64,000 nt of DNA, from IMG/VR virus record IMGVR_UViG_3300044796_000401, one strand, 5' to 3'. This stretch comes from a virus (taxonomy: Duplodnaviria; Caudoviricetes). The notes beneath the pieces were generated by a model. It made no database searches. It worked only from the letters and a program-made list of their open reading frames with translations, and was not told the origin of the DNA. The translations under genes and the position numbers were made by a program. Positions 1 through 64,000 of the stretch are shown here, piece after piece; within the stretch, counting starts at the first letter, position 1, and every line of letters begins with the position of its first letter.

Positions 1-78
1 GCGAGGGAGCCACAGTTTACGGACAACACGGGCCACCTCAGGGAGTCGGGCCTGATTGTGCCTAGTTGGCGAACAAAA

Positions 79-261
79 TTATTTCCGAGCGGCGGCTGAC
101 ACCGTGAGCTCGCTTTCGATGCATTGGATGTCAGATCGCAGTTGCCCCAGCGACGGCGCTGTTTTGTCGCCGTTCAGCTTAGCTAGCTGCTCGGCGTAAA
201 AATCCTTCAGCTTGCGGAGCCCCCGCGAGTTTTTCAACTCGGTTGGAATCGCGTTTTGCAT
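79..261 (-). CDS. hypothetical 60-aa protein (MQNAIPTELK...)
   Basis: Part of ORF 79..324. ATG at 261 is preferred because GGAAGGA (285-291) lies upstream, separated from the ATG by a hairpin. Confidence 0.55.
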   Translation of the reverse strand: MQNAIPTELKNSRGLRKLKDFYAEQLAKLNGDKTAPSLGQLRSDIQCIESELTVSAAARK

Positions 262-430
262 AGTCTGACCCGGCGAGCCGGGTCTCCTTCCAACTATGAT
301 GGTACACCCCGGATACGGGGCCAATGCAAGTGATTTTTTGGGTTGAACTTTCTAAGCCGCGATTGGAACCGCGGTCTCCACGGACGTTAATACTGGCGGA
401 ATCGGGCCCTGTTGGCTAGAGGCGGACGAT

Positions 431-874
431 TTAGCTTGTGGGCAGTCGCGGGGTACGGTCCACGAGAATCTTGATGTCCACCGCCATCCCGGTCAAGGTG
501 TCCACCATCTTGTCGGTCTTCTGGTTCAAGGACTCGATTCCCTTCTCGATCCCCGTCAGGTGGTTTTTGTCCAAAGTATCTATCTTGGAGGAGGTTGCTG
601 AGATTTGCTCCTGTAACTCAACGACGGATTTTTCCCCGTGTGCCCTTGCTTCTGCGACTTCTTTCAGGGCGTCCGCCTTGGCGATTTCGATGCCCGCAAG
701 CGTTTTCATCACCAAGTCCCGGTCTGTCTTCTGGTTCGCCACGAAACTGTCAAACGCCCCGCGTGCTTTCCAGACCCACTTCGTGATTAGGATGGTGCAT
801 GCACTCAGCGTCCCCCAGCCGACGATGGGCATGTGATTCGAAATGAAATCTAAAACTGTGGGTTCGTTGAGCAT
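431..874 (-). CDS. membrane-anchored coiled-coil protein (holin/XhlA-like topology possible)
   Basis: Start re-called at M62 of the ORF (MLNEPTVL). One N-terminal hydrophobic helix (MPIVGWGTLSACTILITKWVW) followed by a heptad-rich tail. Confidence 0.55.
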   Translation of the reverse strand: MLNEPTVLDFISNHMPIVGWGTLSACTILITKWVWKARGAFDSFVANQKTDRDLVMKTLAGIEIAKADALKEVAEARAHGEKSVVELQEQISATSSKIDTLDKNHLTGIEKGIESLNQKTDKMVDTLTGMAVDIKILVDRTPRLPTS

Positions 875-932
875 TGTTGGCCTTATCGATCTCTCTGTAA
901 TAGGCTTCCATAGGCATAAAATTCCCACAGAG

Positions 933-3900
933 TTATCTGTGGCGGCCGCCCCTGCGGCTCCACGGGCTCCTCGGGGCCGTGCCGCTCGAATATCCCAGAT
1001 TTGTTGTGAGTTTCTTGGTCCTTTCCATGACCTTGAGGGTCGAAAGCGGGACGCCATCGATGTTCGAGAGCGGTGCCGGGGGCCTGGATTGCTGCTGTTG
1101 CATCAGGAGACCGATGCCCTTGGGGTCCATGTGCACGTTGCCTTCCTTGACGAGCCAGTTCTGGGCGAGCAGGGCGCAAAGCATCGCGGCGTCCGCCATG
1201 TCGTCGTGGGCTCCCTTCTCCATCGGCGCTTGGACGCGAATCCTGTACTTGGACGCCACCTCCAGTTCCACCAATTTCAGTTCCTTGATGAACTTCGGCT
1301 CGTACGGGAACGAGCAGAGCTTGTTCTCGATGTAGCCCCTGAGGGCGTACGCCATCTGCGAGTTGATCGCCGGGGTGATGTTCAGCATCTCGAAGTTGAA
1401 GATGCCGTTCAGTTCGAGAAGCTGGGCAAGCTGCTGACCTCCGTGCTGGTCGGTCGCCCCGCGGAAGCAGGGCAGAATCCTGTTGATGGCCTTCATCCAG
1501 ACGAGGATGTCTTCGAGCGGCAGCACCTTGTAATTTTCGTACCTCTTCTCCCCCGGCGCTTGCGGGATGAACGGCCCCGTGAAATGCTCCCCCACCATCA
1601 TGCGGTCGATGTAGTCATAGATCAGCCTGATGCCGCCCCCGCCGCCGTATTCGAGGTGCGCGATCGCGAGCGCGCTGGCGTCGCAGATCATGCCGAGGTC
1701 GAATCCCCAGAAGTAGTTGCGCCCGAGGTGAAGCTGCGGGATGAAGCTCACGACGTTCAGCCGGGTGCTGCCCTCCGTGGGCAGCCCCGTCTCGTCCCAA
1801 TGGCAGTCCACGCAGGACTTGACCGCGGCTTCCGTGACGTACGACTCGGACGATTCGAGGAACTGCCCGCCGAACTCGGCCCTGAACGTCAGGGGATTCT
1901 TTTCATGGTCGGCCCGCAGGGTCTTGGAAAGGACCTTGTTGTTCATCTCGGCGGTCGAGCAGTTCAAGGTGAAAATCGAGGAGGCGGCACCCTTGGACAA
2001 AGCCAGCTTGTGCAATTCGTACATCTTGCCGACCCGCTTCAGGGGCGAGGAGATGCTGAAGATCATCGAGTCCTGGACGCCGAATTGCCCAGGGAGGCGG
2101 GGAGCCAGAATGTTCTTTTCGTAGACCTGCGCCGAGATGTCCTCCTCAAGAACCTCCTCTTCGTTGTCGGGATCGGCTTCCGGAGGGATGGCTTCCGTCG
2201 TGCCATCGGCATAAATGCGTTCCGTGTGGTGGAAGTCCACGGTCGATGGAGTGGCTGCGGCGTACATGTCCTCCGATGTGCTGCCTTTTTCGGCGCGGAA
2301 ATGGGCGAATTCGTCGAGGGCGAGGAACACGGACGAAGGTCCGCGGACGGCGTTCGTGGAGCAGGGCAGCGACCACACCGTGAGGGTCGGCGTTATGTCC
2401 CGCTTGTGGCGGTCGGCTTCGCAGACAAAGGTCAGTTTCTTGCTGTTGTTGTCCCGGACGAAGGGCTCGAAGAAACTGCAATGGTTCACGCGCTCGCTGA
2501 GCTTCTTGAACAGGCGGTCAGCGCCGGTGTCATCTTGAGCCAAGTAGGTGATGTCTATGGGGGAGCCGGGGACCAAGCCGAAGAATTCCTGCGGCGAGCG
2601 GATGTTCAGAAGGAGGTACAGCTTGAAACAGGTGATGGCGGCGACAAGTTCCGAATTGTGCGTGATATTGAAGTTTTTGCCAAACAAAAACAAACCGTCC
2701 GGGTCTTCGACCGTCAAACAACGCACCATTCGCCTTCCAGCGGGTTCTATAGACACAACGTACCTGTATTTTTGAGTTTTACGCACAGTCACAGAGAGCA
2801 GATTAAGCTTCCTCTGTAGACGAAAAACAGAAGATTCTCCTGTCCATGTTACCCAATATTGCACTTTGTGCTTGGGGTTACGAGGGGGCACCTCTTTCCA
2901 ATAAGGCTTAAGCCCCAAACTTGCTGCTAAATGATACACTCCCTCCGAAAGATTACGTCTCGTGTTGGTGAATGTCACTAATCCTTTTGAGCATCCCCCA
3001 TCTGTATCTAACAAACCCTGCAATAGCGCCTTTCTTTGAGAAGATGAAGCCCAAAGATAATCATTCGGAATATGTTTGTTTCCAAGAACCCCCATTTTTC
3101 GCAACACAACTTTTAACCCGCGGATAGACCAACGATGTTTTCTTTTAGACTTTTTCCAGCTAAACCCGGCACTTACAAAATATTTAAGAATTTCCAAGGC
3201 GTCAGACTCTTCCGCAGCATAATTTCCTCCAGCGCTTTCTCCATCGCCTAACCAACACCCAAAGCAATACGGGTCAAGGGGAAGGTCTTTATCCGGTAGT
3301 TCAACCGCTCTAGGCAGCGGAATCGCATGATTAGAATAATTGCCGACTTTAAGTGTCTGAAAAATTTCTTGGGTTGTTTTTACAGACCCCATCGGTTGAA
3401 GTTTAGTACATAAACCAACTATTTCAGGGCGTGGCGCATACTCATAACCAGCAGCAACCGCCCTTACCCTGCGTTGTTCTCTGCGTGCTTTACGGTGTTC
3501 TGGTGTGCGATAACACGAGGCCATACGGTCAGCCCTAGTAAACGTCAGCCAGCGATGCTCTGGATGGGCCAACACGGATGTGCCGTCGTCGAATGTGACA
3601 CAATATACTTCTGAAACAAACGGCTCGTGGGCGTAAACAACCTTGGTAGGCTTACCGCTGGGAGATAAAACCATGTCCCCGTCCTTGATGTCACCGTTCC
3701 GAACAAACCCATTGGGGGTGGGGATAGGCTCATCCAAAGCGAGGGCCTTCCCCCCACGGCGGCCAGCAAAGACGACCGCTTCGTTGTACCCGCCGTAAGT
3801 CTTGCCGAGGTTCGGGATGTCCCGCCAATCGTCGATGTTGCAGCGGTTTTCGTTGAACGCTATGTGGAGGTACTCTTCCTCCGACACCGTGCGGATGAGC

Positions 3901-4175
3901 TTCTCGCGGAACACGTCCCACATCTGCACCTGGCCCCAGAGCGGGATGCGGTCGGCCCACTCCGGACGCCAATCCAGCGGCACGCCGAAGATGCACTTGG
4001 CGATGACGCGCTGCACGGGGCGCAGGACTATGCCGGTGCCCTGCGGGCCTTCGATGAACTCGACCGCGTTCATCAACTTGCGGTTGATGTCCGTTAGCCC
4101 GGCGCTGATCGCCTTGCCGAAGGCGGAATTCCTCTGCGCTTCCTTGTTGAATATCGAGACCCTGCGTGGCGGCAT
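933..4175 (-). CDS. terL: terminase large subunit, intein-containing
   Basis: Walker A region FAGRRGGK|S, Walker B FLALDEFAHF, coupling motif ISSP, and RNase H-like nuclease motifs WGFDLG and GAHDDMADA. Confidence 0.92.
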   Translation of the reverse strand: MPPRRVSIFNKEAQRNSAFGKAISAGLTDINRKLMNAVEFIEGPQGTGIVLRPVQRVIAKCIFGVPLDWRPEWADRIPLWGQVQMWDVFREKLIRTVSEEEYLHIAFNENRCNIDDWRDIPNLGKTYGGYNEAVVFAGRRGGKALALDEPIPTPNGFVRNGDIKDGDMVLSPSGKPTKVVYAHEPFVSEVYCVTFDDGTSVLAHPEHRWLTFTRADRMASCYRTPEHRKARREQRRVRAVAAGYEYAPRPEIVGLCTKLQPMGSVKTTQEIFQTLKVGNYSNHAIPLPRAVELPDKDLPLDPYCFGCWLGDGESAGGNYAAEESDALEILKYFVSAGFSWKKSKRKHRWSIRGLKVVLRKMGVLGNKHIPNDYLWASSSQRKALLQGLLDTDGGCSKGLVTFTNTRRNLSEGVYHLAASLGLKPYWKEVPPRNPKHKVQYWVTWTGESSVFRLQRKLNLLSVTVRKTQKYRYVVSIEPAGRRMVRCLTVEDPDGLFLFGKNFNITHNSELVAAITCFKLYLLLNIRSPQEFFGLVPGSPIDITYLAQDDTGADRLFKKLSERVNHCSFFEPFVRDNNSKKLTFVCEADRHKRDITPTLTVWSLPCSTNAVRGPSSVFLALDEFAHFRAEKGSTSEDMYAAATPSTVDFHHTERIYADGTTEAIPPEADPDNEEEVLEEDISAQVYEKNILAPRLPGQFGVQDSMIFSISSPLKRVGKMYELHKLALSKGAASSIFTLNCSTAEMNNKVLSKTLRADHEKNPLTFRAEFGGQFLESSESYVTEAAVKSCVDCHWDETGLPTEGSTRLNVVSFIPQLHLGRNYFWGFDLGMICDASALAIAHLEYGGGGGIRLIYDYIDRMMVGEHFTGPFIPQAPGEKRYENYKVLPLEDILVWMKAINRILPCFRGATDQHGGQQLAQLLELNGIFNFEMLNITPAINSQMAYALRGYIENKLCSFPYEPKFIKELKLVELEVASKYRIRVQAPMEKGAHDDMADAAMLCALLAQNWLVKEGNVHMDPKGIGLLMQQQQSRPPAPLSNIDGVPLSTLKVMERTKKLTTNLGYSSGTAPRSPWSRRGGRHR
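2655..3746 (-). mobile_element. intein (364 aa) with LAGLIDADG endonuclease, class 3 signature
   Basis: Begins ALALDEPIPTPNG right after GRRGGK and ends NITHN|S. LAGLIDADG-like motifs GCWLGDG and LQGLLDTDG. AT-richer than the flanking exteins. Confidence 0.93.
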
Positions 4176-4180
4176 GCTTA

Positions 4181-4203
4181 ACCCCTACTTAAAGGGGCGA
4201 AAA
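4181..4203 (-). promoter_or_regulatory. putative phage promoter motif TTTTCGCCCCTTTAAGTAGGGG upstream of terL
   Basis: The 16-mer TTTCGCCCCTTTAAGT (4187-4202) recurs exactly at 19530-19545; both copies lie 9-11 nt before an ATG. Confidence 0.5.
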
Positions 4204-4249
4204 GCGGGGTTATGCGGATTCCATGGAGGCTAGGTACCGCACGTCAGAA

Positions 4250-4512
4250 AGAGTGGAGCCGGGGCGTAGATTCCCGGCTCCTGTTATCGACTCCCCCGGC
4301 TTTGACCCGGCTGAGAACGGGAGTCCATATCTCGGGAAGTGGCTGGTCGGATTTCACATCCCTGTGATCGGCTCGCATCTCTCAGGGGATTTCGCGGGCG
4401 AGCCCATATACTTTTTGTGCTGCCGGGCATTCACCCCGGTTGCATCCCGTGCTGACCCACATGGCGGCGTTACCCGGTGCGATAGGGAATTTCTGGATGC
4501 AGCACAAACTCA
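4250..4512 (-). ncRNA. candidate structured non-coding RNA between the tRNA-like gene and terL
   Basis: No credible ORF. Nested inverted repeats at 4414-4423/4499-4508, 4423-4427/4435-4439, 4370-4376/4398-4404, 4289-4294/4320-4325 and 4255-4263/4273-4281. Confidence 0.5.
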
Positions 4513-4516
4513 AACT

Positions 4517-4626
4517 TGGAACGCGGGGTGAGAATTGAACTCACGACCTCCGTCTTAAATGGACGGTGCTCTGTGGGGCAAAACATTTAGGAGGTGACTT
4601 GCCCCTCTCGACTGAGCTACCCGCAT
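4517..4626 (-). tRNA. atypical tRNA(UUU, Lys-type anticodon) with ~33-nt D-loop insertion and encoded CCA
   Basis: Acceptor ATGCGGG/CCCGCGT plus T-CCA; TA-GCTC...GAGC D stem; anticodon arm CCGTC-CATTTAA-GACGG; variable loop AGGTC; T arm GTGAG-TTCAATT-CTCAC. A33 replaces U33 and the discriminator is U. Confidence 0.8.
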
Positions 4627-4641
4627 ATCGTCTTTTAATGC

Positions 4642-4983
4642 TTAGCTTTTTCCCATCTGCTGCAAAACGTCGGCCGCATGCTTTTGCGCGTCGGCGAATT
4701 CCTGGTCCCAATTGGAAGCCGACGCGATCTTTGCCATCGGATCGTGCCGCTGGAGGCCTGTGCCGCCCGTCTTGACCCTGCGGATGGCCGAAAGCTGGAC
4801 TTCCCCCTCGGGGGAAGCTCCGAGCCCCCGCATGAACGATTCGGGGTATTCGAGCCAGAGGTCCACGACAGCCTCTTCCGTCTCTTCGTTGCAGGCGGCT
4901 TCGAGCGTCCGGTCGAAGTCGTCCACCGTCTCCCGCCATCTATACTGCACAGCTCCTGCCGTCTTCCTGAGCCAGGCTTTCAT
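4642..4983 (-). CDS. hypothetical protein (MKAWLRKTAG...)
   Basis: Start re-called at 4983 (GAGG SD upstream), which removes the overlap with the upstream endonuclease gene. Confidence 0.65.
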   Translation of the reverse strand: MKAWLRKTAGAVQYRWRETVDDFDRTLEAACNEETEEAVVDLWLEYPESFMRGLGASPEGEVQLSAIRRVKTGGTGLQRHDPMAKIASASNWDQEFADAQKHAADVLQQMGKS

Positions 4984-4990
4984 TGTGACC

Positions 4991-6781
4991 TCATAAAGGC
5001 ATTGAATAGCGCCTTTTCCCAGAATCCCATATGCGATACCAACCCCCAACCCTTGCTGCTTGCTTTTCATTAACTCCGGCTTTGACCCGGAATGCATACT
5101 TAGAAACTCGTTTAACCCCATTTGTATATCCGTAATCCGGTCTAAGCTCCTTCTCAAATGTAAATCCAAGCTTTTCATACAGACTTCCTGTATGAAAGCG
5201 GTTGTCGGAAAAAGTCACCATGCGAGTGAACTCCATGGCCTTGAGCGACGGCTTCGCCATGGTTAAAGCCTTTTCATGGGGATTCCAAGCCTTAAACCGG
5301 CAATCCCAGCAAGCTCGGTGCCACAGCACGGTATGAGCTTCGCGTTTCATGAACACCCAGCAACCTACAATCTCTTCTTTGTATTTCGCCACAACAGTAA
5401 GACATCCACTGGCGGCCCCAAGATAATGATTGGCATCCAAAAACCCTCTAGCATCCTTGGGAGTTCCGCGTTCAACCGTGAAAATTGGATTGATGCGTTT
5501 TTTGCTTGTCGGTTTGATCGCATCACAAAGCATACGTTCCATGATATTGCGTTTGTTTTTCCATTCATCAGCGTAAATCTGGATCAGACGGTCTCCACGG
5601 TTCACGGCGATCAAACTCTTATCGTAGTCGGCTTTTGTCCCACTGTATTTTTCCGAGTGCCATATCAGTCCGTGATGCTCAACAGCTAGTTTCTTAGACG
5701 GGATGTAGATGTCATAACTTTTGCGGGTACCCAATATTCGGTAAGTTCCGTTGTACGTACTGGGCTCTAATGATGCCACAAACTTTCTGATTTCCGATTC
5801 GGGGGAAGCGGGACCTTGCCCCTTGCTACAGCCGCAGGAAATTGTTCGCCCCGAAATTATATTGAATAGGTTGGAAACGATTTTACCCCCGCAGTCGCAA
5901 AGCAAGCGTACTTTCTTTGTAACCCCCCATTCCTCGGGGAGAGGTTGGTTGGGGTCTATTTTAAGGCTGCCCCACGATTGGTCTAACCACTCAAATTTAG
6001 GCTTCCAATTGCAGCGACCGCAGGAACTAACGCGTTGATTTACAACATTGTAAATGCTGGTTGATACACTTCGGCCACAATCACAAATGAAACGTAGCGG
6101 TGCTGATCGCCCATCCCCCCACTCGTCCGGCAGGACTTGGTTCCCATCCAACGCTAGTTTTTCCCATCTCTGCTTTAACCAATATGCCTTGGGCTTCCAG
6201 CTACACTTACCGCAGGAGGTGGAGTTGCCTGACACAACCCACGATCCGCGTAGCGTAGAATTCCGGCCACATTGGCATTGAAATTCAAACTTCTTTGCTG
6301 ACATTAGATTGAATACGTCAGGTAAAGGTTGGGTTTTACGCAGAGAGTATTTGCCCCACTTCTGACTCAGCCAGTAGTTTTTTGGACGGTCATTGCAATG
6401 ACCGCAGGAAGCGATTCGTCCCGATTGAACATCAGGCAAATACTTGCGTGTAATACTGCCACAGATGCAGTTGAAGATTAAAAATTTGGCGTGGCTGGGC
6501 GGGAACTCCTTAGGAAGAGGTTGATCCGCTGATAGTTTCAAACTTCCCCAAGCCTGTTCGAGCCAATAAGAGGCTGGCTTACAGGTACATTTGCCACAAG
6601 ATTTGACCTGCCCGCGAGTTAGATTTTTGAACACAGGAGAGAACGATCTACCACAAGAACAGATCGCTGAAAGCTTTTGATGACTGCCCGGCCCCCACTC
6701 ATCTAGTAGATTTTGAGTGGGGTCTAGTCTAACCCCACCCCACAATTGGCCCAGCCAATAATCTTTCAGCATATACACCAA
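4991..6781 (-). CDS. Hef-like PD-(D/E)XK homing endonuclease with five Cys-rich repeats and a C-terminal GNAT-like domain
   Basis: Five ~64-aa repeats W..Q.WG...CxCG...SCGxC, then ESEI...YDIYIPSKKLAVEHHGLIWH (nuclease), then VTFSDNRFHTGSLYEKLGF (GNAT-like). AT-rich. Confidence 0.7.
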   Translation of the reverse strand: MVYMLKDYWLGQLWGGVRLDPTQNLLDEWGPGSHQKLSAICSCGRSFSPVFKNLTRGQVKSCGKCTCKPASYWLEQAWGSLKLSADQPLPKEFPPSHAKFLIFNCICGSITRKYLPDVQSGRIASCGHCNDRPKNYWLSQKWGKYSLRKTQPLPDVFNLMSAKKFEFQCQCGRNSTLRGSWVVSGNSTSCGKCSWKPKAYWLKQRWEKLALDGNQVLPDEWGDGRSAPLRFICDCGRSVSTSIYNVVNQRVSSCGRCNWKPKFEWLDQSWGSLKIDPNQPLPEEWGVTKKVRLLCDCGGKIVSNLFNIISGRTISCGCSKGQGPASPESEIRKFVASLEPSTYNGTYRILGTRKSYDIYIPSKKLAVEHHGLIWHSEKYSGTKADYDKSLIAVNRGDRLIQIYADEWKNKRNIMERMLCDAIKPTSKKRINPIFTVERGTPKDARGFLDANHYLGAASGCLTVVAKYKEEIVGCWVFMKREAHTVLWHRACWDCRFKAWNPHEKALTMAKPSLKAMEFTRMVTFSDNRFHTGSLYEKLGFTFEKELRPDYGYTNGVKRVSKYAFRVKAGVNEKQAARVGGWYRIWDSGKRRYSMPL

Positions 6782-6833
6782 TACTGAAAAGTTCGTATTT
6801 GTATCCGCTTACATTGATCCTGTAAGTTATTGA

Positions 6834-9800
6834 TTATTCACGAGTTCCACAAACAAACTTATAGCGCATAATCATAGAGTCAGTGTCGATAGACTCGGCC
6901 CTCACGAATACCTCGTACACATAGCCCCCCTTCGGGCTATCGTTCCAAACGGCCGCTTGGCTCCAACTATCATTGATACAGTCCTGCACTTGACTGTCGC
7001 TCAGTTTGTCTAGCAAATACTTCACGCGGCTGCCCGTGTTAACAATGTTGTAGCTGCTCATGCCCTGCGGCTGCTCGATCTGGGCAAGCTGTACTTCGCC
7101 GACGCCCGGAACTTTGTCCAGCAGCGGGCGGCTGGTGACCTTAAATGCGCTGGTCATTGTTGCGGCTATCTCTCCGCACACCTTCTTCAGGAACATCCCG
7201 AACTGTTCAACCTCGGTCCCTGCGGCTGCTTTCTTCTGCAAGATAGACTCAGCCGAAGGTCCACCTTCATACTGCCCGTAGAACTGCTCGCGCCACAGGT
7301 CGCCCGCGCCGCGGATGTCGTCGTTGCCGCTGTTGGACCCTGCGGCGCTCTTCGATGCCACTTGCAGCGACGAGCCCGGAACGCTGTCGTAATTTCCGTA
7401 GAACTCATCAGTAAACATTAACCCCCTGATATCATTCTCCTTGCGGAGCGGTGCTCCTTCGAGCACCTCGGGCTTGCCGTCGCGTCCGATCCCCATCGCC
7501 CCGGCGGGGCTGGTTGAGGAATAGTCCGCCGAGGTGTGGACCTCTTCGACCTCGCCCACGTCGCCCGGAAGCTGGATCGCCTCCACGATGCCGATGTTGT
7601 CCATGGCGTTGTCGATCATGGTGTCGAGGTTCTGCTGGTCCGGCTCGCCGACCATCTCCGGTGCCTGCACGCCTTGCGGCGTGTTGGTGGCGTTCGGGTA
7701 GTCCACGATCTCGTGCTGGATTTCCGGGTAGAATTCCTTCAGGACTTGACCGGGGAAGAAGAAATTGAAGCCCGCTTCCTTTTCAAGTTCCGTTTGGCTC
7801 TTTACCACGCCCTTCGGTTTTGTGTCGTCTGCCATTGTTTTGTCCTTTGCCACTATGTACCAGCGCATCTGCTTCTGTTTCACCATGCCGCGGTCCTGAA
7901 GCTCCTTGAGAAACGGGTACGCAAGATTCGAGTGCTCCTCGCCGCCGAGCAACCGGTTAACCTCGCCCGTGGTTTTCGGACCCTGCTCCAAGATGCTCAA
8001 AATCTTGCCGCCCTGCTGCATCCCGTGCATCACATCGCCCATGGCTTCCTTGTACTCAGCCGCTTTCTTCACGCCCTTGCCGCCCGCCATGTAGTCGGCA
8101 TCGTCCCAGCGAAGGCCGTGCCTCGCCAAGACCTGCAACGCCTGCTCCTTGTTCATCCCGCCCATGACGCCCACCATTGCATCGGGTGCCTTGAGAGTAT
8201 CGATCGCGATGCGAAGCTGGTGCCTGTCGGGCACGCTGAGAGCGCCTTTGATCCCCATTTCCTGCATGAGCTTCTGGTCCTCTTCCGTGAGGTCCAGCTT
8301 GTCCTTAGACTTCGGCTCCGGAATCGGTTTTCCCGCTGCCTTCAGTTCTTCCTTCTCGCTTTCGACGGCGCTCTCCGCTATCTCTTCCCAGTTGACCTCG
8401 CCCATGGGCTGCTCCCAACTGTTCTGGACATCCCCGATGCCGTAGAAGAGGTTGTCAACCCTGTGCTTGAAACCCTCCTCCTTGGTCTGGGGCTGGTAGC
8501 CCTCAAGCTCCTTGCGCTCGAATTCCCCGCGGTCATCGCGAGCATTCTGGGCGTTATCCTCGTGAAATTGCGCGGTCTCCTCCGCTTGCTTGCGGAACAG
8601 GCGGCTGAACTGCCCGGCAAGCTGCTTTATCCCGATGCCCTTCTTCAGGGCGTTGGCGGCCAAATTGCGCTTGGTGTTGTAGACGGACTCCGTGTTGTCG
8701 ATCAGCAGGGCGACGTGCCATGTGCTCCAGTTCGTCCAGCCCTCGTAGCCTCCATCCTCGTCCGCCTTCTTGGATGACGCCGCCTTGCGCTGCTGCTCCT
8801 GCCAAGGGCATTTCGTGCACTTGTAGGTTCCGTCGTGGGTCTCTTTCCTCGCCTCAGCGCCGCACCACGGGCAGCGCATCGTGTCGGCGGCGGTCTTGGA
8901 GCTCATGACCTGAGTCCGCTCGGGGACGGTCCGGGACGGTGCTTGCGGCGTTGTCTTCGGCTTGTAGGGCTGGAGCTTCCACAAATACTTCTCAACCAAG
9001 GCATTGACCTTGTTTTCCGGCCTGGAAATCCCCGCGTACTCGCGGCGGAAGTCTTCCGCATCCTGGCCGCGCAACACGTACTCCCGCCCGTCCATGAGGA
9101 TGACCATCTGGAAACCGCTGGCGTCCCGGCCCTGCAACACGGAGATCGCGGCAGTACGTATACGGCCCAGGAATTCCCGTCCCGCTTTCTTCAAATCCCT
9201 TATGGAAATTGCTGCGGTCTTGCTGAGCGCCGCCGCCTTCTTCGCCGGGTAATCCCAGGACTCAAGGGCCGGACCTTCCAGATCGGTTCCGCCGAACATG
9301 CCGCCTCCATGACCTGATGTAATCTTGCCTTGATCCTCGCCGCCAATTGCCTCGTCATTCTTGGAAGCGATGTTGATGATGATCTGCTTGCCGGGCTTGG
9401 CGTCGATCTCCACCGATTTGCCAGCCTCCTCGGCTTTGACTTCTTCCTGCTTCTCAGAAATCGGCACACCGACTTCCATCTCGGACTGCGTCTCGATGGC
9501 CTCGCGGATGGCGTTCACGTTCGCACGCTCCGGAGAATGCAGGTCGCCATCGAGCACGGGGGAAGCCCCGTTCTCCGAGTGCGAGTTCTCATGAAGCTCG
9601 TCGTTCGCCGGACCTGCCTCGGGGCCGGGAACCGCGGGCTCCATTTTCTGCCCCAGTTCGTTGTCGCTATGGATCATTTCCGCTGCTTTCTTGCCGCCTA
9701 CCGGAATGCCCCGACGCTCAAAGTCGTAACACGTCTGCGAACATAAGAGCTTGCCGTTGGCTCGATAAGGCTCTTTCGTGATAGGGTCGCCGCACCGCCC

Positions 9801-10043
9801 GCATTTCTGTTCCCCTGCTGCCTTCTTGGAGGCGGTAACCTGACCGTCGTCGGATATTCCTTGATTCGGGATGACAGCTACGGAACCGTCCGCGAAGCGG
9901 ACCTTGGTTTCCTTATTGGGGTACTTTCCTGCCGGACCCAGATTCTCGACGATCTCCAAGTCCGTTCCCGAACGGCGGAAATCCCCGCCGTAGGAATACT
10001 TCGTCACGTCCCAATAACCCCAGCCCGCCAGCAATTTCGCCAT
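6834..10043 (-). CDS. large modular head-associated protein (1069 aa) with KxAA-delimited modules
   Basis: Long ORF with phage-like codon use, adjacent to the upstream gene by TAA-ATG. Contains Zn-ribbons, a YEGWTNWSTWHVALLIDN module and a wHTH-like module. Confidence 0.75.
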   Translation of the reverse strand: MAKLLAGWGYWDVTKYSYGGDFRRSGTDLEIVENLGPAGKYPNKETKVRFADGSVAVIPNQGISDDGQVTASKKAAGEQKCGRCGDPITKEPYRANGKLLCSQTCYDFERRGIPVGGKKAAEMIHSDNELGQKMEPAVPGPEAGPANDELHENSHSENGASPVLDGDLHSPERANVNAIREAIETQSEMEVGVPISEKQEEVKAEEAGKSVEIDAKPGKQIIINIASKNDEAIGGEDQGKITSGHGGGMFGGTDLEGPALESWDYPAKKAAALSKTAAISIRDLKKAGREFLGRIRTAAISVLQGRDASGFQMVILMDGREYVLRGQDAEDFRREYAGISRPENKVNALVEKYLWKLQPYKPKTTPQAPSRTVPERTQVMSSKTAADTMRCPWCGAEARKETHDGTYKCTKCPWQEQQRKAASSKKADEDGGYEGWTNWSTWHVALLIDNTESVYNTKRNLAANALKKGIGIKQLAGQFSRLFRKQAEETAQFHEDNAQNARDDRGEFERKELEGYQPQTKEEGFKHRVDNLFYGIGDVQNSWEQPMGEVNWEEIAESAVESEKEELKAAGKPIPEPKSKDKLDLTEEDQKLMQEMGIKGALSVPDRHQLRIAIDTLKAPDAMVGVMGGMNKEQALQVLARHGLRWDDADYMAGGKGVKKAAEYKEAMGDVMHGMQQGGKILSILEQGPKTTGEVNRLLGGEEHSNLAYPFLKELQDRGMVKQKQMRWYIVAKDKTMADDTKPKGVVKSQTELEKEAGFNFFFPGQVLKEFYPEIQHEIVDYPNATNTPQGVQAPEMVGEPDQQNLDTMIDNAMDNIGIVEAIQLPGDVGEVEEVHTSADYSSTSPAGAMGIGRDGKPEVLEGAPLRKENDIRGLMFTDEFYGNYDSVPGSSLQVASKSAAGSNSGNDDIRGAGDLWREQFYGQYEGGPSAESILQKKAAAGTEVEQFGMFLKKVCGEIAATMTSAFKVTSRPLLDKVPGVGEVQLAQIEQPQGMSSYNIVNTGSRVKYLLDKLSDSQVQDCINDSWSQAAVWNDSPKGGYVYEVFVRAESIDTDSMIMRYKFVCGTRE

Positions 10044-13000
10044 TTATTTATCCTCGCCCGCCTCGGGTTCTTCCGCCATGACTACATCAGCCAAGTCCCC
10101 GGCCCCGAGGTCGATGGGGATTTCCTCCGGCAGATTGTCGCCCGCCGCCGCTTCCTTGCCTGCCGCCATCTGCCCGAAGGTCCAGACGATCTGGTTGCAT
10201 TCATGGCAGAACATCTTCTTGCCTTCCGCGACTGTGAAGGTCTCCGTGTCGGGGGAGAAGCAGCGGGGGCATTCGCCCCTCGACGCCCTTTCCCCGCCGA
10301 TTCTGGGGTTCTGCTCTTGGCTCTCGAACAGCCCCGAGGCTTCCTTGTCGCTCGCCAGGATCGCCGGAACATCCAAAGCTTCCGGCGCTCCGCCGCCCAG
10401 GTTGGACACAGGCTGTTTGCCGCTTTCCGTTTCGCCCTGTGCCACAGGGATTTCGGACGCCGAAACCTTGGCGGCTTCCGGGACCGACTTGGTCTCCCGC
10501 TTGATGCTCGGGTCAACCGTATCGGGGCTCACAGTCTCGGACTTGGCTTCCGCCACGTCTCCGGAGACAGGAGCAGCGACCTTGGCCGCCTCCGGTACCG
10601 ACTCGGTTTCCTGATGGATATCTGTGTCCACGGTGTCGGGGCTCACGGTCTCGGACTTAGCCTCGGCCACGTCGCGACTAACATCGCTGGAAGTCAGAGG
10701 CAAGCTCATCTGGTTCGGGTCGGGCTCGGATGCGGGTTCCTCTTCATCGTACAGATTTCCGCCGTACTGCATCCATACGTTCTTTCCGCTCACTAGTTCC
10801 TCAACCATATCTTCGATCTGGTAGCGTTCGTGCCAGTAGACGTTCCCGCCCGGATCGGAAATGATCTCGCCAGAGGTCAATGCACCGATATCCTCGGGGT
10901 TGACCCATTCCCAGCCGTTGCCAGTGAAGTCTTCGAGCAAATCGTGAAGCTGCGGGTTCCATTCAACAAACCCCTTGCCCACATCAGCCTTGTTCTCAGC
11001 AACTTCGTTGAGAAGCTCCGGAGTCGGCTTCAGTGTGATGCCGCCCTTTGAATAAACAGCGGTCACATAGAGACCATCGAATTTGCCTGTCGGCTCGGCC
11101 GCTGTCTTGCTGCGCAGTTCCTCGGCCGAAGTGGTTTCCGGCTTCGTGTTGCTGTTCGTGGCGTAGGGGCTCACGGATTCCGCCTTGGCTTTCGCCAAGT
11201 CCTGCTGGATGCCGTCCGCCAACTTCTGGCCCGTGGGACCGTCGCTCGGCCCTATGTTGTCGATGGGCTTCTTCGGTTTTGGCGTCGTTATGGTTCCCAA
11301 GGCGGAGGCGCTCCTCGCGTTCGGCCCGCTGGTGTCCGCCTTGACGGCGTTCTTCTTGTCTTCCGGCGCTCCGTCGCCGTCCTTCCAGTTGTACGGGTTG
11401 TCGGCGGTATCGGCTTTCTTTTGGGATACGCCCGTGCGTGATGTGAGTGTGGATTTAAAATCCGGATGATGCCGCAGATTTTCTGCTTCATAGCCTCGCG
11501 GTTTTTCATCCGATTGTGCGGCACGATAGGCTGCCTGACAGCCACGACAAGTTGCATCCCAAGCAGGATGCTTTTCGCAATGCACCTGCTTTTCAAAACC
11601 GCCAGCGCCCTTGGACTGCTGCTTGTCATATTCCTTGTGGTGCTGCACGGTCGAAGATTCCCCGGTTTCCTTGGTTGGTGCTTCGCCCTTATCGGCGTCC
11701 ACGGCGTTGTCCGCAATGTCCGCCCTCTTCGGCTTGTCGGCCTTGACCTTCTTGGCAGACGTGTGGATGTCCCCTTCAAGAGGCTCGCCACTTTTGTCCA
11801 GATCGGGCTTCTCGTAAAGCTCTTCTTCCTCGGAAGGCTCTTGGCAGTTGCAAGACTCGCCCTCTTCCACATCGCTGCCGCATATCGGGCACTCGTTGTA
11901 GCGGACCCAGCCCTTTTCCGGCACCCACGTCTTCTTCCCGTTGGGGCAGCCAAGTTCGTGGCACGGTATCCCGTTGATGCTGAGCATCTCGCACTGGTCG
12001 CACCCGAACTTCGGCGCATCGGATTCCAGTTCGTCGGCTGCTTCCTTCACGAAGTCTTCCATGCTGGACGAAACCTGCCACGGCTTGTCGGACTCCGGCT
12101 CGTCATGTTCCTGCTTCGCCTCCGGCATGGAATCTTCTTGCGCCTCGGCTTCGGGCTCGGACAATGCCTTGTCGTCTTCCGGCTCGTCGCTCTTGAACGC
12201 CTCGGGCAACTCGCCTACATCTTTCTTGTTCGGGCGGCCATCAGTGCTGCCCTCCGGCTGCGTCGCGGTCTCACCAGGAACATCAATATCGACCAATGGT
12301 GCCGGTCCCATATCCTCGGTAATTTCTTCCCAGATCGAGTCGATGTCGAGCGCGACATCCGCCTGCTTGGGGCGGAGCTTGTTCAGCTTTGCTTCGCGCT
12401 CGTCATATGCCTTTTTGGTCTTCAAGGACGCCACTTCATAGCCCTCGTCGAAATCGGCGGCGATATGCTCGGCGATGAAATCCGCCTTGATTTGCTGGGC
12501 GGCTGTCTTAAGAGTCGGGTTTGGTCCCCATTTCCCTGCATCGATCTCTGCTGCATGGTCGAGCATGGCATGGTGCGGCTGCGCATCGGGCGTCGTGGTC
12601 TTGATGAGGTAGGCGCGGACATCCTTGGGCGGGAAGCTGTGCTTGTCGTGGAATCCACCCGTGCCATATGCCGCGGAGTATCCGCTGCCAAGGGAATTTG
12701 ACGAGCTTGCTGGCATGAGTCGCCCAGCGTCCGGATGTGTGCCGGGGTAACGCTTTCCCGTGCGGCTACGATTCTTGGTAATAGCGGCTTCCTTGTCAGA
12801 AGCGAGCACTTCCGGAAGAACCTTGACAGCGGTGCTGATCGCGCTGCCGACACCTTCCGCGGCGTTTTGCAGCGGATTTTCCTCATTTTGCGAATCTCCG
12901 TTAGTGGCTTTCTTCTCCGAAACCGTTCTCGGAAGCTCCTCCCCACTGGCGAAACCGCTGGGAAGCTGACGGAATGCCTCGGGGCTGTGGTCCTTCAGCC

Positions 13001-15032
13001 ATCCAGCTAGCCAGTGGCGCATGAACGCATACAGGTAATCGCGCCCGGCGTTGCCACGGGAGCGGATTCTCTTGCGGAAGGCTGTGTTGGCGGCGTACAC
13101 CCTCTCCGCGTAGTTTGTGAGGTAGTCCACTACAGGCTCGGTGTTCTCACCAATGGAGTCTTGCAGCCCCTTGCCAACGAAGAACATTTGGACTTCGCGG
13201 ATGACGCTGTCAGCAATGACCGTGGGCAGGATCGGCGTGTCGTCCTCGATGGCGGAAGTCTTCTTGCTGCCGACCTTGGCTTCCTCTTCCTCGCGGCGGG
13301 GAACCCCGGTCTCGTCGATGGCCACGCCGATGGGCGGCTCGCCTTCCTGCTTTTCGACACGCTCCTTGACGGCCTTGACCGTGCCTTCTTGGGCTGCGGC
13401 TGCCTCGGTGCCCGGCCCGACGTTCGTAATCGGGGTCTCGTGAGCGGCGGGCTCGATGCAAGCGCATTTCTTGCCAGATGTTTTTCCTTCTTCCAGCAAG
13501 CCAGCACCATCAAAGCGGACGGTTTCACCATTGGCAAGCATTTCAATTGGGTCTTCAATCTGATAACGTTCATGCCAGTAGACGTTCCCGCTCGGGCTGA
13601 GAAGAATTGGAGCAGAAGTCAAAGCACCGACATCTTCCGGATTCTTCCATTCCCAGCCGTTGGAAAGTAGGTCTTCAAAGATGTCCATCAGAGCGTTGTC
13701 AGTCGGCTTGTCCTTGTAAGCGGGGATTTCCTTCAAGCCGAGTTCGGTCGCGGCGACATTCAAATTGCCTTGCGGATCAATCTTGAAGGAAACGTAAGCA
13801 CCCCGGTCATCGTCTTCGTGGGCGTCCTTGTGCCTCTTGGCAGCCTCGTCCAAGCACTTGTTGCAACGGTCGCCACGGGCTTCGTCACCCATGAGAGTTG
13901 CATGGCAGGTCTTGCATTTCTTATCGGCGGCTGACTTCGCTTCCCCCTCTTGCTTGTCTGTCTTCTTTTCAGAGCCGAACGGCGGGGCTTGTCTTCCACC
14001 AAATGCCTCGGCGGCTCCGGTTTTTGGAGCGTCTTCCTTGTCTTTCTTGCCGGAGGTGCTCTTGTTCTTGCAGAAATTGCAACCACAGTCGGGCTTGCGA
14101 CCCCCGACAGAGTTTTCGGATTCATGGGACTTGGCAAGCCCCTTCATCGATTCGTACGACATGGCTTCTTTGGACGCCACGCGGGGAACGTCGAATCCGC
14201 CGTCGTCGTGATGCTCTTCCCCGGCTTCCTCCGCCGTCTCGGTGCTGGGTACCAAAGCTTCGCTGAGCGCCTGATTGAGGGACTCGAACACGTCGAGTTC
14301 CTGCGGGTCCAGTACTTCCTGGGTCACGGCGTCGGCCGTGCGGTGGTTCAGGAAAATCTTCTTCTTGTTCCCGGCTTGCTTCTGGAGGTCCGGATACTGC
14401 GTGAGCAAGTTCTCGGCGAGGAACGGGAAATTCAGCTTCGGGGTGATGTCCGTAACGTCGATCTTGGTCGTGTTGGCGTTCGTCATGATGGCGTTGAATG
14501 CGCTCGACAGACGGGGATCGTAGTACGCCGCGAACACCTGATGCCGCAAGTTGTTCTTGAGTTGCGTCTCGTCCTTCGTGAACTTGAAGACAATATACTC
14601 GCGCTTGCTGAGCCAGTTGGGGGCGAACAGGACGAGGGACTCGAACTTGCCGTCTCCGACGCCGAACAAGCGCTCTTTGATTGTGTCGAAGTCAGCTTGG
14701 CTGTATTCGTCCCAATCGCTAATACCGATCCTCTTCTCGATCATGTCGCCGACTTCCTCGCCGCCGAATTCCCTTACGATGCAGCCGTAGAGCAACGCAG
14801 TCGGGAAGTCCTTGCGGTCGGAGCAGATAGACGCCGGAATGACATAGATGCGCCCGATGCAGATGTTGGCACGAAAGCCGCGATAGAACACCTCGAAGCT
14901 CTGGATGTTCCCGGACGAGCGGGCCTGTTTCTCCCCCGCTTGTACGGCCTCTGTGACTTTCGCCAGCAGGTCTTCGCTGATGATAAACGAACTGTAGCTT
15001 TTTCCAACGTTAGAATTTCCGCTTACGCCCAT
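10044..15032 (-). CDS. very large modular acidic protein (~1662 aa), probable virion-internal polyprotein
   Basis: Start re-called at MGVSGNS (15032; GGGAG SD, just after the HNH stop). Internal duplicated modules and many KxA motifs. Confidence 0.75.
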   Translation of the reverse strand: MGVSGNSNVGKSYSSFIISEDLLAKVTEAVQAGEKQARSSGNIQSFEVFYRGFRANICIGRIYVIPASICSDRKDFPTALLYGCIVREFGGEEVGDMIEKRIGISDWDEYSQADFDTIKERLFGVGDGKFESLVLFAPNWLSKREYIVFKFTKDETQLKNNLRHQVFAAYYDPRLSSAFNAIMTNANTTKIDVTDITPKLNFPFLAENLLTQYPDLQKQAGNKKKIFLNHRTADAVTQEVLDPQELDVFESLNQALSEALVPSTETAEEAGEEHHDDGGFDVPRVASKEAMSYESMKGLAKSHESENSVGGRKPDCGCNFCKNKSTSGKKDKEDAPKTGAAEAFGGRQAPPFGSEKKTDKQEGEAKSAADKKCKTCHATLMGDEARGDRCNKCLDEAAKRHKDAHEDDDRGAYVSFKIDPQGNLNVAATELGLKEIPAYKDKPTDNALMDIFEDLLSNGWEWKNPEDVGALTSAPILLSPSGNVYWHERYQIEDPIEMLANGETVRFDGAGLLEEGKTSGKKCACIEPAAHETPITNVGPGTEAAAAQEGTVKAVKERVEKQEGEPPIGVAIDETGVPRREEEEAKVGSKKTSAIEDDTPILPTVIADSVIREVQMFFVGKGLQDSIGENTEPVVDYLTNYAERVYAANTAFRKRIRSRGNAGRDYLYAFMRHWLAGWLKDHSPEAFRQLPSGFASGEELPRTVSEKKATNGDSQNEENPLQNAAEGVGSAISTAVKVLPEVLASDKEAAITKNRSRTGKRYPGTHPDAGRLMPASSSNSLGSGYSAAYGTGGFHDKHSFPPKDVRAYLIKTTTPDAQPHHAMLDHAAEIDAGKWGPNPTLKTAAQQIKADFIAEHIAADFDEGYEVASLKTKKAYDEREAKLNKLRPKQADVALDIDSIWEEITEDMGPAPLVDIDVPGETATQPEGSTDGRPNKKDVGELPEAFKSDEPEDDKALSEPEAEAQEDSMPEAKQEHDEPESDKPWQVSSSMEDFVKEAADELESDAPKFGCDQCEMLSINGIPCHELGCPNGKKTWVPEKGWVRYNECPICGSDVEEGESCNCQEPSEEEELYEKPDLDKSGEPLEGDIHTSAKKVKADKPKRADIADNAVDADKGEAPTKETGESSTVQHHKEYDKQQSKGAGGFEKQVHCEKHPAWDATCRGCQAAYRAAQSDEKPRGYEAENLRHHPDFKSTLTSRTGVSQKKADTADNPYNWKDGDGAPEDKKNAVKADTSGPNARSASALGTITTPKPKKPIDNIGPSDGPTGQKLADGIQQDLAKAKAESVSPYATNSNTKPETTSAEELRSKTAAEPTGKFDGLYVTAVYSKGGITLKPTPELLNEVAENKADVGKGFVEWNPQLHDLLEDFTGNGWEWVNPEDIGALTSGEIISDPGGNVYWHERYQIEDMVEELVSGKNVWMQYGGNLYDEEEPASEPDPNQMSLPLTSSDVSRDVAEAKSETVSPDTVDTDIHQETESVPEAAKVAAPVSGDVAEAKSETVSPDTVDPSIKRETKSVPEAAKVSASEIPVAQGETESGKQPVSNLGGGAPEALDVPAILASDKEASGLFESQEQNPRIGGERASRGECPRCFSPDTETFTVAEGKKMFCHECNQIVWTFGQMAAGKEAAAGDNLPEEIPIDLGAGDLADVVMAEEPEAGEDK
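10464..10677 (-). repeat. two tandem ~114-bp copies encoding DVAEAKSETVSPDTVD...ETxSVPEAAKV
   Basis: Direct repeat visible in both DNA and protein; end coordinates approximate. Confidence 0.85.
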
Positions 15033-15033
15033 G

Positions 15034-15606
15034 TTATTCTCCCGCTCCGATTGCCACTCCAATCGAATGCCTGTAAATCTTTGAAATGTGCCGCTTGAAA
15101 TTCTCAACCGACATAGCGGCCTTCATCCTATTGCAGTCCCAGCAGCAAGGCACAACATTGCCCTCGACATACCCGTCCGTGCTTTTTAGCCTGTCTATGC
15201 CGTTGCAAATTAACTCTTGCACACAGTGTTGGTGCCGAACAATTCTCGTTGGTACATCTCCGCAGTAAAAACAGTCTGCCGCAATCAACTCAGTGAAGCA
15301 TTCAACAGACAATCCCCAAGATAATTTCCGCCTACCAGCGTTGCGCCTGTAGTACTCCAGTACCTTGTTTCTATTAGCTTCATTATTCGGAAGCCCGTTG
15401 GCTTTTCCGACTCCGGACATGAAATCCTTAAGTAAGCAACCACAACTTCTTGTATGCCCGTACCTCAAGTCGCATCCGTTAACGACTGGAGTTGCCCCAC
15501 AATCGCACTGGCACAACCACGTTGGCTGCCCATGTTTATTGGTACCTACTTTTTTGATAACCAATAAACGCTCAAACCGTTTTCCGGTCAGGTCAATTAA
15601 TCGCAT
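15034..15606 (-). CDS. HNH homing endonuclease
   Basis: DLTGKRFERL...WLCQCDCG...SCGC N-terminus, then CFYCG...GIDR...GYVEGNVVPCCWDCNRMK. Confidence 0.85.
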   Translation of the reverse strand: MRLIDLTGKRFERLLVIKKVGTNKHGQPTWLCQCDCGATPVVNGCDLRYGHTRSCGCLLKDFMSGVGKANGLPNNEANRNKVLEYYRRNAGRRKLSWGLSVECFTELIAADCFYCGDVPTRIVRHQHCVQELICNGIDRLKSTDGYVEGNVVPCCWDCNRMKAAMSVENFKRHISKIYRHSIGVAIGAGE

Positions 15607-16115
15607 TTGGTTTCCGTAGTAAAATCCAACTTATCAACAGCTTTTCTTATTCCCGGTTCCCGTTGGGCCATTTCATCCCTCCACTGACGGAGAAATTGTT
15701 GAACGGTACTCTCGTCGATACCGATTTTCTTAAGGGTATCAACCGCTCCCTGGCGATACTCTCCTAGCACAAAAGCCAAACGAGGACCATCAAAGTTCAA
15801 AAAATCCTTCTTGCTGAGCACGTCGGACTCCATCAGTTCCTTGCCGAGTTCGCGGAACGCCTTGACTTGCGATTCCAGCACCTTGACCTTCAGCCCGTCC
15901 AGCATGTTGGTGCTCACATCCTCGCTGCAAATCATCATCTCTGCCGTGACAGAGGCGATCTCGGCGGCTATTTTCCGCTTGATGGGTGCCAGCGGGGCAT
16001 CCGGGTCGTCGATCATTTCGCGGATTTCCTTGATCTTGGAAAACCGCTCCCGCTCGCTCATGACGGGCGTGTGGGAGACTTCCCCGTTTTTTTCTACCTT
16101 GAGTTCCTCGTTCAT
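15597..16115 (-). CDS. hypothetical helical protein (small terminase subunit possible, unproven)
   Basis: 172-aa ORF translationally coupled (TAATG) to the upstream gene. Confidence 0.6.
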   Translation of the reverse strand: MNEELKVEKNGEVSHTPVMSERERFSKIKEIREMIDDPDAPLAPIKRKIAAEIASVTAEMMICSEDVSTNMLDGLKVKVLESQVKAFRELGKELMESDVLSKKDFLNFDGPRLAFVLGEYRQGAVDTLKKIGIDESTVQQFLRQWRDEMAQREPGIRKAVDKLDFTTETKCD

Positions 16116-18202
16116 TAATCGACATCCACCTTGAATGAAGCGTTCGACTCCACGTCGAGCCGATCCGGTTCGTCAGCACTAATATCCTGCTGCGCTGCCG
16201 GGCCGGACAGATCGTACTCGTTCAAGATAGAGTGCCCGTCTTCCGCCTTCTTCGACGCCGTCTTCTTGCTCGGGTCGTTCATGCCCGGATAGGCAAGAAT
16301 CGGGGCATCCCCGCTGCTGGCGACCACCCGGTCCGCCGGAGGACGCACCTGTTCGAGCGTGCGAAGCGCCTCGGGCTTGAACCCGACCCTTGCGAGGAAG
16401 GACTGGTCGGATGCGTTGACCTGAATCCGCCCCGGCACCCTCTTCAGTTTGGCGAGGTACTGGGCTACGACCCTCTTCGCTTCCGGCGTGCCCATCTTCT
16501 TGGCGGCGACGGCAAAAATGCGCTCGATGCTGTGCCCCTTCTGGTGCATCAGCCTGACATCAGCCGCGGTGATCGCCGCCTCGGCCGATTCCTTCTGTTG
16601 CGCCGCCACGACGGAAGCCGTGCGCTGGGCGAAGTTGCCGCTCACGCGCATCGCGCCGCGGTCTTCCTCGACCGGGCGTGCCGGGCGTCCAAAGTGGCTC
16701 GGGCAGGAAGCGCACTTCGCGCTGCCTTCGAACTTCTCGTTGCGGATGCCGATGGAGTTCAGGAATTGGAGGTCGGACGCGGCTATCACGATCCTGCCCC
16801 TGTCGTTCTTGCGGAGCGACTGGACGAAGCCCCTGAATGCCACGCTGGTCTCGATCGAGCCGAACTTCTTGTCGGCCCACTTGTAGGCGTCCTTGAGGGA
16901 TACGCCCTTGTCATGGAGCTTCGCGAGGTGCCCGGAAGTGAATGTCCGCCGCACGGGCTGCGTGCGGGCCGCCTGATTATAGACACTGGCGTCGGCGGTC
17001 TTGACGATCTGCGTCTGCGCCGTCTTTCCGGCGTCGAACGGCTGGACATGCTCGTCCGTGCGGTTGGCGATTTGCACCAAGGCGGCGCGTTTCTGCTTCA
17101 GCGGCACGCCGGGCGTAAGGTTGTTCACGATCTGGCTGAGTTCCCCAGCGTTCGCCACGACCGGGAGGTGGTACAGATTGCACCGCTTGCCAGATGCGTC
17201 CTTCTTGAAGAACGTACAGCCGGGGCACGCCCCGATCTGCTTGACGCTCTTCGCCTGCGGCTTGATGCCAGCCCTCTTCATCCCCTCGAAGGAGGCGACG
17301 CACTCGTTGGAGCCGCTGCTGCCCGTCACTTCGTAGGGCTTGGTGCTGAAGATGATGCGGTCGCAATGCGGGCAAAGGCTGTTGCCTTGGAGAACCTTGG
17401 GGACGACATCCTTTTTGCACTCGGTGCAATACAGCTTCCCGCCGAAGCTCATGCTTTTCGCTTCCTCGACGCCCTTGTTCCAGGCAAGCTCGTCCTGCTC
17501 GCAAGTGCACCTGTCGCCGGGCTTGTGGCACAATGCGCAGGTATCGTGCTTCAATGCCCCGGCGTTGTGGCGATAGTTCGGATTCTGCTTATCCATAAAC
17601 GTGTTGGGCTCAAGGTAGGCCATGCCCAGCATTCCGGCATTGCGCTGGAGATAATCGGTCGCCGTCGTGTGGTTGAAAAGCTCAAGCTCGGCCAGCTTTT
17701 CGAGCTTCTGGGCGACCTTCGCCGGGGACGTGCCTTGGTTGAGCAGCCCGCGGATGTACTTCTGGACCGCGGCATCGGTGACTTCCTTCTTGTCGGCGGT
17801 GTTCTCCTTCAGGTTTCCCCCGGACGCGGCCTGTTCCAAGCTCATCGTGACTTCGTTGAACAGCGAATCGCTGTCGCCGTAAGCGTTGCGGTACTCATCT
17901 TCTCGGGAGTAGGCGTCCTTGTGCCAATTCTCCTGCACGGCGGAGACCCGAGGAGACGCTTTCTCCTTCTCGCGAAGGCGATCCGTGAGGGTGGCGCTCT
18001 TCGACGGCGGGATGGGGGTGTGCTTCGAGGCCGATTCCGAGATTTCGTCCATGAAGTCCCGATCGATGAGGGAATGCGTGCGGTCGAGCGTTTCCTCGCC
18101 GGACTTTTTTGCCTCGTCAAGATCGAGGTCTTTCCACGAGGGTTCCCTGGAGTCAAGAATTTCATCCAAAATACTTGTATAAGGCAGTTTTTCTTTCGCC
18201 AT
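16115..18202 (-). CDS. modular Zn-binding hypothetical protein (~695 aa)
   Basis: Start re-called at MAKEKLPY. Several CxxC clusters and KTA/KKA motifs. Confidence 0.7.
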   Translation of the reverse strand: MAKEKLPYTSILDEILDSREPSWKDLDLDEAKKSGEETLDRTHSLIDRDFMDEISESASKHTPIPPSKSATLTDRLREKEKASPRVSAVQENWHKDAYSREDEYRNAYGDSDSLFNEVTMSLEQAASGGNLKENTADKKEVTDAAVQKYIRGLLNQGTSPAKVAQKLEKLAELELFNHTTATDYLQRNAGMLGMAYLEPNTFMDKQNPNYRHNAGALKHDTCALCHKPGDRCTCEQDELAWNKGVEEAKSMSFGGKLYCTECKKDVVPKVLQGNSLCPHCDRIIFSTKPYEVTGSSGSNECVASFEGMKRAGIKPQAKSVKQIGACPGCTFFKKDASGKRCNLYHLPVVANAGELSQIVNNLTPGVPLKQKRAALVQIANRTDEHVQPFDAGKTAQTQIVKTADASVYNQAARTQPVRRTFTSGHLAKLHDKGVSLKDAYKWADKKFGSIETSVAFRGFVQSLRKNDRGRIVIAASDLQFLNSIGIRNEKFEGSAKCASCPSHFGRPARPVEEDRGAMRVSGNFAQRTASVVAAQQKESAEAAITAADVRLMHQKGHSIERIFAVAAKKMGTPEAKRVVAQYLAKLKRVPGRIQVNASDQSFLARVGFKPEALRTLEQVRPPADRVVASSGDAPILAYPGMNDPSKKTASKKAEDGHSILNEYDLSGPAAQQDISADEPDRLDVESNASFKVDVD

Positions 18203-18204
18203 AG

Positions 18205-19200
18205 TTATGCGGCAGCCGAGGCTGCTTTCTCCTTCTTTAAACATGTAACTTGTGCTCTGTTGGCGCAAGCGGAACTACAATATTTTCTTACTCCCGCGAG
18301 ACACAAATCCCTCCTGCGCAAGACAATCGAAGAACCGCACGTTAAACACACATTCGGATGGGTAAGGTATTCATTCCATTCACGATTATGACGTTCTCGA
18401 ACCGATTCGCTGCGCAAAGTACGCACAAAACGATATACGCCTTGAACGCCTTTGGTATACCCGAGTGCTTGTAACCGCCCCCAAATTGTAACCCCGTCTA
18501 GCTGTGGCATTTGTTGGAGCCATGAAGTGACAATCTCCCGAAAGGGCTCGCACTCCCTATGAATACGAGGACTCAAAAGTTGTACTTGACGCATTCTATC
18601 TGCCTGAGCTTTACGCCGTGTGGCGGTCCAATGCTCTTGCTGTTCTTTTCTAAAAATCGGATCATTCCAAGCAGCTTTAGAGATTAAACTCATACGTGTT
18701 TTTATGTCTGCCGGATATTCCCGTTGCTTGTTGTACGCAGTAAAACGCTCTCCGTGGCGCTTTTTACGTTCGTGGTTGGATTGCCATGCTGCCTTGCGCG
18801 ACGCGCTCTGTCTGTCACGGAATTCCTTTGATAACCACAACCGCTTGGAAATCCCGCTTTGTTGTTTTCGCCTTGCGGGTGAGAGTTTGATTCCAGAATT
18901 CCTGCCCGCTAGCGGCATGACGTTGTACCCATTTTTAACCGCGTCGAACGAGTTTATCGCCATCTGTTCGTGCCACAACAGGTCTTCCTTTGGGCAAAAC
19001 GCCAACATCTCAAATTCAAAGGCGGCGGGTCCGTATTTATTCCAAGCGCGTTGAAAATGGATGCTGTGGTGCCCGTTGGCCTTAAGAAGCCTTAGATGGG
19101 CAGCTTTTCGTTCTCGTACTTTGGCAGAACTCCCAATATAGGATTTCTGGGTGATTGTGTTCAGCCAGCGATAGACCCCGCAATTGAAAAAGTCTGTCAT
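18205..19200 (-). CDS. GIY-YIG homing endonuclease
   Basis: GVYRWLNTITQKSYIGSS...FQRAWNKYG...E...GYN motif set. AT-rich. Confidence 0.88.
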   Translation of the reverse strand: MTDFFNCGVYRWLNTITQKSYIGSSAKVRERKAAHLRLLKANGHHSIHFQRAWNKYGPAAFEFEMLAFCPKEDLLWHEQMAINSFDAVKNGYNVMPLAGRNSGIKLSPARRKQQSGISKRLWLSKEFRDRQSASRKAAWQSNHERKKRHGERFTAYNKQREYPADIKTRMSLISKAAWNDPIFRKEQQEHWTATRRKAQADRMRQVQLLSPRIHRECEPFREIVTSWLQQMPQLDGVTIWGRLQALGYTKGVQGVYRFVRTLRSESVRERHNREWNEYLTHPNVCLTCGSSIVLRRRDLCLAGVRKYCSSACANRAQVTCLKKEKAASAAA

Positions 19201-19520
19201 TAATCGAAGCTCAAATCATCAAGAATGTTAGCCAAAAACGTGGCTGGCTTATCCTCGGGGGCACCGGGGATTGAGTCCCCATCGTCAACCTCAGAGCCGA
19301 CTAATTTCCGTATTTTTCCGTCCTTGACCTGCCAGAAATCGTGGGATGCGGGGCATTCGTAGATCGACCCAGCTACCCGAGTCAGCCCCCAACTGGCGAT
19401 CTGCTGGCGGACCTCCTCGGAATAGGCCGCCAAGCTGGCGAAGTGGTTCTTGGAAAATACTGTTTCCGTGGCCTTTTCGCTGCCGAGGCCGTACACCTTT
19501 TGGGGATAAGTTTTGCGCAT
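19200..19520 (-). CDS. conserved-looking hypothetical protein (MRKTYPQK..., 106 aa)
   Basis: 3' part of ORF 19200..20351. ATG at 19520 follows the repeated promoter motif and GAGG; TAATG overlap with the GIY-YIG gene. Confidence 0.7.
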   Translation of the reverse strand: MRKTYPQKVYGLGSEKATETVFSKNHFASLAAYSEEVRQQIASWGLTRVAGSIYECPASHDFWQVKDGKIRKLVGSEVDDGDSIPGAPEDKPATFLANILDDLSFD

Positions 19521-19591
19521 AGTGCCCTCACTTAAAGGGGCGAAAGTAGGTTTCCACACAAAATACCGCTTTTTCGACCCTCTATTAGGGG
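19521..19591. promoter_or_regulatory. divergent pair of putative phage promoter motifs
   Basis: Minus strand TTTCGCCCCTTTAAGTGAGGG (19525-19545); plus strand TTTTTCGACCCTCTATTAGGGG (19570-19591). Confidence 0.45.
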
Positions 19592-19631
19592 CCTTGAAAG
19601 TCCGACTTCCGCCCGCTTTATTGAGGAAACC

Positions 19632-20456
19632 ATGCAGATCAAAAACATCGGTATTTTCGACTCGACAGCCATAATCACTTCGCCTCCGGCCGCCACCGCA
19701 ACCGGGGCATGGATCGACATCAGCAACCTCGTCTCTTTGTCCGTGCATATCACGGGAGTCGAATCCAAGACGTGGATCGAGGTCAGCAACGACCCCTACG
19801 TCAACATCGACGGCAGCGGGGCCTCGGGCACCGACCTCGTGGCGGCACCCGTCTCTGGACCGACCCTGAGCCAAGGCCCGGCGGCGTTCGGCGGCCTCAG
19901 CAACCAAGGCACCTACTTCGTCAAGGTCACGTACATCACCCCTTGGGGCGAGACCACGGCAAGCCCGGAGTCCAGCCTCGCCGTCAGTGACAACTATGTC
20001 CTGTTCATCGCCCCGCCCCCCGCGGACGTGACGGGGTTGGCCGCGGGCTGGAACGCCTACGTGGGCAAGTCCAGCGGCAAGGAAGTGCTTCAGACCGGAC
20101 CGGCCTACATCCCGGCGCATACCGTGGACGCGACCCCCGGCATCCATTTCGCCATCAACGGCGTCCTTCCCTTGGGCATCGGCCTGAGCCTGGTGAACGG
20201 CTACGCCAGCACGGGCGTGGCGGTCCCGGCTTCCAACACGGCTGGCGGCATCGGCGTGGGAACAAACGTGTTGGGCACGAGCGGCGACCTCAGTTCCGCC
20301 TCGCAGACGGACGCCGCGATCTCCATTTTCAAGGACACCAACAACAACCAAGTGGTCTGGTCTCCGGCGGGCATGACGTGGAAATGGCTCCGCGTGCGCA
20401 AGACCCCGCTGGGCTCGCTTGACACCGTGGCTTGGCTGACAGGGCAGAACGGATAA
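19632..20456 (+). CDS. putative virion structural protein, G/A/T/S-rich beta-sandwich type
   Basis: GAGG SD and composition typical of surface or decoration proteins. Confidence 0.65.
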   Translation: MQIKNIGIFDSTAIITSPPAATATGAWIDISNLVSLSVHITGVESKTWIEVSNDPYVNIDGSGASGTDLVAAPVSGPTLSQGPAAFGGLSNQGTYFVKVTYITPWGETTASPESSLAVSDNYVLFIAPPPADVTGLAAGWNAYVGKSSGKEVLQTGPAYIPAHTVDATPGIHFAINGVLPLGIGLSLVNGYASTGVAVPASNTAGGIGVGTNVLGTSGDLSSASQTDAAISIFKDTNNNQVVWSPAGMTWKWLRVRKTPLGSLDTVAWLTGQNG

Positions 20457-20577
20457 GAGCTTCCCCCGTCCAATCTATGCCCGACTCGTGTCGGGCTAAG
20501 CATCAAGGTGCCGGGGCTGGGGGATGAAACAAAAGTCCCGGCACTGTTATTAGCATAAAAATTGAGTATTTATAGGC

Positions 20578-21456
20578 ATGCGATCAGGACGCACGTACGA
20601 AGTTTTTGTGGGCGGTAGGCCCGTGGGGCTCGTGGGGAGCACCATACGGACACTTGCTAAGCGAAGAGTAAATGGTTACACAAGACGCTTTGGTCAAGGC
20701 GTTGAACTTCGTCTCATCCGCGAAATCCCTCGTCCTGAGGACTATTCCGACTCGGACTACAATTTCTATCTCAAGGCTTGCGAGGCGATGGACATCGCCC
20801 GCAAGAAGACCTACATAGAGCACGGCGGACTGAACAAGATTTCCCCGTTGATTCAGGCATATGGGAAATCTATCCTTGAAGAGGAGATGGGGAAAATTGG
20901 AGGTCGTATCGGCATCCGTAAAATGCCCCGAGAAGCGATGCTCCGCGGTGCGAGTAATGCGGGTAAGATTGGCATTAAAAAGATGTCACGTGAAGCAAAA
21001 GTTCGCGGTGCACTAAACCAGCCTCGGGAAGCAAAAGTACGGGGCGGCCTTACGCAAGGTCTGAAACATAGAGAAAACGGTACGGGTATATTTAGCTTAA
21101 CGCCGGAAGAACGTAAACAGGCTAGTAGTAAGGGCGGGCGTAAAGCTGTTGAGAGCGGGCATCTGGCCAAAGTACGCACCGTAGAACATCAGCGAGAAGC
21201 GGGGCGTAAGGGCGGACGCAAGAGTGTTGAATCGGGGCATCTAGCACGTATTCGTGCGCCGCTTGATCATACTTCAGAACATCAAAGGAGAGCGGGTTGT
21301 ATTGGTGGTCGGATCGGTGGACCCGTTTCTATTCGTAAAATGCCCCGCGAAGCAAAAGTCCGTGGAGGTCAAATTAGTGGCTGTAGACGTTGGAACGTCA
21401 ATCGTGGAAAGCCCTGCACTTGCGGGCAGCATCGAAACTACTCCATCATGGTATAG
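20578..21456 (+). CDS. putative homing-endonuclease-like protein with REAKVRGG and GRKxVESGHL repeats
   Basis: Possible degenerate GIY-YIG-like N-terminus and basic Gly-rich repeats shared with 36025..36849. Confidence 0.55.
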   Translation: MRSGRTYEVFVGGRPVGLVGSTIRTLAKRRVNGYTRRFGQGVELRLIREIPRPEDYSDSDYNFYLKACEAMDIARKKTYIEHGGLNKISPLIQAYGKSILEEEMGKIGGRIGIRKMPREAMLRGASNAGKIGIKKMSREAKVRGALNQPREAKVRGGLTQGLKHRENGTGIFSLTPEERKQASSKGGRKAVESGHLAKVRTVEHQREAGRKGGRKSVESGHLARIRAPLDHTSEHQRRAGCIGGRIGGPVSIRKMPREAKVRGGQISGCRRWNVNRGKPCTCGQHRNYSIMV

Positions 21457-22061
21457 AGTTCCAACATAGTTTTTGATTGTCCGACCGGGTGTGCATTATC
21501 CCCAGTACAATCGCATATAGCTACAGCCCGCTTAAAATCGGGCACGGACCATCCGGGGATAATAAGGCAGTGCCGCCTATCGTATAACGGTTGAATCCCA
21601 GCATCGTGAAGCACGCTTCCAACCCAACGATCCTCTGCCCACTCTCCTGTAGGAATCTCAGCGTTAGCTACTATCTTCATCGCACGTTCGTCCAACCAGT
21701 ACGCAAACCCGCTACACCATGGTTTTGGGGGGGTTTGATTAACAAATCCTGTATAGGAATTGGTTGGCAAAGCAGCGAGCATGCGTTGGGGGTGTACGCA
21801 TGTATCATCGTCGAGCTTGCAGACTTTCTGGTATCCGTTCGCCAGCGCCCATTGGAGCATCAGCCGTACCTTGAGGGGAAGGCTGTGATAGTCGTCGGGA
21901 CAACCGTCAAGAAAAACCTCATCAGGAAGCGGTTCCCTTTCTTGTTTGGCGAGGAAAAAGCGGACATCCGCGCCCTTGACAAGCGGCACCCACGTCGCCC
22001 GCTGGGCGTCGGCTCGTGCCTTGAATTTTTCGCAGGTTACGATGGCTAGGAGGAGTTTCAC
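21438..22061 (-). CDS. GT31/Fringe-like glycosyltransferase
   Basis: R.TW, DDYHSLPLK, KLDDDT (DxD) and CSGFAYWL motifs. Confidence 0.75.
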   Translation of the reverse strand: MKLLLAIVTCEKFKARADAQRATWVPLVKGADVRFFLAKQEREPLPDEVFLDGCPDDYHSLPLKVRLMLQWALANGYQKVCKLDDDTCVHPQRMLAALPTNSYTGFVNQTPPKPWCSGFAYWLDERAMKIVANAEIPTGEWAEDRWVGSVLHDAGIQPLYDRRHCLIIPGWSVPDFKRAVAICDCTGDNAHPVGQSKTMLELYTMME

Positions 22062-22711
22062 GATTGTATGCCTTTTGCTTTTTCATGCATGGCGTACAAG
22101 TTTGTTTTATCCCGTAAATTTATCTGAGGAAAGCGCGCGGCATTATGACATGTGATGGTATCGTTGTTCGGTTGTGGCCCGATAAGGGTTGTGATGATGC
22201 GGTAACGAGGGTCATTGAACGGGATGATGCCCACTGGAACAAGTATCTGGCATACCCACCAGTCTTCGGTGTAACCCGCGGCAACTTTGCTTTCCTTTCC
22301 CCTCACTACCGCTTCCATGGCTCGACGACTGAGCCAATACCCCGTTCCCCCATACACGGCGTCTATACGTCCTTGGTCTAGTCCCTGTACGCAGCCTGAA
22401 TAGTCGTGTTTCTCGAACCCCGAGGCGAGAAGTCGTGGTATGCAAATATAGGTGTCTGTGTCGCCCTTAAAAGAGTGGTCGTAACCGTGTTCAAGTGTCC
22501 AAACAATCATCCCCAATGTTTTCAAAGAGAGAGAGTGCAAATCATCGGGAACATCGAGAAAAATTTCATCCGCCGCGGCTTCTCCCTTGGGGTTGCCTAA
22601 GAAGAACTTAATATCAATAGCACCGTTATTCAGACCCATCCAAGTGTCCCGAATCTGTTCATGGCATCCCCGGTCGCGGTGGCAGCTTTGAATGGCTAGG
22701 AGAATGCGCAT
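22058..22711 (-). CDS. GT31/Fringe-like glycosyltransferase
   Basis: Start re-called at MRILLAIQSC. IRDTW, DDLHSLSLK, KGDTDT, GGTGYWLS and EDWWV motifs. Confidence 0.75.
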   Translation of the reverse strand: MRILLAIQSCHRDRGCHEQIRDTWMGLNNGAIDIKFFLGNPKGEAAADEIFLDVPDDLHSLSLKTLGMIVWTLEHGYDHSFKGDTDTYICIPRLLASGFEKHDYSGCVQGLDQGRIDAVYGGTGYWLSRRAMEAVVRGKESKVAAGYTEDWWVCQILVPVGIIPFNDPRYRIITTLIGPQPNNDTITCHNAARFPQINLRDKTNLYAMHEKAKGIQS

Positions 22712-23733
22712 GCTTCCCCTGTGTCCCGGACGACATGCACCGCCTTGTCGTCCCATAGTTGCGCCATATTGTGGTCCTTTTCGCAAGTTACAGCAAACCG
22801 CTTTCCCAAATGCTTCTCGCACCAATCGCCCATCCGGCTCTTGAGTTCGTCCATCTCGGACTCGGATTGCAGCGTGCCGTCTTTGTTTCTGGGACATACG
22901 CGTGCGGTAAAGATGCGGACTTCCGTGCCTTGGGCAAGCCACGTCTTCACCCGTTCGACCATCGGTGGTATTGGCGGCCCGAGGGGACCGTTCCATTGCT
23001 TGGAAATGCTGACTGCCAGTGTTCCGTCGAAATCTACGCCAATCCAGCCAAGCCCCGGCCACCTATCTTGGGCAAGGCTGTAGTTTTGCACAGTGCCGAT
23101 GTCCATGATGAATTCAGAAATGGGATAAGCCGACATGCGGTTTATAAGCCGAGGTAAGACATCGAATCCCAAGTCTGCCGGAGTGCGTTGCGGAATGTCC
23201 CTTAGCAACTCGGGGGTGGCAACCATGATTCCCGAGAAAGCCCAGTCGCTCCTTGGCTCAGTGGGTTTTTCCACGAATTCCCGCACGACGAAATTATCGT
23301 CAAAAACTGCGATTCCGCATCGGCTGGGTTCTCCCACTTGGTAGACCCCGATTGTTGCGGTTGAATGCGTTTGGCGGTGGAAGGCGAGCATCCGGCCCAA
23401 ATTTGCCGTGGTGAGCACGTCCGCATAGAATACCCAAAAATCGTCTCCCGCTATCCATTCTCGGTTTGCGCCGATGGTTCCGGCGGAGCCCAGCAAAGTC
23501 GGTTCCTCTACAACTCGGATTTTCATGCCGTGATATTGGCTAAGCACGGGGCGGACGGCTTCCGCATGGGCGTGCAAATTAAGCAGAATCTCATTGATGC
23601 CCGCTCGGCGGCAAATGTCCAGCCAAATGTCAAGCATCGGCGTTCCCCGAATCGGAACTAGGCATTTGGGGATGTTGTCGGTAAGGGGTCTGAGCCGGGT
23701 TCCGTTACCTGCCGCTAGGAGAAACGCTTTCAT
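22696..23733 (-). CDS. hddC: heptose-1-phosphate guanylyltransferase fused to a C-terminal HAD phosphatase
   Basis: LLAAGNGTRLRPLT..PKCL nucleotidyltransferase motif, adjacent to gmhA and hddA. C-terminal WIGVDFDGTL...FTAR...WDDKA HAD motifs. Confidence 0.8.
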   Translation of the reverse strand: MKAFLLAAGNGTRLRPLTDNIPKCLVPIRGTPMLDIWLDICRRAGINEILLNLHAHAEAVRPVLSQYHGMKIRVVEEPTLLGSAGTIGANREWIAGDDFWVFYADVLTTANLGRMLAFHRQTHSTATIGVYQVGEPSRCGIAVFDDNFVVREFVEKPTEPRSDWAFSGIMVATPELLRDIPQRTPADLGFDVLPRLINRMSAYPISEFIMDIGTVQNYSLAQDRWPGLGWIGVDFDGTLAVSISKQWNGPLGPPIPPMVERVKTWLAQGTEVRIFTARVCPRNKDGTLQSESEMDELKSRMGDWCEKHLGKRFAVTCEKDHNMAQLWDDKAVHVVRDTGEACAFS

Positions 23734-24283
23734 TTATGGCGTCCTTGAGATATTGCGACAGGATGTGGTTTAGAGAAAGGTGGAAATCCTCTACGACTCC
23801 GTAGTTGCGGGAAGATATTATAAGAGCGATATCCACCATCTCTTTCAGTTTTCCGCCGCCGAACCCGATAAAGCCTATCGTATAGATGCTCCGTCCGCGT
23901 GCGTATTCCGCAGCATGCAGGATGTTCGGCGAATTCCCGGATGCGCTGATGGCGATGAGGATGTCAGCGGGCTGCCCTTGCCGTCCAAGCTGTCGTTTTA
24001 ATTGTTCGCTGAAAACCGATTCGTAATCGACATCATTTCCCCATGCGGTTATGTTCGGCACATTGGTCAGGCTTACCACCCGCATCCCGGCGACTTTCTC
24101 GAAATCAACAGCCATATGGGAGGCCGTGGCTGCGCTTCCGCCATTGCCGATGATGAAAAGTGTGCCGTCGCACTTGCGGATAGCAAGTAATCGTTCTGCC
24201 GCCCGCTGCACCTTTTCCACATCAACCTCGTTGAAGCACTCCTGAATGTTTTTGCTGTACTCGGACAGCTTAGCCGCCAACAT
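23705..24283 (-). CDS. gmhA: sedoheptulose-7-phosphate isomerase
   Basis: IGNGGSAATASH, AWGNDVDYESVFSEQL, ISASGNSPNI and EDFH (SIS domain). Start re-called at MLAAKL. Confidence 0.9.
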   Translation of the reverse strand: MLAAKLSEYSKNIQECFNEVDVEKVQRAAERLLAIRKCDGTLFIIGNGGSAATASHMAVDFEKVAGMRVVSLTNVPNITAWGNDVDYESVFSEQLKRQLGRQGQPADILIAISASGNSPNILHAAEYARGRSIYTIGFIGFGGGKLKEMVDIALIISSRNYGVVEDFHLSLNHILSQYLKDAINESVSPSGR

Positions 24284-25235
24284 ATATGATCTTGCTCCCT
24301 TCTGGCGCATGCGCAAACTCAATCTGGCGAAGGCCGTTTAAGCTGTTCCGCACAGCGTCTTGCTTGTCGGGTTCGCAGAAAAACAAGAGGAATCCTGTCC
24401 CGCCAGCACCCAAAAGCTTGCCGCCCAAGGCTCCCGCTCGCTTAGCCGCCTCATAGTAATTGTCAATAGTCGGGTTTGAGATACCGCCTGACATTTTCTT
24501 TTTGCACTGCCAGCCGCAGTCTAATACCTCTCCCAACTCGCGGATGTCCTTATCTCCCGTCAGGCCGAGCCAGAAAACATCAACAAGCTCGCGTAGCCTA
24601 TGTAGGTGGTTGTCCTCCGAGGGCTTGATTTCCCCAAGTACCAGTGACGCATCCCGCGTCCCCCCCACGTAGAACAGCATAAGATGGTTGAAAAAGCTGC
24701 GTTGTCTTCCGGGTGAGCACAGCACGGGATCAACGAATACCGACCCATCGGAGTTGAATAGGTAGCGATGCAATCCCCCAAACGCAGCGGCATACTGGTC
24801 CTGCTTTCCTATCGGTGCCTTGAGCGTGTCGATTTCAAGCTTGCAGGCCTGCTCGGCTAGCTGGTGGGCTGTCTGCACACGACCGCAGAATCCGTGAAGA
24901 GCATTGAAAAGCCCAACTGTAAAGCTGCTCGACGAACCCATTCCCGTTCCTGCCGGGATGTCGGCGATGGATGTTATTTCGATTCCCGAGTCTACGCCTA
25001 CTTCCCGCATCACTTCACGGCATCGGTCATGGTGGACATCGGAAATGTGCTCCACGATCTCTGTCTGGGAATAGCTGATGCGAATCGTGTGGTCAAACCT
25101 GTGGTTCACCGTGATATAGACGTACTTGTTGATCGCCGTGCTGATCACCGCACCCTGACTCTTTTCATAGAACAGGGGCAAATCAGTGCCCCCACCGACA
25201 AAGCTCATGCGAAGTGGTGTTCTGGAGATGATCAT
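24270..25235 (-). CDS. hddA: D-glycero-D-manno-heptose-7-phosphate kinase (GHMP family)
   Basis: MIISRTPLRMSFVGGGTD, PAGTGMGSSS, GKQDQYAAAFGG and GGKLLGAGGTGF motifs. Confidence 0.92.
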   Translation of the reverse strand: MIISRTPLRMSFVGGGTDLPLFYEKSQGAVISTAINKYVYITVNHRFDHTIRISYSQTEIVEHISDVHHDRCREVMREVGVDSGIEITSIADIPAGTGMGSSSSFTVGLFNALHGFCGRVQTAHQLAEQACKLEIDTLKAPIGKQDQYAAAFGGLHRYLFNSDGSVFVDPVLCSPGRQRSFFNHLMLFYVGGTRDASLVLGEIKPSEDNHLHRLRELVDVFWLGLTGDKDIRELGEVLDCGWQCKKKMSGGISNPTIDNYYEAAKRAGALGGKLLGAGGTGFLLFFCEPDKQDAVRNSLNGLRQIEFAHAPEGSKIIYVGG

Positions 25236-25975
25236 ACCAATCCAGCGTCCCGCGCACGGGTGATGTCCAAGGAGACGTTCTCTATTTCTCCCAGTCGTGC
25301 GGGTTCGTAAACTATTGGAACGTTTCTCGTTGCAGAAAACTCTTCGGCTATGCTGGCCACGCTCGTCTCCACGCCGCTTCCGATATTGAATGTTCCCGCC
25401 ATGTCCAGAACGGTCGCCTTGATGAGCGCCTTGCAAATGACATCAATGTGAACAAAGTCCCGTGTCTGAGTTCCGCCATAGACCACTATGGGGTTATCCA
25501 TCCGGAAGTGCGCGTGCGCTGCCGCTTCTTTCCTGTCGCGGTCGTTGCCGCCGAAGACGTTTCCGAACCTGAGGATGACATGGTTCGGATGCAGTCGGCG
25601 GATGATCTGCTCCGCTAGGTACTTGGATTGGCCGTAGGGGGATACGCACCCGTTCCAACTAGCTTCTTCTTCCTTTGCAAAATGCCGGTTGCCGTAGATA
25701 GCGCCTCCGGTGGAGGAAAACACCAGCCTGCCGATCCTGTTACACGTCAGGAAGGGGATCAGCTTGAAAGCATTGTTGTCCAAGCATTCGTCTGGGTCTT
25801 CCAAAGACTGCGTCACGGACGCGTGGGCGGCTAGGTGGATCACAGTGTCGAACATGCGGCCGCGTATGTTCCCGAAGTCCTGACCGTCCTTCATGTCGCA
25901 GCTTTCTCCGCTCATTAGCTGCACCAGATGCGACCCGATGTAGCCCTTGTCGCCAGTGATAAGAAGTTCGTTCAT
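25232..25975 (-). CDS. NAD-dependent epimerase/dehydratase (extended SDR)
   Basis: ITGDKGYIGSH, HLAA, SSTGGAIYG, YGQSK, LRFGNVFG and RDFVH motifs. Start re-called at MNELL. Confidence 0.88.
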   Translation of the reverse strand: MNELLITGDKGYIGSHLVQLMSGESCDMKDGQDFGNIRGRMFDTVIHLAAHASVTQSLEDPDECLDNNAFKLIPFLTCNRIGRLVFSSTGGAIYGNRHFAKEEEASWNGCVSPYGQSKYLAEQIIRRLHPNHVILRFGNVFGGNDRDRKEAAAHAHFRMDNPIVVYGGTQTRDFVHIDVICKALIKATVLDMAGTFNIGSGVETSVASIAEEFSATRNVPIVYEPARLGEIENVSLDITRARDAGLV

Positions 25976-26907
25976 ACAGTCCCCTGCATTTGTTCGGTAT
26001 ACCATGCAACGGTTTTGCCAAGCCCCTCCGAAAGCGTCGTGTGCGCCTTAAAGCCGAACGTCTCTAGGGCTCGCGAGGTGTCCAGACGGCGGCGAGGCTG
26101 ACCATCGGGTTTCGTAGCATCCCACACAATTCCCCCGTTGAAACCCGTGACCTCTTTGATGACCCCCACAAGGTCCTTCATGGAAATCTCCGATCCCGTG
26201 CCGATGTTCACTGGCTCCAGGCCATTGTACTTCTCCACGGCCAAAACGATTGCTTCGGCACAATCCTCGACATACAGGAACTCTCGGTACGCGCTACCCG
26301 TGCCCCACACAGTTATGCTCTCGGCTCCGGTTTTCTTGGCTTCAAGGCATTTCCGGATCAGCGCGGGGATGACGTGCGAGCTTTCAAGGTTGAAGTTGTC
26401 TCCGGGACCGTAGAGGTTTACCGGAATGAGGTAAATTGCGTTCATCCCGTACTGCTGGCGGTACGCTTGGCACTGTACCAGCAGGGCCTTCTTGGCGATT
26501 CCGTATGGCGCGTTGGTTTCTTCGGGATAGCCGTTCCATAGATTGTCCTCCGTGAACGGCGACGGCGTGAACTTGGGGTAAGCGCAGACAGTTCCGACTT
26601 GGACAAATTTCTCTACGCCCCGCTCCTTGGCGACATCGATCATCTCCACGCCCATGATCAGGTTGTCATAGAAGAACTTTCCCGGACTCTTCTGGTTTGC
26701 TCCTATTCCACCGCAAACAGCGGCCAAATGAACTACGATGTCGGGCCGCAACTCGTCAAACATCGCCTCCACACGGTCTCTGCGGCGCAGATCGTATTGA
26801 CTGCTGCTGAGGGAAACCACGTCGTAGCCTTCGTTCTGCGCAAGCCTCTTCGTTAGGTGCTTGCCAACGAATCCCGAACCCCCCGTTACTGCGATTCGTT
26901 TCTTCAT
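25972..26907 (-). CDS. fcl: GDP-L-fucose synthase family epimerase/reductase
   Basis: HLAAVCGGIGAN, GTVCAYPK, PEETNAPYGIAK, SSHVIPALIRK, WGTGSAYREFL and KPDGQPRR motifs. Confidence 0.92.
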   Translation of the reverse strand: MKKRIAVTGGSGFVGKHLTKRLAQNEGYDVVSLSSSQYDLRRRDRVEAMFDELRPDIVVHLAAVCGGIGANQKSPGKFFYDNLIMGVEMIDVAKERGVEKFVQVGTVCAYPKFTPSPFTEDNLWNGYPEETNAPYGIAKKALLVQCQAYRQQYGMNAIYLIPVNLYGPGDNFNLESSHVIPALIRKCLEAKKTGAESITVWGTGSAYREFLYVEDCAEAIVLAVEKYNGLEPVNIGTGSEISMKDLVGVIKEVTGFNGGIVWDATKPDGQPRRRLDTSRALETFGFKAHTTLSEGLGKTVAWYTEQMQGTV

Positions 26908-28010
26908 TCTTTGGTCTCCCCGCTGATGATGTCAGTGATGGGTGCCTCTTTCATCGTGCCCTCCAATACTTCGAATGCCCCGTGCCAGAGACGCATACCT
27001 TCAACGATTCTCTGCTGAGTTTCAGATCGCGCCCAAGCATTCAATCCGGATATTATTTCCCCGAATCCTTGGTGGTAGCCGTCTGCGGCAATATCAATCT
27101 TTCGCAGGGCATCGCAGAAGCCGTCCGTCAATTGCATGCCTTCGCGTTCTACATCCAAATCCTTCCATAGATTGTGTGAATGGCGGTCATGTAAAACCCA
27201 AGGGTCTCCGAACGCGATGGCGTGATTGAAGTGTTCTGCAAGCCGATTGATAACATAGCTAGCGAAGATGTCGGAGTGCCGACCAATATACGGGCTCAAA
27301 AAGTAAGCCGGGATGATCTCGCGGGTCAACGCGGTGTTCTGACAATCAAACGGCGTCCAAGTCCCGCGGGCCAAGGCGATAGTACCCGGCCAACCTGATT
27401 TATATCCGGTAACCCGGACTTTTCTTTCCAGTCTAGTTGTGGCGTCCACGTCCGGATCGTCCAACCAAAAACCTGCGTTGACAACAACTTTACGGCGTTC
27501 GGGTTGCATGGTCACGAAAGAATCTGCCCACCGATTCTTGGGGGAGTACCCGCGGTGATAAAACTCGACATCGCTCTCTTCTTTCAGGAACGAACAAACA
27601 TTGAACCATCCGGAGCTAGAGCCGTACGTTGGAAGCGTCACTGTTGTCCCCACTATTCTGTGGTGACCGATAGCGTCTTGGTCGGTTGCTAAATTGTCAT
27701 CGTCAAGCGTAATAATTACATCTGCGCCAGTCGTGTACGCCAACATCATACCCACGTTTCGACGTTCCACGGAGTTGATCGGCAAATGCTCTCGCAGCGT
27801 CGGGAATCGTGTCAGATAATCCCGCTGACTTGGCAGATCGAGATATAGACAGTTTGGAATCGTGGCGCAGTACTCCGCTGTTCTCGCCGCGCTCTTGTAA
27901 TCTCCAACAACAATAAAGTTCACATCCTGCCCGAATTGGTTGGCGTTTTTCTGGTACCCCCCCAAAAAGGACGGGATATTGACGGTGGTGGTAACGATTG
28001 TGGCTTTCAT
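26904..28010 (-). CDS. RGP/UDP-arabinopyranose-mutase- or STELLO-like GT-A fold protein
   Basis: RRNVG, ITLDDDN, WLDDPDVDA, CQNTAL and GRHSDI motifs. Confidence 0.65.
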   Translation of the reverse strand: MKATIVTTTVNIPSFLGGYQKNANQFGQDVNFIVVGDYKSAARTAEYCATIPNCLYLDLPSQRDYLTRFPTLREHLPINSVERRNVGMMLAYTTGADVIITLDDDNLATDQDAIGHHRIVGTTVTLPTYGSSSGWFNVCSFLKEESDVEFYHRGYSPKNRWADSFVTMQPERRKVVVNAGFWLDDPDVDATTRLERKVRVTGYKSGWPGTIALARGTWTPFDCQNTALTREIIPAYFLSPYIGRHSDIFASYVINRLAEHFNHAIAFGDPWVLHDRHSHNLWKDLDVEREGMQLTDGFCDALRKIDIAADGYHQGFGEIISGLNAWARSETQQRIVEGMRLWHGAFEVLEGTMKEAPITDIISGETKE

Positions 28011-28678
28011 TGTGGTAACACTTCTCGCGGAAATCCAGCCGCTTTGCGTTTAGAGTAAAGGTCTCCACTACGGTCTCCGGGTCCCCCGTGCTTCATATAA
28101 TCCTCGTCGTCGCGAAATGCGCCGCCTATGCCCCCACGAAGGTGTTGGAACATCAAAACGTTACGAGCATCAATGATCTCTATTTTATCTAGTTCGGTGA
28201 CTTCATAGAATTCCACGTCGGCATAACAAGACGTATATTCAGGGCAAAACAAGTAGCCATACCGCTTGTAATACGGTCGAGTGATAATCGGAAACGAAAT
28301 GAAGTACGGATCAAAAGAAGGCATGTTTGTGTTTGCCCAAACAGCAACTTCCTGATCGAGCTTACCGTTTAGCAAATTGAGAAGGTTGGTGTCCCAGTGG
28401 GGTGCGGAATAGAAATCATCCGCAACAAGAACAAGGACTTCCCCATGAGAAATTTGAGCAGCAAAATTGTATCCTCCTACGGGGGTTGGATTGTTTCCGT
28501 TGTACTCAACAACTTGGTGCTCGAACGGAACCCCCAGATTGCTCAAACTTGGAAATTGCTTTTTCTCAGGCACAAGCACGTACTCTACGTTCCCTGAATG
28601 GTCGCAGTTTTGAAACCAATTGTCGGCCGCGGTCTTCCAAGCGTTCGGTCTAACAGTTGTATGTAAAAGCGAAATCAT
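28007..28678 (-). CDS. GT2-like glycosyltransferase
   Basis: Start re-called at MISLLHTTVRP. VLVADDF, FPIITR and YADVEF motifs. Confidence 0.65.
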   Translation of the reverse strand: MISLLHTTVRPNAWKTAADNWFQNCDHSGNVEYVLVPEKKQFPSLSNLGVPFEHQVVEYNGNNPTPVGGYNFAAQISHGEVLVLVADDFYSAPHWDTNLLNLLNGKLDQEVAVWANTNMPSFDPYFISFPIITRPYYKRYGYLFCPEYTSCYADVEFYEVTELDKIEIIDARNVLMFQHLRGGIGGAFRDDEDYMKHGGPGDRSGDLYSKRKAAGFPREVLPQ

Positions 28679-28691
28679 AGTAAACCCCCCA

Positions 28692-29402
28692 CTAAGTCCG
28701 GTGCTCTGTGTACATCCTTTGCATCCACCCCGTGGATGGGCTGTAAGGAGTATTCTGGTTCTCCGGATAGTTCTTGTAGTGCCAAACCATTTCGCCGTTA
28801 TAGTTGGGAATGCGCCAAGCGGTAATTTCACCCTTTTTAATGAGCGGCCCTAGTATTTGTCCGATCATAATGTCGTCGGCGGCGTACCAGTACTCCGCCT
28901 CTTTCGTCCTTTCGGCAACCACGGCGGTTGCTTTTCTGGACAGTATTCGCGCAGGCCCGGCACCAGCCCAATTATAAAGGTGTCGATGTACCCCGTAACC
29001 TTCCTGTGTATTGAAAGTGCAGTTTACAGTATCCCCCATAACCTCGCCGAAAGGAACAGTCTCATTAAACGCGAAGTCGCCCGAGTAGTCATATTTCTCG
29101 AAGCCGCACGCCAAGACTTTCTGGGGGATCAGAAACGAGTCGGTACTAAGCAAAATGGTGAAGTCGTATCCTTCCCGAACGGACCAACGAAGGACTTCTT
29201 GAACTTCGCGACAAATGCAATCGTAGTCTCTTGACACGTCAACGAAGACTTCATCCGGCAGCGACCGCTGATCCGACACTCGGGGCATGAAGAAACGCAG
29301 GTCGGCGGGGGTGACATCCCCGCCCCAAGTATCGCGAATCACTTGGTGGAAACCGTGTTTGGCGGCCACATCCCAAGAATTAACGGCGAATAGAATTTTC
29401 AT
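28692..29402 (-). CDS. GT31-like glycosyltransferase (DxD degenerate: LSTDS)
   Basis: Paralog of the other four GT31-like genes ([20 protein letters not shown]). Confidence 0.65.
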
Positions 29403-30366
29403 GGTTCCTCTCCCCGCGGGCATCGACCAAATCCGAGTCCACCATCAAGCGCACTAGGCTGCGGAATTTGGTTTGGGGCACCCAACCCAATACTGTCTTT
29501 GCCTTCATTGCGTCGCCCAGCAGGAGGTCTACCTCCGTGGGGCGGTAGTACTTGGGGTCGATCCCCACATATTTTGTCCAGTCCATTTCGAGGTATCCGA
29601 ACGCCTCATCCAAGAACTCCCGTATGGTGTGCGTCTCGCCCGTGGCGATGACAAAGTCCTCCGGGGTGCCCTGTTGGAGCATGAGCCACATGGCCTCCAC
29701 GTACTCCTTGGCGTATCCCCAGTCGCGCTTGGCGTCCAGATTGCCGAGCAGGAGTTCGTCTTGCAGCCCCAGCCGTATCCTAGTGGCGGCCTTGGTGATC
29801 TTGCGCGACACGAAAGTCTCGCCCCTGCGGGGAGACTCATGGTTGAACAGGATGCCGTTGCAGGCGAACATGCCCATCTCGCGGTAATTCACCACCGTCC
29901 AGTACGAAAAGAGCTTGGCTATGCCATAGGGGCTCCGGGGGTAGAACGGCGTCTTTTCGGTCTGGGGGATTTCCAGCACCTTTCCGTACATCTCGCTGGA
30001 CGACGCTTGGTAAAACTTGGACTCCGGGCACTGCGCCTTGACCGCCTCAAGGAGCCTGAGCGTCCCGAGGGCGTCCGCGTCGGCGGTGTACTCGGGAATG
30101 TCGAAGCTGACGCGCACGTGGCTCTGCGCCCCCAAGTTGTAAACCTCGTCTGGTTTGACCTCCCCCATGAGGCGGCTTAGGGCGCTGCCATCGGTCAAGT
30201 CGTTGTGGTGCAGGTGCAGGCGGTCGAAGATGTGGTTTATCCGGCCTGTGTTGAAGCTGCTGGAGCGGCGGATGATGCCGTGGACCTCGTAGCCCTTCTC
30301 CAGCAGGAGTTCCGCCAGATACGATCCGTCCTGCCCGGTGATACCTGTGATGAGTGCTTTTTTCAT
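29380..30366 (-). CDS. gmd: GDP-mannose 4,6-dehydratase
   Basis: [45 protein letters not shown] and [10 protein letters not shown] motifs. Confidence 0.95.
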
Positions 30367-30385
30367 TTTTTCCACTCTTGAGTGG

Positions 30386-30964
30386 CTATAATTTGAGCCA
30401 GAAATCATCTTGTGACCACCCAGAAGGGGGATATGTGCCTTCCGCAAACAACCTGTAAGAATTCGCTTTCAGAAGCTCCTGCATGGCTGCTTTACCCTCG
30501 CCGCCGTCTAGATATCCGTTATGCTCGCAAGTTATGGCGTGGAACGAGAATCCCGAAGCCAGAAGATTCTCCAGCACGGATAAAACCATAGCGGCCCAGC
30601 GGGGGGCATGGACAGCCCAATCTGTACCCGGAATGGCTAAGTCGTCGATGTCCAGCGACAGGTAGTCAATGGATTTTCCGAGGCAGTACTCTTCGCAGAC
30701 CGCAGACCAATCCATTGTCATTGCGTCGCCCAAGATAGCGGGGCTCGTCCGGTTGATTTTGCACTTCTTGATCGCCTCGGGATCAATATCAACGAGAAGT
30801 CCCCGCCACCCCAACCTCTCCAACGCTAGAGTGTTGTTGATCGCAACGCCGTCGCTACACCCGATGTCAAGAAAAGTTCCCAACAGGTTGTTGAAGGGCT
30901 TCACCAACTGGTCATAAACGAATGTGTCTTGCCCTATTTGACTATATGAAATGAAATCCATCAC
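30386..30964 (-). CDS. FkbM-like SAM methyltransferase
   Basis: YSQIGQD, FLDIGC, NNTLALE..GWRG and IDYLSLDID motifs. Confidence 0.75.
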
Positions 30965-31554
30965 TTGCCCTCTTGTCGCGGATGAAGGCGCATCATGTCA
31001 CGCTCAATTTCGAATACCCAATCGGGCTTCTTTTCCGCAACGAGACGCTCCAATTCTCCAAGTGCTGGCGAGCAAGCACATCCGACATTCCCGCCGTTGA
31101 ATAGCCGAGCGTCGTCTATAATGATGACGCTGTCAGGGCACAGAGTGAAGATTGTGTTTAGCTCCCCCTTGACCGGGCTGTGATCACAATCCAAATTGGC
31201 TGGGGTGGTCAAGTCCCATCGGAAATGTGCGTCAAGGTAAAACAACGGCTTCTTGGTGAGGGTCGGCAGGAGTCGTCTCAGGACATCTATGCTGTGACCC
31301 AACAAGATGTGAACATTGGTGTCGTTTTCAAATCTCTTCTCTGCGTTCTTGAAGTAAGTCGGGCCGACCTCGATAGAGTACACCTCAGAGAAGTGCCTCT
31401 TCGTTGCCTCGACCCCGTCGCCTAAGTGCGTCCCGGTTTCAATGAGTAAATCCAACTGAAACCGTTTGCCATACTCTATAAGCGTCGCATGCTTGTAAGC
31501 CTCTGGTGGCGCTTCGCCCTTCAAGATTTCACTAATTTGAGCATCAGTTAACAT
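30961..31554 (-). CDS. putative SAM-dependent methyltransferase
   Basis: LIETGT, YSIE, FYLDAH and IIIDDAR motifs. Confidence 0.65.
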   Translation of the reverse strand: MLTDAQISEILKGEAPPEAYKHATLIEYGKRFQLDLLIETGTHLGDGVEATKRHFSEVYSIEVGPTYFKNAEKRFENDTNVHILLGHSIDVLRRLLPTLTKKPLFYLDAHFRWDLTTPANLDCDHSPVKGELNTIFTLCPDSVIIIDDARLFNGGNVGCACSPALGELERLVAEKKPDWVFEIERDMMRLHPRQEGK

Positions 31555-32279
31555 TTGTCCCCCCTAAACTTTTTGACGTTTTCTTCCGCCCGGAGCACTA
31601 TCCACATAGTGTCGGCTGGTTTGCTTAAATCTGCAAATTCTGGTTTGGCTCGGAATTCCTTCATCTCAAACTTGTAACCGGATTCTGTGAGACTGTTTCG
31701 GATAGAGGCGGGATCGCATCCCCCATCCTGACGGATGTCTTCGCAGATATAAATGCCTTTTGGACCGAGCAACGGAAACAACATTTTAATTGTCAGGACT
31801 TGATGAACAGGGTTATGAGAGCCATCATCTACGATTAGATCAATCTTTGCCAACCTCTCCTGTTGAATAAACCCCACAATATCCTGAGTTTTTGTAAGAG
31901 TTTCACCTGAAAGATGAAGGCTTGAACTCCCCCCGTCAACGTCTATAAAAGCCTCACCGTCTCTGTCAGAAAGAGCAAAATTCAATACCTTAATTTGCGG
32001 CGTGTTCTCAAATCTTTTGCTCGCCGTCTGATGAAACTCAAAAACCGGCTCAAACAAGTACACGGCAGCGGGGATGACGCCGCATCGTTTCAATAGGTCT
32101 GCTGTCCACCCCCCTTGGTACGCGCCAACGTCAAATACAACGCTGTCAGCGTCGAGGAGATAGTCTATCCTGAGTGTGTCTTCTCGACCGTCGTCATACC
32201 ACCTTTGCCTCATCACACAGTAGTCGGTCCAGTCTTTTTCCGAGACGAGTTTCAGTATCTTTTCTGTGGACTTATCCAT
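31548..32279 (-). CDS. chimeric SAM methyltransferase (FkbM-like N half, DDGSH-type C half)
   Basis: VFDVGAYQG...FEP...NFALSD followed by IDLIVDDGSH...GIYICED. Confidence 0.65.
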   Translation of the reverse strand: MDKSTEKILKLVSEKDWTDYCVMRQRWYDDGREDTLRIDYLLDADSVVFDVGAYQGGWTADLLKRCGVIPAAVYLFEPVFEFHQTASKRFENTPQIKVLNFALSDRDGEAFIDVDGGSSSLHLSGETLTKTQDIVGFIQQERLAKIDLIVDDGSHNPVHQVLTIKMLFPLLGPKGIYICEDIRQDGGCDPASIRNSLTESGYKFEMKEFRAKPEFADLSKPADTMWIVLRAEENVKKFRGDKC

Positions 32280-33144
32280 TGAATTTTTTCCGTATAGCTT
32301 CTTGCCACTCTTTTACTCCGTCGTACTGATGGAGAATTGTAACCGGACTTGATGCTTCATGAAGTTGAAAGCAGTAGTTAGACGAACCCTCCATCCTGTA
32401 CGACAAGCCCGATATGTTGTTGAGATGGTGAGCCCCGAAAACAAAGCCATCCCAGACAGTGGCAATTTTTGTTTTAGACGCCCAAGGCTCCTTTCGGATG
32501 ATGATGTTCATAGCCGCTTGGTCAGACGGCATGTCATCATAGCTGACCTTGAAGCGTTTGAGCCGCATATCTGTGTTGGACATTTTGTAAACCCCAAGAA
32601 GTAGTTCGCTTACGTCTTCAGGAGTACCTGCGATGACTCCAGCATTACAGATTTCAGTTTCTTCCATGGAGTAGTAAACGTCATGACCGAAAGCCTCAAG
32701 AGTAATAGCCCTCCACGGCCAACAGCGTTTGAGTTGTATGGCTTCGGACACGACTACCAATTTGCTGCTGCCGAGGTTCCGTGCTAGCCAATCGAACGGA
32801 TTAGACTGGAATACGATGTCTCTCGTGTCGGCGGTTAGAACGTAGCGCAGGTCTTTTGCGCCCTTGATATACTCCGATATAACTTTGAAGCGAAACACAT
32901 TCGGATGTTCATCGAATGATCCGATGTCTAGCGTCTCAATACCATATTCGGCTAGTTTTTCCAGCAACAGGGAGGGGTCTTCGTTGGCTGCTTTGTGTTT
33001 TGGGTTATTTTCAGCTACGGTTGCGGTGCCAAAAACTAGAACGCAGCGCCCAGTATAGCCCGTTCTTCGCAGGGACACTACAAACGGGTACAGCATATCC
33101 CAGTTGTACCCGGATGCCATTCCGATGATGAGATCAGTTGTCAA
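32272..33144 (-). CDS. putative GT-A fold glycosyltransferase (DTRDIVFQSNPF type)
   Basis: DxxD motif, CNAG, SDQAAMN and HQYD. TTG start assumed; an alternative ATG lies at 33174. Confidence 0.55.
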   Translation of the reverse strand: MTTDLIIGMASGYNWDMLYPFVVSLRRTGYTGRCVLVFGTATVAENNPKHKAANEDPSLLLEKLAEYGIETLDIGSFDEHPNVFRFKVISEYIKGAKDLRYVLTADTRDIVFQSNPFDWLARNLGSSKLVVVSEAIQLKRCWPWRAITLEAFGHDVYYSMEETEICNAGVIAGTPEDVSELLLGVYKMSNTDMRLKRFKVSYDDMPSDQAAMNIIIRKEPWASKTKIATVWDGFVFGAHHLNNISGLSYRMEGSSNYCFQLHEASSPVTILHQYDGVKEWQEAIRKKFNG

Positions 33145-33916
33145 GTTTGGTCCACCTTTCAGGAACGATGTCACTGCTGCCTACATGGGTGGCTATAAAC
33201 CATTGCTTGGGGGCAAATATAAGTTTGTCCGGTTGCGTGCCAAACCAAGCGCCCCACCACGAGAATGAGCTATTCGCTATAGTGCCGTGATGGCACAGGC
33301 TCATGAGCCAGATGTCCTCGTGTTCCCGTCCGGGGATGTCCCGGCTGATGATCTTATTGTGGCCCACGACCGTGAAATCGCTCGGAAAATTGGCAAGGCA
33401 CCAATCGGGATCGTCAGAAAAGACCCAGAAACGCGCATCTTTGTGGCGTGCGCGGATGCGTTCGACGGCCTCGTTGTAATAACGCATCGTTGGCATGCCG
33501 TGAAACCTTTGATTGTAGTCAAAGACATAGTCTCCCCTGCGGACATGAAGGAACGCGCTCGTCGCACCAGCAGCCACGATGGTGTCCGCCGTTTTTTGGG
33601 ATTCCTCAGACGGCTTGTTCTTAAACGACAATTCCCGGCGAACCATGTTCTCGTCAAAATACTTCTCGGTCTGCCAGTATCCGACGAACGACGTGCCGTT
33701 CGGAGCGCTGTAGACTTTTTCATCATAGCAACTGATGTCCCCGAAAAGAGGACCCGATTCCGGAGCAAACTTGATGGGCTTTATGTTGAAAACGTCAAGC
33801 CTTTCCGGGCCGATGCGATTATAGAAAACCTCTTCCTTCCGGACAGCGCCGACCGACTCACCAAAAGCGTATTGAAACATCTGGTTTGCCAAGCCACCAT
33901 GGAGCCGCACAACCAT
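33134..33916 (-). CDS. alpha-1,2-fucosyltransferase family (GT11)
   Basis: GGLANQMFQYA, GYWQ, HVRRGDY, FSDD and ANSSFSWWGAW motifs. TAATG coupling to the upstream gene. Confidence 0.9.
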   Translation of the reverse strand: MVVRLHGGLANQMFQYAFGESVGAVRKEEVFYNRIGPERLDVFNIKPIKFAPESGPLFGDISCYDEKVYSAPNGTSFVGYWQTEKYFDENMVRRELSFKNKPSEESQKTADTIVAAGATSAFLHVRRGDYVFDYNQRFHGMPTMRYYNEAVERIRARHKDARFWVFSDDPDWCLANFPSDFTVVGHNKIISRDIPGREHEDIWLMSLCHHGTIANSSFSWWGAWFGTQPDKLIFAPKQWFIATHVGSSDIVPERWTKLDN

Positions 33917-34599
33917 TAGACCCCCTGTCCTTTCCTGTAGCTTTCGTACATCCAAGCCGGATTGAATCCCACGCTGTTCGGCCATGTATAGCGTGTCTTG
34001 CCCCAAGTGCAGTGGTGCCAAACCACATAATTGTCGAATTGCTGGGAGGCGAATCCCGTCAGTTGGCCCGCCGCGATAAGCGGTCCGAGAGCGTGGCCCA
34101 CGCTAACATCTTCCGCATAGTGCGCTGGCACCATCTTGGAAATCACTTCGGCCGCACGGCGGGACAGGAAATAGCCCGCCCCTCCCGAAGCGTAAGCCCA
34201 AACCGCTATGTCGCCGAGCCTGTGGTCGCCAAATGTCGGGATTTGAACACCCGGAGGGAACCCATTCCCGAAATATCCGAAATAGTCGTAACCCTCAAAA
34301 CCGCACGAGAGGAGTCGCTCGGGCTTGACAAATGTGTCCACATCGCAAAAGAATGCGGGGTCATATCCGTTTTCAACCGTCCATCCCGCCATTTCACGGG
34401 CTTTCGAGGGAAGGGCCGTTAGGTCATCTCCAACGGCAAGCCGGACCTCGTCGCTTTTTAATGACGCGCTCCCGTTGCCGACAAAAAATCGCACGTCAAC
34501 ATTGGGGGGAAAATCCTTTCCCCATGTCTCGCGGATAGCCGTGTGGCAGCCGTTCAGCATGTCGCGTTCGCAGCTTTTGATTGCGATCAGGAGCCTCAT
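33916..34599 (-). CDS. GT31/Fringe-like glycosyltransferase
   Basis: AIRETW, CDVDT, YASGGAGYFLS and AEDVSVG motifs. Confidence 0.75.
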   Translation of the reverse strand: MRLLIAIKSCERDMLNGCHTAIRETWGKDFPPNVDVRFFVGNGSASLKSDEVRLAVGDDLTALPSKAREMAGWTVENGYDPAFFCDVDTFVKPERLLSCGFEGYDYFGYFGNGFPPGVQIPTFGDHRLGDIAVWAYASGGAGYFLSRRAAEVISKMVPAHYAEDVSVGHALGPLIAAGQLTGFASQQFDNYVVWHHCTWGKTRYTWPNSVGFNPAWMYESYRKGQGV

Positions 34600-35300
34600 A
34601 GCGTGTCGCCGCAGTCTCGCAGTGAAATTGCATGGGCCGCATCCATCCAGCTTGGCTCGTAGGAGCCGGTCCGTTTGGAGAGATGCACCGTTATGCCGTC
34701 ATAGCCGTACAGTTGCAGCCGATCCCCCTTGAAGTGGTATCTCGGATTGTGGTAGCCGAGGATGCCGAGCGGAAAGAGCACGTTGGGAACCCAGAGGTCC
34801 TCGGCCGGGATGCCCTTGTTGTCGAGCCGCTTTTCATCGAGCGGCGCGGCGAGCATGGCCTCCATCGCCCGCTTGCTCTGCCAGTACCCGCAGCCCCCGG
34901 AGGCGTACGTGTAGAAGCCCCGGCAATCCCCCACCACGGGTATGAAGCCCTCCTGCGGGTGCATCGGGAAGTGCCCGACGTAGTCGAATTTCTCGAAGCC
35001 GCTGGCGATCAATCGCCTCGGCGAGAGGTATGTATCGCGGTCAGCCTTGAACATGAACTCGTACCCGTGTTCAAGCGCCCATTTTCGCATCTCCTGCACC
35101 TTTTCAGGCAGCCATGGCTGGCCGTCCGGAACGTCCACCCGCTCCTCATCCGGGGCAAGAGCACGGTCGCCCTGCCCGACGAAAATCTTGTAGTCAAGTT
35201 CCCCCGGTACCATGCGGGTCACCCACGTGCGCCGGATGGCATCGTGGCAGCCGTTGGCCGAGTCTCGTTCGCAGGACATGACTCCGATAAGCGCTTTCAT
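34596..35300 (-). CDS. GT31/Fringe-like glycosyltransferase
   Basis: AIRRTW, KADRDT, YASGGCGYW and AEDLWV motifs. Confidence 0.75.
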   Translation of the reverse strand: MKALIGVMSCERDSANGCHDAIRRTWVTRMVPGELDYKIFVGQGDRALAPDEERVDVPDGQPWLPEKVQEMRKWALEHGYEFMFKADRDTYLSPRRLIASGFEKFDYVGHFPMHPQEGFIPVVGDCRGFYTYASGGCGYWQSKRAMEAMLAAPLDEKRLDNKGIPAEDLWVPNVLFPLGILGYHNPRYHFKGDRLQLYGYDGITVHLSKRTGSYEPSWMDAAHAISLRDCGDTL

Positions 35301-36038
35301 TTAGGCTCCTATCCAATCCTTGATTCCTTCTTTTCTCAGCATAATCGTGTGCCCCATGGTGAAAGCACGCCTGCGGAAGCCGTTGTATCTTGGGTCTTGC
35401 ACCTCAGGTCCGTAACCAAGAGAGAGCGTATTGATGTTCCAGCCCGGAAGCCAAACCGTGACCTTGTCAGCTTTCTTGCGATGCCAGAAGAATTGCCCAT
35501 GTTCTCCCCCGATTTTCACAACGTCGGTATCCCAGGGCACCTCCAACAGCACGGATACCCGTGCTATGAAATGATTCACTACGAGGTCACATCGTTGATA
35601 TGGCGATCCGTCAGGCACCAAGCGAATTTCGCGGATCACATTTTTTTCTGCGTCGTGCACAAGATTGGCTTCATAGGGATTGTTGTCTACGCGACCACCC
35701 ACCAAATCAATCTCTGAGTGCGTGTCCAGCAAATCCACAGCTTCGGTCAATTTGTCCCTGTATCCCTTGGTGTTCGCAGCAAAGTCATCGCAGAATAGAA
35801 GCATGTAGGGTGTCGTTGTCGCCTCGACTATGCGGCAGCGTTTGACTGTGAGCCCCGAATCCGGCGCAAGGCGTATACAGCTTGGACCAGCTATGGTGGC
35901 GCATCGATCATCGAAGGAATCATCCGCCACGATGACTGGACATTCTGGTAGGTGTTCCTTGATCTGCTTGAGGCATTCAACGAGATAGCCCCAGCGACAG
36001 AAGCTCGAAATTGCGACTGTAATATCAGACAGCGGCAT
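35301..36038 (-). CDS. GT2-like glycosyltransferase
   Basis: Start re-called at MPLSDITV. VIVADD, MLLFCDD and GGEH motifs. Confidence 0.7.
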   Translation of the reverse strand: MPLSDITVAISSFCRWGYLVECLKQIKEHLPECPVIVADDSFDDRCATIAGPSCIRLAPDSGLTVKRCRIVEATTTPYMLLFCDDFAANTKGYRDKLTEAVDLLDTHSEIDLVGGRVDNNPYEANLVHDAEKNVIREIRLVPDGSPYQRCDLVVNHFIARVSVLLEVPWDTDVVKIGGEHGQFFWHRKKADKVTVWLPGWNINTLSLGYGPEVQDPRYNGFRRRAFTMGHTIMLRKEGIKDWIGA

Positions 36039-36849
36039 TGGGTTCTCCGTTATGACAATAAGAACAATCTGGATCAATGATGTTCCTGCTAGCATGCCAG
36101 CGAGTATGCCGACCCCTTACCTGCGCTTCTTTGACCTCTGGTCGTGAAGCGTTGAGCTTACCCTGAATTCTTCCTAATGCTTGTATTCGTCCGTTTTCAG
36201 CATTTTTGCGTCCGTTGATACGCCCATTGATGGGACCGTAAGTTTTGCCCAGCTTTTGTATTTGGCCGCTCTCGACGTTTTTGCGCCCTTGTATATGTCC
36301 CAATGCTTGTATTCGTCCGCTTTCAACGGCTTTCTTTCCAGCAGCGATTCCTGCGATTTTCTGATGTTCTGGGGTTCGAATGCGGGCCAGCAAGCCGCTT
36401 TCTACGTTCTTTTTTCCTTGGATAAGTCCCTGAGTATGACCACCCCTAGCGCAGACTTCACGAGTCAAATTCTTAACGCCGTGTCCTGTCAACGCTTCGA
36501 TGCGCCCTTGCGTTTTGCCGCCCTTCTTGCCACCAATGCGGCCTGCTCTGCGCTTTGCCTCCCGGACTTCCTCAGTTAGTATCAGCGTTCCAGACGATCC
36601 GTCTCCGCCATCTGTCATGTTGTGAAGAATGCCAGTTCCTTTATCTTTGCGACCAAAAAGTTCAATCATAACTATTTCAGACTCAAAAGCTTCAGCCTCG
36701 TTTAACATGGGAAAAACAACAATGCGAGAGCGGTCTTTTGGACGATGAACTGCATGGGCAGAACTAATGAAAGCTCTACGTTTTTGACCCTTTCCTACAT
36801 AGTAAGGTGTCCCGTCTTCTCGTAGCCACATGTAGGTATAAAAACCCAT
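36025..36849 (-). CDS. GIY-YIG (Seg-like) homing endonuclease with GRKNVESG repeats
   Basis: FYTYMWLREDGTPYYVGKG...R...E...LHNMTDGGDG. Start re-called at MGFYTY. Confidence 0.85.
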   Translation of the reverse strand: MGFYTYMWLREDGTPYYVGKGQKRRAFISSAHAVHRPKDRSRIVVFPMLNEAEAFESEIVMIELFGRKDKGTGILHNMTDGGDGSSGTLILTEEVREAKRRAGRIGGKKGGKTQGRIEALTGHGVKNLTREVCARGGHTQGLIQGKKNVESGLLARIRTPEHQKIAGIAAGKKAVESGRIQALGHIQGRKNVESGQIQKLGKTYGPINGRINGRKNAENGRIQALGRIQGKLNASRPEVKEAQVRGRHTRWHASRNIIDPDCSYCHNGEPNAAV

Positions 36850-36866
36850 ATGTTCTTCAATACCAC

Positions 36867-37526
36867 TCACAACTCCCCCTTGGCGATCGCCTGCACGGCC
36901 GCCCACGGCACCTCCACGAAGGACGACGAAGGCATGGATTTCCGGGCGGCGTTCGTGGAATGTGACGCCGCCACCAGCAAGCTTGTGTCCGCCAAGTCGC
37001 ACCACCGGTCGCGGGGCACTTGGGTCAGGAAGTCGTAGTCCGCTCCGTGGGGCTTGTCGTTGAACCGATGCGCCTCCCAAGCGGACTTGCGGAACGCGAT
37101 CGCACCGATCCAAGCCAGGTTGGTCTTGTTTACATAATGAAACGCCCTCTGCGTCCCTTGCAAGGCGTAGTACAGTTGACTTGTACCCGTTATCGTAATT
37201 TGCGGGCTATTGAGCATCGGCTGGATTTGCCGGGAGACCCTGCTGGACGTATAAAAATCGTCATCATCTTCAACTATACAAAAAGTTCCTGCTGCACGTT
37301 CACAACAAATGTTCATTAGTTGCCCGTGGTTTAGTTTCGTTCCCAACAGGGGAAAATGCTTGATCCTTGGGTCTTCGGGCAGCAAGTCACGAATTTGGTC
37401 TGTTCCATTGTCAGCGATTATCCACTCAATATTGGGGTAGTCCTGCGAAAGGAAACACCTTATCGCCCGCGGAAAAAACTCACGGCGGTTGTAAGTGGGG
37501 GTTACAGCGCTAACTAGTGGATGCAT
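36867..37526 (-). CDS. GT2 family glycosyltransferase
   Basis: VSAVTPTYNR, SQDYPNIEWIIADNG, EDDDDFY and GADYDF motifs. Confidence 0.88.
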   Translation of the reverse strand: MHPLVSAVTPTYNRREFFPRAIRCFLSQDYPNIEWIIADNGTDQIRDLLPEDPRIKHFPLLGTKLNHGQLMNICCERAAGTFCIVEDDDDFYTSSRVSRQIQPMLNSPQITITGTSQLYYALQGTQRAFHYVNKTNLAWIGAIAFRKSAWEAHRFNDKPHGADYDFLTQVPRDRWCDLADTSLLVAASHSTNAARKSMPSSSFVEVPWAAVQAIAKGEL

Positions 37527-38046
37527 TCTTCCTTCCCAACTGTGAAGCTTCAGTTCCTTTTTGGGTTATTTGACGGCGCTGCTCGGCTGTTTTAGTCGCC
37601 CACCAGCGGCACTTTGCTTCGCTAATGTTTTTCTTGTGTTCCTCAGAGAAGGGAGCGTGCGGTTTATTTCTGAGGTTCTGCCGATTCCATTCAGCTAAAT
37701 CAGGACGTTTTTTTCCAAACATCCCATTGGCTTTTCCATGACGCCCCTTGCCAAAGCTCTGACGGCGATTGTTGGCGGAAACTTTCGGGGTGACCCAGCG
37801 GACATTTCCGGGTTCGTAGTGGCCATCATTGTTTTTGCGGTCAAGCATTGTGCCCACGGGACGGCAGCCGATTTCAGCAAGGAATTGCTTAAAACAGACA
37901 AATTGGAACTTAATGCCTCGTCCACCATAATGACCCCACTCAGGGTCTTTAGGATTGGTACATCGTTGTCTAGCTCCAGCATAAGCGGAGTATTCTGGAC
38001 CTGCGTAGTCATCGTCTACCCAACGCCAAGCGTGTGTCTTATTCAT
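37510..38046 (-). CDS. HNH homing endonuclease with NUMOD3-like tail
   Basis: RQRCTNP...YGGRGI...LDRKNNDGHYEPGNVRW...ANNR, followed by SEEHKKNISEA. Confidence 0.82.
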   Translation of the reverse strand: MNKTHAWRWVDDDYAGPEYSAYAGARQRCTNPKDPEWGHYGGRGIKFQFVCFKQFLAEIGCRPVGTMLDRKNNDGHYEPGNVRWVTPKVSANNRRQSFGKGRHGKANGMFGKKRPDLAEWNRQNLRNKPHAPFSEEHKKNISEAKCRWWATKTAEQRRQITQKGTEASQLGRKNASTS

Positions 38047-38467
38047 TCGGCGTCCATTCTAAATACCGGATCGCCCTGCCGAGCACTTCGGGCGAAAACT
38101 TCATCCTCTTCAGCCCCTCCGTGCAGTCGGCGCAAAGCAGGCCCTTCGCCTGCCCGTCGCGGTAATCCACAACAGTCTTCCTGTTGTACAGCACCAAGGC
38201 CGTGTCGCAAATCGGGCATTTCTTGTCCTGCTTCCGCCAGAGTTCGAGGTAGTCCCCCGGCTTCATGTGGCATTCGCGCTCAAGGAAGGCGTCGAAAGCA
38301 TGCACTTTCGTCCAGAAAGTTTTGCAATATGTGTTATGACATGTTTTGCAATAGTGGGAGCGCCCGCTGACAGTGCGCTTGTTCTTCCCGAAGGCATCCA
38401 AAATCAGCCAGCGTTCACACTTTGCGCACCACTTTTCTTTGTCGTTGAAGAGTCTCTTGCGCCCCAT
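38039..38467 (-). CDS. endonuclease VII-like protein, apparently lacking the catalytic His
   Basis: CxxC clusters, QDKKCPIC...VVDYRDG..KGLLCADC...AIRYLE; the usual DH motif reads DY. Confidence 0.6.
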   Translation of the reverse strand: MGRKRLFNDKEKWCAKCERWLILDAFGKNKRTVSGRSHYCKTCHNTYCKTFWTKVHAFDAFLERECHMKPGDYLELWRKQDKKCPICDTALVLYNRKTVVDYRDGQAKGLLCADCTEGLKRMKFSPEVLGRAIRYLEWTPNE

Positions 38468-38962
38468 TTAAGCATTCTCCCAAAGTGTGCTTCCGCACCG
38501 AACTTTTCTGCGGATGGCTTTCTTGATGGCGAGGCAAACAAGCGTCTCATCCGCACCGAACTCTGCCTTTGCGGCCTCTCGTATGGTCTGAAAAACCTCT
38601 CCGGTATCCAACCGTCTGACTGGGCGGTCTCCGTGGAAGCTCGGTTCGGACCAGCGTTTTTCCAGTTTGCCCCTTAAAACTTCATCCGGAACCAACAACA
38701 CCTCATTAATAGCTGCCTTGATCCGGGCCTCATCCCAACAAAACCATTCATTCTGCACACGCAGATCGTTTAATAATCGATGCACCCGAGCTTCCCGAAG
38801 CCGAACATAGGTACAGGGGTAGGAATCCACCAGTTCAAGCTCAAGGGGGCAGAAGGTTTTTATAGTCTGTAACCGAGAACGCACATTTCTCGCCATGCCG
38901 ATTTTGGCAAACTGCCGTGTTTTGTCTGCGATGATGTACAAGTACCCCCTTAATAGCGCCAT
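38468..38962 (-). CDS. T5orf172/GIY-YIG domain protein with NUMOD1-like tail
   Basis: YLYII...KIGMA...RL..I.T..P...EWF, then DTGEVFQTIREAA. Confidence 0.75.
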   Translation of the reverse strand: MALLRGYLYIIADKTRQFAKIGMARNVRSRLQTIKTFCPLELELVDSYPCTYVRLREARVHRLLNDLRVQNEWFCWDEARIKAAINEVLLVPDEVLRGKLEKRWSEPSFHGDRPVRRLDTGEVFQTIREAAKAEFGADETLVCLAIKKAIRRKVRCGSTLWENA

Positions 38963-39112
38963 AAAGCCCCCCAACAATAGAACTTTCGTAGTTCATTGAT
39001 TTTTTAATCAACGATAAACTTCCAATACTCCTATAGAAAATGGGTAATGAATGAAATTTCTCGCTACCAAACGCATGGTTGTAAGAGGATATTTCCTCCA
39101 AGGACACAAATT

Positions 39113-40567
39113 ATGGGCAACAACATCTTCCTGCGTGGCGCGGACACACCCGCCACGGGGCCGAGCACGGGCTTTCCGGCCCAATACGCTTCAAAGATCG
39201 AAAACCTGATGTGCAACCAGCAGGGCGACAACGTCGTCGTGACGCCCGTCGCTACGACAGACTATGTGAACAGCCCCCCGGCTTACGCTGGCGACCTGCT
39301 CGTCGCCGTCGCCATCGGCCTGAAGAGCTACCAGCCCTTCGACCTGCTCCACGGCAATACCACCGAGTTCGGCTTCTTCCAGGGGCTGAACGACTTCAAC
39401 GCCAACCCGACCATCACCGACACCAGCGCAGGCCCCTCGGCGACGATCACGGGAGTGACTATCGCGGCCACCGCGTACGCCGTGACCTCGGCCATGGCTT
39501 CCAATGGCACCACCACGGTGTACAACGGCACCTTCGCCACCGGCCTCGCGGGCTACTACTTCACCGTCGCGGGCTTCAGCAGCGAAGCCTCGCCGCCTGT
39601 CGCCGGGGATGACAACAACGGCACCTACCTGTGCACGGCGTCTTCCGCTACCCAGCTTACGCTGGCCAACCCGAACGGCGTGCATCTCTCCGTCGTCGGG
39701 GCGACCGCGACCGACTACGTCTTGACCGTCACCGCCAGCAACAGCTTCGCCGCGGGCGAAGTCGTGACCCTATCGGGAACGGCAGAGACATATTTGAACG
39801 GGACGGCCGTGACCGTCGTCTCCGCAACCGGGGCATTGTTCACAGCGAACTACCCGGCATGGACCGTAAACGTCACCAACGCGTCCGACACCGGATCAGC
39901 CTCCACCGGGGGCAACATCTGGACGCTCGTGACGAACCTCAACATCGTGGACTCGGACTACACCGTGGTTGCCACGCCCCCGACAGCGCCGAACCCATGG
40001 CCGTCCAGCGCATGGAACCTCGACGGCTACTACCCGAGCATCTATGTTTGGGTCGCCCAGAACGTCAGGGCGGGCACCTACAGCGTCAACCTGAACTCCA
40101 TGTACCAGGACGGCATCGATCCGCCGCAAGACCTCGCGGCTGGCAAGCCGATCTTCGACGGAGGCGTGAACTTCCAAGTCTTCTGCTTCGCTGGCGCTGC
40201 CTTGTCTGGAGCGGTGGAGACTTCCTCCCTCAAAAACATTGGAACATCCACGACCGATCCGGCAACCGCCCCGGCGACGCTCACCACGACCGCCGCCAAC
40301 GGCGACTTGCTCCTTTCAGTCGGCCTCCAGAAGAGCGGGAACGTCTTCAGCGCCGGAACTGTCGGGGAAGCCGGAATCGGCTCGCCGCCGGTAGCCGGAG
40401 CCGCAATGACCAGCATCTCGAACGGCAAGCTGGTCGGCTCCGCAGCACACTACATGGTCGAGTATGCCCTCACAGGGCCGAACACGGCTGGCACCTACGA
40501 CCCCAACTTCTCGAACCCCCTCGGGTACGAGATGGTCGTCGCCTCCATCGCAATCGCATCCTCGTAA
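39113..40567 (+). CDS. putative virion surface/fibre protein, Thr/Ala/Gly/Ser-rich (~484 aa)
   Basis: Start re-called at MGNNIF (AAGGA SD). Beta-strand-rich composition; followed by a terminator. Confidence 0.7.
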   Translation: MGNNIFLRGADTPATGPSTGFPAQYASKIENLMCNQQGDNVVVTPVATTDYVNSPPAYAGDLLVAVAIGLKSYQPFDLLHGNTTEFGFFQGLNDFNANPTITDTSAGPSATITGVTIAATAYAVTSAMASNGTTTVYNGTFATGLAGYYFTVAGFSSEASPPVAGDDNNGTYLCTASSATQLTLANPNGVHLSVVGATATDYVLTVTASNSFAAGEVVTLSGTAETYLNGTAVTVVSATGALFTANYPAWTVNVTNASDTGSASTGGNIWTLVTNLNIVDSDYTVVATPPTAPNPWPSSAWNLDGYYPSIYVWVAQNVRAGTYSVNLNSMYQDGIDPPQDLAAGKPIFDGGVNFQVFCFAGAALSGAVETSSLKNIGTSTTDPATAPATLTTTAANGDLLLSVGLQKSGNVFSAGTVGEAGIGSPPVAGAAMTSISNGKLVGSAAHYMVEYALTGPNTAGTYDPNFSNPLGYEMVVASIAIASS

Positions 40568-40598
40568 TCAGCCTCGGGAGATGGCTCCCGAATCCAAG

Positions 40599-40629
40599 AG
40601 GGCGGCTTATAGCCGCCCTTTTCGTTTTT
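40599..40629 (+). terminator. Rho-independent terminator
   Basis: AGGGCGGCT-TAT-AGCCGCCCT followed by TTTCGTTTTT. Confidence 0.8.
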
Positions 40630-40775
40630 GCAGTATTAAGAGGTAAGGTTCTGCCGGGTTCCGCCCTTTGGGCACACCACCCCTTGATACCTGAATACTC
40701 AAAAATTTCAGTTTTGATGAGAAAATTTCACGCAGGGTGTGCATCGGCGGGCCGATCGGGCCCAGGGGACTAATC

Positions 40776-41519
40776 GTGGAAACAACGCCTTACATGGACA
40801 GCGTCACGGCCGCCAGGTCGATATTGCTTTCCGAGCAGGACCAGCTTGAGGGCACGACGACGATCTCGCTCGAAACCTGCGAGGACCTCCAGCAAGAGGC
40901 GGATGTGCTCACGTACATCCAGGAGAACTTCGGCGAGTTCCTGAAGACGCTGCGCTACCTGAAGAAGGAGGACCAGGAGCTCCTCCTCAGCTACTACCTC
41001 CTGTCCAAGACCCAGAACACGCTGGCGCTCATCCACAAATCCACGCAGACGGTGTGCAGCTTCCGCATCCGCATGGCGGTCAAGACGCTGTGCGCGTTCA
41101 TCATGATGGGCCTCCCTACGGAGGAAAACATGCGGGCAATTTTGGAAGAAGAGGGACTGGAACATAGCTTGGGCGACACGCTGCCGCTATCTAGGGCAAT
41201 TGCTCTGTATTCCAAGGTACGCTCGTTCCAGCGTATAGCCGAAATATACCACATCCATAGGCCTGATATCCGCAGGGCGATGTCCCGTGCGTCCAAGCAG
41301 CTTATGGAATCTAAAAACGCCCACGCACACGCCCTCGGAGCATATACCCACTCGCTCATAGACAAAGCTTCGCCAAGCGGAACCGGGTATTCAAAGCGCA
41401 AACAGCAAAAACAAGGACATATCTACCGTTCAGATTCCCCGATTTTGGGAGAGTTCAGAGTGAAAGTAACCGATCCAGACTTTGAAAAACATTGGTTCGT
41501 TTCGCGCGCAAACAGGTGA
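40776..41519 (+). CDS. sigma-70 region-4-like double helix-turn-helix protein
   Basis: LRYLKKEDQELLLSYY..SKTQNTLA...QTVCSFRIRMAVKTL, and a second HTH SFQRIAEIYHIHRPDIRRAMSRA. GTG start assumed. Confidence 0.55.
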   Translation: METTPYMDSVTAARSILLSEQDQLEGTTTISLETCEDLQQEADVLTYIQENFGEFLKTLRYLKKEDQELLLSYYLLSKTQNTLALIHKSTQTVCSFRIRMAVKTLCAFIMMGLPTEENMRAILEEEGLEHSLGDTLPLSRAIALYSKVRSFQRIAEIYHIHRPDIRRAMSRASKQLMESKNAHAHALGAYTHSLIDKASPSGTGYSKRKQQKQGHIYRSDSPILGEFRVKVTDPDFEKHWFVSRANR

Positions 41520-41709
41520 ACCGCTAATGGACAACCGCCACACCTGCCAGATGCAACTTGGGCACCCCGGCGAGATATGCGGGAACCCGTCCGCGCACAA
41601 GGTCGATTTCTACATGCGTGACGAGTCGGGCGAACTGATGCATTCGCCATGGGTCTGCGGCGGCTGCATCGAGGAAGCGCAGATTTGGTGGAATGGTTAT
41701 GGGGGCAAC

Positions 41710-42030
41710 CTACGAGTTTTGAAGCCCCGCCATGCGGGACTCCCGCGTGCCCGGCCGGTACACGGGCGCTGGCTCCCCCTCGGTAGTGCATCCGATCTTC
41801 ACGGCCATGTTGATTTCCGCAAGGTTGCGCTCGTAGCCCTCGGTGCGGGACAGGCGGTACGCGTAGCCCAAGGACGAGCTGTCGACGGGACCGATCTCGC
41901 GAAGCTCGTGCGGCGGGAACAGCCACGACAGCGTCCGCTCCCAGACGGACCCCGCGGGCTTCGGCTCGCACGCCGGGTACGGCTTCGGGCTTACCGCATC
42001 GCAAACTTGCGCCAATACGTCAGGATTCAT
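41710..42030 (-). CDS. hypothetical protein
   Basis: Last of a run of small coupled minus-strand ORFs. Confidence 0.5.
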   Translation of the reverse strand: MNPDVLAQVCDAVSPKPYPACEPKPAGSVWERTLSWLFPPHELREIGPVDSSSLGYAYRLSRTEGYERNLAEINMAVKIGCTTEGEPAPVYRPGTRESRMAGLQNS

Positions 42031-42262
42031 TGGGTGTCCAGGCCCGCGAGTTTTGGGCTGCCTCAACGTCTAGGGTACCGCGGGTCCAGTTGCGGCGCTC
42101 CGGTTCCTTGTAGGCCTTGGCATAGCTGAAATCCCGCTCCGGCATCGAGGTGGCGCAGAAAAGATCGGGGTCGTCCACGGGCTCCACATCCGCCTGCGGC
42201 TTGATTCTGGACAATTCGGCTGCGACCTCGTCGCCTTCCGGCGTGCCGTAATAGGCGCTCAT
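42020..42262 (-). CDS. hypothetical protein
   Basis: 80-aa ORF overlapping both neighbours. Confidence 0.55.
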   Translation of the reverse strand: MSAYYGTPEGDEVAAELSRIKPQADVEPVDDPDLFCATSMPERDFSYAKAYKEPERRNWTRGTLDVEAAQNSRAWTPNES

Positions 42263-42417
42263 GCTTTCGCTCCACAGTTCGAGTGTTTATTGCTGAATCT
42301 GATCACGGCGGTCGCCCACTTCAAGCCGCCCCATCCCGGTTTGCGGGTCAATGCCTTGCCGCATTTGTCGCATTCCATCGTCCTGCGACGGTCCTTGTTG
42401 TAGGCGATGAGGGTCAT
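42259..42417 (-). CDS. small Cys-containing hypothetical protein
   Basis: MTLIAYNKD...CDKC; ATGA overlaps on both sides. Confidence 0.5.
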   Translation of the reverse strand: MTLIAYNKDRRRTMECDKCGKALTRKPGWGGLKWATAVIRFSNKHSNCGAKA

Positions 42418-42722
42418 GCCCCGGCTCCCTTCGCCGCGGCCTTGAGTTGCGCCACGGGCTTCGGCTGCACCTGCACGAACGTGCTGCGGATGTCTTCCCG
42501 TCCCGCCCAGCCCATCGCACGGGCGGCGCGGATCGTCTTGGGGTATGACAGGACATCGGGGAAGAGGCTCACCGCACGGGTGTCCCTTATAGCCACCTTG
42601 TTGTCCCGTGCGTTGAATCCGATCCAGCCTTCGAGAATCCAGTAGCAGAGGTAGTGGCAAATTCTCGGGGACTTGGCGTCCGCCGTCCTCTTGCACCCGC
42701 AGATGGCGCAGCAGTATTCCAT
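42414..42722 (-). CDS. hypothetical protein with CxxC/CxxxC motifs
   Basis: TAATG coupling to the upstream gene. Confidence 0.55.
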   Translation of the reverse strand: MEYCCAICGCKRTADAKSPRICHYLCYWILEGWIGFNARDNKVAIRDTRAVSLFPDVLSYPKTIRAARAMGWAGREDIRSTFVQVQPKPVAQLKAAAKGAGA

Positions 42723-43054
42723 TATGCCGTTTGCTCCCGCTTTTTCGCGGCTTCGTTGGCGATCAGTTTCTCCAACTTTTTCTCCCGGTCGGGATGCCCC
42801 TGCACCACTTCGATAAGCTGCTTCGCAACCGCGGCGAGCAGCGCTTCGAGGGGACGCCCCTCGACCGTGACGACCTCGGACTCGCTCCCGAATCCCTTCT
42901 TGAGATTTTCAGCCTGCTTCGCCGCCTCGGCGAGGGTCATGGCGAGGGAGAGCAGCTTTGTCTTCTGCACCACCGTAGTCGGCGTTGTCGTTGCCATCCC
43001 GATTTGCATAGATGCCTCCTCGATCACTTCTCCCTGAAAATCAATGACAGCCAA
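42722..43054 (-). CDS. hypothetical helical protein
   Basis: 110-aa ORF within a coupled run. Confidence 0.55.
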   Translation of the reverse strand: MAVIDFQGEVIEEASMQIGMATTTPTTVVQKTKLLSLAMTLAEAAKQAENLKKGFGSESEVVTVEGRPLEALLAAVAKQLIEVVQGHPDREKKLEKLIANEAAKKREQTA

Positions 43055-44165
43055 GAATACAGTTCCACGGCGCGGGCAATCCCGCCATCACGCCGTAGTA
43101 GGAAACGAACCCAACTAATGCCGACGCAACCGCGACCGGTGCCAGCTTGAAGGGCATCTTCTTGCTTTCGCCCAACTGCCAGCACGCCACCGCTATCGCG
43201 GGAGCGAGGAACACGAACGCATCCAGATAGTAGTAGTAATACGTGGCGGGGCGGGGAGTCACCACCCAGAATCCAAGGTTGACGAGATACGGCATGGCGA
43301 CGATCATCTTGTCTCGGCGGTACAGGATGAAGGCGAGGGCAAGGATGCCGAACACCGTAATCGCCGGATTGCCCACCAAGTAAGGCAAACTATCCTGCGG
43401 ATGCGTGCGGAAAATCCAGTTATACCACGCCTCCGAGAATCCCGGAACGCTGACAGCGTGCTTGTGGAATCCCAGCATGAACACCTGCATCCCGACGAAG
43501 GAACTCGGGGCGTCGTGCTCACGTACCATCAGGGGGATGAAACTCAGCGCATAGGCGCTGGCGGCGGCGGCGTACAGCACCATCGGCTTGCGCACGCTCT
43601 TGTCCGTGACGAGGCACAGGATGCCGATGACGAAGAGCATTGCCCCCGCATTCCACCTGCATCCGACAGCGAGTCCGAATGCCAGACCGGAGTAGCCGAT
43701 CCACAATCCCCTCGTGCGTGACAAAGTGTAGAGATACAGCCCGATGGCAGAGAAGGTCAAGCCGAAGATGGACAGCATCGCCACTCGGGACATCACGAAC
43801 CAGAAATTGTTGAGGACGAGCAAGGCGGCGGCGATGAGGGCGGTGCTTCTGCTGCCCGTCAGTTCCAGCACCCAAAGCAGTATCACGACCACGAGGACGG
43901 CACCGAATAGGGTGCCCATGATGCGCCAGCCCCACGGATTGTCGCCGAGCACCCGCATGCCAGCGGCGATGAAATACTTCGCCACCGGAGGATGTTCGGG
44001 GTTGGTCGTCGGCGTTCCGGCGAGGAAATCCTTGGCAGCCGACACGTAGTACTTTTCATCGAACATCATCGATTGGCTGCCCAGATTGAACAGCAACAGG
44101 CCCCAAGAAACGATGAAAGTGACCAGCACCAGACTGATTATGCTTGTCTTGGATGGGGTGTTCAT
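43041..44165 (-). CDS. protein O-mannosyltransferase (PMT/GT39, GT-C fold) family membrane protein
   Basis: About 10 hydrophobic segments; FDEKYYV, NPEHPPVAKY, WGWR and SRVAML motifs. Start re-called at MNTPSK. Confidence 0.82.
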   Translation of the reverse strand: MNTPSKTSIISLVLVTFIVSWGLLLFNLGSQSMMFDEKYYVSAAKDFLAGTPTTNPEHPPVAKYFIAAGMRVLGDNPWGWRIMGTLFGAVLVVVILLWVLELTGSRSTALIAAALLVLNNFWFVMSRVAMLSIFGLTFSAIGLYLYTLSRTRGLWIGYSGLAFGLAVGCRWNAGAMLFVIGILCLVTDKSVRKPMVLYAAAASAYALSFIPLMVREHDAPSSFVGMQVFMLGFHKHAVSVPGFSEAWYNWIFRTHPQDSLPYLVGNPAITVFGILALAFILYRRDKMIVAMPYLVNLGFWVVTPRPATYYYYYLDAFVFLAPAIAVACWQLGESKKMPFKLAPVAVASALVGFVSYYGVMAGLPAPWNCILGCH

Positions 44166-44211
44166 ATCCCTAGTATACAGCGTCGGGGGAATTTTGGCTA
44201 TCTGCAAGGTG

Positions 44212-44251
44212 TTGAAAACAAAAGAATAGCGGCTGTTGCCAGTCGCTATTC
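44212..44251 (-). terminator. Rho-independent terminator
   Basis: GAATAGCGACTG-GCAA-CAGCCGCTATTC followed by TTTTGTTTT on the minus strand. Confidence 0.75.
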
Positions 44252-44279
44252 AGACAATTTTCGGTTTTAGGGGGCTGTA

Positions 44280-44507
44280 TTAGGCGAACAGTGTGTCCGG
44301 CGCATTCGGGGCTGTGCCCTTGTACTTGGAGCCGCCGCTCGGGCCGCCACGCCCCATCGCGTAATCGACGAAGCGCTTTTCCTTGAAGTTTTCGTTGGTG
44401 CTGTGGAGGTACTTTGCAAAATGCTTGACGAGGTCTTCCCACTGCTGATTAGGCATGCGGAAAGTCCTCAGGGCATCGGCGATCAGGACGAAATGCTGCG
44501 TGCTCAT
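44280..44507 (-). CDS. small phage protein (MSTQHFVLIADAL...NENFKEKRFVDY)
   Basis: Resembles small phage proteins of the MxRKxFxxIA...NxRFDxxRF pattern. Preceded in frame by DKTAVS. Confidence 0.65.
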   Translation of the reverse strand: MSTQHFVLIADALRTFRMPNQQWEDLVKHFAKYLHSTNENFKEKRFVDYAMGRGGPSGGSKYKGTAPNAPDTLFA

Positions 44508-44580
44508 GCTCACGGCTGTTTTGTCAAAGACTCCCGATGGCGGACTTGCCAGCGGGGGTGACCTTTTTTGCAGCCTTGCC

Positions 44581-45354
44581 TTACGACTGCGGAATCTCCG
44601 TTTCTTTCGGGGCTTCCGGCTGGCCGGACTTGTCCCGGTCGGTGACCCAAGCGTCGGACCCGCCGCCTGCCGCCACGCGGGGAACATCTACTTGTTCTGG
44701 GACTTTGGGACTTCCGGTCTCGTCCCGGTCGGTGACCCAAGCATCGGAAGCACCGCCCGCAGCTTCTTTCTCTTCGACTTCTTCCTTCTCTTCGAACGGT
44801 TCATCGCCTTCCGCCTTTTCGAAAATCTCGACTTCGGGGGCCTCGCCTTCGGCGTCGACTTCCTCGACGATGTCATCGGCGACGTTCTCTTCCTTGACTT
44901 CATCCTTAAGATCGGTATAATCCTCAACAATGCCTTCGGCCTCAGCGGGCGCGGTTTCGAGGCTGACGCCCATCTGCTCGGCCGCGAACTCGATGTCTTG
45001 GGCGATGTCGTTCAACCCTTGATACGCTTCAACCAAGGCCTCTTCCAGCTTCTCCGGGCTCTCCTCGGCGATCTGGCGGAACTTCTTGCCGTATTCCTTG
45101 GCGGCGGCGACCCGTATCTTCAGCGGGGCTTCCCTGGCTGCACGAACCAAGCCGAGGTTCTCGCGGAGGTTCTCGATGCCTTCCGCATGGCTGGCGTACT
45201 TGTCGGCGAGCCGGATCAGGTGCTTCTCCAGCTTCTCGGGGGCCTTTGCGGCGACCGTGCGCATCTTGGCATATTTCCTGATTTTTTCGGTCTTGCGTTC
45301 GGCTTTGCGGGCCGCGATCTTTGCCCGAAGCTGCTTAGGTGATTGCTTTGCCAT
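44581..45354 (-). CDS. coiled-coil/acidic scaffold-like protein
   Basis: Start re-called at MAKQSPKQ (GAGG SD). Basic N-terminus, acidic middle and two GGxSDAWVTDRD repeats. Confidence 0.75.
   Translation of the reverse strand: MAKQSPKQLRAKIAARKAERKTEKIRKYAKMRTVAAKAPEKLEKHLIRLADKYASHAEGIENLRENLGLVRAAREAPLKIRVAAAKEYGKKFRQIAEESPEKLEEALVEAYQGLNDIAQDIEFAAEQMGVSLETAPAEAEGIVEDYTDLKDEVKEENVADDIVEEVDAEGEAPEVEIFEKAEGDEPFEEKEEVEEKEAAGGASDAWVTDRDETGSPKVPEQVDVPRVAAGGGSDAWVTDRDKSGQPEAPKETEIPQS
44632..44748. repeat. 27-bp near-identical direct repeat, 90-bp period
   Basis: gtcccggtcggtgacccaagc(g/a)tcgga at 44632-44658 and 44722-44748. Confidence 0.9.
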
Positions 45355-45445
45355 GATTATACCCTCTGTTTTAAGACTGCTATAGTTAAGAAACGACTTC
45401 GCACTCAAGTATTTTGAATACAGTCCCCATCTGTAGGGATTCAAA

Positions 45446-45931
45446 ATGAACAAACACAAACCGTGTCCTGATTGTGGAGACGACATCCCAGAAAACTTTC
45501 ATCAAGGTGCACACTACTGTAAGCCCTGTATCAGTAAACGCAGCAAAAATTGGCGGGCGAAAAACATAGGTCGTATTCGCGAAACCCATAGATTGCAGGC
45601 CCAGCGCTGGCGAAAGGATAATACTCATAGATACCGAAAATCCGATTCGGATAGAAGACAAAGAATGCGGCAAACATGCATCGTCAAACTTGGTGGAAAA
45701 TGCGTATGGCCCGAAGGCTGTTATTGGACTGACCCGAGAGCTTTGCAGATCGATCACGTACACGGGGGCGGTACCTCAGAGCGCAAACAACTAAATAGTG
45801 CCGTCGCTTTCTACAAAAAAGTTCTCGCGGATACTGACGGCAACTATCAGCTATTGTGCGCTTGCCACAATGCCATCAAGAAAATCATAAACCACGAATA
45901 CCATGCCAAAAATACCCAAGGGCACCTTTAA
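45446..45931 (+). CDS. HNH endonuclease (free-standing, antisense to the operon)
   Basis: CxxC motifs, LQIDHVHGGG and YQLLCACHNAIK. AT-rich. Confidence 0.8.
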   Translation: MNKHKPCPDCGDDIPENFHQGAHYCKPCISKRSKNWRAKNIGRIRETHRLQAQRWRKDNTHRYRKSDSDRRQRMRQTCIVKLGGKCVWPEGCYWTDPRALQIDHVHGGGTSERKQLNSAVAFYKKVLADTDGNYQLLCACHNAIKKIINHEYHAKNTQGHL

Positions 45932-48900
45932 CGATACTTTGTTCGTACAGACTCAAAAAACCCCTTCTTATCCGCAAAAATACCGTCCTCGTCGCTGCTC
46001 TTAAGCCGGGCGGAAGTTTTCATGGTCGTGTTCTCGGGCAGCCCGACTTGGCACGAGCCGTCGCCAACTTCCTTCATCATCAAGTCGCCGTTCGTAAAGC
46101 TCCAAACCGCCCCGCACTGACCGCACATCGCAAACCACAGATCGTCGGACGGTGCATCGCCGGGGTCCAATTCGCCGGATGACATGGGGACAACAGCCCG
46201 ATGTCCGCGGAGCTTGGTGTTGACTAGCTGTGTCAACTCCGCCGGGGGCTCCTCGTAATCAACGGGTTCATCGCTGCTCATGTGGAAATTCGGATTGGCA
46301 AGCTCGGGCAGGATCGTCTTCCTCATCGGCGCGTCTTCGCCCCGGCCGGATTGCGGGGTGATCGCGACCGCGGGCTGGCTCGGCTGGGCGGGGACAGCAG
46401 GCTGGGGCTGTTGCGCCTCGGGCTGCACGCCCTGCGACCGCTGGACGTTTTTCACCAGCATTTGCTGCGGGGTGACGGGACCAGCGCCGACTCGGTTTCG
46501 ATTGGCCCATTCGCCGGGCTTCCAGTCCCTCTTCGCCGGGTCGGGCTCGGCCTTGCGGATTTCTTCGAGAACCCCGTCGATCTTTTGCAGGTGCACGTGG
46601 ATTTCCTGCACGCTGCGCGCAAGGTACTTGTCGTCGGTGACGAAGCCCTCCAGCATCCGCTTGCCTTTTTCCAGCCACCTGTGAAACGCCGCCACGAAAT
46701 CCTCCGGCCGTGCGGCGGTCTTCGGCAGCCTGCTCGCGACTTCCGGTCCGTGCATCGAGCGGCCCTTGGCATTGAGCAGGTCCTCGATCTCCATCGCCAA
46801 GGGGTTGTTCATGCCTTCCCCGGTATCCGGCGTGCCTTCTTGCAGGCTGTGGGCGGCCTGCTCAAGCAGGTCGAGCAGCGTGCTTTCGAAATCGCCGTCC
46901 GCGCCCGTTTTGCGCGCTTTGGCTGGATCGTCTCCTTTCCTGACAATCTCGTTGTCGCCATAGGTAATATACGTTGCTGGCTCGCCGAGCCCGAAAACGA
47001 AATCCTGCAACTTCTGTTTCGCCTCTTCCACGGAACCGCACGGCCCGACTTGCGTGCCGAGGTTCAGTTCGTTGGAAGCGCCGTAGTCCGTCCATTCCCA
47101 CGTGCCTTCCCAGCCGTCGAGCTCCAGATGGCGGCTGTCGTACATCCCGCTCCATTCGATGCGGACTTGGGCTTCGAGGTCCGGCGTCGAAGCGCCTTCC
47201 TTGCGGGCGTGCGGCAGGCGTCCGGTGTCGCCCGGCGTGATCTGCGGGCGGATGCCGTCGTAGAAATCGTGCCCGATCCCGGCTTCCTTCTCGCCGTACT
47301 GCTTTTCCCAGTCCTCGTCGGACAGTTCGTCGGGCTTGCGCCACTCGATATGATTGCCGGTGATATCCTCGTACGCCTTCGCCGTTTCTTCCCATTGCTC
47401 GGACGTGACCATGGGTGGCTGCACGCGATGCGTGTCCAGCAAGTTGGCCAACGCTATCGATATGGAAGGAATGGGCTCGTCGCCGCTGGCGTAGTCGAAC
47501 GCATCCTGCAAAATCTTCCAGTCCTGCGCCGTGAGCATGCCATCCCCGCGGGCTTCGAGGAGATTAGCCGTGGCTTCGAGCAATTCCTTGTTCCCAAGTC
47601 CAAGTCCCGCTTTCTTTGCCTTGATACCCATGCTTTTCAACATATCCTTGTCCTCTTCGGAATAGCCCTCGGTCTTCGGTTCCTCCGGCTCCGCATAGAT
47701 CGTGCGCAGCTTTTTGAGGTCGTATTTGGAGAGGTATTTCTTCATCTCGTCCAAGGTCGTGCCCTCGGCGACAGTGGGCTCCCTGTTGGCAGCCATGTCC
47801 TTTTGGGACGCCTTCCACCCGTCGCTGTAAAGCCGCATGGCGAAGAGCGGGTACCTCTCGGGATACCACGGGTTCCTTCCCTTCCAGCCCAGCGAATCCA
47901 TGTAGTCGCGCATCCTGTCGAATTCTTCCCTTTGCGCTTCCCGCTCCTCTTCCTCGCGGCCGGGATGCAGGCTCTCATAGTCGGCGTCTTCCGAGCCTTC
48001 CTTCCGGGTATCCAATCCCAGGGGTCCAAGGACGCACTTGGCCGGGCGGCAGGCAAGCATCCAGTGTTCCTCGGTTGCGCCGGGCAATGTCTCGTTCCAA
48101 ATGGCGACGACTTCGCGCCCGGCAGCAGTCAAACTTTTAGCATACCCTTCGGCTTCTTCGGCGTCGCGCAAGAACGTCACGTCAAGCTGCTGTTTCTTGG
48201 CTTCGTTGAGCGTCATGGCTTTCTCTGCTTGGGCGGCACCGAGTTTTCCTGCCCTTGCCATCCCTTTGTTCATGCGCCATGCTTCGCTGCGTTCGACGCC
48301 CTCCATGTGGGGACCGCCGTTCTTGCATGGGCGGAGGTTGCATTGGGTGCATTCGAGGCACCGGGGGCAAACAAGGTGTTCCACGTCCGCCAAGCAATAT
48401 TGGCAATACTCTTTCCCCGGAACGGCTTCCTCGTATCCGCACGCGCTGCACATCGCCGCTTCATTGGGCGGGAGGACGTTCTCGCCGAACTCCGCGGTTT
48501 TCGTGTAGCGCTCGCGACATCCGTTGCAAACCTTGGTGTCCCCGATCTTCCCGCACGTTTCGCATTTCAGCTTGCCTTCCGGAGGTTCTTCGGGAGCGTC
48601 GTCGTCTTCGCTGCCTGTCAATGAACGGGCACCCGGCGCGAGCACCGGATTCGCCAGGATGCCGGGCTCGAAGTGCCCCGGAAGCAAGCGCCCGGCGTTC
48701 GTGAAATAGAAAGCCTTGTCCCCGAGCCAATCGGCGTCGGTCTGGAGCGGGATCGTCGGGTGGTCGTGCCCCTCGGACGATTCCGTGTTGACGTACGGCC
48801 TGTTGATGTCGCACTTGTCGCAATGGTAGATCGAAGTACGGCGCGGGTTGTCCGATGTCCAGCGGTGGACGAAGGCGTCCTTCACCTGCCGGAGCATCTC

Positions 48901-50091
48901 GGGGGTCAAGTTGGTCCCGTGGATAAGCTGCTTGGCGATTTTTGCGGAAGCCGTGCGTCCCGACGCCGGTTCGGGTTGCTCTTCGGCCGCGAGATTCAGC
49001 GATGCCAGCGACGCCTTGACCTTCGGCCGACGGCGGCGGAGCTTCTCCCTCTCGTGGTGGATGTTGTCGATCAGCTTCACGAAGATGTCGTCTTCGCCCA
49101 GGGTGCGGCGGTTCTCCTGGATGTACTGCTCAAGCAGCTTCGCGAGGCGGCCGATGTATTCGTAGAGCGAGGCGTTGCTCAATCGCGTTCTTTCCTTCCA
49201 CAGCGGTTCGAGGTGGCGGCGCGCTGGCATGTAGCCGGGGCGTCCCGTCCCCTCGTTCGGCGACTCCGTGGACTCGGACACCCACTCCCAGTAGATGTCG
49301 AACAGGGTGATGAACCACTTGGCGGACGTTTCGCTCTGGTGCTTCTTCAGCCACCCGTAGAAGCCGTCGCGGAATTCGCGGATGTCGTGCTCCGACTGGC
49401 GGATATCTCTCGGGATACCGTCGTAGAGTTTCGGCTGGGTAGCATGCTCTTTGGTGTCGAGGATGTTTAACTCCTCGCCCTCATCCCCCAGCTGCCACAT
49501 GCTGATCTCCTTCGGCTGCCGCTCGTTGATCCAGCCACGGATCATTTTTTTGCCCCAACTGAAAGTATCAATAAGGAACTGCGTAAGTTGCTGCGCCAGT
49601 TCCTTTTCCTTGTGTGGAAAACTCTCCTTGTTGCGCACGCCCTCGAATTGCTCCAGCACGCGGCGTTGTCCCAAATACGTGAATAGCATCTCATGAATGA
49701 GTTCGTCCTTCTCCGACGGATCAATGTTCCCTGGGAGTTTTTGCGCTACTTGCTTCTCTAAGAAACCCGCCCAATCATAGGGCTTGCCATCGGTTCCAAC
49801 CGGATAGGGGAGTTGTTGCTTGGAATGTTGCTGGTTAAATTGGTCTATGTATCCGAGGATATAGAGGTTGAAGTCCTTGTTGTAGGCGAGGTGGAATCTG
49901 ATCAGGCTTGCGAACTGGGCAAAGGCGGGGCTTACCGGAACTACCTCGGAGACCGGTCGGCCTTGCATGTCGGCGAAGCGAACGACAGTGCCATCGGAAT
50001 CGGCGACTTTGGATGCGACTCTGTAATGAACGCCGCTGATGTCGGTGACGACTTGCCCCGGCTCGTAGGAACTAAGCTTGTTGTTGGGCAT
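45928..50091 (-). CDS. very large modular protein (~1387 aa) with KxA-delimited modules
   Basis: Start re-called at MPNNKLSSY. N-terminal ~380-aa globular region, then short modules and Zn-ribbons. Confidence 0.75.
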   Translation of the reverse strand: MPNNKLSSYEPGQVVTDISGVHYRVASKVADSDGTVVRFADMQGRPVSEVVPVSPAFAQFASLIRFHLAYNKDFNLYILGYIDQFNQQHSKQQLPYPVGTDGKPYDWAGFLEKQVAQKLPGNIDPSEKDELIHEMLFTYLGQRRVLEQFEGVRNKESFPHKEKELAQQLTQFLIDTFSWGKKMIRGWINERQPKEISMWQLGDEGEELNILDTKEHATQPKLYDGIPRDIRQSEHDIREFRDGFYGWLKKHQSETSAKWFITLFDIYWEWVSESTESPNEGTGRPGYMPARRHLEPLWKERTRLSNASLYEYIGRLAKLLEQYIQENRRTLGEDDIFVKLIDNIHHEREKLRRRRPKVKASLASLNLAAEEQPEPASGRTASAKIAKQLIHGTNLTPEMLRQVKDAFVHRWTSDNPRRTSIYHCDKCDINRPYVNTESSEGHDHPTIPLQTDADWLGDKAFYFTNAGRLLPGHFEPGILANPVLAPGARSLTGSEDDDAPEEPPEGKLKCETCGKIGDTKVCNGCRERYTKTAEFGENVLPPNEAAMCSACGYEEAVPGKEYCQYCLADVEHLVCPRCLECTQCNLRPCKNGGPHMEGVERSEAWRMNKGMARAGKLGAAQAEKAMTLNEAKKQQLDVTFLRDAEEAEGYAKSLTAAGREVVAIWNETLPGATEEHWMLACRPAKCVLGPLGLDTRKEGSEDADYESLHPGREEEEREAQREEFDRMRDYMDSLGWKGRNPWYPERYPLFAMRLYSDGWKASQKDMAANREPTVAEGTTLDEMKKYLSKYDLKKLRTIYAEPEEPKTEGYSEEDKDMLKSMGIKAKKAGLGLGNKELLEATANLLEARGDGMLTAQDWKILQDAFDYASGDEPIPSISIALANLLDTHRVQPPMVTSEQWEETAKAYEDITGNHIEWRKPDELSDEDWEKQYGEKEAGIGHDFYDGIRPQITPGDTGRLPHARKEGASTPDLEAQVRIEWSGMYDSRHLELDGWEGTWEWTDYGASNELNLGTQVGPCGSVEEAKQKLQDFVFGLGEPATYITYGDNEIVRKGDDPAKARKTGADGDFESTLLDLLEQAAHSLQEGTPDTGEGMNNPLAMEIEDLLNAKGRSMHGPEVASRLPKTAARPEDFVAAFHRWLEKGKRMLEGFVTDDKYLARSVQEIHVHLQKIDGVLEEIRKAEPDPAKRDWKPGEWANRNRVGAGPVTPQQMLVKNVQRSQGVQPEAQQPQPAVPAQPSQPAVAITPQSGRGEDAPMRKTILPELANPNFHMSSDEPVDYEEPPAELTQLVNTKLRGHRAVVPMSSGELDPGDAPSDDLWFAMCGQCGAVWSFTNGDLMMKEVGDGSCQVGLPENTTMKTSARLKSSDEDGIFADKKGFFESVRTKYR

Positions 50092-51058
50092 ATTTGAACC
50101 GCTTTCCTTGCTCGTTGCTGAGCCAGTATTTGATTCGCTCTTCCGCGATCTTACAATATTCGGCATCCTTTTCGACACCCACAACCTCATCCCATCCCGC
50201 CAAAAGCGCCCCTATCATCTCTGATGCCACTCCCGAAAAGGGCACAAGCAAGCGGCGAGGCTTTACGCTGTTGGGCGGCAAAAGCAAAGAAGCAAGCCAG
50301 CGATTGAGTTCTATGGGCTTGATCGTGGGGTGGTCGTTATTCCCGCTAAGTCCCGCATTTTTTTCACGGATGCTTGCTTTGGCCACGTAGAAAAATCGGG
50401 ATTTTTCGCCGAGCATTTCCCCGGTCTCTTCATCCAGCATCGCATTTGCGGGATAGCGACCTTCGGGTTTGATCACTTGCGGCGTGTCGCCATTGGATTT
50501 TGTCATTCCCCACTTCTGTCCCGAGCTATCCTCCGTTCTTCGGTTCCGATTTATTGTCCGTAGTTGGGACGCATCCATTTCCAAGTCGATGGCGATTCGT
50601 CCCGCATCCACGTTCAAGGCTCCGCTGCCGAATCGCAGGGCGCAGGCATCATAGGTCAATCCCTGCCGGGGGGCGCGGAACATCAGGACAGGTTCCCAAG
50701 CTGGTTTGAGGGAGGGCGTCTTCCAGCCGTCGAATCCCTCCGCCTTGATGCTCTTGGCTTTCGGGAATCCCTGTCCGTGGAGCCACATCAGGGTGTCGAT
50801 CATCTCGAAGCCCGCGTCTTCCATCCCCGCCGCCAACCGGTGCCATGTGCGGGTTCCGCCGAACATCAAGCAAAGTGCGCCGGGATACAGGTGCGGAAGC
50901 AACGCTTGTCCCCAGACTTTGTAGTCGGCGGACTTGTCCCAGTCCTTGCCCATAAAGTTCAAGTCATACGGGGGGTCGCTGAGCATGGCGTGGAACTTTC
51001 CGCCCATGTACGACGGTGACCACGCAACAAATTTGGAGTTGACTACTTGATAGGCCAC
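50072..51058 (-). CDS. DNA N6-adenine/N4-cytosine methyltransferase (beta-type motif order)
   Basis: SDPPY catalytic motif near the N-terminus, GFPK, KPAWEP and HPTIKP, then a C-terminal LVPFSG SAM motif. Confidence 0.88.
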   Translation of the reverse strand: MAYQVVNSKFVAWSPSYMGGKFHAMLSDPPYDLNFMGKDWDKSADYKVWGQALLPHLYPGALCLMFGGTRTWHRLAAGMEDAGFEMIDTLMWLHGQGFPKAKSIKAEGFDGWKTPSLKPAWEPVLMFRAPRQGLTYDACALRFGSGALNVDAGRIAIDLEMDASQLRTINRNRRTEDSSGQKWGMTKSNGDTPQVIKPEGRYPANAMLDEETGEMLGEKSRFFYVAKASIREKNAGLSGNNDHPTIKPIELNRWLASLLLPPNSVKPRRLLVPFSGVASEMIGALLAGWDEVVGVEKDAEYCKIAEERIKYWLSNEQGKRFKYAQQQA

Positions 51059-51063
51059 GCTAT

Positions 51064-51978
51064 TTACCCCGCATACTCGAATTGCCTTCCGAAAAACTTG
51101 TATCCTTTCCCGATTGAACGCGAAAGGTTTGATCCGTACCCACCGAATTTTTCAACCGCATGAAGCAGGGACGGAAACACTTCTCCAGTATCAATGCAGC
51201 GGACGGACTTGCCGGGTTTCGGGGAGATCGTCAATGCTCGTTGTACTCCGTCGCTTATGTTTTTTCGTTGCTGTTCAGAATGCTTCTTACCTAAATGATG
51301 CTTTGTATTCCGCATCTGCAATGCCCATATTTTCCGGCGTTCGGGAGTCCACCATTCCTTGTGGCTTTGGGTTTGTTTCGCACGATACACCGGGTCAGCC
51401 CAAAACTTTTTGGAATGTCCGGATTTCCACTGTTTCCAAGCTTCGGACGCTTTACGGCCTTTTCTACCCCGAAGAGCGAGGGAAATTTTGGATTTCCATG
51501 ACAAAGAAAGAGGAGGTCTTTTATTTCCTAGTTTGGAAAGACGAATATTTTCTTTCCTCTCGGCACTAAAGATTGCCTTCTTTCCCAACTCGGATAACAA
51601 AGCTCTTGTTTCCGGAGAAGCTTTCTTACCAAGATGCGCGTTTCGATTTTTTAGTTTAGAAGCTTCAGAATGTTTGAATCCGTACATGCCGTCGCCGCCC
51701 TCGGTCATGTTGTATCCCTTCTTGGGATCGTTGGATTGATGCAAGGCAATGTGGAGTTTTTCCTTTTCGGAAAGCTCCTCAACAGTTTTAGCTCGGTCAA
51801 TTATTTCAATTCGGAAAGCATCTGGCCCGTATTTGCGGATGGCTCTGTGAAAATAACACGGACTTCCCATCTTGGCGGAATACTTATGATTCCGCCAACG
51901 CTGATCAACAGTTGGATGACTCCACTTGCCGATATAGACCTTGCTGTTGACCGTATTTGTCACACGGTAAATCAGCAT
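51064..51978 (-). CDS. GIY-YIG homing endonuclease with NUMOD3/NUMOD1 repeats
   Basis: LIYRVTNTVNSKVYIGK...AIRKYG...GYNMTEGGDG, HSEASK repeats and CIDTGEVF. Confidence 0.9.
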   Translation of the reverse strand: MLIYRVTNTVNSKVYIGKWSHPTVDQRWRNHKYSAKMGSPCYFHRAIRKYGPDAFRIEIIDRAKTVEELSEKEKLHIALHQSNDPKKGYNMTEGGDGMYGFKHSEASKLKNRNAHLGKKASPETRALLSELGKKAIFSAERKENIRLSKLGNKRPPLSLSWKSKISLALRGRKGRKASEAWKQWKSGHSKKFWADPVYRAKQTQSHKEWWTPERRKIWALQMRNTKHHLGKKHSEQQRKNISDGVQRALTISPKPGKSVRCIDTGEVFPSLLHAVEKFGGYGSNLSRSIGKGYKFFGRQFEYAG

Positions 51979-52024
51979 AACTTCCTCCAGAGATTCAAGG
52001 GCTAAAGTGTTGAAACTAAGGCAC

Positions 52025-52258
52025 TTAATCTTTCAAAGGGTCGTTAGGGTCATGATCAGTTGATCCGTCTTCGGCCAGCACGGACTTGAGTACCGAAAGA
52101 TACTCGCTGTGATCCGCGAAGGCTTGGGGGTCAAGCGTGCGCCCGGCCTCGCTCTCTTGCACCTTGTCGGCGATCTTGCGGCCAGCGAGGCGGGCGAACT
52201 CGACGCCGTAAAGCGAGTTCATTGCATCGTTGTCGATTTTTGCGATCTTCTTACTCAT
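52025..52258 (-). CDS. small hypothetical protein
   Basis: Start re-called at MSKKIAK; contains two KIA motifs. Confidence 0.6.
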   Translation of the reverse strand: MSKKIAKIDNDAMNSLYGVEFARLAGRKIADKVQESEAGRTLDPQAFADHSEYLSVLKSVLAEDGSTDHDPNDPLKD

Positions 52259-52344
52259 TTTCTTGGTTCTCCTAGCTAGGGATAGGCTCAAAAGCGAGCC
52301 CTACAAGGGAAAACGGTAGCTGATTTTTCTTGGGTTTGCAGGAC

Positions 52345-53922
52345 TTAGGCCCCGTAAATGGAGTATTTTCCGATCAGGGCCGCTGGCGGCACCGTCGAAG
52401 TCATGGCATCCTTGAAGGGCGGGTCCGGGATGTGGTAGGTGGCTTGTATGACCCCCTGCAAGTCGAACGCGCTGTAGCTGAACATCAGGTACCTGTTGTT
52501 GACGGGATCGAACGAGAACGAGACGATGTCGAGCAGGTCGCCGTCCACGTAGATTTGCATGTCGCGCCGGGGATCGAACGCCCCGAGGGCGGAAGACGTA
52601 TACGGCCCAGCGAGGGGCGAACAGTACAGCGCCAGCCTGCCGGGAAACGGGGCGTTGGTCCACAAGCCGGAAAGCGGCGTCACCACTTGCACCACGCTAC
52701 CGCTGCTTGACGCAAAAAGCCCTTGGGGGACGTAAATTGCCACGATGGCACGGGTTCCGGTATTCAGGCTGCTCGTGGTGTACTGGACGCTTCCCGCCGT
52801 GAGCGGCAAGCCCATGATGATGGGGACTGGGGGACTGATCCCGTCCAAGATAGCAATCGTTCCCGTAGCGGGTATGGGAGGCGAAGTCCCCGCCACACTA
52901 ATCGTAAAAGTGACCGGATCGGTAAACACGGATGGGTTCGTACTGCTTGTGACCGTGGTCATGGTCGGCTGCATGTAAGTGTACCCGTTCACCAATGTGC
53001 CGAACTGCGAATCGGGATTCGCGACGACGATATTCACCGCGCCAATGGCGTGCGCCGGGGTCACGCAGGTCAACTGCGTGGGGTTCACGAACACCACGCT
53101 CGTCGCGGACACGCCGCCGAAAGTAACCGTGCAGCCGCTTGCGAAGTCCGTGCCGAACAGGTTCGTGATCGCGGTTCCCCCGGCAATCGGGCCGCTGTTT
53201 GGCGTGCAGCCCGCGACGATCGGGGCGGGCGCAATAACGTAGTTAACTATATGCGAGAACTCCCCGGCTATGATCCATGCATTGTCAGGATTGCCGACGC
53301 CCTGAATCGTGACGACAAGGGCTGCGTTGCCCGTCGCCCCGATGCAAGCCCACAAGCTGGTTTGCCCTCCAGCGTCGTAAGTTGGGTCCCTCTCGACGAC
53401 ATCGGCAAGGTTGACGTAGATATTATTAGCATTGTCCGTGACCGTAATGCCGGAAAAAGGCGGATAAGTGTGGACGCCGTCCCAGCCGTTGTTGGAAGTT
53501 ATGTTGACGACAATCGTGTTTCCTGTTGTGGTCGGAGCCGGGAAAGTAACCGTGGCATCCAGCGGGATGGCCGGAAAGTTTGGATATGCAGGCTGTGCGA
53601 GGGGGGTTGCTTGGATGAGCCCCGGAGCATTGCCGTCCGTCTTGAAAAGGGCCAGGGCAAGCGCCAGAGGAAGAGACCCCGCCGAGTCCATGTTGGCTGT
53701 ATAGGTGGCCGCGCCCGAAGGCACGGATTGGAATACGAAGATTCCGGCTCCCGATTGCGCTCCTATGGCTGTCCAACCGGCCACCGGAGTGTAGAATGAT
53801 GCGGAGGTGCCGCCCGAAACGATGGCGAACTCCGGGTAGCCCGAAGGCGTGGCGGAAATCGCGGGATTCAGCGGGGGAACCATGACCGCCAACGTTGCGA
53901 CTTTGTCCGCCGTGCTGCCCAT
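52345..53922 (-). CDS. virion surface protein with IPT/TIG and Ig-like domains
   Basis: PNSGPIAGGT.IT..GTDF..G.TVTFGG...CVTPAHAIGAVNIVV.NPD (IPT/TIG); TTVTSSTNPSVF...VTFT (Big_3-like). Confidence 0.8.
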   Translation of the reverse strand: MGSTADKVATLAVMVPPLNPAISATPSGYPEFAIVSGGTSASFYTPVAGWTAIGAQSGAGIFVFQSVPSGAATYTANMDSAGSLPLALALALFKTDGNAPGLIQATPLAQPAYPNFPAIPLDATVTFPAPTTTGNTIVVNITSNNGWDGVHTYPPFSGITVTDNANNIYVNLADVVERDPTYDAGGQTSLWACIGATGNAALVVTIQGVGNPDNAWIIAGEFSHIVNYVIAPAPIVAGCTPNSGPIAGGTAITNLFGTDFASGCTVTFGGVSATSVVFVNPTQLTCVTPAHAIGAVNIVVANPDSQFGTLVNGYTYMQPTMTTVTSSTNPSVFTDPVTFTISVAGTSPPIPATGTIAILDGISPPVPIIMGLPLTAGSVQYTTSSLNTGTRAIVAIYVPQGLFASSSGSVVQVVTPLSGLWTNAPFPGRLALYCSPLAGPYTSSALGAFDPRRDMQIYVDGDLLDIVSFSFDPVNNRYLMFSYSAFDLQGVIQATYHIPDPPFKDAMTSTVPPAALIGKYSIYGA

Positions 53923-55496
53923 TACCTAGCTCCCCCGAACAAGGATTTCTGCCCCAGCCGCAGCCTGTGGACAGGGACTTCATGGATGCCCAGCTTGCCC
54001 CAGTCCACCTTCACAAAGGTCGTCTGCGGCGCTTTCTTGTCGGGCAGGATTTCCAGCACCTTGCCCCGAGCATCGGGATTCGCGTCGAACCACACGCTGT
54101 CCCCGACCCCGATGTCTTCGAGCTTGGCGGCGAACTGAAGGCGGCGCTGGGGCGAAATGCCGAGCAGGATGTTGGCGGTGACGGTGCTTTCGTGCCCCCC
54201 GTCCCAATGCACGGTGGCATAGTTCTTCCCGACCTTCTCCACGGTGCCTTTCAACTCCATGTCCGCGAGCCAGCGGACCCTCATGCCTTTCTTGGCGTCG
54301 CGATGCTCTATGGCGGTGCGGGCCTTGGCGAGCTTTCCCCTTTCCCGCCGCACCAAGTCCCGTATCGCCGACAGGTCCTCGTCTTCTTCCGGAGACAGGA
54401 TTTCCCCGGGCTCAAGGGAGGACTTTTTCCTCGTGACCCAGTTCTTGATCTTGTTCCAGACGTTGCGCAGCTTCTCCATGTACGCGGGCGACTTCTTGCC
54501 GGGCTCTTTTATCTGCTTCCAAAGCCTGCCCAGCATGTCGGACGCGGACTCTTCCTCCTCCGGCTCCTTTTCGGTCTCGTATGGAAGCCCGGTGTGGATG
54601 TGCGGCTCGCCCTCCTCGTGCCGCCTTTTCTCCTCCTGCTTCGTCAGGTCCTCGATGTCGATCTCTTTCTCCTCGGGCTCCGTGGCTGGCTCCTTTTCCG
54701 GGGCTTCCTCCGGGACCTCGAATTCCTCCGGCTCCGGCTCCAGCGCCGGTCCTTCCCGTTCGACCACATCTTCATCGACCTTGCCCGGTGCCTTGCTTTG
54801 GTCCGTTAGCTCCTGCTCGTGCAAGAGGCGGGCCTGCTCCCCGCCCTCCAGTTCCTTGAGCAGCTTGTCCCTGACCTTCTTGTCCTTGATCTTCCGGATT
54901 TTCTCCAGTTCGTACTTCCGGCGCATCTCGTCCTGCTTCTTCCTGAGGCGCTCCGGGGTCTTGCGTTCCTCGTCCTTGTGGCGCTGGATTTCCCGCTCGC
55001 GCAATATTTTCACGATGTTGTGCTGCACGGACGGCAGGATGCGCTCGAAGACCGAGTGGACGTGCTTGCAGATCACGTAGTTCGCCCGGAGGTCGAGGCG
55101 CTCGGTCGGGGCGACGAGCTTCGGGCGCGGCGTGCCGAGCAGCCCGTCCTGCTGGTGGAGGTTCCACTGCGCCCCCCAGTACAAAAATGCCGGGCACGAA
55201 CAACTGACCTGAACGTCGAGGTCCGCCGCCTTCTGGGACTCCTGCACCTTCGTCACGTCGAACTGGATGCGCACGTCGTGGCCGGCGGGGTCGCTGTCTT
55301 TCTTGTTGCATTTCACATTGTAGTGGAGGAACAGCGCCTTGGGATTTGAGTCCAGCAGCTTTGGCGTACAGCCGGGGCGATACTTGAGACTAAACGCATT
55401 TGTACTCCGGATAATTTCGGGTAGCGTAATGGCCGTTTTTACATGTGGGTGTTTGTCCGCCAAAACCACAGGAATTGTGATGAAAAAGCCGTCCAT
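53922..55496 (-). CDS. SWIM-type Zn-finger protein with acidic linker and two C-terminal SH3/KOW-like modules
   Basis: VSCSCPAFLYWG...ICKH; GMRVRW...GTVEKV and VGDSVWF...GKVLEI. Confidence 0.65.
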   Translation of the reverse strand: MDGFFITIPVVLADKHPHVKTAITLPEIIRSTNAFSLKYRPGCTPKLLDSNPKALFLHYNVKCNKKDSDPAGHDVRIQFDVTKVQESQKAADLDVQVSCSCPAFLYWGAQWNLHQQDGLLGTPRPKLVAPTERLDLRANYVICKHVHSVFERILPSVQHNIVKILREREIQRHKDEERKTPERLRKKQDEMRRKYELEKIRKIKDKKVRDKLLKELEGGEQARLLHEQELTDQSKAPGKVDEDVVEREGPALEPEPEEFEVPEEAPEKEPATEPEEKEIDIEDLTKQEEKRRHEEGEPHIHTGLPYETEKEPEEEESASDMLGRLWKQIKEPGKKSPAYMEKLRNVWNKIKNWVTRKKSSLEPGEILSPEEDEDLSAIRDLVRRERGKLAKARTAIEHRDAKKGMRVRWLADMELKGTVEKVGKNYATVHWDGGHESTVTANILLGISPQRRLQFAAKLEDIGVGDSVWFDANPDARGKVLEILPDKKAPQTTFVKVDWGKLGIHEVPVHRLRLGQKSLFGGAR

Positions 55497-56233
55497 TAAG
55501 ACACCCGTCCCAGTTGCCAGCCCTGCTCTATATAGGCATTCAAAAGACTGGTGGGCACCATCATTGTCTCAGTTTCGCGATGAATCCACCTTTTTCCGTA
55601 GCTGGGGTTGCTTTCTCCTGATAAAGCCTTGCTCAAGTTTTGACAGTGAATCTCAGAGAACTCCAGCCCTTTATGCGCCTCGCTCAACTTGTGTCGATGC
55701 TCTTCTGAAAGTACCTTGCCTTGATGTGCATATCTGATTTTTTCGCGATGTTCTGCGGAAAGTTTCTTGCCTCGTTGGGCTTCCCCTATCTTACGTCGAG
55801 TCTCTTCACTACGTGGCTTGCCCCAATGGGGACTATTTGATCCTCGTTTCGAATCTCCGATGTGCCTGCAATGTTCCTCAGAAAGCTTTTTTCCAAGGCG
55901 AACTTCGCTCATTCTACGACGCGTTTCTTCAGTCACAAGAGACGCACCCTCACCGCCAAGCGTCATATTGTAGCCTTTTTCTGGTTCATGGGATTGGTGC
56001 GAAAGGATGAAATGAGTCTCCATTTTCGCCAATTCATCAACGTCCTTAGCGTGATAGATCACCTCTCGTGTGAACGCTTTGGGACCGTACTTACGAATGG
56101 CGCGGGCGAAATGGAATTGACCGCCTTGGTTAGCAGCGTTGCGATGCCATTTCCATCGTTTGGATAGCGAGGTCGTTGTCTTCCCGATATAGACTTTGCC
56201 GTTTATTTTGTTGGTGATCTTATAAATCAGCAC
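55496..56233 (-). CDS. GIY-YIG homing endonuclease with NUMOD3 repeats
   Basis: LIYKITNKINGKVYIGKT, GYNMTLGGEG and several SEE(T/H)R repeats. Confidence 0.9.
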   Translation of the reverse strand: MLIYKITNKINGKVYIGKTTTSLSKRWKWHRNAANQGGQFHFARAIRKYGPKAFTREVIYHAKDVDELAKMETHFILSHQSHEPEKGYNMTLGGEGASLVTEETRRRMSEVRLGKKLSEEHCRHIGDSKRGSNSPHWGKPRSEETRRKIGEAQRGKKLSAEHREKIRYAHQGKVLSEEHRHKLSEAHKGLEFSEIHCQNLSKALSGESNPSYGKRWIHRETETMMVPTSLLNAYIEQGWQLGRVS

Positions 56234-56272
56234 ACCGAAGCCCCTACAATAAGGTTCGGTAGATAAATACTT

Positions 56273-56605
56273 TCAGAAGCTCCAAGGATTGGCGTTGCCT
56301 TCCCCGTAAAACACGATCTTGATTCGACTTAGGTCCCCGGCGTAGAGGCCCATCACGATGGCCCTGCGGATGACAGTCACCTTGCAGAATTTCCGGTACC
56401 CGGAAACCGTTCGGCTGCCCTTCACATTGTTGCAGCGGTTGCAGGCGGGAAGCAGATTATTATCGCGATTCTTCCCGCCGCGGGAGCGGGGAAGGGCATG
56501 GTCCACCGTGAGGTCGTCGGGATCGGGAAAATGCCCGCAGTACCAACAACGGCCGTCGCATTTGCTTGCGGTGTGAGCCCATTGGGTTTTCCGGGGAGTT
56601 CGCAT
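56273..56605 (-). CDS. HNH endonuclease
   Basis: CWYCG...LTVDHALPRSRGG...NLLPACNRCNNVK. Confidence 0.88.
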   Translation of the reverse strand: MRTPRKTQWAHTASKCDGRCWYCGHFPDPDDLTVDHALPRSRGGKNRDNNLLPACNRCNNVKGSRTVSGYRKFCKVTVIRRAIVMGLYAGDLSRIKIVFYGEGNANPWSF

Positions 56606-56607
56606 GG

Positions 56608-56850
56608 CTATTGGCGTAGGTGGTAAACTTCGGGTTCGCCTTCAATCCGCACGATGTCCCCCGCACACAGAGCCTCTGCGCCGGGAACCTGTTCGCCGCC
56701 GGGATAAAGCAGGCGGTACGCTAGGCAACAGCACGAAATCGTGCCACGCCCGTGCTTGCCGAGGTTCATAACGGCATTGTGGGTGTCCAGCCAGCGATGG
56801 CACGTGTTGCAATGATCAACAACCCAAGGGATGCTTTTACAGGTCCGCAC
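56608..56850 (-). CDS. hypothetical protein
   Basis: Fills the gap in the operon; start uncertain. Confidence 0.4.
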   Translation of the reverse strand: MRTCKSIPWVVDHCNTCHRWLDTHNAVMNLGKHGRGTISCCCLAYRLLYPGGEQVPGAEALCAGDIVRIEGEPEVYHLRQ

Positions 56851-57256
56851 CCTTCTCCGGTTCCTTCTCGGCTTCCGGCCGGGGCTCCGGCTCCTTGGGT
56901 GCCGCCTTGGGCGGCTTCTTGGCTTCCTTGCGGGCTTCCTTTTCGGGCACGGCGTCCTTCTGCTTGAACTCCGGCACGGGGGCTGGAGTAGCCTTCCTTG
57001 GGGCTTCGGGGGCTCTGGGAGACGCCGGAACGGCGGCGGGGCGCTGGGAGACCAGCAATTCGGAGACGAAGCCCTGCTTGAGCAGCGCGGCCATGCCGAG
57101 GGCCGTCTGGGTAATTGCTTTGACGATCTCCCCGTTCCGATACACGGTCAGCTTGTTCCCGTTCGCCGTGTCGTGGACCAGTATGTCGCCGACGCGCACG
57201 AAGAACCCGAAATTTGCGAAATTGATGGAAGATTTGACTACAAAGGATTTTTGCAC
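56837..57256 (-). CDS. hypothetical protein with Pro/Lys/Glu-rich tail
   Basis: GTG start behind TAAGTAGGGGAAGG; phage-like codon use. Confidence 0.65.
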   Translation of the reverse strand: MQKSFVVKSSINFANFGFFVRVGDILVHDTANGNKLTVYRNGEIVKAITQTALGMAALLKQGFVSELLVSQRPAAVPASPRAPEAPRKATPAPVPEFKQKDAVPEKEARKEAKKPPKAAPKEPEPRPEAEKEPEKGADL

Positions 57257-57274
57257 GCTCGGACCTTCCCCTAC

Positions 57275-58477
57275 TTAGATACTGAAATTGACCGTTTTGT
57301 CGGCTTTCTTCTTGGCGTGAAACGCTTTCAAGCTCTCGGAACGCTTGAGCTTGGTCGCTTCCGACTGTGTTTTGCCTTCAAGGGACCGGGATATTTTGTC
57401 ACGGGTTGCGGCGTCCCGTTCCTTGCCGTATGTCCAATGCTGTTCCCTACGCGGGCGGGCGGCATCAAGCGCAGCCACGGCGTTGGGATTAGCGGTGTAG
57501 AATTCCTTGTGCGACTCGGACATTTTTTCCTTCGTTTCCTCGGAATGAAATTTGCCGCCCATCGGTCCCAATGTTCCATACCATGGGTTGTTTTCACCAA
57601 GGCGGGCACCAGAATCCTTTAGTTTTTGCTTGGCTTCCTCGGACCAATTCCAATGCTTGCCTTTGGCGAGACCTTGATGTACCGGATGTTCGGGGGGTTT
57701 AGGAATACCAGTCAATTTCTTGCGGATTTTGCCTTTGGTCTTCTCGTCCCGTTCCTTGCCGTGCAGCCAGTGTTCTTCGCCGCGCGGCATATAAGAATAA
57801 GCATTGTCACCTTTGGCTTTTTCTTCTTCGTGACGCTGCGTTGTTTTCTTCCTGATAGCTCTGCGTGACTCTTTGGTATGGAATTGCGCCCTACCTATCT
57901 GGTATCCCTGTTCAAGATAGGCGGGAACTTCCTTGGTTGGCACACGGTAAGACTCAGAACCCCTGAAGACCCATTGCCGGGGAGGGGCGGTCTGCGTCCA
58001 ACCCGAATCCAAATAGCGTTGAAGCTGGTTTGCGGGAATGATGGTGCGGGAACTCTTTCCTTTGTAGACGTGCAGCCATCCGTCGATGGAATCCAGCTTC
58101 GCGCACATTCTTGCAAACGCACTAGATATTTCCCGCAGCAAAGCTTCGTCATATCCGCTTTGAGCAAGCAGATTGAAACGACTGTGACTGCACATCTTGA
58201 GGAAAGACAAATAAGCGACGGGATGTTTGGGCAGCGCCCGATACAGATAGTAGTGGGCGACAAGGTGGTCGGCGGGAGACAAAGGCTTGCAATTCCATGG
58301 ATGCTTCTTTAAGGAGACGAATTCGGGAAACATGGCACGGGGCAAAATGTGATGGTGGTGGCAGCGGCCCATTGAGGGGTGTTCTCGCGGCGACAGAGCT
58401 TGTTCGATGAACGTCAAATAAACGTCCGTCCAAATCGGATCAGGGAATAGGGATAACAGTTGTTCTCGTATGTCCAT
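57275..58477 (-). CDS. HNH-type (HHILP) homing endonuclease with NUMOD3 repeats
   Basis: HHHILPRAMFPEF...N...HLVAHYYL; GENNPWYG, HSEETKEKMSESH and QSEATK. Paralog of 60612..61523. Confidence 0.75.
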   Translation of the reverse strand: MDIREQLLSLFPDPIWTDVYLTFIEQALSPREHPSMGRCHHHHILPRAMFPEFVSLKKHPWNCKPLSPADHLVAHYYLYRALPKHPVAYLSFLKMCSHSRFNLLAQSGYDEALLREISSAFARMCAKLDSIDGWLHVYKGKSSRTIIPANQLQRYLDSGWTQTAPPRQWVFRGSESYRVPTKEVPAYLEQGYQIGRAQFHTKESRRAIRKKTTQRHEEEKAKGDNAYSYMPRGEEHWLHGKERDEKTKGKIRKKLTGIPKPPEHPVHQGLAKGKHWNWSEEAKQKLKDSGARLGENNPWYGTLGPMGGKFHSEETKEKMSESHKEFYTANPNAVAALDAARPRREQHWTYGKERDAATRDKISRSLEGKTQSEATKLKRSESLKAFHAKKKADKTVNFSI

Positions 58478-58566
58478 GGTCTATAATACCCGGCCTTTCA
58501 TGAAATAAGTATAGACTAGAACAAAGTTTGTGTCAAGGAGAAAGTAGCGAGGATTTATTCACGGGC

Positions 58567-58603
58567 AAAAGAAAACGGCTGACTTTTTAAGGTCAGCCGT
58601 TTT
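58567..58603 (-). terminator. Rho-independent terminator after the capsid gene
   Basis: AAAACGGCTGAC/GTCAGCCGTTTT inverted repeat with a T-tract on the minus strand. Confidence 0.8.
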
Positions 58604-58631
58604 GAAGTTAAATCGTTGAAAACTAAGGAAC

Positions 58632-59591
58632 TTAGTTTTCCCCGACGTTGGCAGTCGAAGCGTAGCGTCCGTTGACGTGAAGCGCCTGAATGCCACTTGG
58701 GTTGAAGACGAGGAAGCCGAGGTTTTCAAATATGCTAAATCCTATTTGACGAAGGTCCGGACGATCCGCCGACATGACTGTCAGAGGAATACGTTCGGGG
58801 ATCACACCGAGGAACTCGGCGTCCGCCAGGATGTAGATCGAGCCGTAGCCGACCTTACGGGACTGGAGGAGCGTTGCGCCCCAGAGATAGCCCATGACAC
58901 CTGTCTTGAGCAGCTTGCGCTGAGTTTCCCTGTCGATGTTCTGTTGGGTCCACTTCAACAGGTCCGTGTAGTCGCGGGGGTTGAAGAAGACGAATGCCAC
59001 CGAGAGGTCGTGGCGCTGCACCTGCCCAAAACCGTCTGCCATCGAGTTGATGTCGATGGGGGCGTTGATGGCGATGCTCACGTTGTAAACCGGGTCGTTG
59101 GCCGACTTTGCGTTGGCGGCGGTAGCCACGGCGTCAAAGAGCCCGAAGACGTATCCGTCTTCCTGCGCGCCAACTTCGGCCTTAGCCAAGTTGAGCGAGC
59201 GGGCGACGAGATCGAACCTGCGTTCCTTGATCTGGGTGATCGGAATCATCGGGTTGGAGACGATTTCGAAGGTGGGAACAGTGACACGCTTCGGCTTGGT
59301 GACGCGGACGATGTCCCCGCCCTCTTCGCCGACGACGAATGCTTCCACGAAGGACGAGCCCGGCGTTGAGCCGACCGTCATCGCGGAAGTGTCAAATTCC
59401 TTGTCGTAGATGGGCAATGCGCCATCCGGCAGCGTTTCGACCATGAGCGCCTTGCGGGCGATACTCATGTAGTCGCGACGGCGACGGAGGGAAGGACCGA
59501 GAGAAGCAGCGAGCTTCTGGCGGCCGCCAGCGGTCTTGAGAAGCTGACCGAGCATTGCGGTTTGCTGTTGTGTGCGAGATAGATTAGCCAT
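58632..59591 (-). CDS. major capsid protein (HK97-like fold inferred)
   Basis: 319 aa, downstream of scaffold-like and decoration-like genes, with its own terminator. Pattern RKALMVETLPDGALPIYD...PTFEIVSNPMIP...RRFD...EVGAQED...ENLG is typical of large-phage capsids. Confidence 0.8.
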   Translation of the reverse strand: MANLSRTQQQTAMLGQLLKTAGGRQKLAASLGPSLRRRRDYMSIARKALMVETLPDGALPIYDKEFDTSAMTVGSTPGSSFVEAFVVGEEGGDIVRVTKPKRVTVPTFEIVSNPMIPITQIKERRFDLVARSLNLAKAEVGAQEDGYVFGLFDAVATAANAKSANDPVYNVSIAINAPIDINSMADGFGQVQRHDLSVAFVFFNPRDYTDLLKWTQQNIDRETQRKLLKTGVMGYLWGATLLQSRKVGYGSIYILADAEFLGVIPERIPLTVMSADRPDLRQIGFSIFENLGFLVFNPSGIQALHVNGRYASTANVGEN

Positions 59592-59611
59592 AGTAGTTTC
59601 CTAGTCTCCCT

Positions 59612-60431
59612 TTAGAGCAAGCTCGCAACGCCGAGCCAAGGCTCGCCGCTGGTTGGAACGTGGGTGCAAATGCCGACGGGAACTGCGACACCTGTGCCGC
59701 CGTCATTGCTACCCTCGGAGTCGGTGATGGAAACGTACAATCCAGCGCGCTTGGCAGTGCTGCCACCGCAATAGACGTACGATCCAACTGCGAAGTTGGT
59801 GGTGGTTCCGCCATAGGCTTGAGAGTCCACGTTGCCTTGCCACAGGGCGCGGACAACAGGGGCTTTCTTGGAACCGGATGGGCCGATGGCTCCAGCAAAT
59901 TCGCCGGGACCATTGAGTAGGGTTGCGAACGGGACATGGCCAACGGTGCTTGCAGCAGCACGGTCACAGGGGACGATGTTGCCGATAGTACCGAATGCAG
60001 GCTCATTAGCGGTCTGGATCACATAGGTGGCACCGTTGCCTGAGTACCCAGTTACGGTAGAGGTCAAGGCAACGATTGTGCCGCCAAGATAGCCAGCGGT
60101 TGTGAGGCTCTGTTGGTCGGTTCCCGGATCGCCAGAGAGCGCGATGGCAGGCGTAACGTTCACGCTGTCATTTTGCCCGTAATCATTTTGAGGGGCATTT
60201 GTTACCAGCGTTGCTGGGACAGGTCATTTCTGCCTATCTCTCACGGTTTTTATTCCCGTAATGTTCGGACTATCGCATCACCCGGTCTGGGTGCCCTCTC
60301 ACTTAGTCTCTCAGGCTGCCTTTCGGCTTGCCCCTTGTTGGCGTTTCAGCGTTCAAGTCAATCAGAGAAGGTTGTTTTCCCTTGGATTCCGCCAAGGAGA
60401 CCCATTACGTTTAGGTCAGTTTTAGTGACAT
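59612..60431 (-). CDS. capsid-associated (decoration-like) protein, 196 aa after splicing: join(60413..60431, 59612..60183)
   Basis: Exon 1 ATG TCA CTA AAA CTG ACC T joined to exon 2 AT TAC GGG CAA gives MSLKLTYYGQNDSVNVTP in frame. GGAG SD upstream of 60431. Confidence 0.8.
60184..60412 (-). mobile_element. group I intron, 229 nt, no internal ORF
   Basis: P1 GACCU/GGGUC with U.G at the 5' splice site; P10 CGUAAU/AUUACG; P7 GACUA (60304-60308)/UAGUC (60268-60272); S-like GCGAUAGUCCGAAC; terminal G at 60184. Confidence 0.9.
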
Positions 60432-60541
60432 ATTGGTTGGTTTCTCCAGTTAAAGTTGAAACTTGAACGTTTAATTTGCCCCTCCAATCCGGCCTCTTTT
60501 GGGAGAGGGTAGGACTATAGAAGAACACGTTCAATGAAGGA

Positions 60542-60564
60542 TTGAGAAAAATCATTTTTCTCAA
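60542..60564. promoter_or_regulatory. perfect palindrome TTGAGAAAAAT-C-ATTTTTCTCAA (operator or hairpin)
   Basis: 11-bp arms, lying between divergent genes. Confidence 0.45.
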
Positions 60565-60611
60565 AACTAACGATTTTGTCGTTTTGGCACTTTTTGGGGT
60601 ATTATATAGAT

Positions 60612-61523
60612 ATGCAAATAGATAGCCACCTCAAAGGGGTCTTGCAGGCCAAAGTCCCAGACACGGATTTCACAAGATATTTTGGTTTTCTCGAATCTTG
60701 CTCGTGCGATGAGCATGGCGAACGTCATCACATATTGCCGAAGACGGAATTTCCGGAGTATAAAACCCATCCGAGCAACATTGTCCGGATTTCTGTTGCC
60801 AGCCATCTCTATGCCCACTATTGGCTGGCCGTCTGCGCCCCCGATTGCAGAGCATTCCAAAGGGCCTTTTTTCTGATGGCGAGAGTGGATCACACGGATA
60901 TTAATGCAAGTTCCTTGCCCGAATATGCTGCGGTTCTGAAGCGGGGGAGGCTGGCCCAGAAACAGCCATGGACGCGGCAGCGCCGAAGACGGCAATCCGG
61001 CATCGCAACGAAAGTAAATGCGGTCGAGAACTCAAAACTCCGGGATCGAAAATGCCTGTACTGCGGACAAGAATTCAAGCGGGTTACCAAGGGGGAATTC
61101 GGCGGCCATCGCCGCTTCTGCCTGCATTACAAAGACAAGGAAGTTTCTGTCCGTCCGTTTGTTGTCTTGACGAGTATGAAGGTCAAGCGATGCGGCAAGT
61201 GCGGCAAGGAAAAGTTGTTGGACGCTTTCAATGTAGAACGCAAAGCACGGCTTGGCCGGGCGAATTATTGCCGAGACTGCGCCCACGAGCACCGCAAGAC
61301 CCCCAGTGCATCACAACTGCATGATTTCGTGTGCCCGGATTGCGGTCGAGACTTCAAGCAGGTAAAGCCGGGCGTTTATGGCGGACATCGGCGAAGCTGT
61401 TTGAATTACGGCGCTAGGCGGCAAGAATTTGAGTCTTGGAGTGGTTCTGCCCAAGAATTCGCAAACACGCATAGCCTGCCGTTGCAGACTGTACGGCGCT
61501 GGGAAAACAGCCCCCTCAACTAG
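60612..61523 (+). CDS. HNH-type (HHILP) homing endonuclease with Zn-finger/HTH tail
   Basis: ERHHILPKTEFPEY...N...HLYAHYWL, several CxxC motifs and a C-terminal HTH. Start re-called at M13. Confidence 0.75.
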   Translation: MQIDSHLKGVLQAKVPDTDFTRYFGFLESCSCDEHGERHHILPKTEFPEYKTHPSNIVRISVASHLYAHYWLAVCAPDCRAFQRAFFLMARVDHTDINASSLPEYAAVLKRGRLAQKQPWTRQRRRRQSGIATKVNAVENSKLRDRKCLYCGQEFKRVTKGEFGGHRRFCLHYKDKEVSVRPFVVLTSMKVKRCGKCGKEKLLDAFNVERKARLGRANYCRDCAHEHRKTPSASQLHDFVCPDCGRDFKQVKPGVYGGHRRSCLNYGARRQEFESWSGSAQEFANTHSLPLQTVRRWENSPLN

Positions 61524-62041
61524 CAGCCCGACTTTGGCGTGCCCGGATTGTTCTCGGACGGCCGGAACCCCTTGTAGTCGGGGCCGTCCCGGATGACGTT
61601 CAACCAGTCCTTGAACAGGGGGAAATGCAGGAAGTAGTTGCCGAGGAACTCGATCCAATATCCTTGCACCGGCTCGTACCCGGCGTTCAACAGCGTGATC
61701 TTGCCCTTGGCGACCGGGGGCGGCGGGATGGGGTTGACCCCCATCATCAGCATGCGGGCCGCGGAAAATGCCGTTGGCGGCGGCGGTATCTGGGACAACT
61801 GCGCCCACTCCTCCGAACGGTTAGCATAGGTCATCAGGAAATTCTTGAAGCAGGTCGGCTCGTCGAGGTTGCTGGTCCAGCCGACCACGAAAAGGTCGTT
61901 GCCGAACAGCACGGTTGTCTGCACCTTGGCGAGGATTCCGGTCACGGCCAGGATCGCCCGGTGCCCGTCCAGTATGTTCAGATACGGGCCGGTAACGATT
62001 CTCGTCGGACCCATTTTCAGGGAAAGAATGATGCCTGGCAT
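61520..62041 (-). CDS. hypothetical protein
   Basis: GAGG SD and a promoter-like CCCTAAGTGAGG upstream. Confidence 0.7.
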   Translation of the reverse strand: MPGIILSLKMGPTRIVTGPYLNILDGHRAILAVTGILAKVQTTVLFGNDLFVVGWTSNLDEPTCFKNFLMTYANRSEEWAQLSQIPPPPTAFSAARMLMMGVNPIPPPPVAKGKITLLNAGYEPVQGYWIEFLGNYFLHFPLFKDWLNVIRDGPDYKGFRPSENNPGTPKSGC

Positions 62042-62069
62042 GGTTCCTCACTTAGGGAACGAATAGGCA

Positions 62070-62102
62070 AATAAAAAGCCCCGATCTTTCAACCGGGGCT
62101 TC
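62070..62102 (-). terminator. Rho-independent terminator
   Basis: AAGCCCCG...CGGGGCTT followed by TTTATT on the minus strand. Confidence 0.75.
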
Positions 62103-62129
62103 TCAGTAGTGTTAGGTTTAGGTTTAGAG

Positions 62130-64000
62130 TTAAAACTCGTCGTTGCCGAGCAATGCGGATGCGATGTCGATCGGCTTCTTCTCGGAGGCAACCACGGGCT
62201 TCAGCTTCTTGATCACCGGAGTTTCCTTCTTGGCGGCTGCCTTGGGCTCTTGCAGTTCGTTGGTCTCGTCCTGCTTCACGCGCTTGAACCCGCCCTCTTC
62301 GGCTTGCTGGTTCTCGATCGCTTCGGCGAACAGATCGCCTTCGTGATCCTGCTCGTTGTCGCGGCTCTCGCCGGTAGCGGTGTCGGATTCGAACTTCTTG
62401 GCCGCCTCGCCTGTGAACGACGGGATGACTTCCATCCCCGCGACTTCGGCTGCGGTGCGGATTTCGCCAGCGATCAGGCGGGCAAGGGGATCGGAGTCCG
62501 AGCCCTTGAGGGAGAAGAAGTCTTCCATCGACGCGATCTGGGTGTCGTCAAGGGAGGCTTCAAGGCTCTCGGCCGCGGACGGCGCGAAGAACTCCTCGCC
62601 GTTCCCGGCGGTGTGCTCGTCGCCCTCATTCGCCAGCGAGGAGACCTTGTCTTCCATCTCGTCTTCGTTGAAAATCTGCGAATAGTCAAGCTCTTCGCCC
62701 TCGACGTTCTCTTCGAGAATTTCCTTCTCAAGGGCGCTGATGGCTTCCTGGGCTTCTTCGATCTTTTCCTCGACGACCATCTTCTTCTCGTCGCTGAGGA
62801 CTTCCGCGGCATTGTCTTCCACCGGGGCTTCCTCCGCTGGAGGTAGCTCGGCCGGAGGCTCGATTGCGCCTTCGTCTGTCGGGGGAACGTCCCCGATCGG
62901 GGCTTCCGCGCCTTCCGCCGGAGGAGCGTCCGTGATGCCTACCGCGGGATCGTCCGCGGTCTTGGCTGCGCCGCACTTGGCGCACTTCTCGCCGTCCGCC
63001 AGCTTTGCGCATTCCGCGCACTTCTCGGCGTCCGCCTTCTTTTCCTTTTTCTTCTCGTCCTTCTTCTCGTCCTTCTTCACGCCAGCGTCCTTGGCGGCTG
63101 GAGCGGCGGCGGCCTTCGAAGCTTCCTTGCCCTTGCCTTCGCCCTCGGATTTGTTGATCGTGTTCGCCGGGCGGTTCGCCGCTTCCGTCTGCGACTTGCC
63201 GGAGCCAGCGTCCATTTCCTTCGGCTCGGAGTGGGTGCCGCCGCCGCATCCGCGCCCGTCATTGTAAGTTTCGACTTGGGGACCGGCATCCTTGCGGTCG
63301 TCCGCGACCTTGGCGGCAGCCTTCGCTTCGCCGTTGAGTTCGGATTTGATCGATGCCTTTTCCGACTTCAGAATGGAGGGGTCTTCGAGGAGATCGTTCA
63401 TTTCGACCTTGTGGACTTGCTTGAAGGTCTCGGCGACCTTCGAATAGTGCGCATTCTTCGCCGTCTGGCGGAGCATGGCATTCAGAACCGGGGTCGGGTT
63501 CTGGAGCAGATTCGCGGCGGCACTCTTCTGTACCTCCGCTGGCGCTGAAGGCAGCATCGTCTTGGCGATGGTCCAAGCGGCAGCGACGCGCTGTTGCGCT
63601 TCTTTCTTGATCGCTTCGCGCTTCGACTTTACTTCCGCAAGCTTTTCCTTCAAAGACGGCTTGCTGGGGGTCTGGGTTGCCATGGTAGAACCTTCCTTTT
63701 TGAGGCTTGAAGGGCCGGAATTGCCCTTCCTATTAGGGGATTGAAAACTGTTTTTCTCGCTTACTGGGGATTTTGCGCTTGCCATCGGGGTTGCAACGGG
63801 GGCTGCGGGCTCTTCGACAGGTGCCGGGACAGGTTCTCCGATGGGGGCCGCATCAAGCACGGGCTCCTCAATGGGGGCTGCCTCAGGAGCCACGGGGGCT
63901 TCTGGAATCGGTGCGGCTTCGGGGGCGAGGGGCGCTGCGGGTTCCGGAGCCATGCCCAGAGCTTCCGGGCCTCCCAAAAGGTCACCAACCGGGGCTTGCT
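62130..64000 (-). CDS. prohead scaffold-like protein, 5'-truncated by the window edge
   Basis: Frame stays open to position 64000. Pro/Glu/Ala linker, coiled coil and acidic tail with KxA motifs; located upstream of the capsid genes. Confidence 0.7.
   Translation of the reverse strand, partial: QAPVGDLLGGPEALGMAPEPAAPLAPEAAPIPEAPVAPEAAPIEEPVLDAAPIGEPVPAPVEEPAAPVATPMASAKSPVSEKNSFQSPNRKGNSGPSSLKKEGSTMATQTPSKPSLKEKLAEVKSKREAIKKEAQQRVAAAWTIAKTMLPSAPAEVQKSAAANLLQNPTPVLNAMLRQTAKNAHYSKVAETFKQVHKVEMNDLLEDPSILKSEKASIKSELNGEAKAAAKVADDRKDAGPQVETYNDGRGCGGGTHSEPKEMDAGSGKSQTEAANRPANTINKSEGEGKGKEASKAAAAPAAKDAGVKKDEKKDEKKKEKKADAEKCAECAKLADGEKCAKCGAAKTADDPAVGITDAPPAEGAEAPIGDVPPTDEGAIEPPAELPPAEEAPVEDNAAEVLSDEKKMVVEEKIEEAQEAISALEKEILEENVEGEELDYSQIFNEDEMEDKVSSLANEGDEHTAGNGEEFFAPSAAESLEASLDDTQIASMEDFFSLKGSDSDPLARLIAGEIRTAAEVAGMEVIPSFTGEAAKKFESDTATGESRDNEQDHEGDLFAEAIENQQAEEGGFKRVKQDETNELQEPKAAAKKETPVIKKLKPVVASEKKPIDIASALLGNDEF

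Follow-up and report, generated by a model that had tools for sequence, protein, structure and literature searches.

A phage mini-HAD phosphatase domain fused to an HddC-type nucleotidyltransferase: a candidate for the GmhB step of a GDP-heptose pathway

P0001 is a 345-residue phage protein in which an HddC-type nucleotidyltransferase runs directly into a small, capless HAD phosphatase domain (mini-HAD). From its sequence and gene context we favour, at a probability of about 55%, a bifunctional 7-phosphatase/guanylyltransferase whose mini-HAD fills the GmhB step of the GDP-heptose pathway. The gene lies in a 64-kb stretch of viral DNA, analysed as a whole and referred to here as the window, which represents about a quarter of the 240–270 kb genome of an uncultured soil jumbo phage. 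In the proposed pathway, sedoheptulose-7-phosphate would be isomerised by GmhA and phosphorylated at C1 by HddA, yielding heptose 1,7-bisphosphate. Its 7-phosphate would then be removed by the C-terminal mini-HAD via an aspartyl-phosphate on D234, with D236 as the acid/base, the phosphate held by T276, R278 and K319, and Mg2+ by D328/D329; the N-terminal transferase would join heptose-1-phosphate and GTP. The mini-HAD would thus be a phage domain recruited in the place of GmhB (non-orthologous displacement), with the domain order of bacterial fusions copied. What we infer is which substrate the HAD acts on, which nucleotide the transferase uses, and that no host phosphatase is needed. The fusion gene, its two domains and its neighbours are as follows:

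22696–23733, minus strand: whole fusion gene (P0001, 345 residues), HddC-type nucleotidyltransferase plus mini-HAD phosphatase; open reading frame, identical protein on 18 contigs
23050–23733, minus strand: NTP-transferase domain, residues 1–228 (Pfam PF00483, E 3e-34)
22696–23049, minus strand: predicted capless (C0) mini-HAD phosphatase domain, residues 229–345, with the stop codon (homologous clusters, AlphaFold2 model, structural matches)
23705–24283, minus strand: GmhA-like sedoheptulose-7-phosphate isomerase (SIS; Pfam SIS_2, E 4e-17), likely start ATG at 24283
24270–25235, minus strand: HddA-like GHMP anomeric kinase (GHMP_kinases_N and _C), likely start MIISRTP at 25235
22058–22708, minus strand: GT31/Fringe-like glycosyltransferase downstream of the fusion; the homologous region starts at MRILLAIQS, real start near 22708
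21438–22061, minus strand: second GT31-like glycosyltransferase, with an orthologue (63% identity) directly after a related stand-alone HAD gene in loci L055/L056

The original prediction, an NTP transferase followed by a DxDGT HAD domain at 22696–23733, describes the gene well. The frame is open, Pfam NTP_transferase spans residues 2–222 (119 bits against a cut-off of 21), and the motif strings WIGVDFDGTL, FTAR and WDDK are found at residues 231–240, 275–278 and 327–330, respectively. The domain border, predicted at about 23050, is also correct: homology to transferases stops at WPGL (residue 228, base 23050), the HAD family consensus begins with GWIGVD, and there is no linker between them. 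The N-terminus, MKAFLLAAGNGTR, agrees with the starts of stand-alone transferase homologues. The fusion is no assembly slip, because the same 345-residue protein is on record from 18 public contigs (JGI, ENA and Logan; the longest of 269,646 bp). Moreover, the ten codons ahead of motif I contain no canonical in-frame start codon, so that the mini-HAD is probably made only as part of the fusion. The long ORF that extends to 23062, overlapping the HAD coding region in a different frame, is spurious, as the GT31/Fringe-like homology begins near 22708. A single-sequence AlphaFold model of full-length P0001 was unusable (pLDDT 44.7).

The transferase has the expected landmarks (a GxGTR loop at residues 9–13, K23, and EKP at 155–157) and is 62–69% identical to stand-alone acidobacterial proteins of about 230 residues. 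Its NCBIfam score for the HddC equivalog is 53.3 bits (cut-off 300), and its top match is a mannose-1-phosphate guanylyltransferase model (112 bits, far below cut-off), which is also the JGI label on its close homologues. Judged by gene context the transferase is HddC-like, because orthologues in three bacterial phyla directly adjoin HddA and GmhA, both at most 3 kb away (L134, 64% identity; L136, 46%; L137, 28%). Canonical GmhB is equally close in two of the three loci (L136 and L137), and in the closest locus, the acidobacterial L134, a HAD-IA gene overlaps the 3' end of the transferase gene, the same place that the HAD occupies in the phage. The companion GDP-heptose genes that had been claimed for the phage are indeed present: the HddA, GmhA and transferase-HAD genes are co-oriented and overlapping, the 3' end of GmhA extending 29 nt into the start of the P0001 gene, and on this arrangement they are translationally coupled. 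The mini-HAD, fused to the transferase, is thus encoded directly downstream of GmhA and HddA. The GmhA-like protein matches the NCBIfam gmhA models at E 2e-28, under their cut-offs, and the kinase, whose start was placed by comparison with a related phage locus (L054), has HddA as its best NCBIfam match (E 2e-38, under cut-off). The cluster also includes Gmd (PF16363, E 2e-136), an fcl-like SDR and GT11.

Sequence comparison and modelling identify the C-terminal part of P0001 as a genuine domain and no chance motif, because it has homologues in 3,609 protein clusters (E ≤ 1e-3), conserved residues and a confidently predicted fold. The catalytic motifs map as follows:

23020–23034, minus strand: HAD motif I, D234-F-D236-G-T238 (nucleophile and general acid/base Asp); D234 invariant, D236, G237 and T238 in at least 90% of 80 homologues
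22900–22911, minus strand: HAD motif II, F275-T276-A277-R278; T276 nearly invariant, R278 invariant; aligns with S-G-R of the T4 Pnkp phosphatase
22744–22785, minus strand: HAD motif III (K319 in CEKDH) and motif IV (D328-D329 in WDDK); K319, D328 and D329 invariant

All four motifs (D234xD236GT, T276, K319 and D328D329) are therefore retained within 117 residues. Among the 80 homologues, P254, G269, W304, G310 and G339 are invariant in addition to D234, R278, K319, D328 and D329, and T276, like D236, G237 and T238 of motif I, is found in at least 90%. An AlphaFold2 model built on the alignment of these homologues has a Rossmann-like HAD core (mean pLDDT 93.4), with motif I after strand E10-13, and matches 119 PDB chains at Z ≥ 5; HAD phosphatases account for almost all of the 50 entries listed. 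The 3'-phosphatase domain of T4 Pnkp ranks first (Z 9.4), ahead of GmhB (Z 8.2) and AfhF (Z 7.0), with BT_0820 and GmhB within about 1 Z of the top. By its motifs and predicted fold, the mini-HAD is a catalytically intact capless HAD. Identity as a phosphomutase or a capped pyrophosphatase was judged unlikely, the predicted fold being capless.

Two further claims, that the window holds no separate gmhB and that the HAD is of a non-GmhB family, were borne out. E. coli GmhB finds nothing in the window at E < 1 by tblastn or phmmer, and the HMM of the mini-HAD family finds no second HAD there; nor does a motif-I scan, the pattern of which was so narrow that it missed the window's own GVDFDGTL. 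Against the GmhB equivalog and HAD-IIIA models, the mini-HAD scores 14.7 bits with TIGR01662 (cut-off 44.6) and is not listed for TIGR00213. Together with the lack of a match to E. coli GmhB, these scores exclude a GmhB paralogue. The domain belongs instead, by sequence, to a large phage mini-HAD family of about 3,600 clusters without a Pfam model; a Pfam scan of the C-terminal 125 residues alone gave no match at E ≤ 10, and phmmer against PDB sequences gave chance matches only. Most members of this family are stand-alone proteins in DNA-replication modules (BcepSauron gp221 is an example of a replication-module member), their genes adjoining those for DNA polymerase, helicase and ThyX, and others are fused to NUDIX, dTMP kinase, HNH or EndoVII domains, so that the substrates of the family at large look to be nucleotides or DNA ends. 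None of 53 other phage loci carrying the mini-HAD has heptose genes within 10 kb. In IMG/VR, a scan with P0001 gave 48 loci, all matching in the HAD only, none with heptose genes and none from the phage of the window itself, and a scan with the related protein P0276 gave no match. The best PHROG match is phrog_1238, which holds the RB69 AfhF homologue gp51, at E 2.7e-6 over residues 10–69 only, whereas RB69 gp51 itself matches that profile over its full length (E 1.9e-42). RefSeq and PHROGs wrongly name part of the phrog_1238 family 'phosphoheptose isomerase'.

A HAD phylogeny, one of the checks that had been proposed, places the domain of P0001 in a clade with its nearest relatives (FastTree, SH-like support 89; few deep nodes are resolved), and all clade members of known context come from phage glycan clusters. 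In three diverged members (P0125, P0275 and P0276) the HAD is fused to GmhA through linkers that differ, and the motifs are intact. One of them, P0275, lies in L054, where its GmhA part is 73.5% identical to the GmhA of the window and where orthologues of HddA, Gmd and fcl (75–87% identity) are also found. The GmhA-HAD form has been kept across about 20% divergence while its linkers changed, and the catalytic residues are complete in all five clade members despite 26–35% divergence. The nearest homologue of all, 74% identical, is encoded on its own in the related phage glycan cluster of L055/L056, together with Gmd, an aminotransferase, an E1-like pair and an RmlC-like epimerase; GmhA, HddA and HddC are absent within 8.7 kb of it. 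The same HAD is thus stand-alone, GmhA-fused or HddC-fused at one boundary, where the synthesis block meets the block of glycosyltransferases. What separates the GmhA-HAD form from the HddC-HAD form is whether the transferase module is present at a single junction, so that the two may not have arisen by separate fusions. A global DNA alignment of the window with L054 extends homology through GmhA up to the junction, beyond which a gap of about 680 nt causes the HAD segment to be misplaced.

How, then, should the enzyme be read? Replacement of GmhB is favoured because the bacterial orthologues of the transferase adjoin HddA, GmhA and either GmhB or another HAD, because fusions of an N-terminal transferase to a C-terminal GmhB are abundant in bacteria, because the closest relatives of the HAD lie in phage glycan clusters and three are fused to GmhA, because the window has no other HAD, and because AfhF is a precedent for a phage HAD in a like pathway. 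Against it are the stand-alone nearest relative, around which no heptose genes are seen, the nucleotide-directed look of the wider family and a structure and profile no closer to GmhB than to T4 Pnkp, the scores below the GmhB and HAD-IIIA thresholds, the 53 other phage loci devoid of heptose genes, and the gmhA-hddA-hddC cluster of C. jejuni, which borrows its GmhB from elsewhere. The original prediction, a bifunctional enzyme completing a three-gene GDP-heptose pathway, therefore stands as to its components (an intact non-GmhB HAD, coupled GmhA, HddA and transferase genes, no gmhB in the window, and a comparative pattern that fits), while its functional part is weakened by the stand-alone homologue and by the nucleotide and DNA contexts of the family.

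It is possible, if rather unlikely, that the mini-HAD is an active phosphatase on another substrate and that a host HAD removes the heptose 7-phosphate. GDP or GMP (by-products of glycosylation), the pyrophosphate released by the transferase, a different sugar phosphate and an acceptor that carries a phosphate are candidates. Retention of the nearest homologue in a cluster of GDP-sugar and glycosyltransferase genes would suit this reading, as would the replication and nucleotide modules of the family with its NUDIX and dTMP kinase fusions, the top rank of T4 Pnkp, and the C. jejuni capsule cluster with its GmhB encoded elsewhere. However, the three diverged GmhA-HAD fusions, a domain order equal to that of the bacterial transferase-GmhB fusions, the position of the HAD in the place of the acidobacterial cluster's own HAD gene, and the lack of a TIGR00213 (GmhB) match in two acidobacterial MAGs of the likely host lineage, which bear the closest transferase orthologues, all argue for the heptose pathway. 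As for pyrophosphate, the HAD enzymes known to hydrolyse it are of the capped HAD-IA type, whereas the mini-HAD is capless, and the BT pyrophosphatase 3qu2 reaches only Z 6.5.

It is improbable that the transferase serves mainly as a mannose-1-phosphate guanylyltransferase for a fucose branch of Gmd, fcl and GT11, being not, or not only, an HddC, in which case the HAD need not serve the heptose branch. The higher of the two NCBIfam scores, both far under cut-off, the JGI naming of close homologues and the presence of Gmd and the fcl-like SDR fit such a role, but the orthologues beside HddA and GmhA in three phyla, the overlap with GmhA in the phage and the lack of a phosphomannomutase or other source of mannose-1-phosphate in the window do not. 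Moreover, the two activities are compatible in one enzyme, because their substrates differ by one CHOH. Least likely of all is an incidental fusion, in which a resident phage mini-HAD, now inactive or irrelevant to glycan synthesis, was joined to its upstream neighbour in a packed operon by loss of the stop codon or gap; the linkerless junction, the three arrangements at one boundary and the joining of other family members to unrelated HNH and EndoVII nucleases would suit it, but not the catalytic residues kept in all five clade members, the persistence of the GmhA-HAD form, the identity of P0001 on 18 contigs or the missing start codon before motif I.

Returning to replacement of GmhB, a fuller scenario, which we regard as doubtful in its entirety, would have a mini-HAD clade converted from a nucleotide or DNA-end phosphatase to a heptose-1,7-bisphosphate 7-phosphatase, set without linker on a host-derived HddC that serves as the missing cap, with the active sites passing heptose-1-phosphate between them and an acidobacterial jumbo phage gaining host-independent GDP-heptose for a 16-kb glycan factory. 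If GmhB has been replaced, this would be a clear case of non-orthologous domain displacement, in which a module of 7-phosphatase and nucleotidyltransferase was built twice from unrelated HAD lineages, bacterial GmhB and the 117-residue phage mini-HAD, and it would provide the first sugar-pathway function for a very large phage family. A soil jumbo phage, its host probably among the Terriglobia, would be able to make GDP-heptose by itself, which bears on the target of its large glycosylation cluster (virion, host surface or DNA), and a compact single-chain enzyme leading from heptose bisphosphate to GDP-heptose would be useful for chemoenzymatic synthesis of heptose nucleotides.

Four known systems bear comparison with P0001. 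The best structural match, the T4 Pnkp 3'-phosphatase domain (PDB 5uj0, 1ltq; VIA; rmsd 2.7 Å over 104 residues), shares with the mini-HAD the S/T-x-R motif II, the DD motif IV and a phage origin; its profile similarity is weak (E 0.015–0.08; phrog_415, E 8e-6 over part of the domain), and its substrates are nucleic-acid ends with a 3'-phosphate, its fusion partner is a P-loop kinase, and it has no link to sugar metabolism. GmhB (HAD-IIIA; PDB 2gmw, 3l8e, 4pnh), the D-glycero-D-manno-heptose-1,7-bisphosphate 7-phosphatase, has the same capless fold and four-motif chemistry (Z 8.2 over 110 residues; Foldseek ranks 2–5), and substrate and pathway position are proposed to be the same, but identity is 13–15% and the mini-HAD is some 70 residues shorter. 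The GDP-heptose pathway requires a 7-phosphatase between HddA and HddC, and the gmhA-hddA-hddC capsule cluster of C. jejuni works with a GmhB encoded elsewhere (PMC10680097).

AfhF of phage HY126, a capless phage HAD of about 123–125 residues, is the D-arabinose-1,5-bisphosphate 5-phosphatase of a UDP-arabinose pathway that runs from isomerase through kinase and phosphatase to transferase, with an SIS isomerase upstream (PMC13326640). Its logic is that of the window pathway: acting after an anomeric kinase and before a nucleotidyltransferase, AfhF takes the phosphate off the non-anomeric position of a sugar 1,omega-bisphosphate. With its homologues RB69 gp51 and DLP3 gp81 (phrog_1238), AfhF is only remotely akin to the mini-HAD: the structural match (PDB 9iqw) has 12% identity, the phrog_1238 match is confined to the N-terminal half, and the hhalign probability against RB69 gp51 is 22%. 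AfhF acts on a pentose, whereas the window pathway makes a heptose; it stands alone in a system in which the kinase is fused to the transferase, and its product goes onto DNA bases.

A bifunctional phosphatase-guanylyltransferase as such is not new, because bacteria commonly carry the fusion with canonical GmhB. We found no biochemical paper on these bacterial proteins and no direct report of phage GDP-heptose or HddC-GmhB fusions in the literature. They combine PF00483 with HAD-IIIA in about 400–445 residues under the JGI label 'D,D-heptose 1,7-bisphosphate phosphatase', and, like P0001, have the transferase at the N-terminus and the phosphatase at the C-terminus. Their abundance suggests that selection repeatedly joins both activities in that order. 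Their transferases align end to end with that of P0001 at 24–28% identity, and they presumably catalyse the same pair of consecutive pathway steps. Their HAD, however, is a canonical GmhB of 150–190 residues, 42–52% identical to that of E. coli, whereas P0001, a viral gene product, carries the 117-residue phage mini-HAD with no detectable sequence similarity to GmhB. What is new here is thus a phage mini-HAD variant of a known bacterial transferase-phosphatase fusion.

The ORF at 22696-23733 (-) encodes P0001, a 345-residue protein in which an HddC-type transferase domain is followed by a small HAD domain, here called the mini-HAD. Residues 2-222 match Pfam NTP_transferase (E 3e-34), and the N-terminus, MKAFLLAAGNGTR, is common to P0001 and stand-alone transferase homologues. 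Homology to the transferases stops at WPGL (residue 228), and the GWIGVDFDGT that follows is already the start of the second domain, so that the two are joined without a linker; coordinates, motifs and domain border are those of the original prediction. The same 345-residue protein is found on 18 contigs from three repositories (the longest of 269,646 bp), which rules out an assembly error as the source of the fusion. The gene is translationally coupled, in the order HddA, GmhA, transferase-HAD and two GT31-like transferases, with Gmd, an fcl-like SDR and another SDR upstream. The first three of the coupled genes are:

25235-24270, minus strand: HddA, first of the coupled genes
24283-23705, minus strand: GmhA
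23733-22696, minus strand: transferase-HAD fusion (P0001)

A mechanically called 334-aa ORF (22058-23062, minus strand) shares bases with the HAD-coding region but is read in a different frame. Its likeness to GT31/Fringe-type glycosyltransferases is limited to the last ~216 aa, with a start near 22708 (MRILLAIQS), and its long N-terminal extension is therefore not a gene.

Pfam returns nothing for the C-terminal domain, even with the threshold relaxed to E 10. The original prediction held that this HAD is not of the GmhB type and that the window has no separate gmhB, and both points were borne out: the NCBIfam HAD-IIIA signal stays below threshold (14.7 bits vs 44.6), with no membership of a GmhB family, and no other HAD or GmhB was found in the 64 kb analyzed of a 240-270 kb genome. 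An exhaustive HMMER search with the mini-HAD (22696-23049) returned 3,609 homologous clusters at E<=1e-3, a very large family that is nearly all viral or metagenomic and has no Pfam model. In an alignment of 80 sequences, D234, D236, G237 and T238 (HAD motif I), T276 and R278 (motif II), K319 (motif III) and D328 and D329 (motif IV) are invariant or nearly so. AlphaFold2, run with this alignment, predicts a compact alpha/beta core with the cap domain absent (pLDDT 93.4). The structural matches are the T4 Pnkp 3'-phosphatase (Z 9.4; rmsd 2.7 A over 104 residues), BT_0820 (Z 8.6), E. coli GmhB (Z 8.2), HisB-N and B. thailandensis GmhB (both Z 7.3), and AfhF of phage HY126, a D-arabinose-1,5-diphosphate phosphatase (PDB 9iqw; Z 7.0); with Foldseek, GmhB takes ranks 2-5 as weak matches. 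Motifs, model and matches together thus define the mini-HAD as a predicted catalytically complete, capless HAD, outside the GmhB family and closest in modelled shape to the Pnkp/GmhB/HisB group.

The reading we favour, at a probability of about 0.55, is that the mini-HAD was recruited to heptose activation as the 7-phosphatase of heptose bisphosphate, fused to its transferase. GmhA would convert sedoheptulose-7-P to D-glycero-D-manno-heptose-7-P, and HddA would form the alpha-1,7-bisphosphate. The mini-HAD would then strip the 7-phosphate via an aspartyl-phosphate on D234, with D236 as acid/base, D328 and D329 holding Mg2+, and T276, R278 and K319 acting on the phosphoryl group, and the transferase domain would condense heptose-1-P with GTP, the nucleotide suggested by the Gmd/fcl context and the naming of homologues. 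Given the missing cap and the linker-free junction, the transferase domain may, speculatively, lend the HAD a substrate-binding surface. Six points speak for the favoured reading: the coupled gene order, the HddA and GmhA neighbours of the transferase's bacterial orthologues, the bacterial transferase-GmhB fusions, the glycan-cluster setting and GmhA fusions of the HAD's nearest relatives, the AfhF precedent, and the lack of another HAD or GmhB in the 64 kb. It is tempered by a stand-alone closest homologue with no heptose genes in view, by the single junction at which the GmhA-HAD and HddC-HAD forms differ, by the lack of HddC on the 5 kb of L054, by the C. jejuni clusters, and by the coverage of 64 kb of the genome.

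The nearest relatives of this HAD cluster together in the family tree (SH-like 89), inside a nine-member clade supported at 99, and every member of this group with known context sits in a phage glycan cluster. Three relatives are GmhA-HAD fusions (P0125, P0276 and the protein encoded at 2754-3959 of the related-phage contig L054, OCZT010027913.1) with differing linkers (12-20 residues) and fully conserved HAD motifs; the L054 protein carries an extra Cys-rich C-terminal tail (CRACGTFLVEGTCLLC). L054 has orthologues of the window's HddA (81%), GmhA (73.5%), fcl (75%) and Gmd (87%), and no HddC on its 5 kb. At the DNA level, the window and L054 are homologous across GmhA as far as its last codons, where L054 runs straight into the HAD. 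What separates the GmhA-HAD from the HddC-HAD form is thus whether the transferase module is there at a single junction, and the two may not have arisen by separate fusions.

The closest homologue (74% identity) is a stand-alone 128-aa gene in a related phage glycan cluster (L055/L056), at the same boundary between sugar-nucleotide genes and an orthologous GT31-like transferase. The cluster encodes Gmd, a DegT aminotransferase, an E1-like transketolase-fold pair, an SDR, an RmlC-like epimerase, GT11 and methyltransferases; GmhA, HddA and HddC are absent from its 8.7 kb. The HAD can hence be retained without visible heptose genes, which fits a phosphatase with another substrate that serves the glycan cluster more generally, for example by clearing nucleotide by-products. 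This alternative, which we consider possible but unlikely, also agrees with the nucleotide-leaning wider family. Homologues in isolate phages are stand-alone (105-145 aa), and in BcepSauron, phiRSL1, Vibrio PVA7 and Rhizobium phages they adjoin DNA polymerase I, helicases, nucleases or ThyX. In Tunturi_5 a giant NUDIX protein begins with the mini-HAD, which is elsewhere fused to dTMP kinase and NUDIX (P0359), HNH (P0128) or EndoVII (P0126); tandem double-HAD members also occur (P0129 and P0136, about 235-275 aa). Heptose genes lie within 10 kb of the HAD in none of 53 phage loci. From these neighbours, partners and loci, the ancestral substrates were probably nucleotides or nucleic-acid ends. 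In L055 and L056 (Ga0116127_1002716, 1-8668), Gmd, GT11, mini-HAD and GT31-like transferase are kept and the heptose genes are swapped for a TylF-like methyltransferase and the E1-like, DegT, SDR and RmlC-like genes, a set suggesting a branched or amino 6-deoxy GDP-sugar.

The transferase domain shares 62-69% identity with stand-alone proteins from Acidobacteriota, and in bacterial genomes its orthologues directly adjoin HddA and GmhA; that it is mainly of the mannose-1-P type, with an unrelated role for the HAD, is improbable. Canonical GmhB adjoins the orthologues in an Actinophytocola and a gammaproteobacterial MAG. Two acidobacterial MAGs with orthologues, which may be incomplete, have no match to TIGR00213 (GmhB). 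In the locus of the closest orthologue (L134, from Acidobacteriota MAG CAWITE010000011.1, which has no TIGR00213 hit), a beta-phosphoglucomutase-type HAD-IA gene, not GmhB, at 6678-7427 of L134 overlaps the 3' end of the HddC orthologue, in the position of the phage mini-HAD. GmhB may have been displaced here as well by a non-orthologous enzyme, this time in the lineage of the likely host.

The window comes from the 240-270 kb genome of an uncultured jumbo phage with a probably acidobacterial host. No tRNA genes were found in the 64 kb, and two of the following genes are probably mobile endonuclease genes:

933-4175, minus strand: large terminase, 1,080 aa
18205-19200, minus strand: GIY-YIG domain protein, near the glycan cluster
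57275-58477, minus strand: HNH/homing-endonuclease-like protein, among structural genes

The best isolate match of the terminase is that of Tunturi_5, a 309-kb phage of Tunturiibacter (Acidobacteriota), at 42% identity. The alignment of the two falls into two pieces that together span 66% of the query, a pattern suggestive of an inserted element, for example an intein.

In C. jejuni, gmhA-hddA-hddC clusters can depend on a GmhB encoded elsewhere (PMC10680097). Bacterial proteins of about 400-445 aa that join an N-terminal transferase to a C-terminal canonical GmhB are abundant and have the domain order of P0001. Judged from these sequences, the transferase-GmhB pairing in this order is a recurrent solution, as is the fusion of GmhB with heptosyltransferases or with the adenylyltransferase domain of HldE, and a bifunctional heptose phosphatase-nucleotidyltransferase, common in bacterial data, is not a new architecture. 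An incidental or inert fusion is the least probable reading of P0001. Phages HY126, RB69 and DLP3 make UDP-arabinose via a SIS isomerase, an anomeric kinase, a small HAD (AfhF) and a nucleotidyltransferase, and Mg2+-dependent phosphatase activity on arabinose-1,5-bisphosphate has been demonstrated for AfhF (PMC13326640), so that the phage mini-HAD sugar-bisphosphate phosphatase is already known as a concept. The AfhF homologue RB69 gp51 (NC_004928, 27708-28094) defines phrog_1238 (E 2e-42), the best PHROG match of the window HAD (E 3e-6, N-terminal half only). Gp51 and the whole of phrog_1238 are labelled 'phosphoheptose isomerase' in RefSeq/PHROGs, a propagated mis-annotation, as these proteins are small HAD phosphatases; the observation extends to Vibrio phage PVA7 12872-13576. 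A literature search found no paper on a phage mini-HAD in the GmhB slot of a transferase fusion. The novelty lies in the combination: a non-GmhB phage mini-HAD in the GmhB slot of the transferase-phosphatase architecture, sister GmhA-HAD fusions in related phages, and the setting in a jumbo phage, probably acidobacterial.

Follow-up and report, generated by a model that had tools for sequence, protein, structure and literature searches.

The introns of phages T4 (nrdD, td and nrdB) and Twort belong to group I subgroup IA2 and are experimentally self-splicing, and IA2 introns carry the elements P7.1/P7.2 between the 3′ strand of P3 and P8. In cyanophage S-PM2, the psbA intron and the free-standing endonuclease F-CphI act in collaborative homing, and cleavage by F-CphI at the insertion site has been shown (Zeng, Bonocora & Shub 2009, cited in PMC3984707; PMC6083498). 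Spliced introns have also been described in capsid and tail genes, namely the capsid gene of mycobacteriophage LittleE, the tail gene of BAKA, whose intron is ORF-less and has 265 bp, and the capsid gene of the lactococcal phage Tuc2009 (PMC3706429).

The locus analysed here comes from an uncultured phage of peat/pond origin that has jumbo phages among its relatives, and lies in a window of 64,000 nt, which is the whole stretch of DNA that was analysed. An earlier sequence-only reading had proposed a group I intron at this place, and all the elements that it named are indeed found on the minus strand. In our view, positions 60412..60184 are, with a probability of about 0.93, a true group I intron, compact and without an ORF, which is spliced out of the late mRNA in vivo, an assignment based on family membership, covariation, a skip of 229 nt in RNA and the fold. 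The intron has 229 nt, from A60412 to the terminal G60184; the range given earlier, 60184-60431, also takes in exon 1. Exon 1 (60431..60413, minus strand, 19 nt, ATGTCACTAAAACTGACCT) reads ATG TCA CTA AAA CTG ACC T and codes for MSLKLT plus the first base of Tyr7, and exon 2 (60183..59612, minus strand) has 572 nt including the stop. The spliced CDS, join(60431..60413, 60183..59612), encodes 196 amino acids. Reading the sequence across the joined exons restores MSLKLT-Y-YGQNDSVN, in frame with the ORF called from GTG 60163, whereas the unspliced frame gives MSLKLT and then a stop, at an in-frame UAA (TAA in the DNA, 60413..60411) that straddles the 5′ splice site, both as foreseen. Upstream, a Shine-Dalgarno-like GGAG (60444..60447, minus strand) stands 12 nt 5′ of the true ATG and may serve in its recognition, and a scan of 59500-60700 for promoters and terminators gave nothing above shuffles.

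The helices can be followed along the minus strand from the 5′ splice site. The last five bases of exon 1, GACCU (60417..60413), are the 5′ strand of P1 and pair with GGGUC (60403..60399), leaving the wobble U60413.G60403 at the splice site, while CGUAAU (60409..60404) makes six perfect pairs with AUUACG of exon 2 (60183..60178) in P10; both partners belong to the internal guide sequence (60399..60409), which presents CGUAAU and then GGGUC. After the P2 hairpin (CCUUGG/CCAAGG, 60380..60397, from sequence and fold), P3 (60371..60365 / 60300..60294) encloses P4, P5, P6 and P6a within 60294..60371. P4 is formed by 60357..60354 / 60337..60334, P5 by 60350..60341 (two pairs and a U-GAAA-C loop) and P6 by 60332..60330 / 60316..60314; P6a, with its GAAA loop (60327..60318, from sequence and fold), is the hairpin GCC-GAAA-GGC already noticed before. 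In the window copy, P5 has only two Watson-Crick pairs. P7 joins GACUA (60308..60304) to UAGUC (60272..60268) and gains a further, covarying pair, G60310-C60267, across the bulged A60309. This presumed guanosine-binding helix (60267..60310) encloses the 3′ strand of P3 and P8 (CACCC/GGGUG, 60293..60289 / 60283..60279). The 3′ domain (60205..60263) contains P9 (60263, 60261..60256 / 60246..60240), P9.1 (60238..60233 / 60223..60218), with the conserved loop CAGAAAUGA, and P9.2 (60217..60213 / 60209..60205). P1, P10, P7, P8, the P9 hairpins and the terminal G, here G60184, thus all stand as first described. A minimum free energy fold recovers P1, P2, P3, P4, P5, P6, P6a, P8, P9, P9.1 and P9.2.

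The topology of the fold is shown by covariation among the sequences of relatives. In 100 aligned cores, arranged in the pseudoknotted order P3-[P4-P5-P6]-P7-P3′-P8-P7′ and covering 23 pairs, 99.3% of the cells pair, a level reached by 0 of 500 shuffles, whereas slid controls of the same alignment pair at 37-52% only. Compensatory changes are found in 14 of the 23 core pairs, comprising all seven P3 pairs, all three P6 pairs, the three P8 pairs tested, and the outer P7 pair, which is A-U in 80 sequences, G-C in 19 and C-G in one. P4 is 100% paired in these cores, with one position alternating between U-A and U-G, and the P7 pair G60308-C60268, next to the bulged A60309, is invariant, these bases being fixed by the search pattern. 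Pairing reaches 97% in P9 and 98% in P9.1 across 43 distinct relatives, and most positions there take 2-7 standard pair types. In three introns of the same gene (L123, L124 and L157), P10 covaries with the exon, whose changes are synonymous: the exon/intron strands are AUUACG/CGUAAU in the window, ACUAC/GUAGU in L124 and UAUGGC/GCCAUA in L157, and in L123 a G.U replaces a G-C pair. P2 likewise shows a compensatory change (CCUUGG/CCAAGG in the window, CCUUGA/UCAAGG in L124), and in relatives with insertions elsewhere in the gene the guides match their own sites. The pattern P7-P8-P7′ occurs once in the window and in none of 100 shuffles. A covariance model built from the relatives (R1) scores 105 bits at the intron (E 4e-23), which is its sole match in the 64 kb, so that R1 detects no second copy inside the window.

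The exon junction itself is shown in environmental RNA. One contig of the peat metatranscriptome run X15 (306 nt, depth 11.2, 0 mismatches) connects 60182 with 60412 and skips 229 nt, and the 229-nt loss expected from splicing is therefore present at the predicted junction. The joint 60182|60412 has a 1-nt ambiguity and equals the removal of 60184..60412; only one of its two readings obeys the U/G rule, and it fits cleavage after U60413. This evidence consists of a single assembled contig of one study, which reaches only 30 nt beyond the joint on the side of exon 1, and unspliced pieces are also found in X15 (60239-60441 and 60412-60619). The X15 contigs leave 60197-60237 uncovered. In the peat DNA run X4, the only DNA run examined, the stretch is unbroken in a 41.8-kb contig and no such joint occurs. 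Two other runs, X16 and X20, share few words with the window and carry cores that are 90-95% similar, which are those of other family members and not of this phage. An alternative 3′ splice site, G60196 (after UAACAAAUG), would also be in frame, adding SPQND, and resembles the tail of relatives, but it was rejected because it has no P10, homologs carry no such insertion and the RNA joint lies at 60184.

In the pathway that we propose, P1 would arise between GACCU of exon 1 and the guide GGGUC, its U.G wobble defining the 5′ splice site, and the pseudoknotted P3-P8 core would fold, allowing a guanosine presumably bound at P7 to attack after U60413. The guide CGUAAU would then hold AUUACG of exon 2 in P10 while the terminal G60184 enters the site by exchange, and ligation of the exons would give the 196-aa protein beginning MSLKLTYYGQNDSVN. 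A ribosome starting on unspliced RNA would stop after six codons, at the UAA of the splice site. We infer both autocatalysis and the use of exogenous guanosine.

The intron-bearing gene stands immediately upstream of the gene for the major head protein (58632..59591, minus strand; phrog_2522, E 1e-42). Its product has no match in Pfam or PHROGs, and its AlphaFold model (pLDDT 70) has no match at E<=0.001 by Foldseek in PDB and BFVD, the best having E 0.04. With VIA-align, the best matches of the model are all capsid decoration or cement chains (BB1, HFTV1, FCWL1, T1, Pam3, TW1 and E217), at weak Z scores of 5.5-7.8, and the gene probably encodes a protein of this kind. The beginning of the protein is shown by the sequences of its homologs, of which 378 were found. 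Among the 120 listed, on which the N-terminus counts are based, 83 begin exactly with the N-terminus predicted for the spliced product, bearing out the expectation that intron-less homologs would start in this way, and 105 fit the relaxed pattern M-x-[LVI]-K-x-x-Y-x-G-Q. The nearest known intron-less homolog (P0004) has 81% protein identity, and in the Tunturiibacter phage Tunturi_5 the uninterrupted gene gp333 begins MLKLVNYGQNEG; the peptide to be expected from the spliced product would be MSLKLTYYGQNDSVNVTPAIALSGDPGTDQQ... In gp333, a GGAG likewise stands a few bases 5′ of the ATG. Gene callers start the ORF at GTG 60163, as already noted in the sequence-only reading, and miss exon 1, so that the database protein P0003 starts MNVTP; the wrong start is repeated in public protein sets, in P0003, P0015, P0019, P0080 and others.

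The same intron family is found at the 5′ end of this gene in 10 of the 73 IMG/VR loci that have it. Among the relatives, introns are inserted behind coding nt 8, 18 or 19, which makes three sites in a span of 12 bp, on the most conserved part of the gene. While this type of element is known, the three insertion sites in the gene are new, and so is the presence of an endonuclease gene beside every intron-bearing allele. In the window, this is a free-standing, divergent HNH-like homing endonuclease gene (60612..61523, plus strand; 303 aa; phrog_655 'homing endonuclease', E 1e-12, and phrog_12434, HNH), which starts 180 nt from the exon-1 ATG. A divergent free-standing endonuclease gene lies directly upstream in 13 of 13 intron-bearing loci, which represent 7 lineages and are not phylogenetically independent, versus 19 of the 51 intron-less loci whose flanks are long enough. 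The HNH-like protein has full-length homologs (81%, 53% and 47% identity) solely beside intron-bearing alleles (four lineages versus 0 of 51).

Since an endonuclease gene stands upstream of every intron-bearing allele, collaborative homing is a candidate, and it would add to the explanation given above. The endonuclease encoded by 60612..61523 would cleave alleles that lack the intron, at a place within the first ~35 bp of the gene, which are conserved, and repair would copy the endonuclease gene and the intron together, the intron splitting the target and in this way protecting its own genome. For the intron itself, a selfish element is the view that fits best, and we hold it to be a serious possibility, falling just short of even odds, that the intron and its neighbour spread together as such a unit. 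Besides the distribution of the endonuclease genes, the three sites within 12 bp argue for it, as they are expected if disruption of one recognition site is selected, and the S-PM2 psbA intron with F-CphI offers a precedent (review PMC3984707). Against it, three intron-bearing lineages have a GIY-YIG gene instead of the HNH-like one, and the same type is also found beside intron-less alleles; the dependence among the loci also weakens the count. Moreover, free-standing endonuclease genes abound around the capsid module (e.g. 57275..58477), so that adjacency may be simple linkage.

The comparison with S-PM2 goes beyond this precedent. In both phages a small ORF-less intron interrupts a protein-coding gene and adjoins a free-standing endonuclease gene, and the only match of R1 in the 196-kb S-PM2 genome is the psbA intron, at 20.5 bits. 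The host genes differ, coding for photosystem D1 in S-PM2 and a head-decoration-like protein in the window phage, as do the endonucleases, F-CphI being EndoVII-like and encoded downstream and the candidate partner in the window being HNH-like and divergent upstream. The Rfam group I model RF00028 gives the psbA intron 87.8 bits and has no match for that of the window.

Searching with this model had been suggested as a check, and in Infernal RF00028 found no match on 801 nt, neither at the gathering score (50 bits) nor at E<=10. It likewise gave 0 matches in 20 family loci and finds the control introns of T4, Twort and S-PM2 at 64-105 bits. Because the controls are found and the 20 loci are missed, we read the result as a blind spot of the model; and since the pseudoknotted core covaries and R1 weakly finds known introns, the miss appears to reflect a property of RF00028 and is not evidence against a group I fold. 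The R1 matches come from whole-genome scans of S-PM2, T4 and Twort, where the weak matches (S-PM2 psbA, T4 nrdD and the Twort cluster) all lie within known introns that are detected by RF00028 as well. With the T4 and Twort introns, that of the window further shares a bulged base in P7, a stop codon at the intron start and nearly the same P7 strands and flanks, most of the family reading AACGACUA...AUAGUCU in the Twort alignment. It differs from them in that P8 comes immediately after the 3′ strand of P3 and no further hairpins intervene, in its longer J3/4 (UGAUUGA), and in having no internal ORF.

The family is abundant: the strict pattern GATTGACTTG..GACTAAG..GCGATAGTC matches at least 119 IMG/VR contigs, and BLASTN with the core finds matches in the gaps of two split genes, an RNR gene of Roseobacter phage CRP-118 and a P22-type coat gene. 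The claim that an intron next to the capsid gene is uncommon did not hold for this family, as, of 100 ORFs that follow its members downstream, about 31 encode major head proteins, the others including tape measure, tail and portal proteins, and introns of such genes were already in the literature. The introns of LittleE, BAKA and Tuc2009 are, like ours, group I-type introns of late structural genes, with exon 1 ending in U and the intron in G, spliced at the RNA level in genomes rich in free-standing HNH endonuclease genes. Their insertions are internal to the gene, whereas that of the window lies 19 nt from the start codon; they represent unrelated intron lineages, R1 finding nothing in BAKA and Tuc2009 and RF00028 giving BAKA 28.6 bits only.

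We regard it as unlikely that the insert is spliced in vivo and yet is not autocatalytic, being removed with a protein cofactor of phage or host or as a degenerate ribozyme helped in trans. The minimal P5, the absence of large peripheral domains, the failure of RF00028 to recognise the intron and the unspliced contigs alongside the spliced one would agree with such a dependence. However, all core helices and guides are intact and show covariation-type selection in more than 100 relatives, and the GNRA loops L5, L6a and L8, together with the conserved 9-nt loop of P9.1, suggest self-contained tertiary contacts. Group I introns of about 200-250 nt do self-splice, which also counts against this reading.

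Less probable still, and in our estimate very unlikely, is the earlier proposal that splicing is under control and in this way times or gates head protein production. A single ribosome footprint covers both the AUG and the P1 strand, and initiation on the precursor and formation of P1 should therefore compete; the coexistence of spliced and unspliced forms among the RNA contigs is circumstantially in line with this. Nevertheless, most relatives, including the 81%-identical one, make the same protein without an intron, the pattern of presence and absence over the 73 loci looks like that of a selfish element, and neither a regulatory partner nor a switch structure came to light. A reading with no splicing at all, in which the gene starts at GTG 60163, the insert is a dead intron remnant or 5′-UTR element and, because an RNA library can hold DNA, the joined contig comes from an intron-less strain with identical flanks, has the gene callers' choice of start (P0003) and the single contig with its 30-nt side in its favour, but is most improbable given a junction exactly as predicted beforehand with 0 mismatches over 306 nt, an intron-bearing form in the sole DNA run, a nearest known intron-less homolog that is only 81% identical, and a start that would drop 13 of the family's most conserved residues and that, on reading the sequence, has no Shine-Dalgarno sequence before it.

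The genuine, spliced intron that we favour is among the few cases in which intron splicing of an uncultured phage is visible directly in environmental RNA. As RF00028 misses a family so common in viromes, many split capsid, tail and RNR genes are probably mis-annotated in uncultured phages, which a dedicated covariance model would repair. More tentatively, and at odds clearly below even, the family may be a very large clade of 200-230-nt group I ribozymes, unrecognised in the literature, invisible to Rfam and specialised in phage virion genes, the intron being the immunity half of a two-part homing system directed against the most conserved 5′ codons of a head gene. If true, the three sites within 12 bp by the start codon would each be coupled to a divergent HNH-like or GIY-YIG gene. 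Three sites so close together, with adjacent endonuclease genes, make a compact natural system for the cooperation of ORF-less introns and free-standing endonucleases.

Between lineages, the nucleotide identity of the intron (96, 92 and 87%) exceeds that of exon 2 (78, 75 and 72%), which fits either recent transfer or constraint on the RNA. The upstream motif AGAGGCCGGATTGG is matched exactly only in L123, L124 and L125 among the 208 loci from the pattern scan, the gene homologs and the controls.

On the minus strand (read over 60620..60100), the gene directly upstream of the major head protein gene is split by a real group I intron of 229 nt (60412..60184), whose splice junction is seen in environmental RNA. 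A GGAG read in the sequence at 60447..60444 (-) precedes the ATG of exon 1 (ATG TCA CTA AAA CTG ACC T, 60431..60413, -), which is directly followed by AA, and the unspliced RNA codes for MSLKLT and then stops at UAA. Beyond exon 1 by 229 nt, 3' of G60184, the sequence continues as ATTACGGGCAAAATGACAGCGTG..., in the frame of the ORF called from a GTG at 60163 to 59612, and with U60413 joined to A60183 the product is MSLKLT-Y-YGQNDSVNVTP... (196 aa). This corrected gene model is one value of the result. The helices named in the sequence-only reading were all found in their expected places.

The window stretch was found in peat and pond metagenomes, and one peat metatranscriptome (X15) contains 88% of its sampled words. 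On 59500..60700, an X15 contig of 306 nt (depth 11.2, no mismatch) covers 59907-60182 and then 60412-60441, skipping 229 nt with one ambiguous base. The shifted reading of this joint removes 60184..60412, the predicted intron, and is the only one that leaves a U at the end of the exon and a G at the end of the intron. The 229-nt loss foreseen at this junction is present in RNA, in one contig from one study, the evidence being contigs rather than reads. We infer that the 30-nt side of the contig is the k-1 overlap at an assembly-graph branch with 31-letter words, and therefore that junction-spanning words exist in the reads. In peat DNA (run X4) the region is unbroken in one 41.8-kb contig, with no joint. 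X15 also holds fragments that run unspliced through the 5' splice site, which may stem from precursor RNA or from contaminating DNA. Over window positions 60220-60373, the peat/soil metatranscriptomes X16 and X20 gave contigs 90-95% similar to the intron core, at depths up to 40; these run into unrelated flanks, and other family members are therefore abundant in environmental RNA.

The spliced N-terminus is also that of the protein family. A tblastn search against isolated phages returned a single relative, gp333 of Tunturiibacter phage Tunturi_5, a 309-kb jumbo myovirus infecting Acidobacteriota (PMC11924767); its gene is uninterrupted, lies in the same place before the major head gene and starts with MLKLVNYGQNEG. 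A large protein collection holds 378 homologs, and among the 120 of these that were listed, 83 have the exact start MSLKLTYYGQNDSVN, while the looser M-x-[LVI]-K-x-x-Y-x-G-Q describes 105. The other 15 include the product miscalled in the window (MNVTP...) and further homologs with unusual starts; both of the latter that were examined (P0019 and P0023) have the same intron.

At the 5' splice site, P1 (GACCU/GGGUC) ends in a U.G wobble, and its guide continues 5'-wards as CGUAAU, whose six bases pair perfectly with the start of exon 2 (P10). Among introns of the same gene, P10 tracks synonymous exon changes: exon ACUAC faces guide GUAGU in the related locus L124, exon UAUGGC faces GCCAUA in L157, and L123 has a G.U instead of a G-C pair. 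P2 is also compensated, with CCUUGG/CCAAGG in the window and CCUUGA/UCAAGG in L124. The intron tail (60184-60199, -) carries two ...AAAUG motifs 12 nt apart, both in frame as 3' splice sites (G60196 and G60184); G60196 was rejected, as its use would leave no P10 and add five residues absent from every homolog. The introns of relatives end shortly after UAACA, and the sequence suggests a short insertion or duplication as the origin of the window's final 12 intron nucleotides.

The host protein is encoded by 73 IMG/VR loci, and R1, a covariance model built from the intron family, matches just before the conserved part in 10 of them (94-103 bits) and in none of the other 63. With sites placed where the reading frame is restored and the U/G rules hold, the intron follows coding nt 19 in the window, L123/L125, L124 and L157, coding nt 18 in L128 and L167-171 (guide GGCCAGU, one A.C mismatch), and coding nt 8 in L133/L137. 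These three insertion sites fall within 12 bp, on the family's most conserved codons, and RNA backs the window's junction only.

BLASTN of the intron region gave 72-74% identity to a gap splitting the ribonucleotide reductase gene of Roseobacter phage CRP-118, and to one splitting a P22-type coat gene of an uncultured phage. A strict search pattern of three conserved blocks (GATTGACTTG...GACTAAG...GCGATAGTC) matched at least 119 IMG/VR contigs, several with two (L005, L020, L024, L027, L046, L071, L077, L082) or three copies (L016, L078). On these multi-copy contigs the copies lie within 1-2 kb of each other, and probably mark multiply interrupted structural genes.

The insert is a structured RNA with group I topology. 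In 100 aligned cores, with P3 and P7 written as crossing pairs, P3, P4, P6, P7 and P8 are paired at 99.3%, with both-side changes in 14 of 23 pairs (reached in 0/500 shuffles); sliding the structure by 1-3 columns lowers pairing to 37-52%. Positions fixed by the search pattern are uninformative for covariation; the fold is supported because pairs outside them covary, namely P3 (7/7 compensatory), P6 (3/3), P8 (3/3) and the outer P7 pair across the bulged base (A-U 80, G-C 19, C-G 1). In the 43 distinct relatives that share the 3' domain, P9 and P9.1 are paired at 97% and 98%, and most of their positions show 2-7 standard pair types. The P9.1 stem covaries freely, and its 9-nt loop, CAGAAAUGA (60224-60232, -), is almost invariant and may be a tertiary-contact motif, e.g. 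a receptor for a GNRA loop (L5, L6a and often L8 are of this type). Minimum-free-energy folding of the window's own copy recovers the nested part of the structure (z = -2.4).

The Rfam group I model RF00028, which the sequence-only reading had proposed as a check, matched nothing in the window, also when 801 nt were searched at E<=10, and nothing at the gathering score in 20 family loci (~25 copies). It did recover its controls, namely T4 nrdD (105 bits), three Twort introns (64-101 bits) and S-PM2 psbA (88 bits); the intron in the BAKA tail gene reached 28.6 bits only. R1 scores 105 bits on the window. Run over the complete genomes of S-PM2, T4 and Twort, it gave only weak matches (14.5-20.5 bits), and each of them falls inside a known intron found by RF00028. 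We conclude that the family belongs to the bona fide group I introns as a divergent branch. In P7 it most closely resembles the phage IA type, from which it differs in that P8 directly follows the 3' strand of P3. A large virome intron family thus escapes RF00028, and demonstrating this blind spot is another value of the result.

The next gene downstream (58632..59591, -) encodes the major head protein (phrog_2522, E 1e-42). The host protein itself has no Pfam or PHROG family, and its AlphaFold model from 43 sequences (pLDDT 70, pTM 0.76) gave no significant Foldseek match. A second-look aligner at full length returned capsid decoration/cement proteins only (Z 5.5-7.8; BB1, HFTV1, FCWL1, T1, Pam3, TW1 and E217), and together with the place before the major head gene these fold matches make decoration/cement-like a reasonable but weak assignment. 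The label 'tail fiber protein' of Tunturi_5 gp333 (locus L001, 2986-3483) is unsupported by the fold matches of the window protein, which with the gene's position point to a decoration or cement protein of the capsid. The gene at 62130-63977 (-), upstream of the head module, encodes a very acidic 615-aa protein rich in Ala, Pro, Glu and Lys, scaffold-like in composition, whose sole match is marginal, to a portal PHROG (E 0.0017).

In a rough census of what lies downstream of 100 members of the family, where an ORF may in some cases represent the following gene and not exon 2, about 31 ORFs encode major head proteins (phrog_283, 1357, 9953); tape measure, tail and portal proteins, RNR and endonucleases come next. 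Splicing of introns from capsid and tail genes has been published for LittleE, BAKA and Tuc2009 (PMC3706429). A head-module intron is therefore not unusual for this family, against the earlier view that a capsid-adjacent one is uncommon. The idea that splicing gates late head assembly found no support. Most relatives produce the protein without an intron.

Free-standing homing endonuclease genes bracket the head module: one of 400 aa bearing NUMOD3 lies just after the major head gene (57275..58477, -), and a divergent HNH-like one of 303 aa at 60612-61523 (+; phrog_655, 'homing endonuclease'). In relatives, both places are occupied by GIY-YIG, HNH or EndoVII genes. Each of the 13 intron-bearing loci (seven lineages) has a divergent free-standing homing endonuclease gene directly upstream. 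Four of the lineages carry there a full-length homolog of the HNH-like ORF of the window (81%, 53% and 47% identity), and this type adjoins none of the 51 intron-less alleles that have sufficient flanking sequence. The other three lineages carry a GIY-YIG gene (Pfam PF01541, E about 1e-10), and this type also adjoins 19/51 intron-less alleles. This layout matches that of S-PM2 psbA and F-CphI, for which 'collaborative homing' was described (PMC3984707), and makes the locus a tidy candidate system for intron-endonuclease cooperation. However, the intron-bearing loci are related to one another, and endonuclease genes flank the capsid gene on either side in these genomes in any case; we put a collaborative-homing partnership between the intron and the adjacent gene at slightly below even odds. 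Between the divergent endonuclease gene and the decoration-like gene lies a near-perfect palindrome, TTGAGAAAAATGATTTTTCTCAA (60545-60567, -), kept with small changes in L123 and L124, which may be an operator or bidirectional regulatory site.
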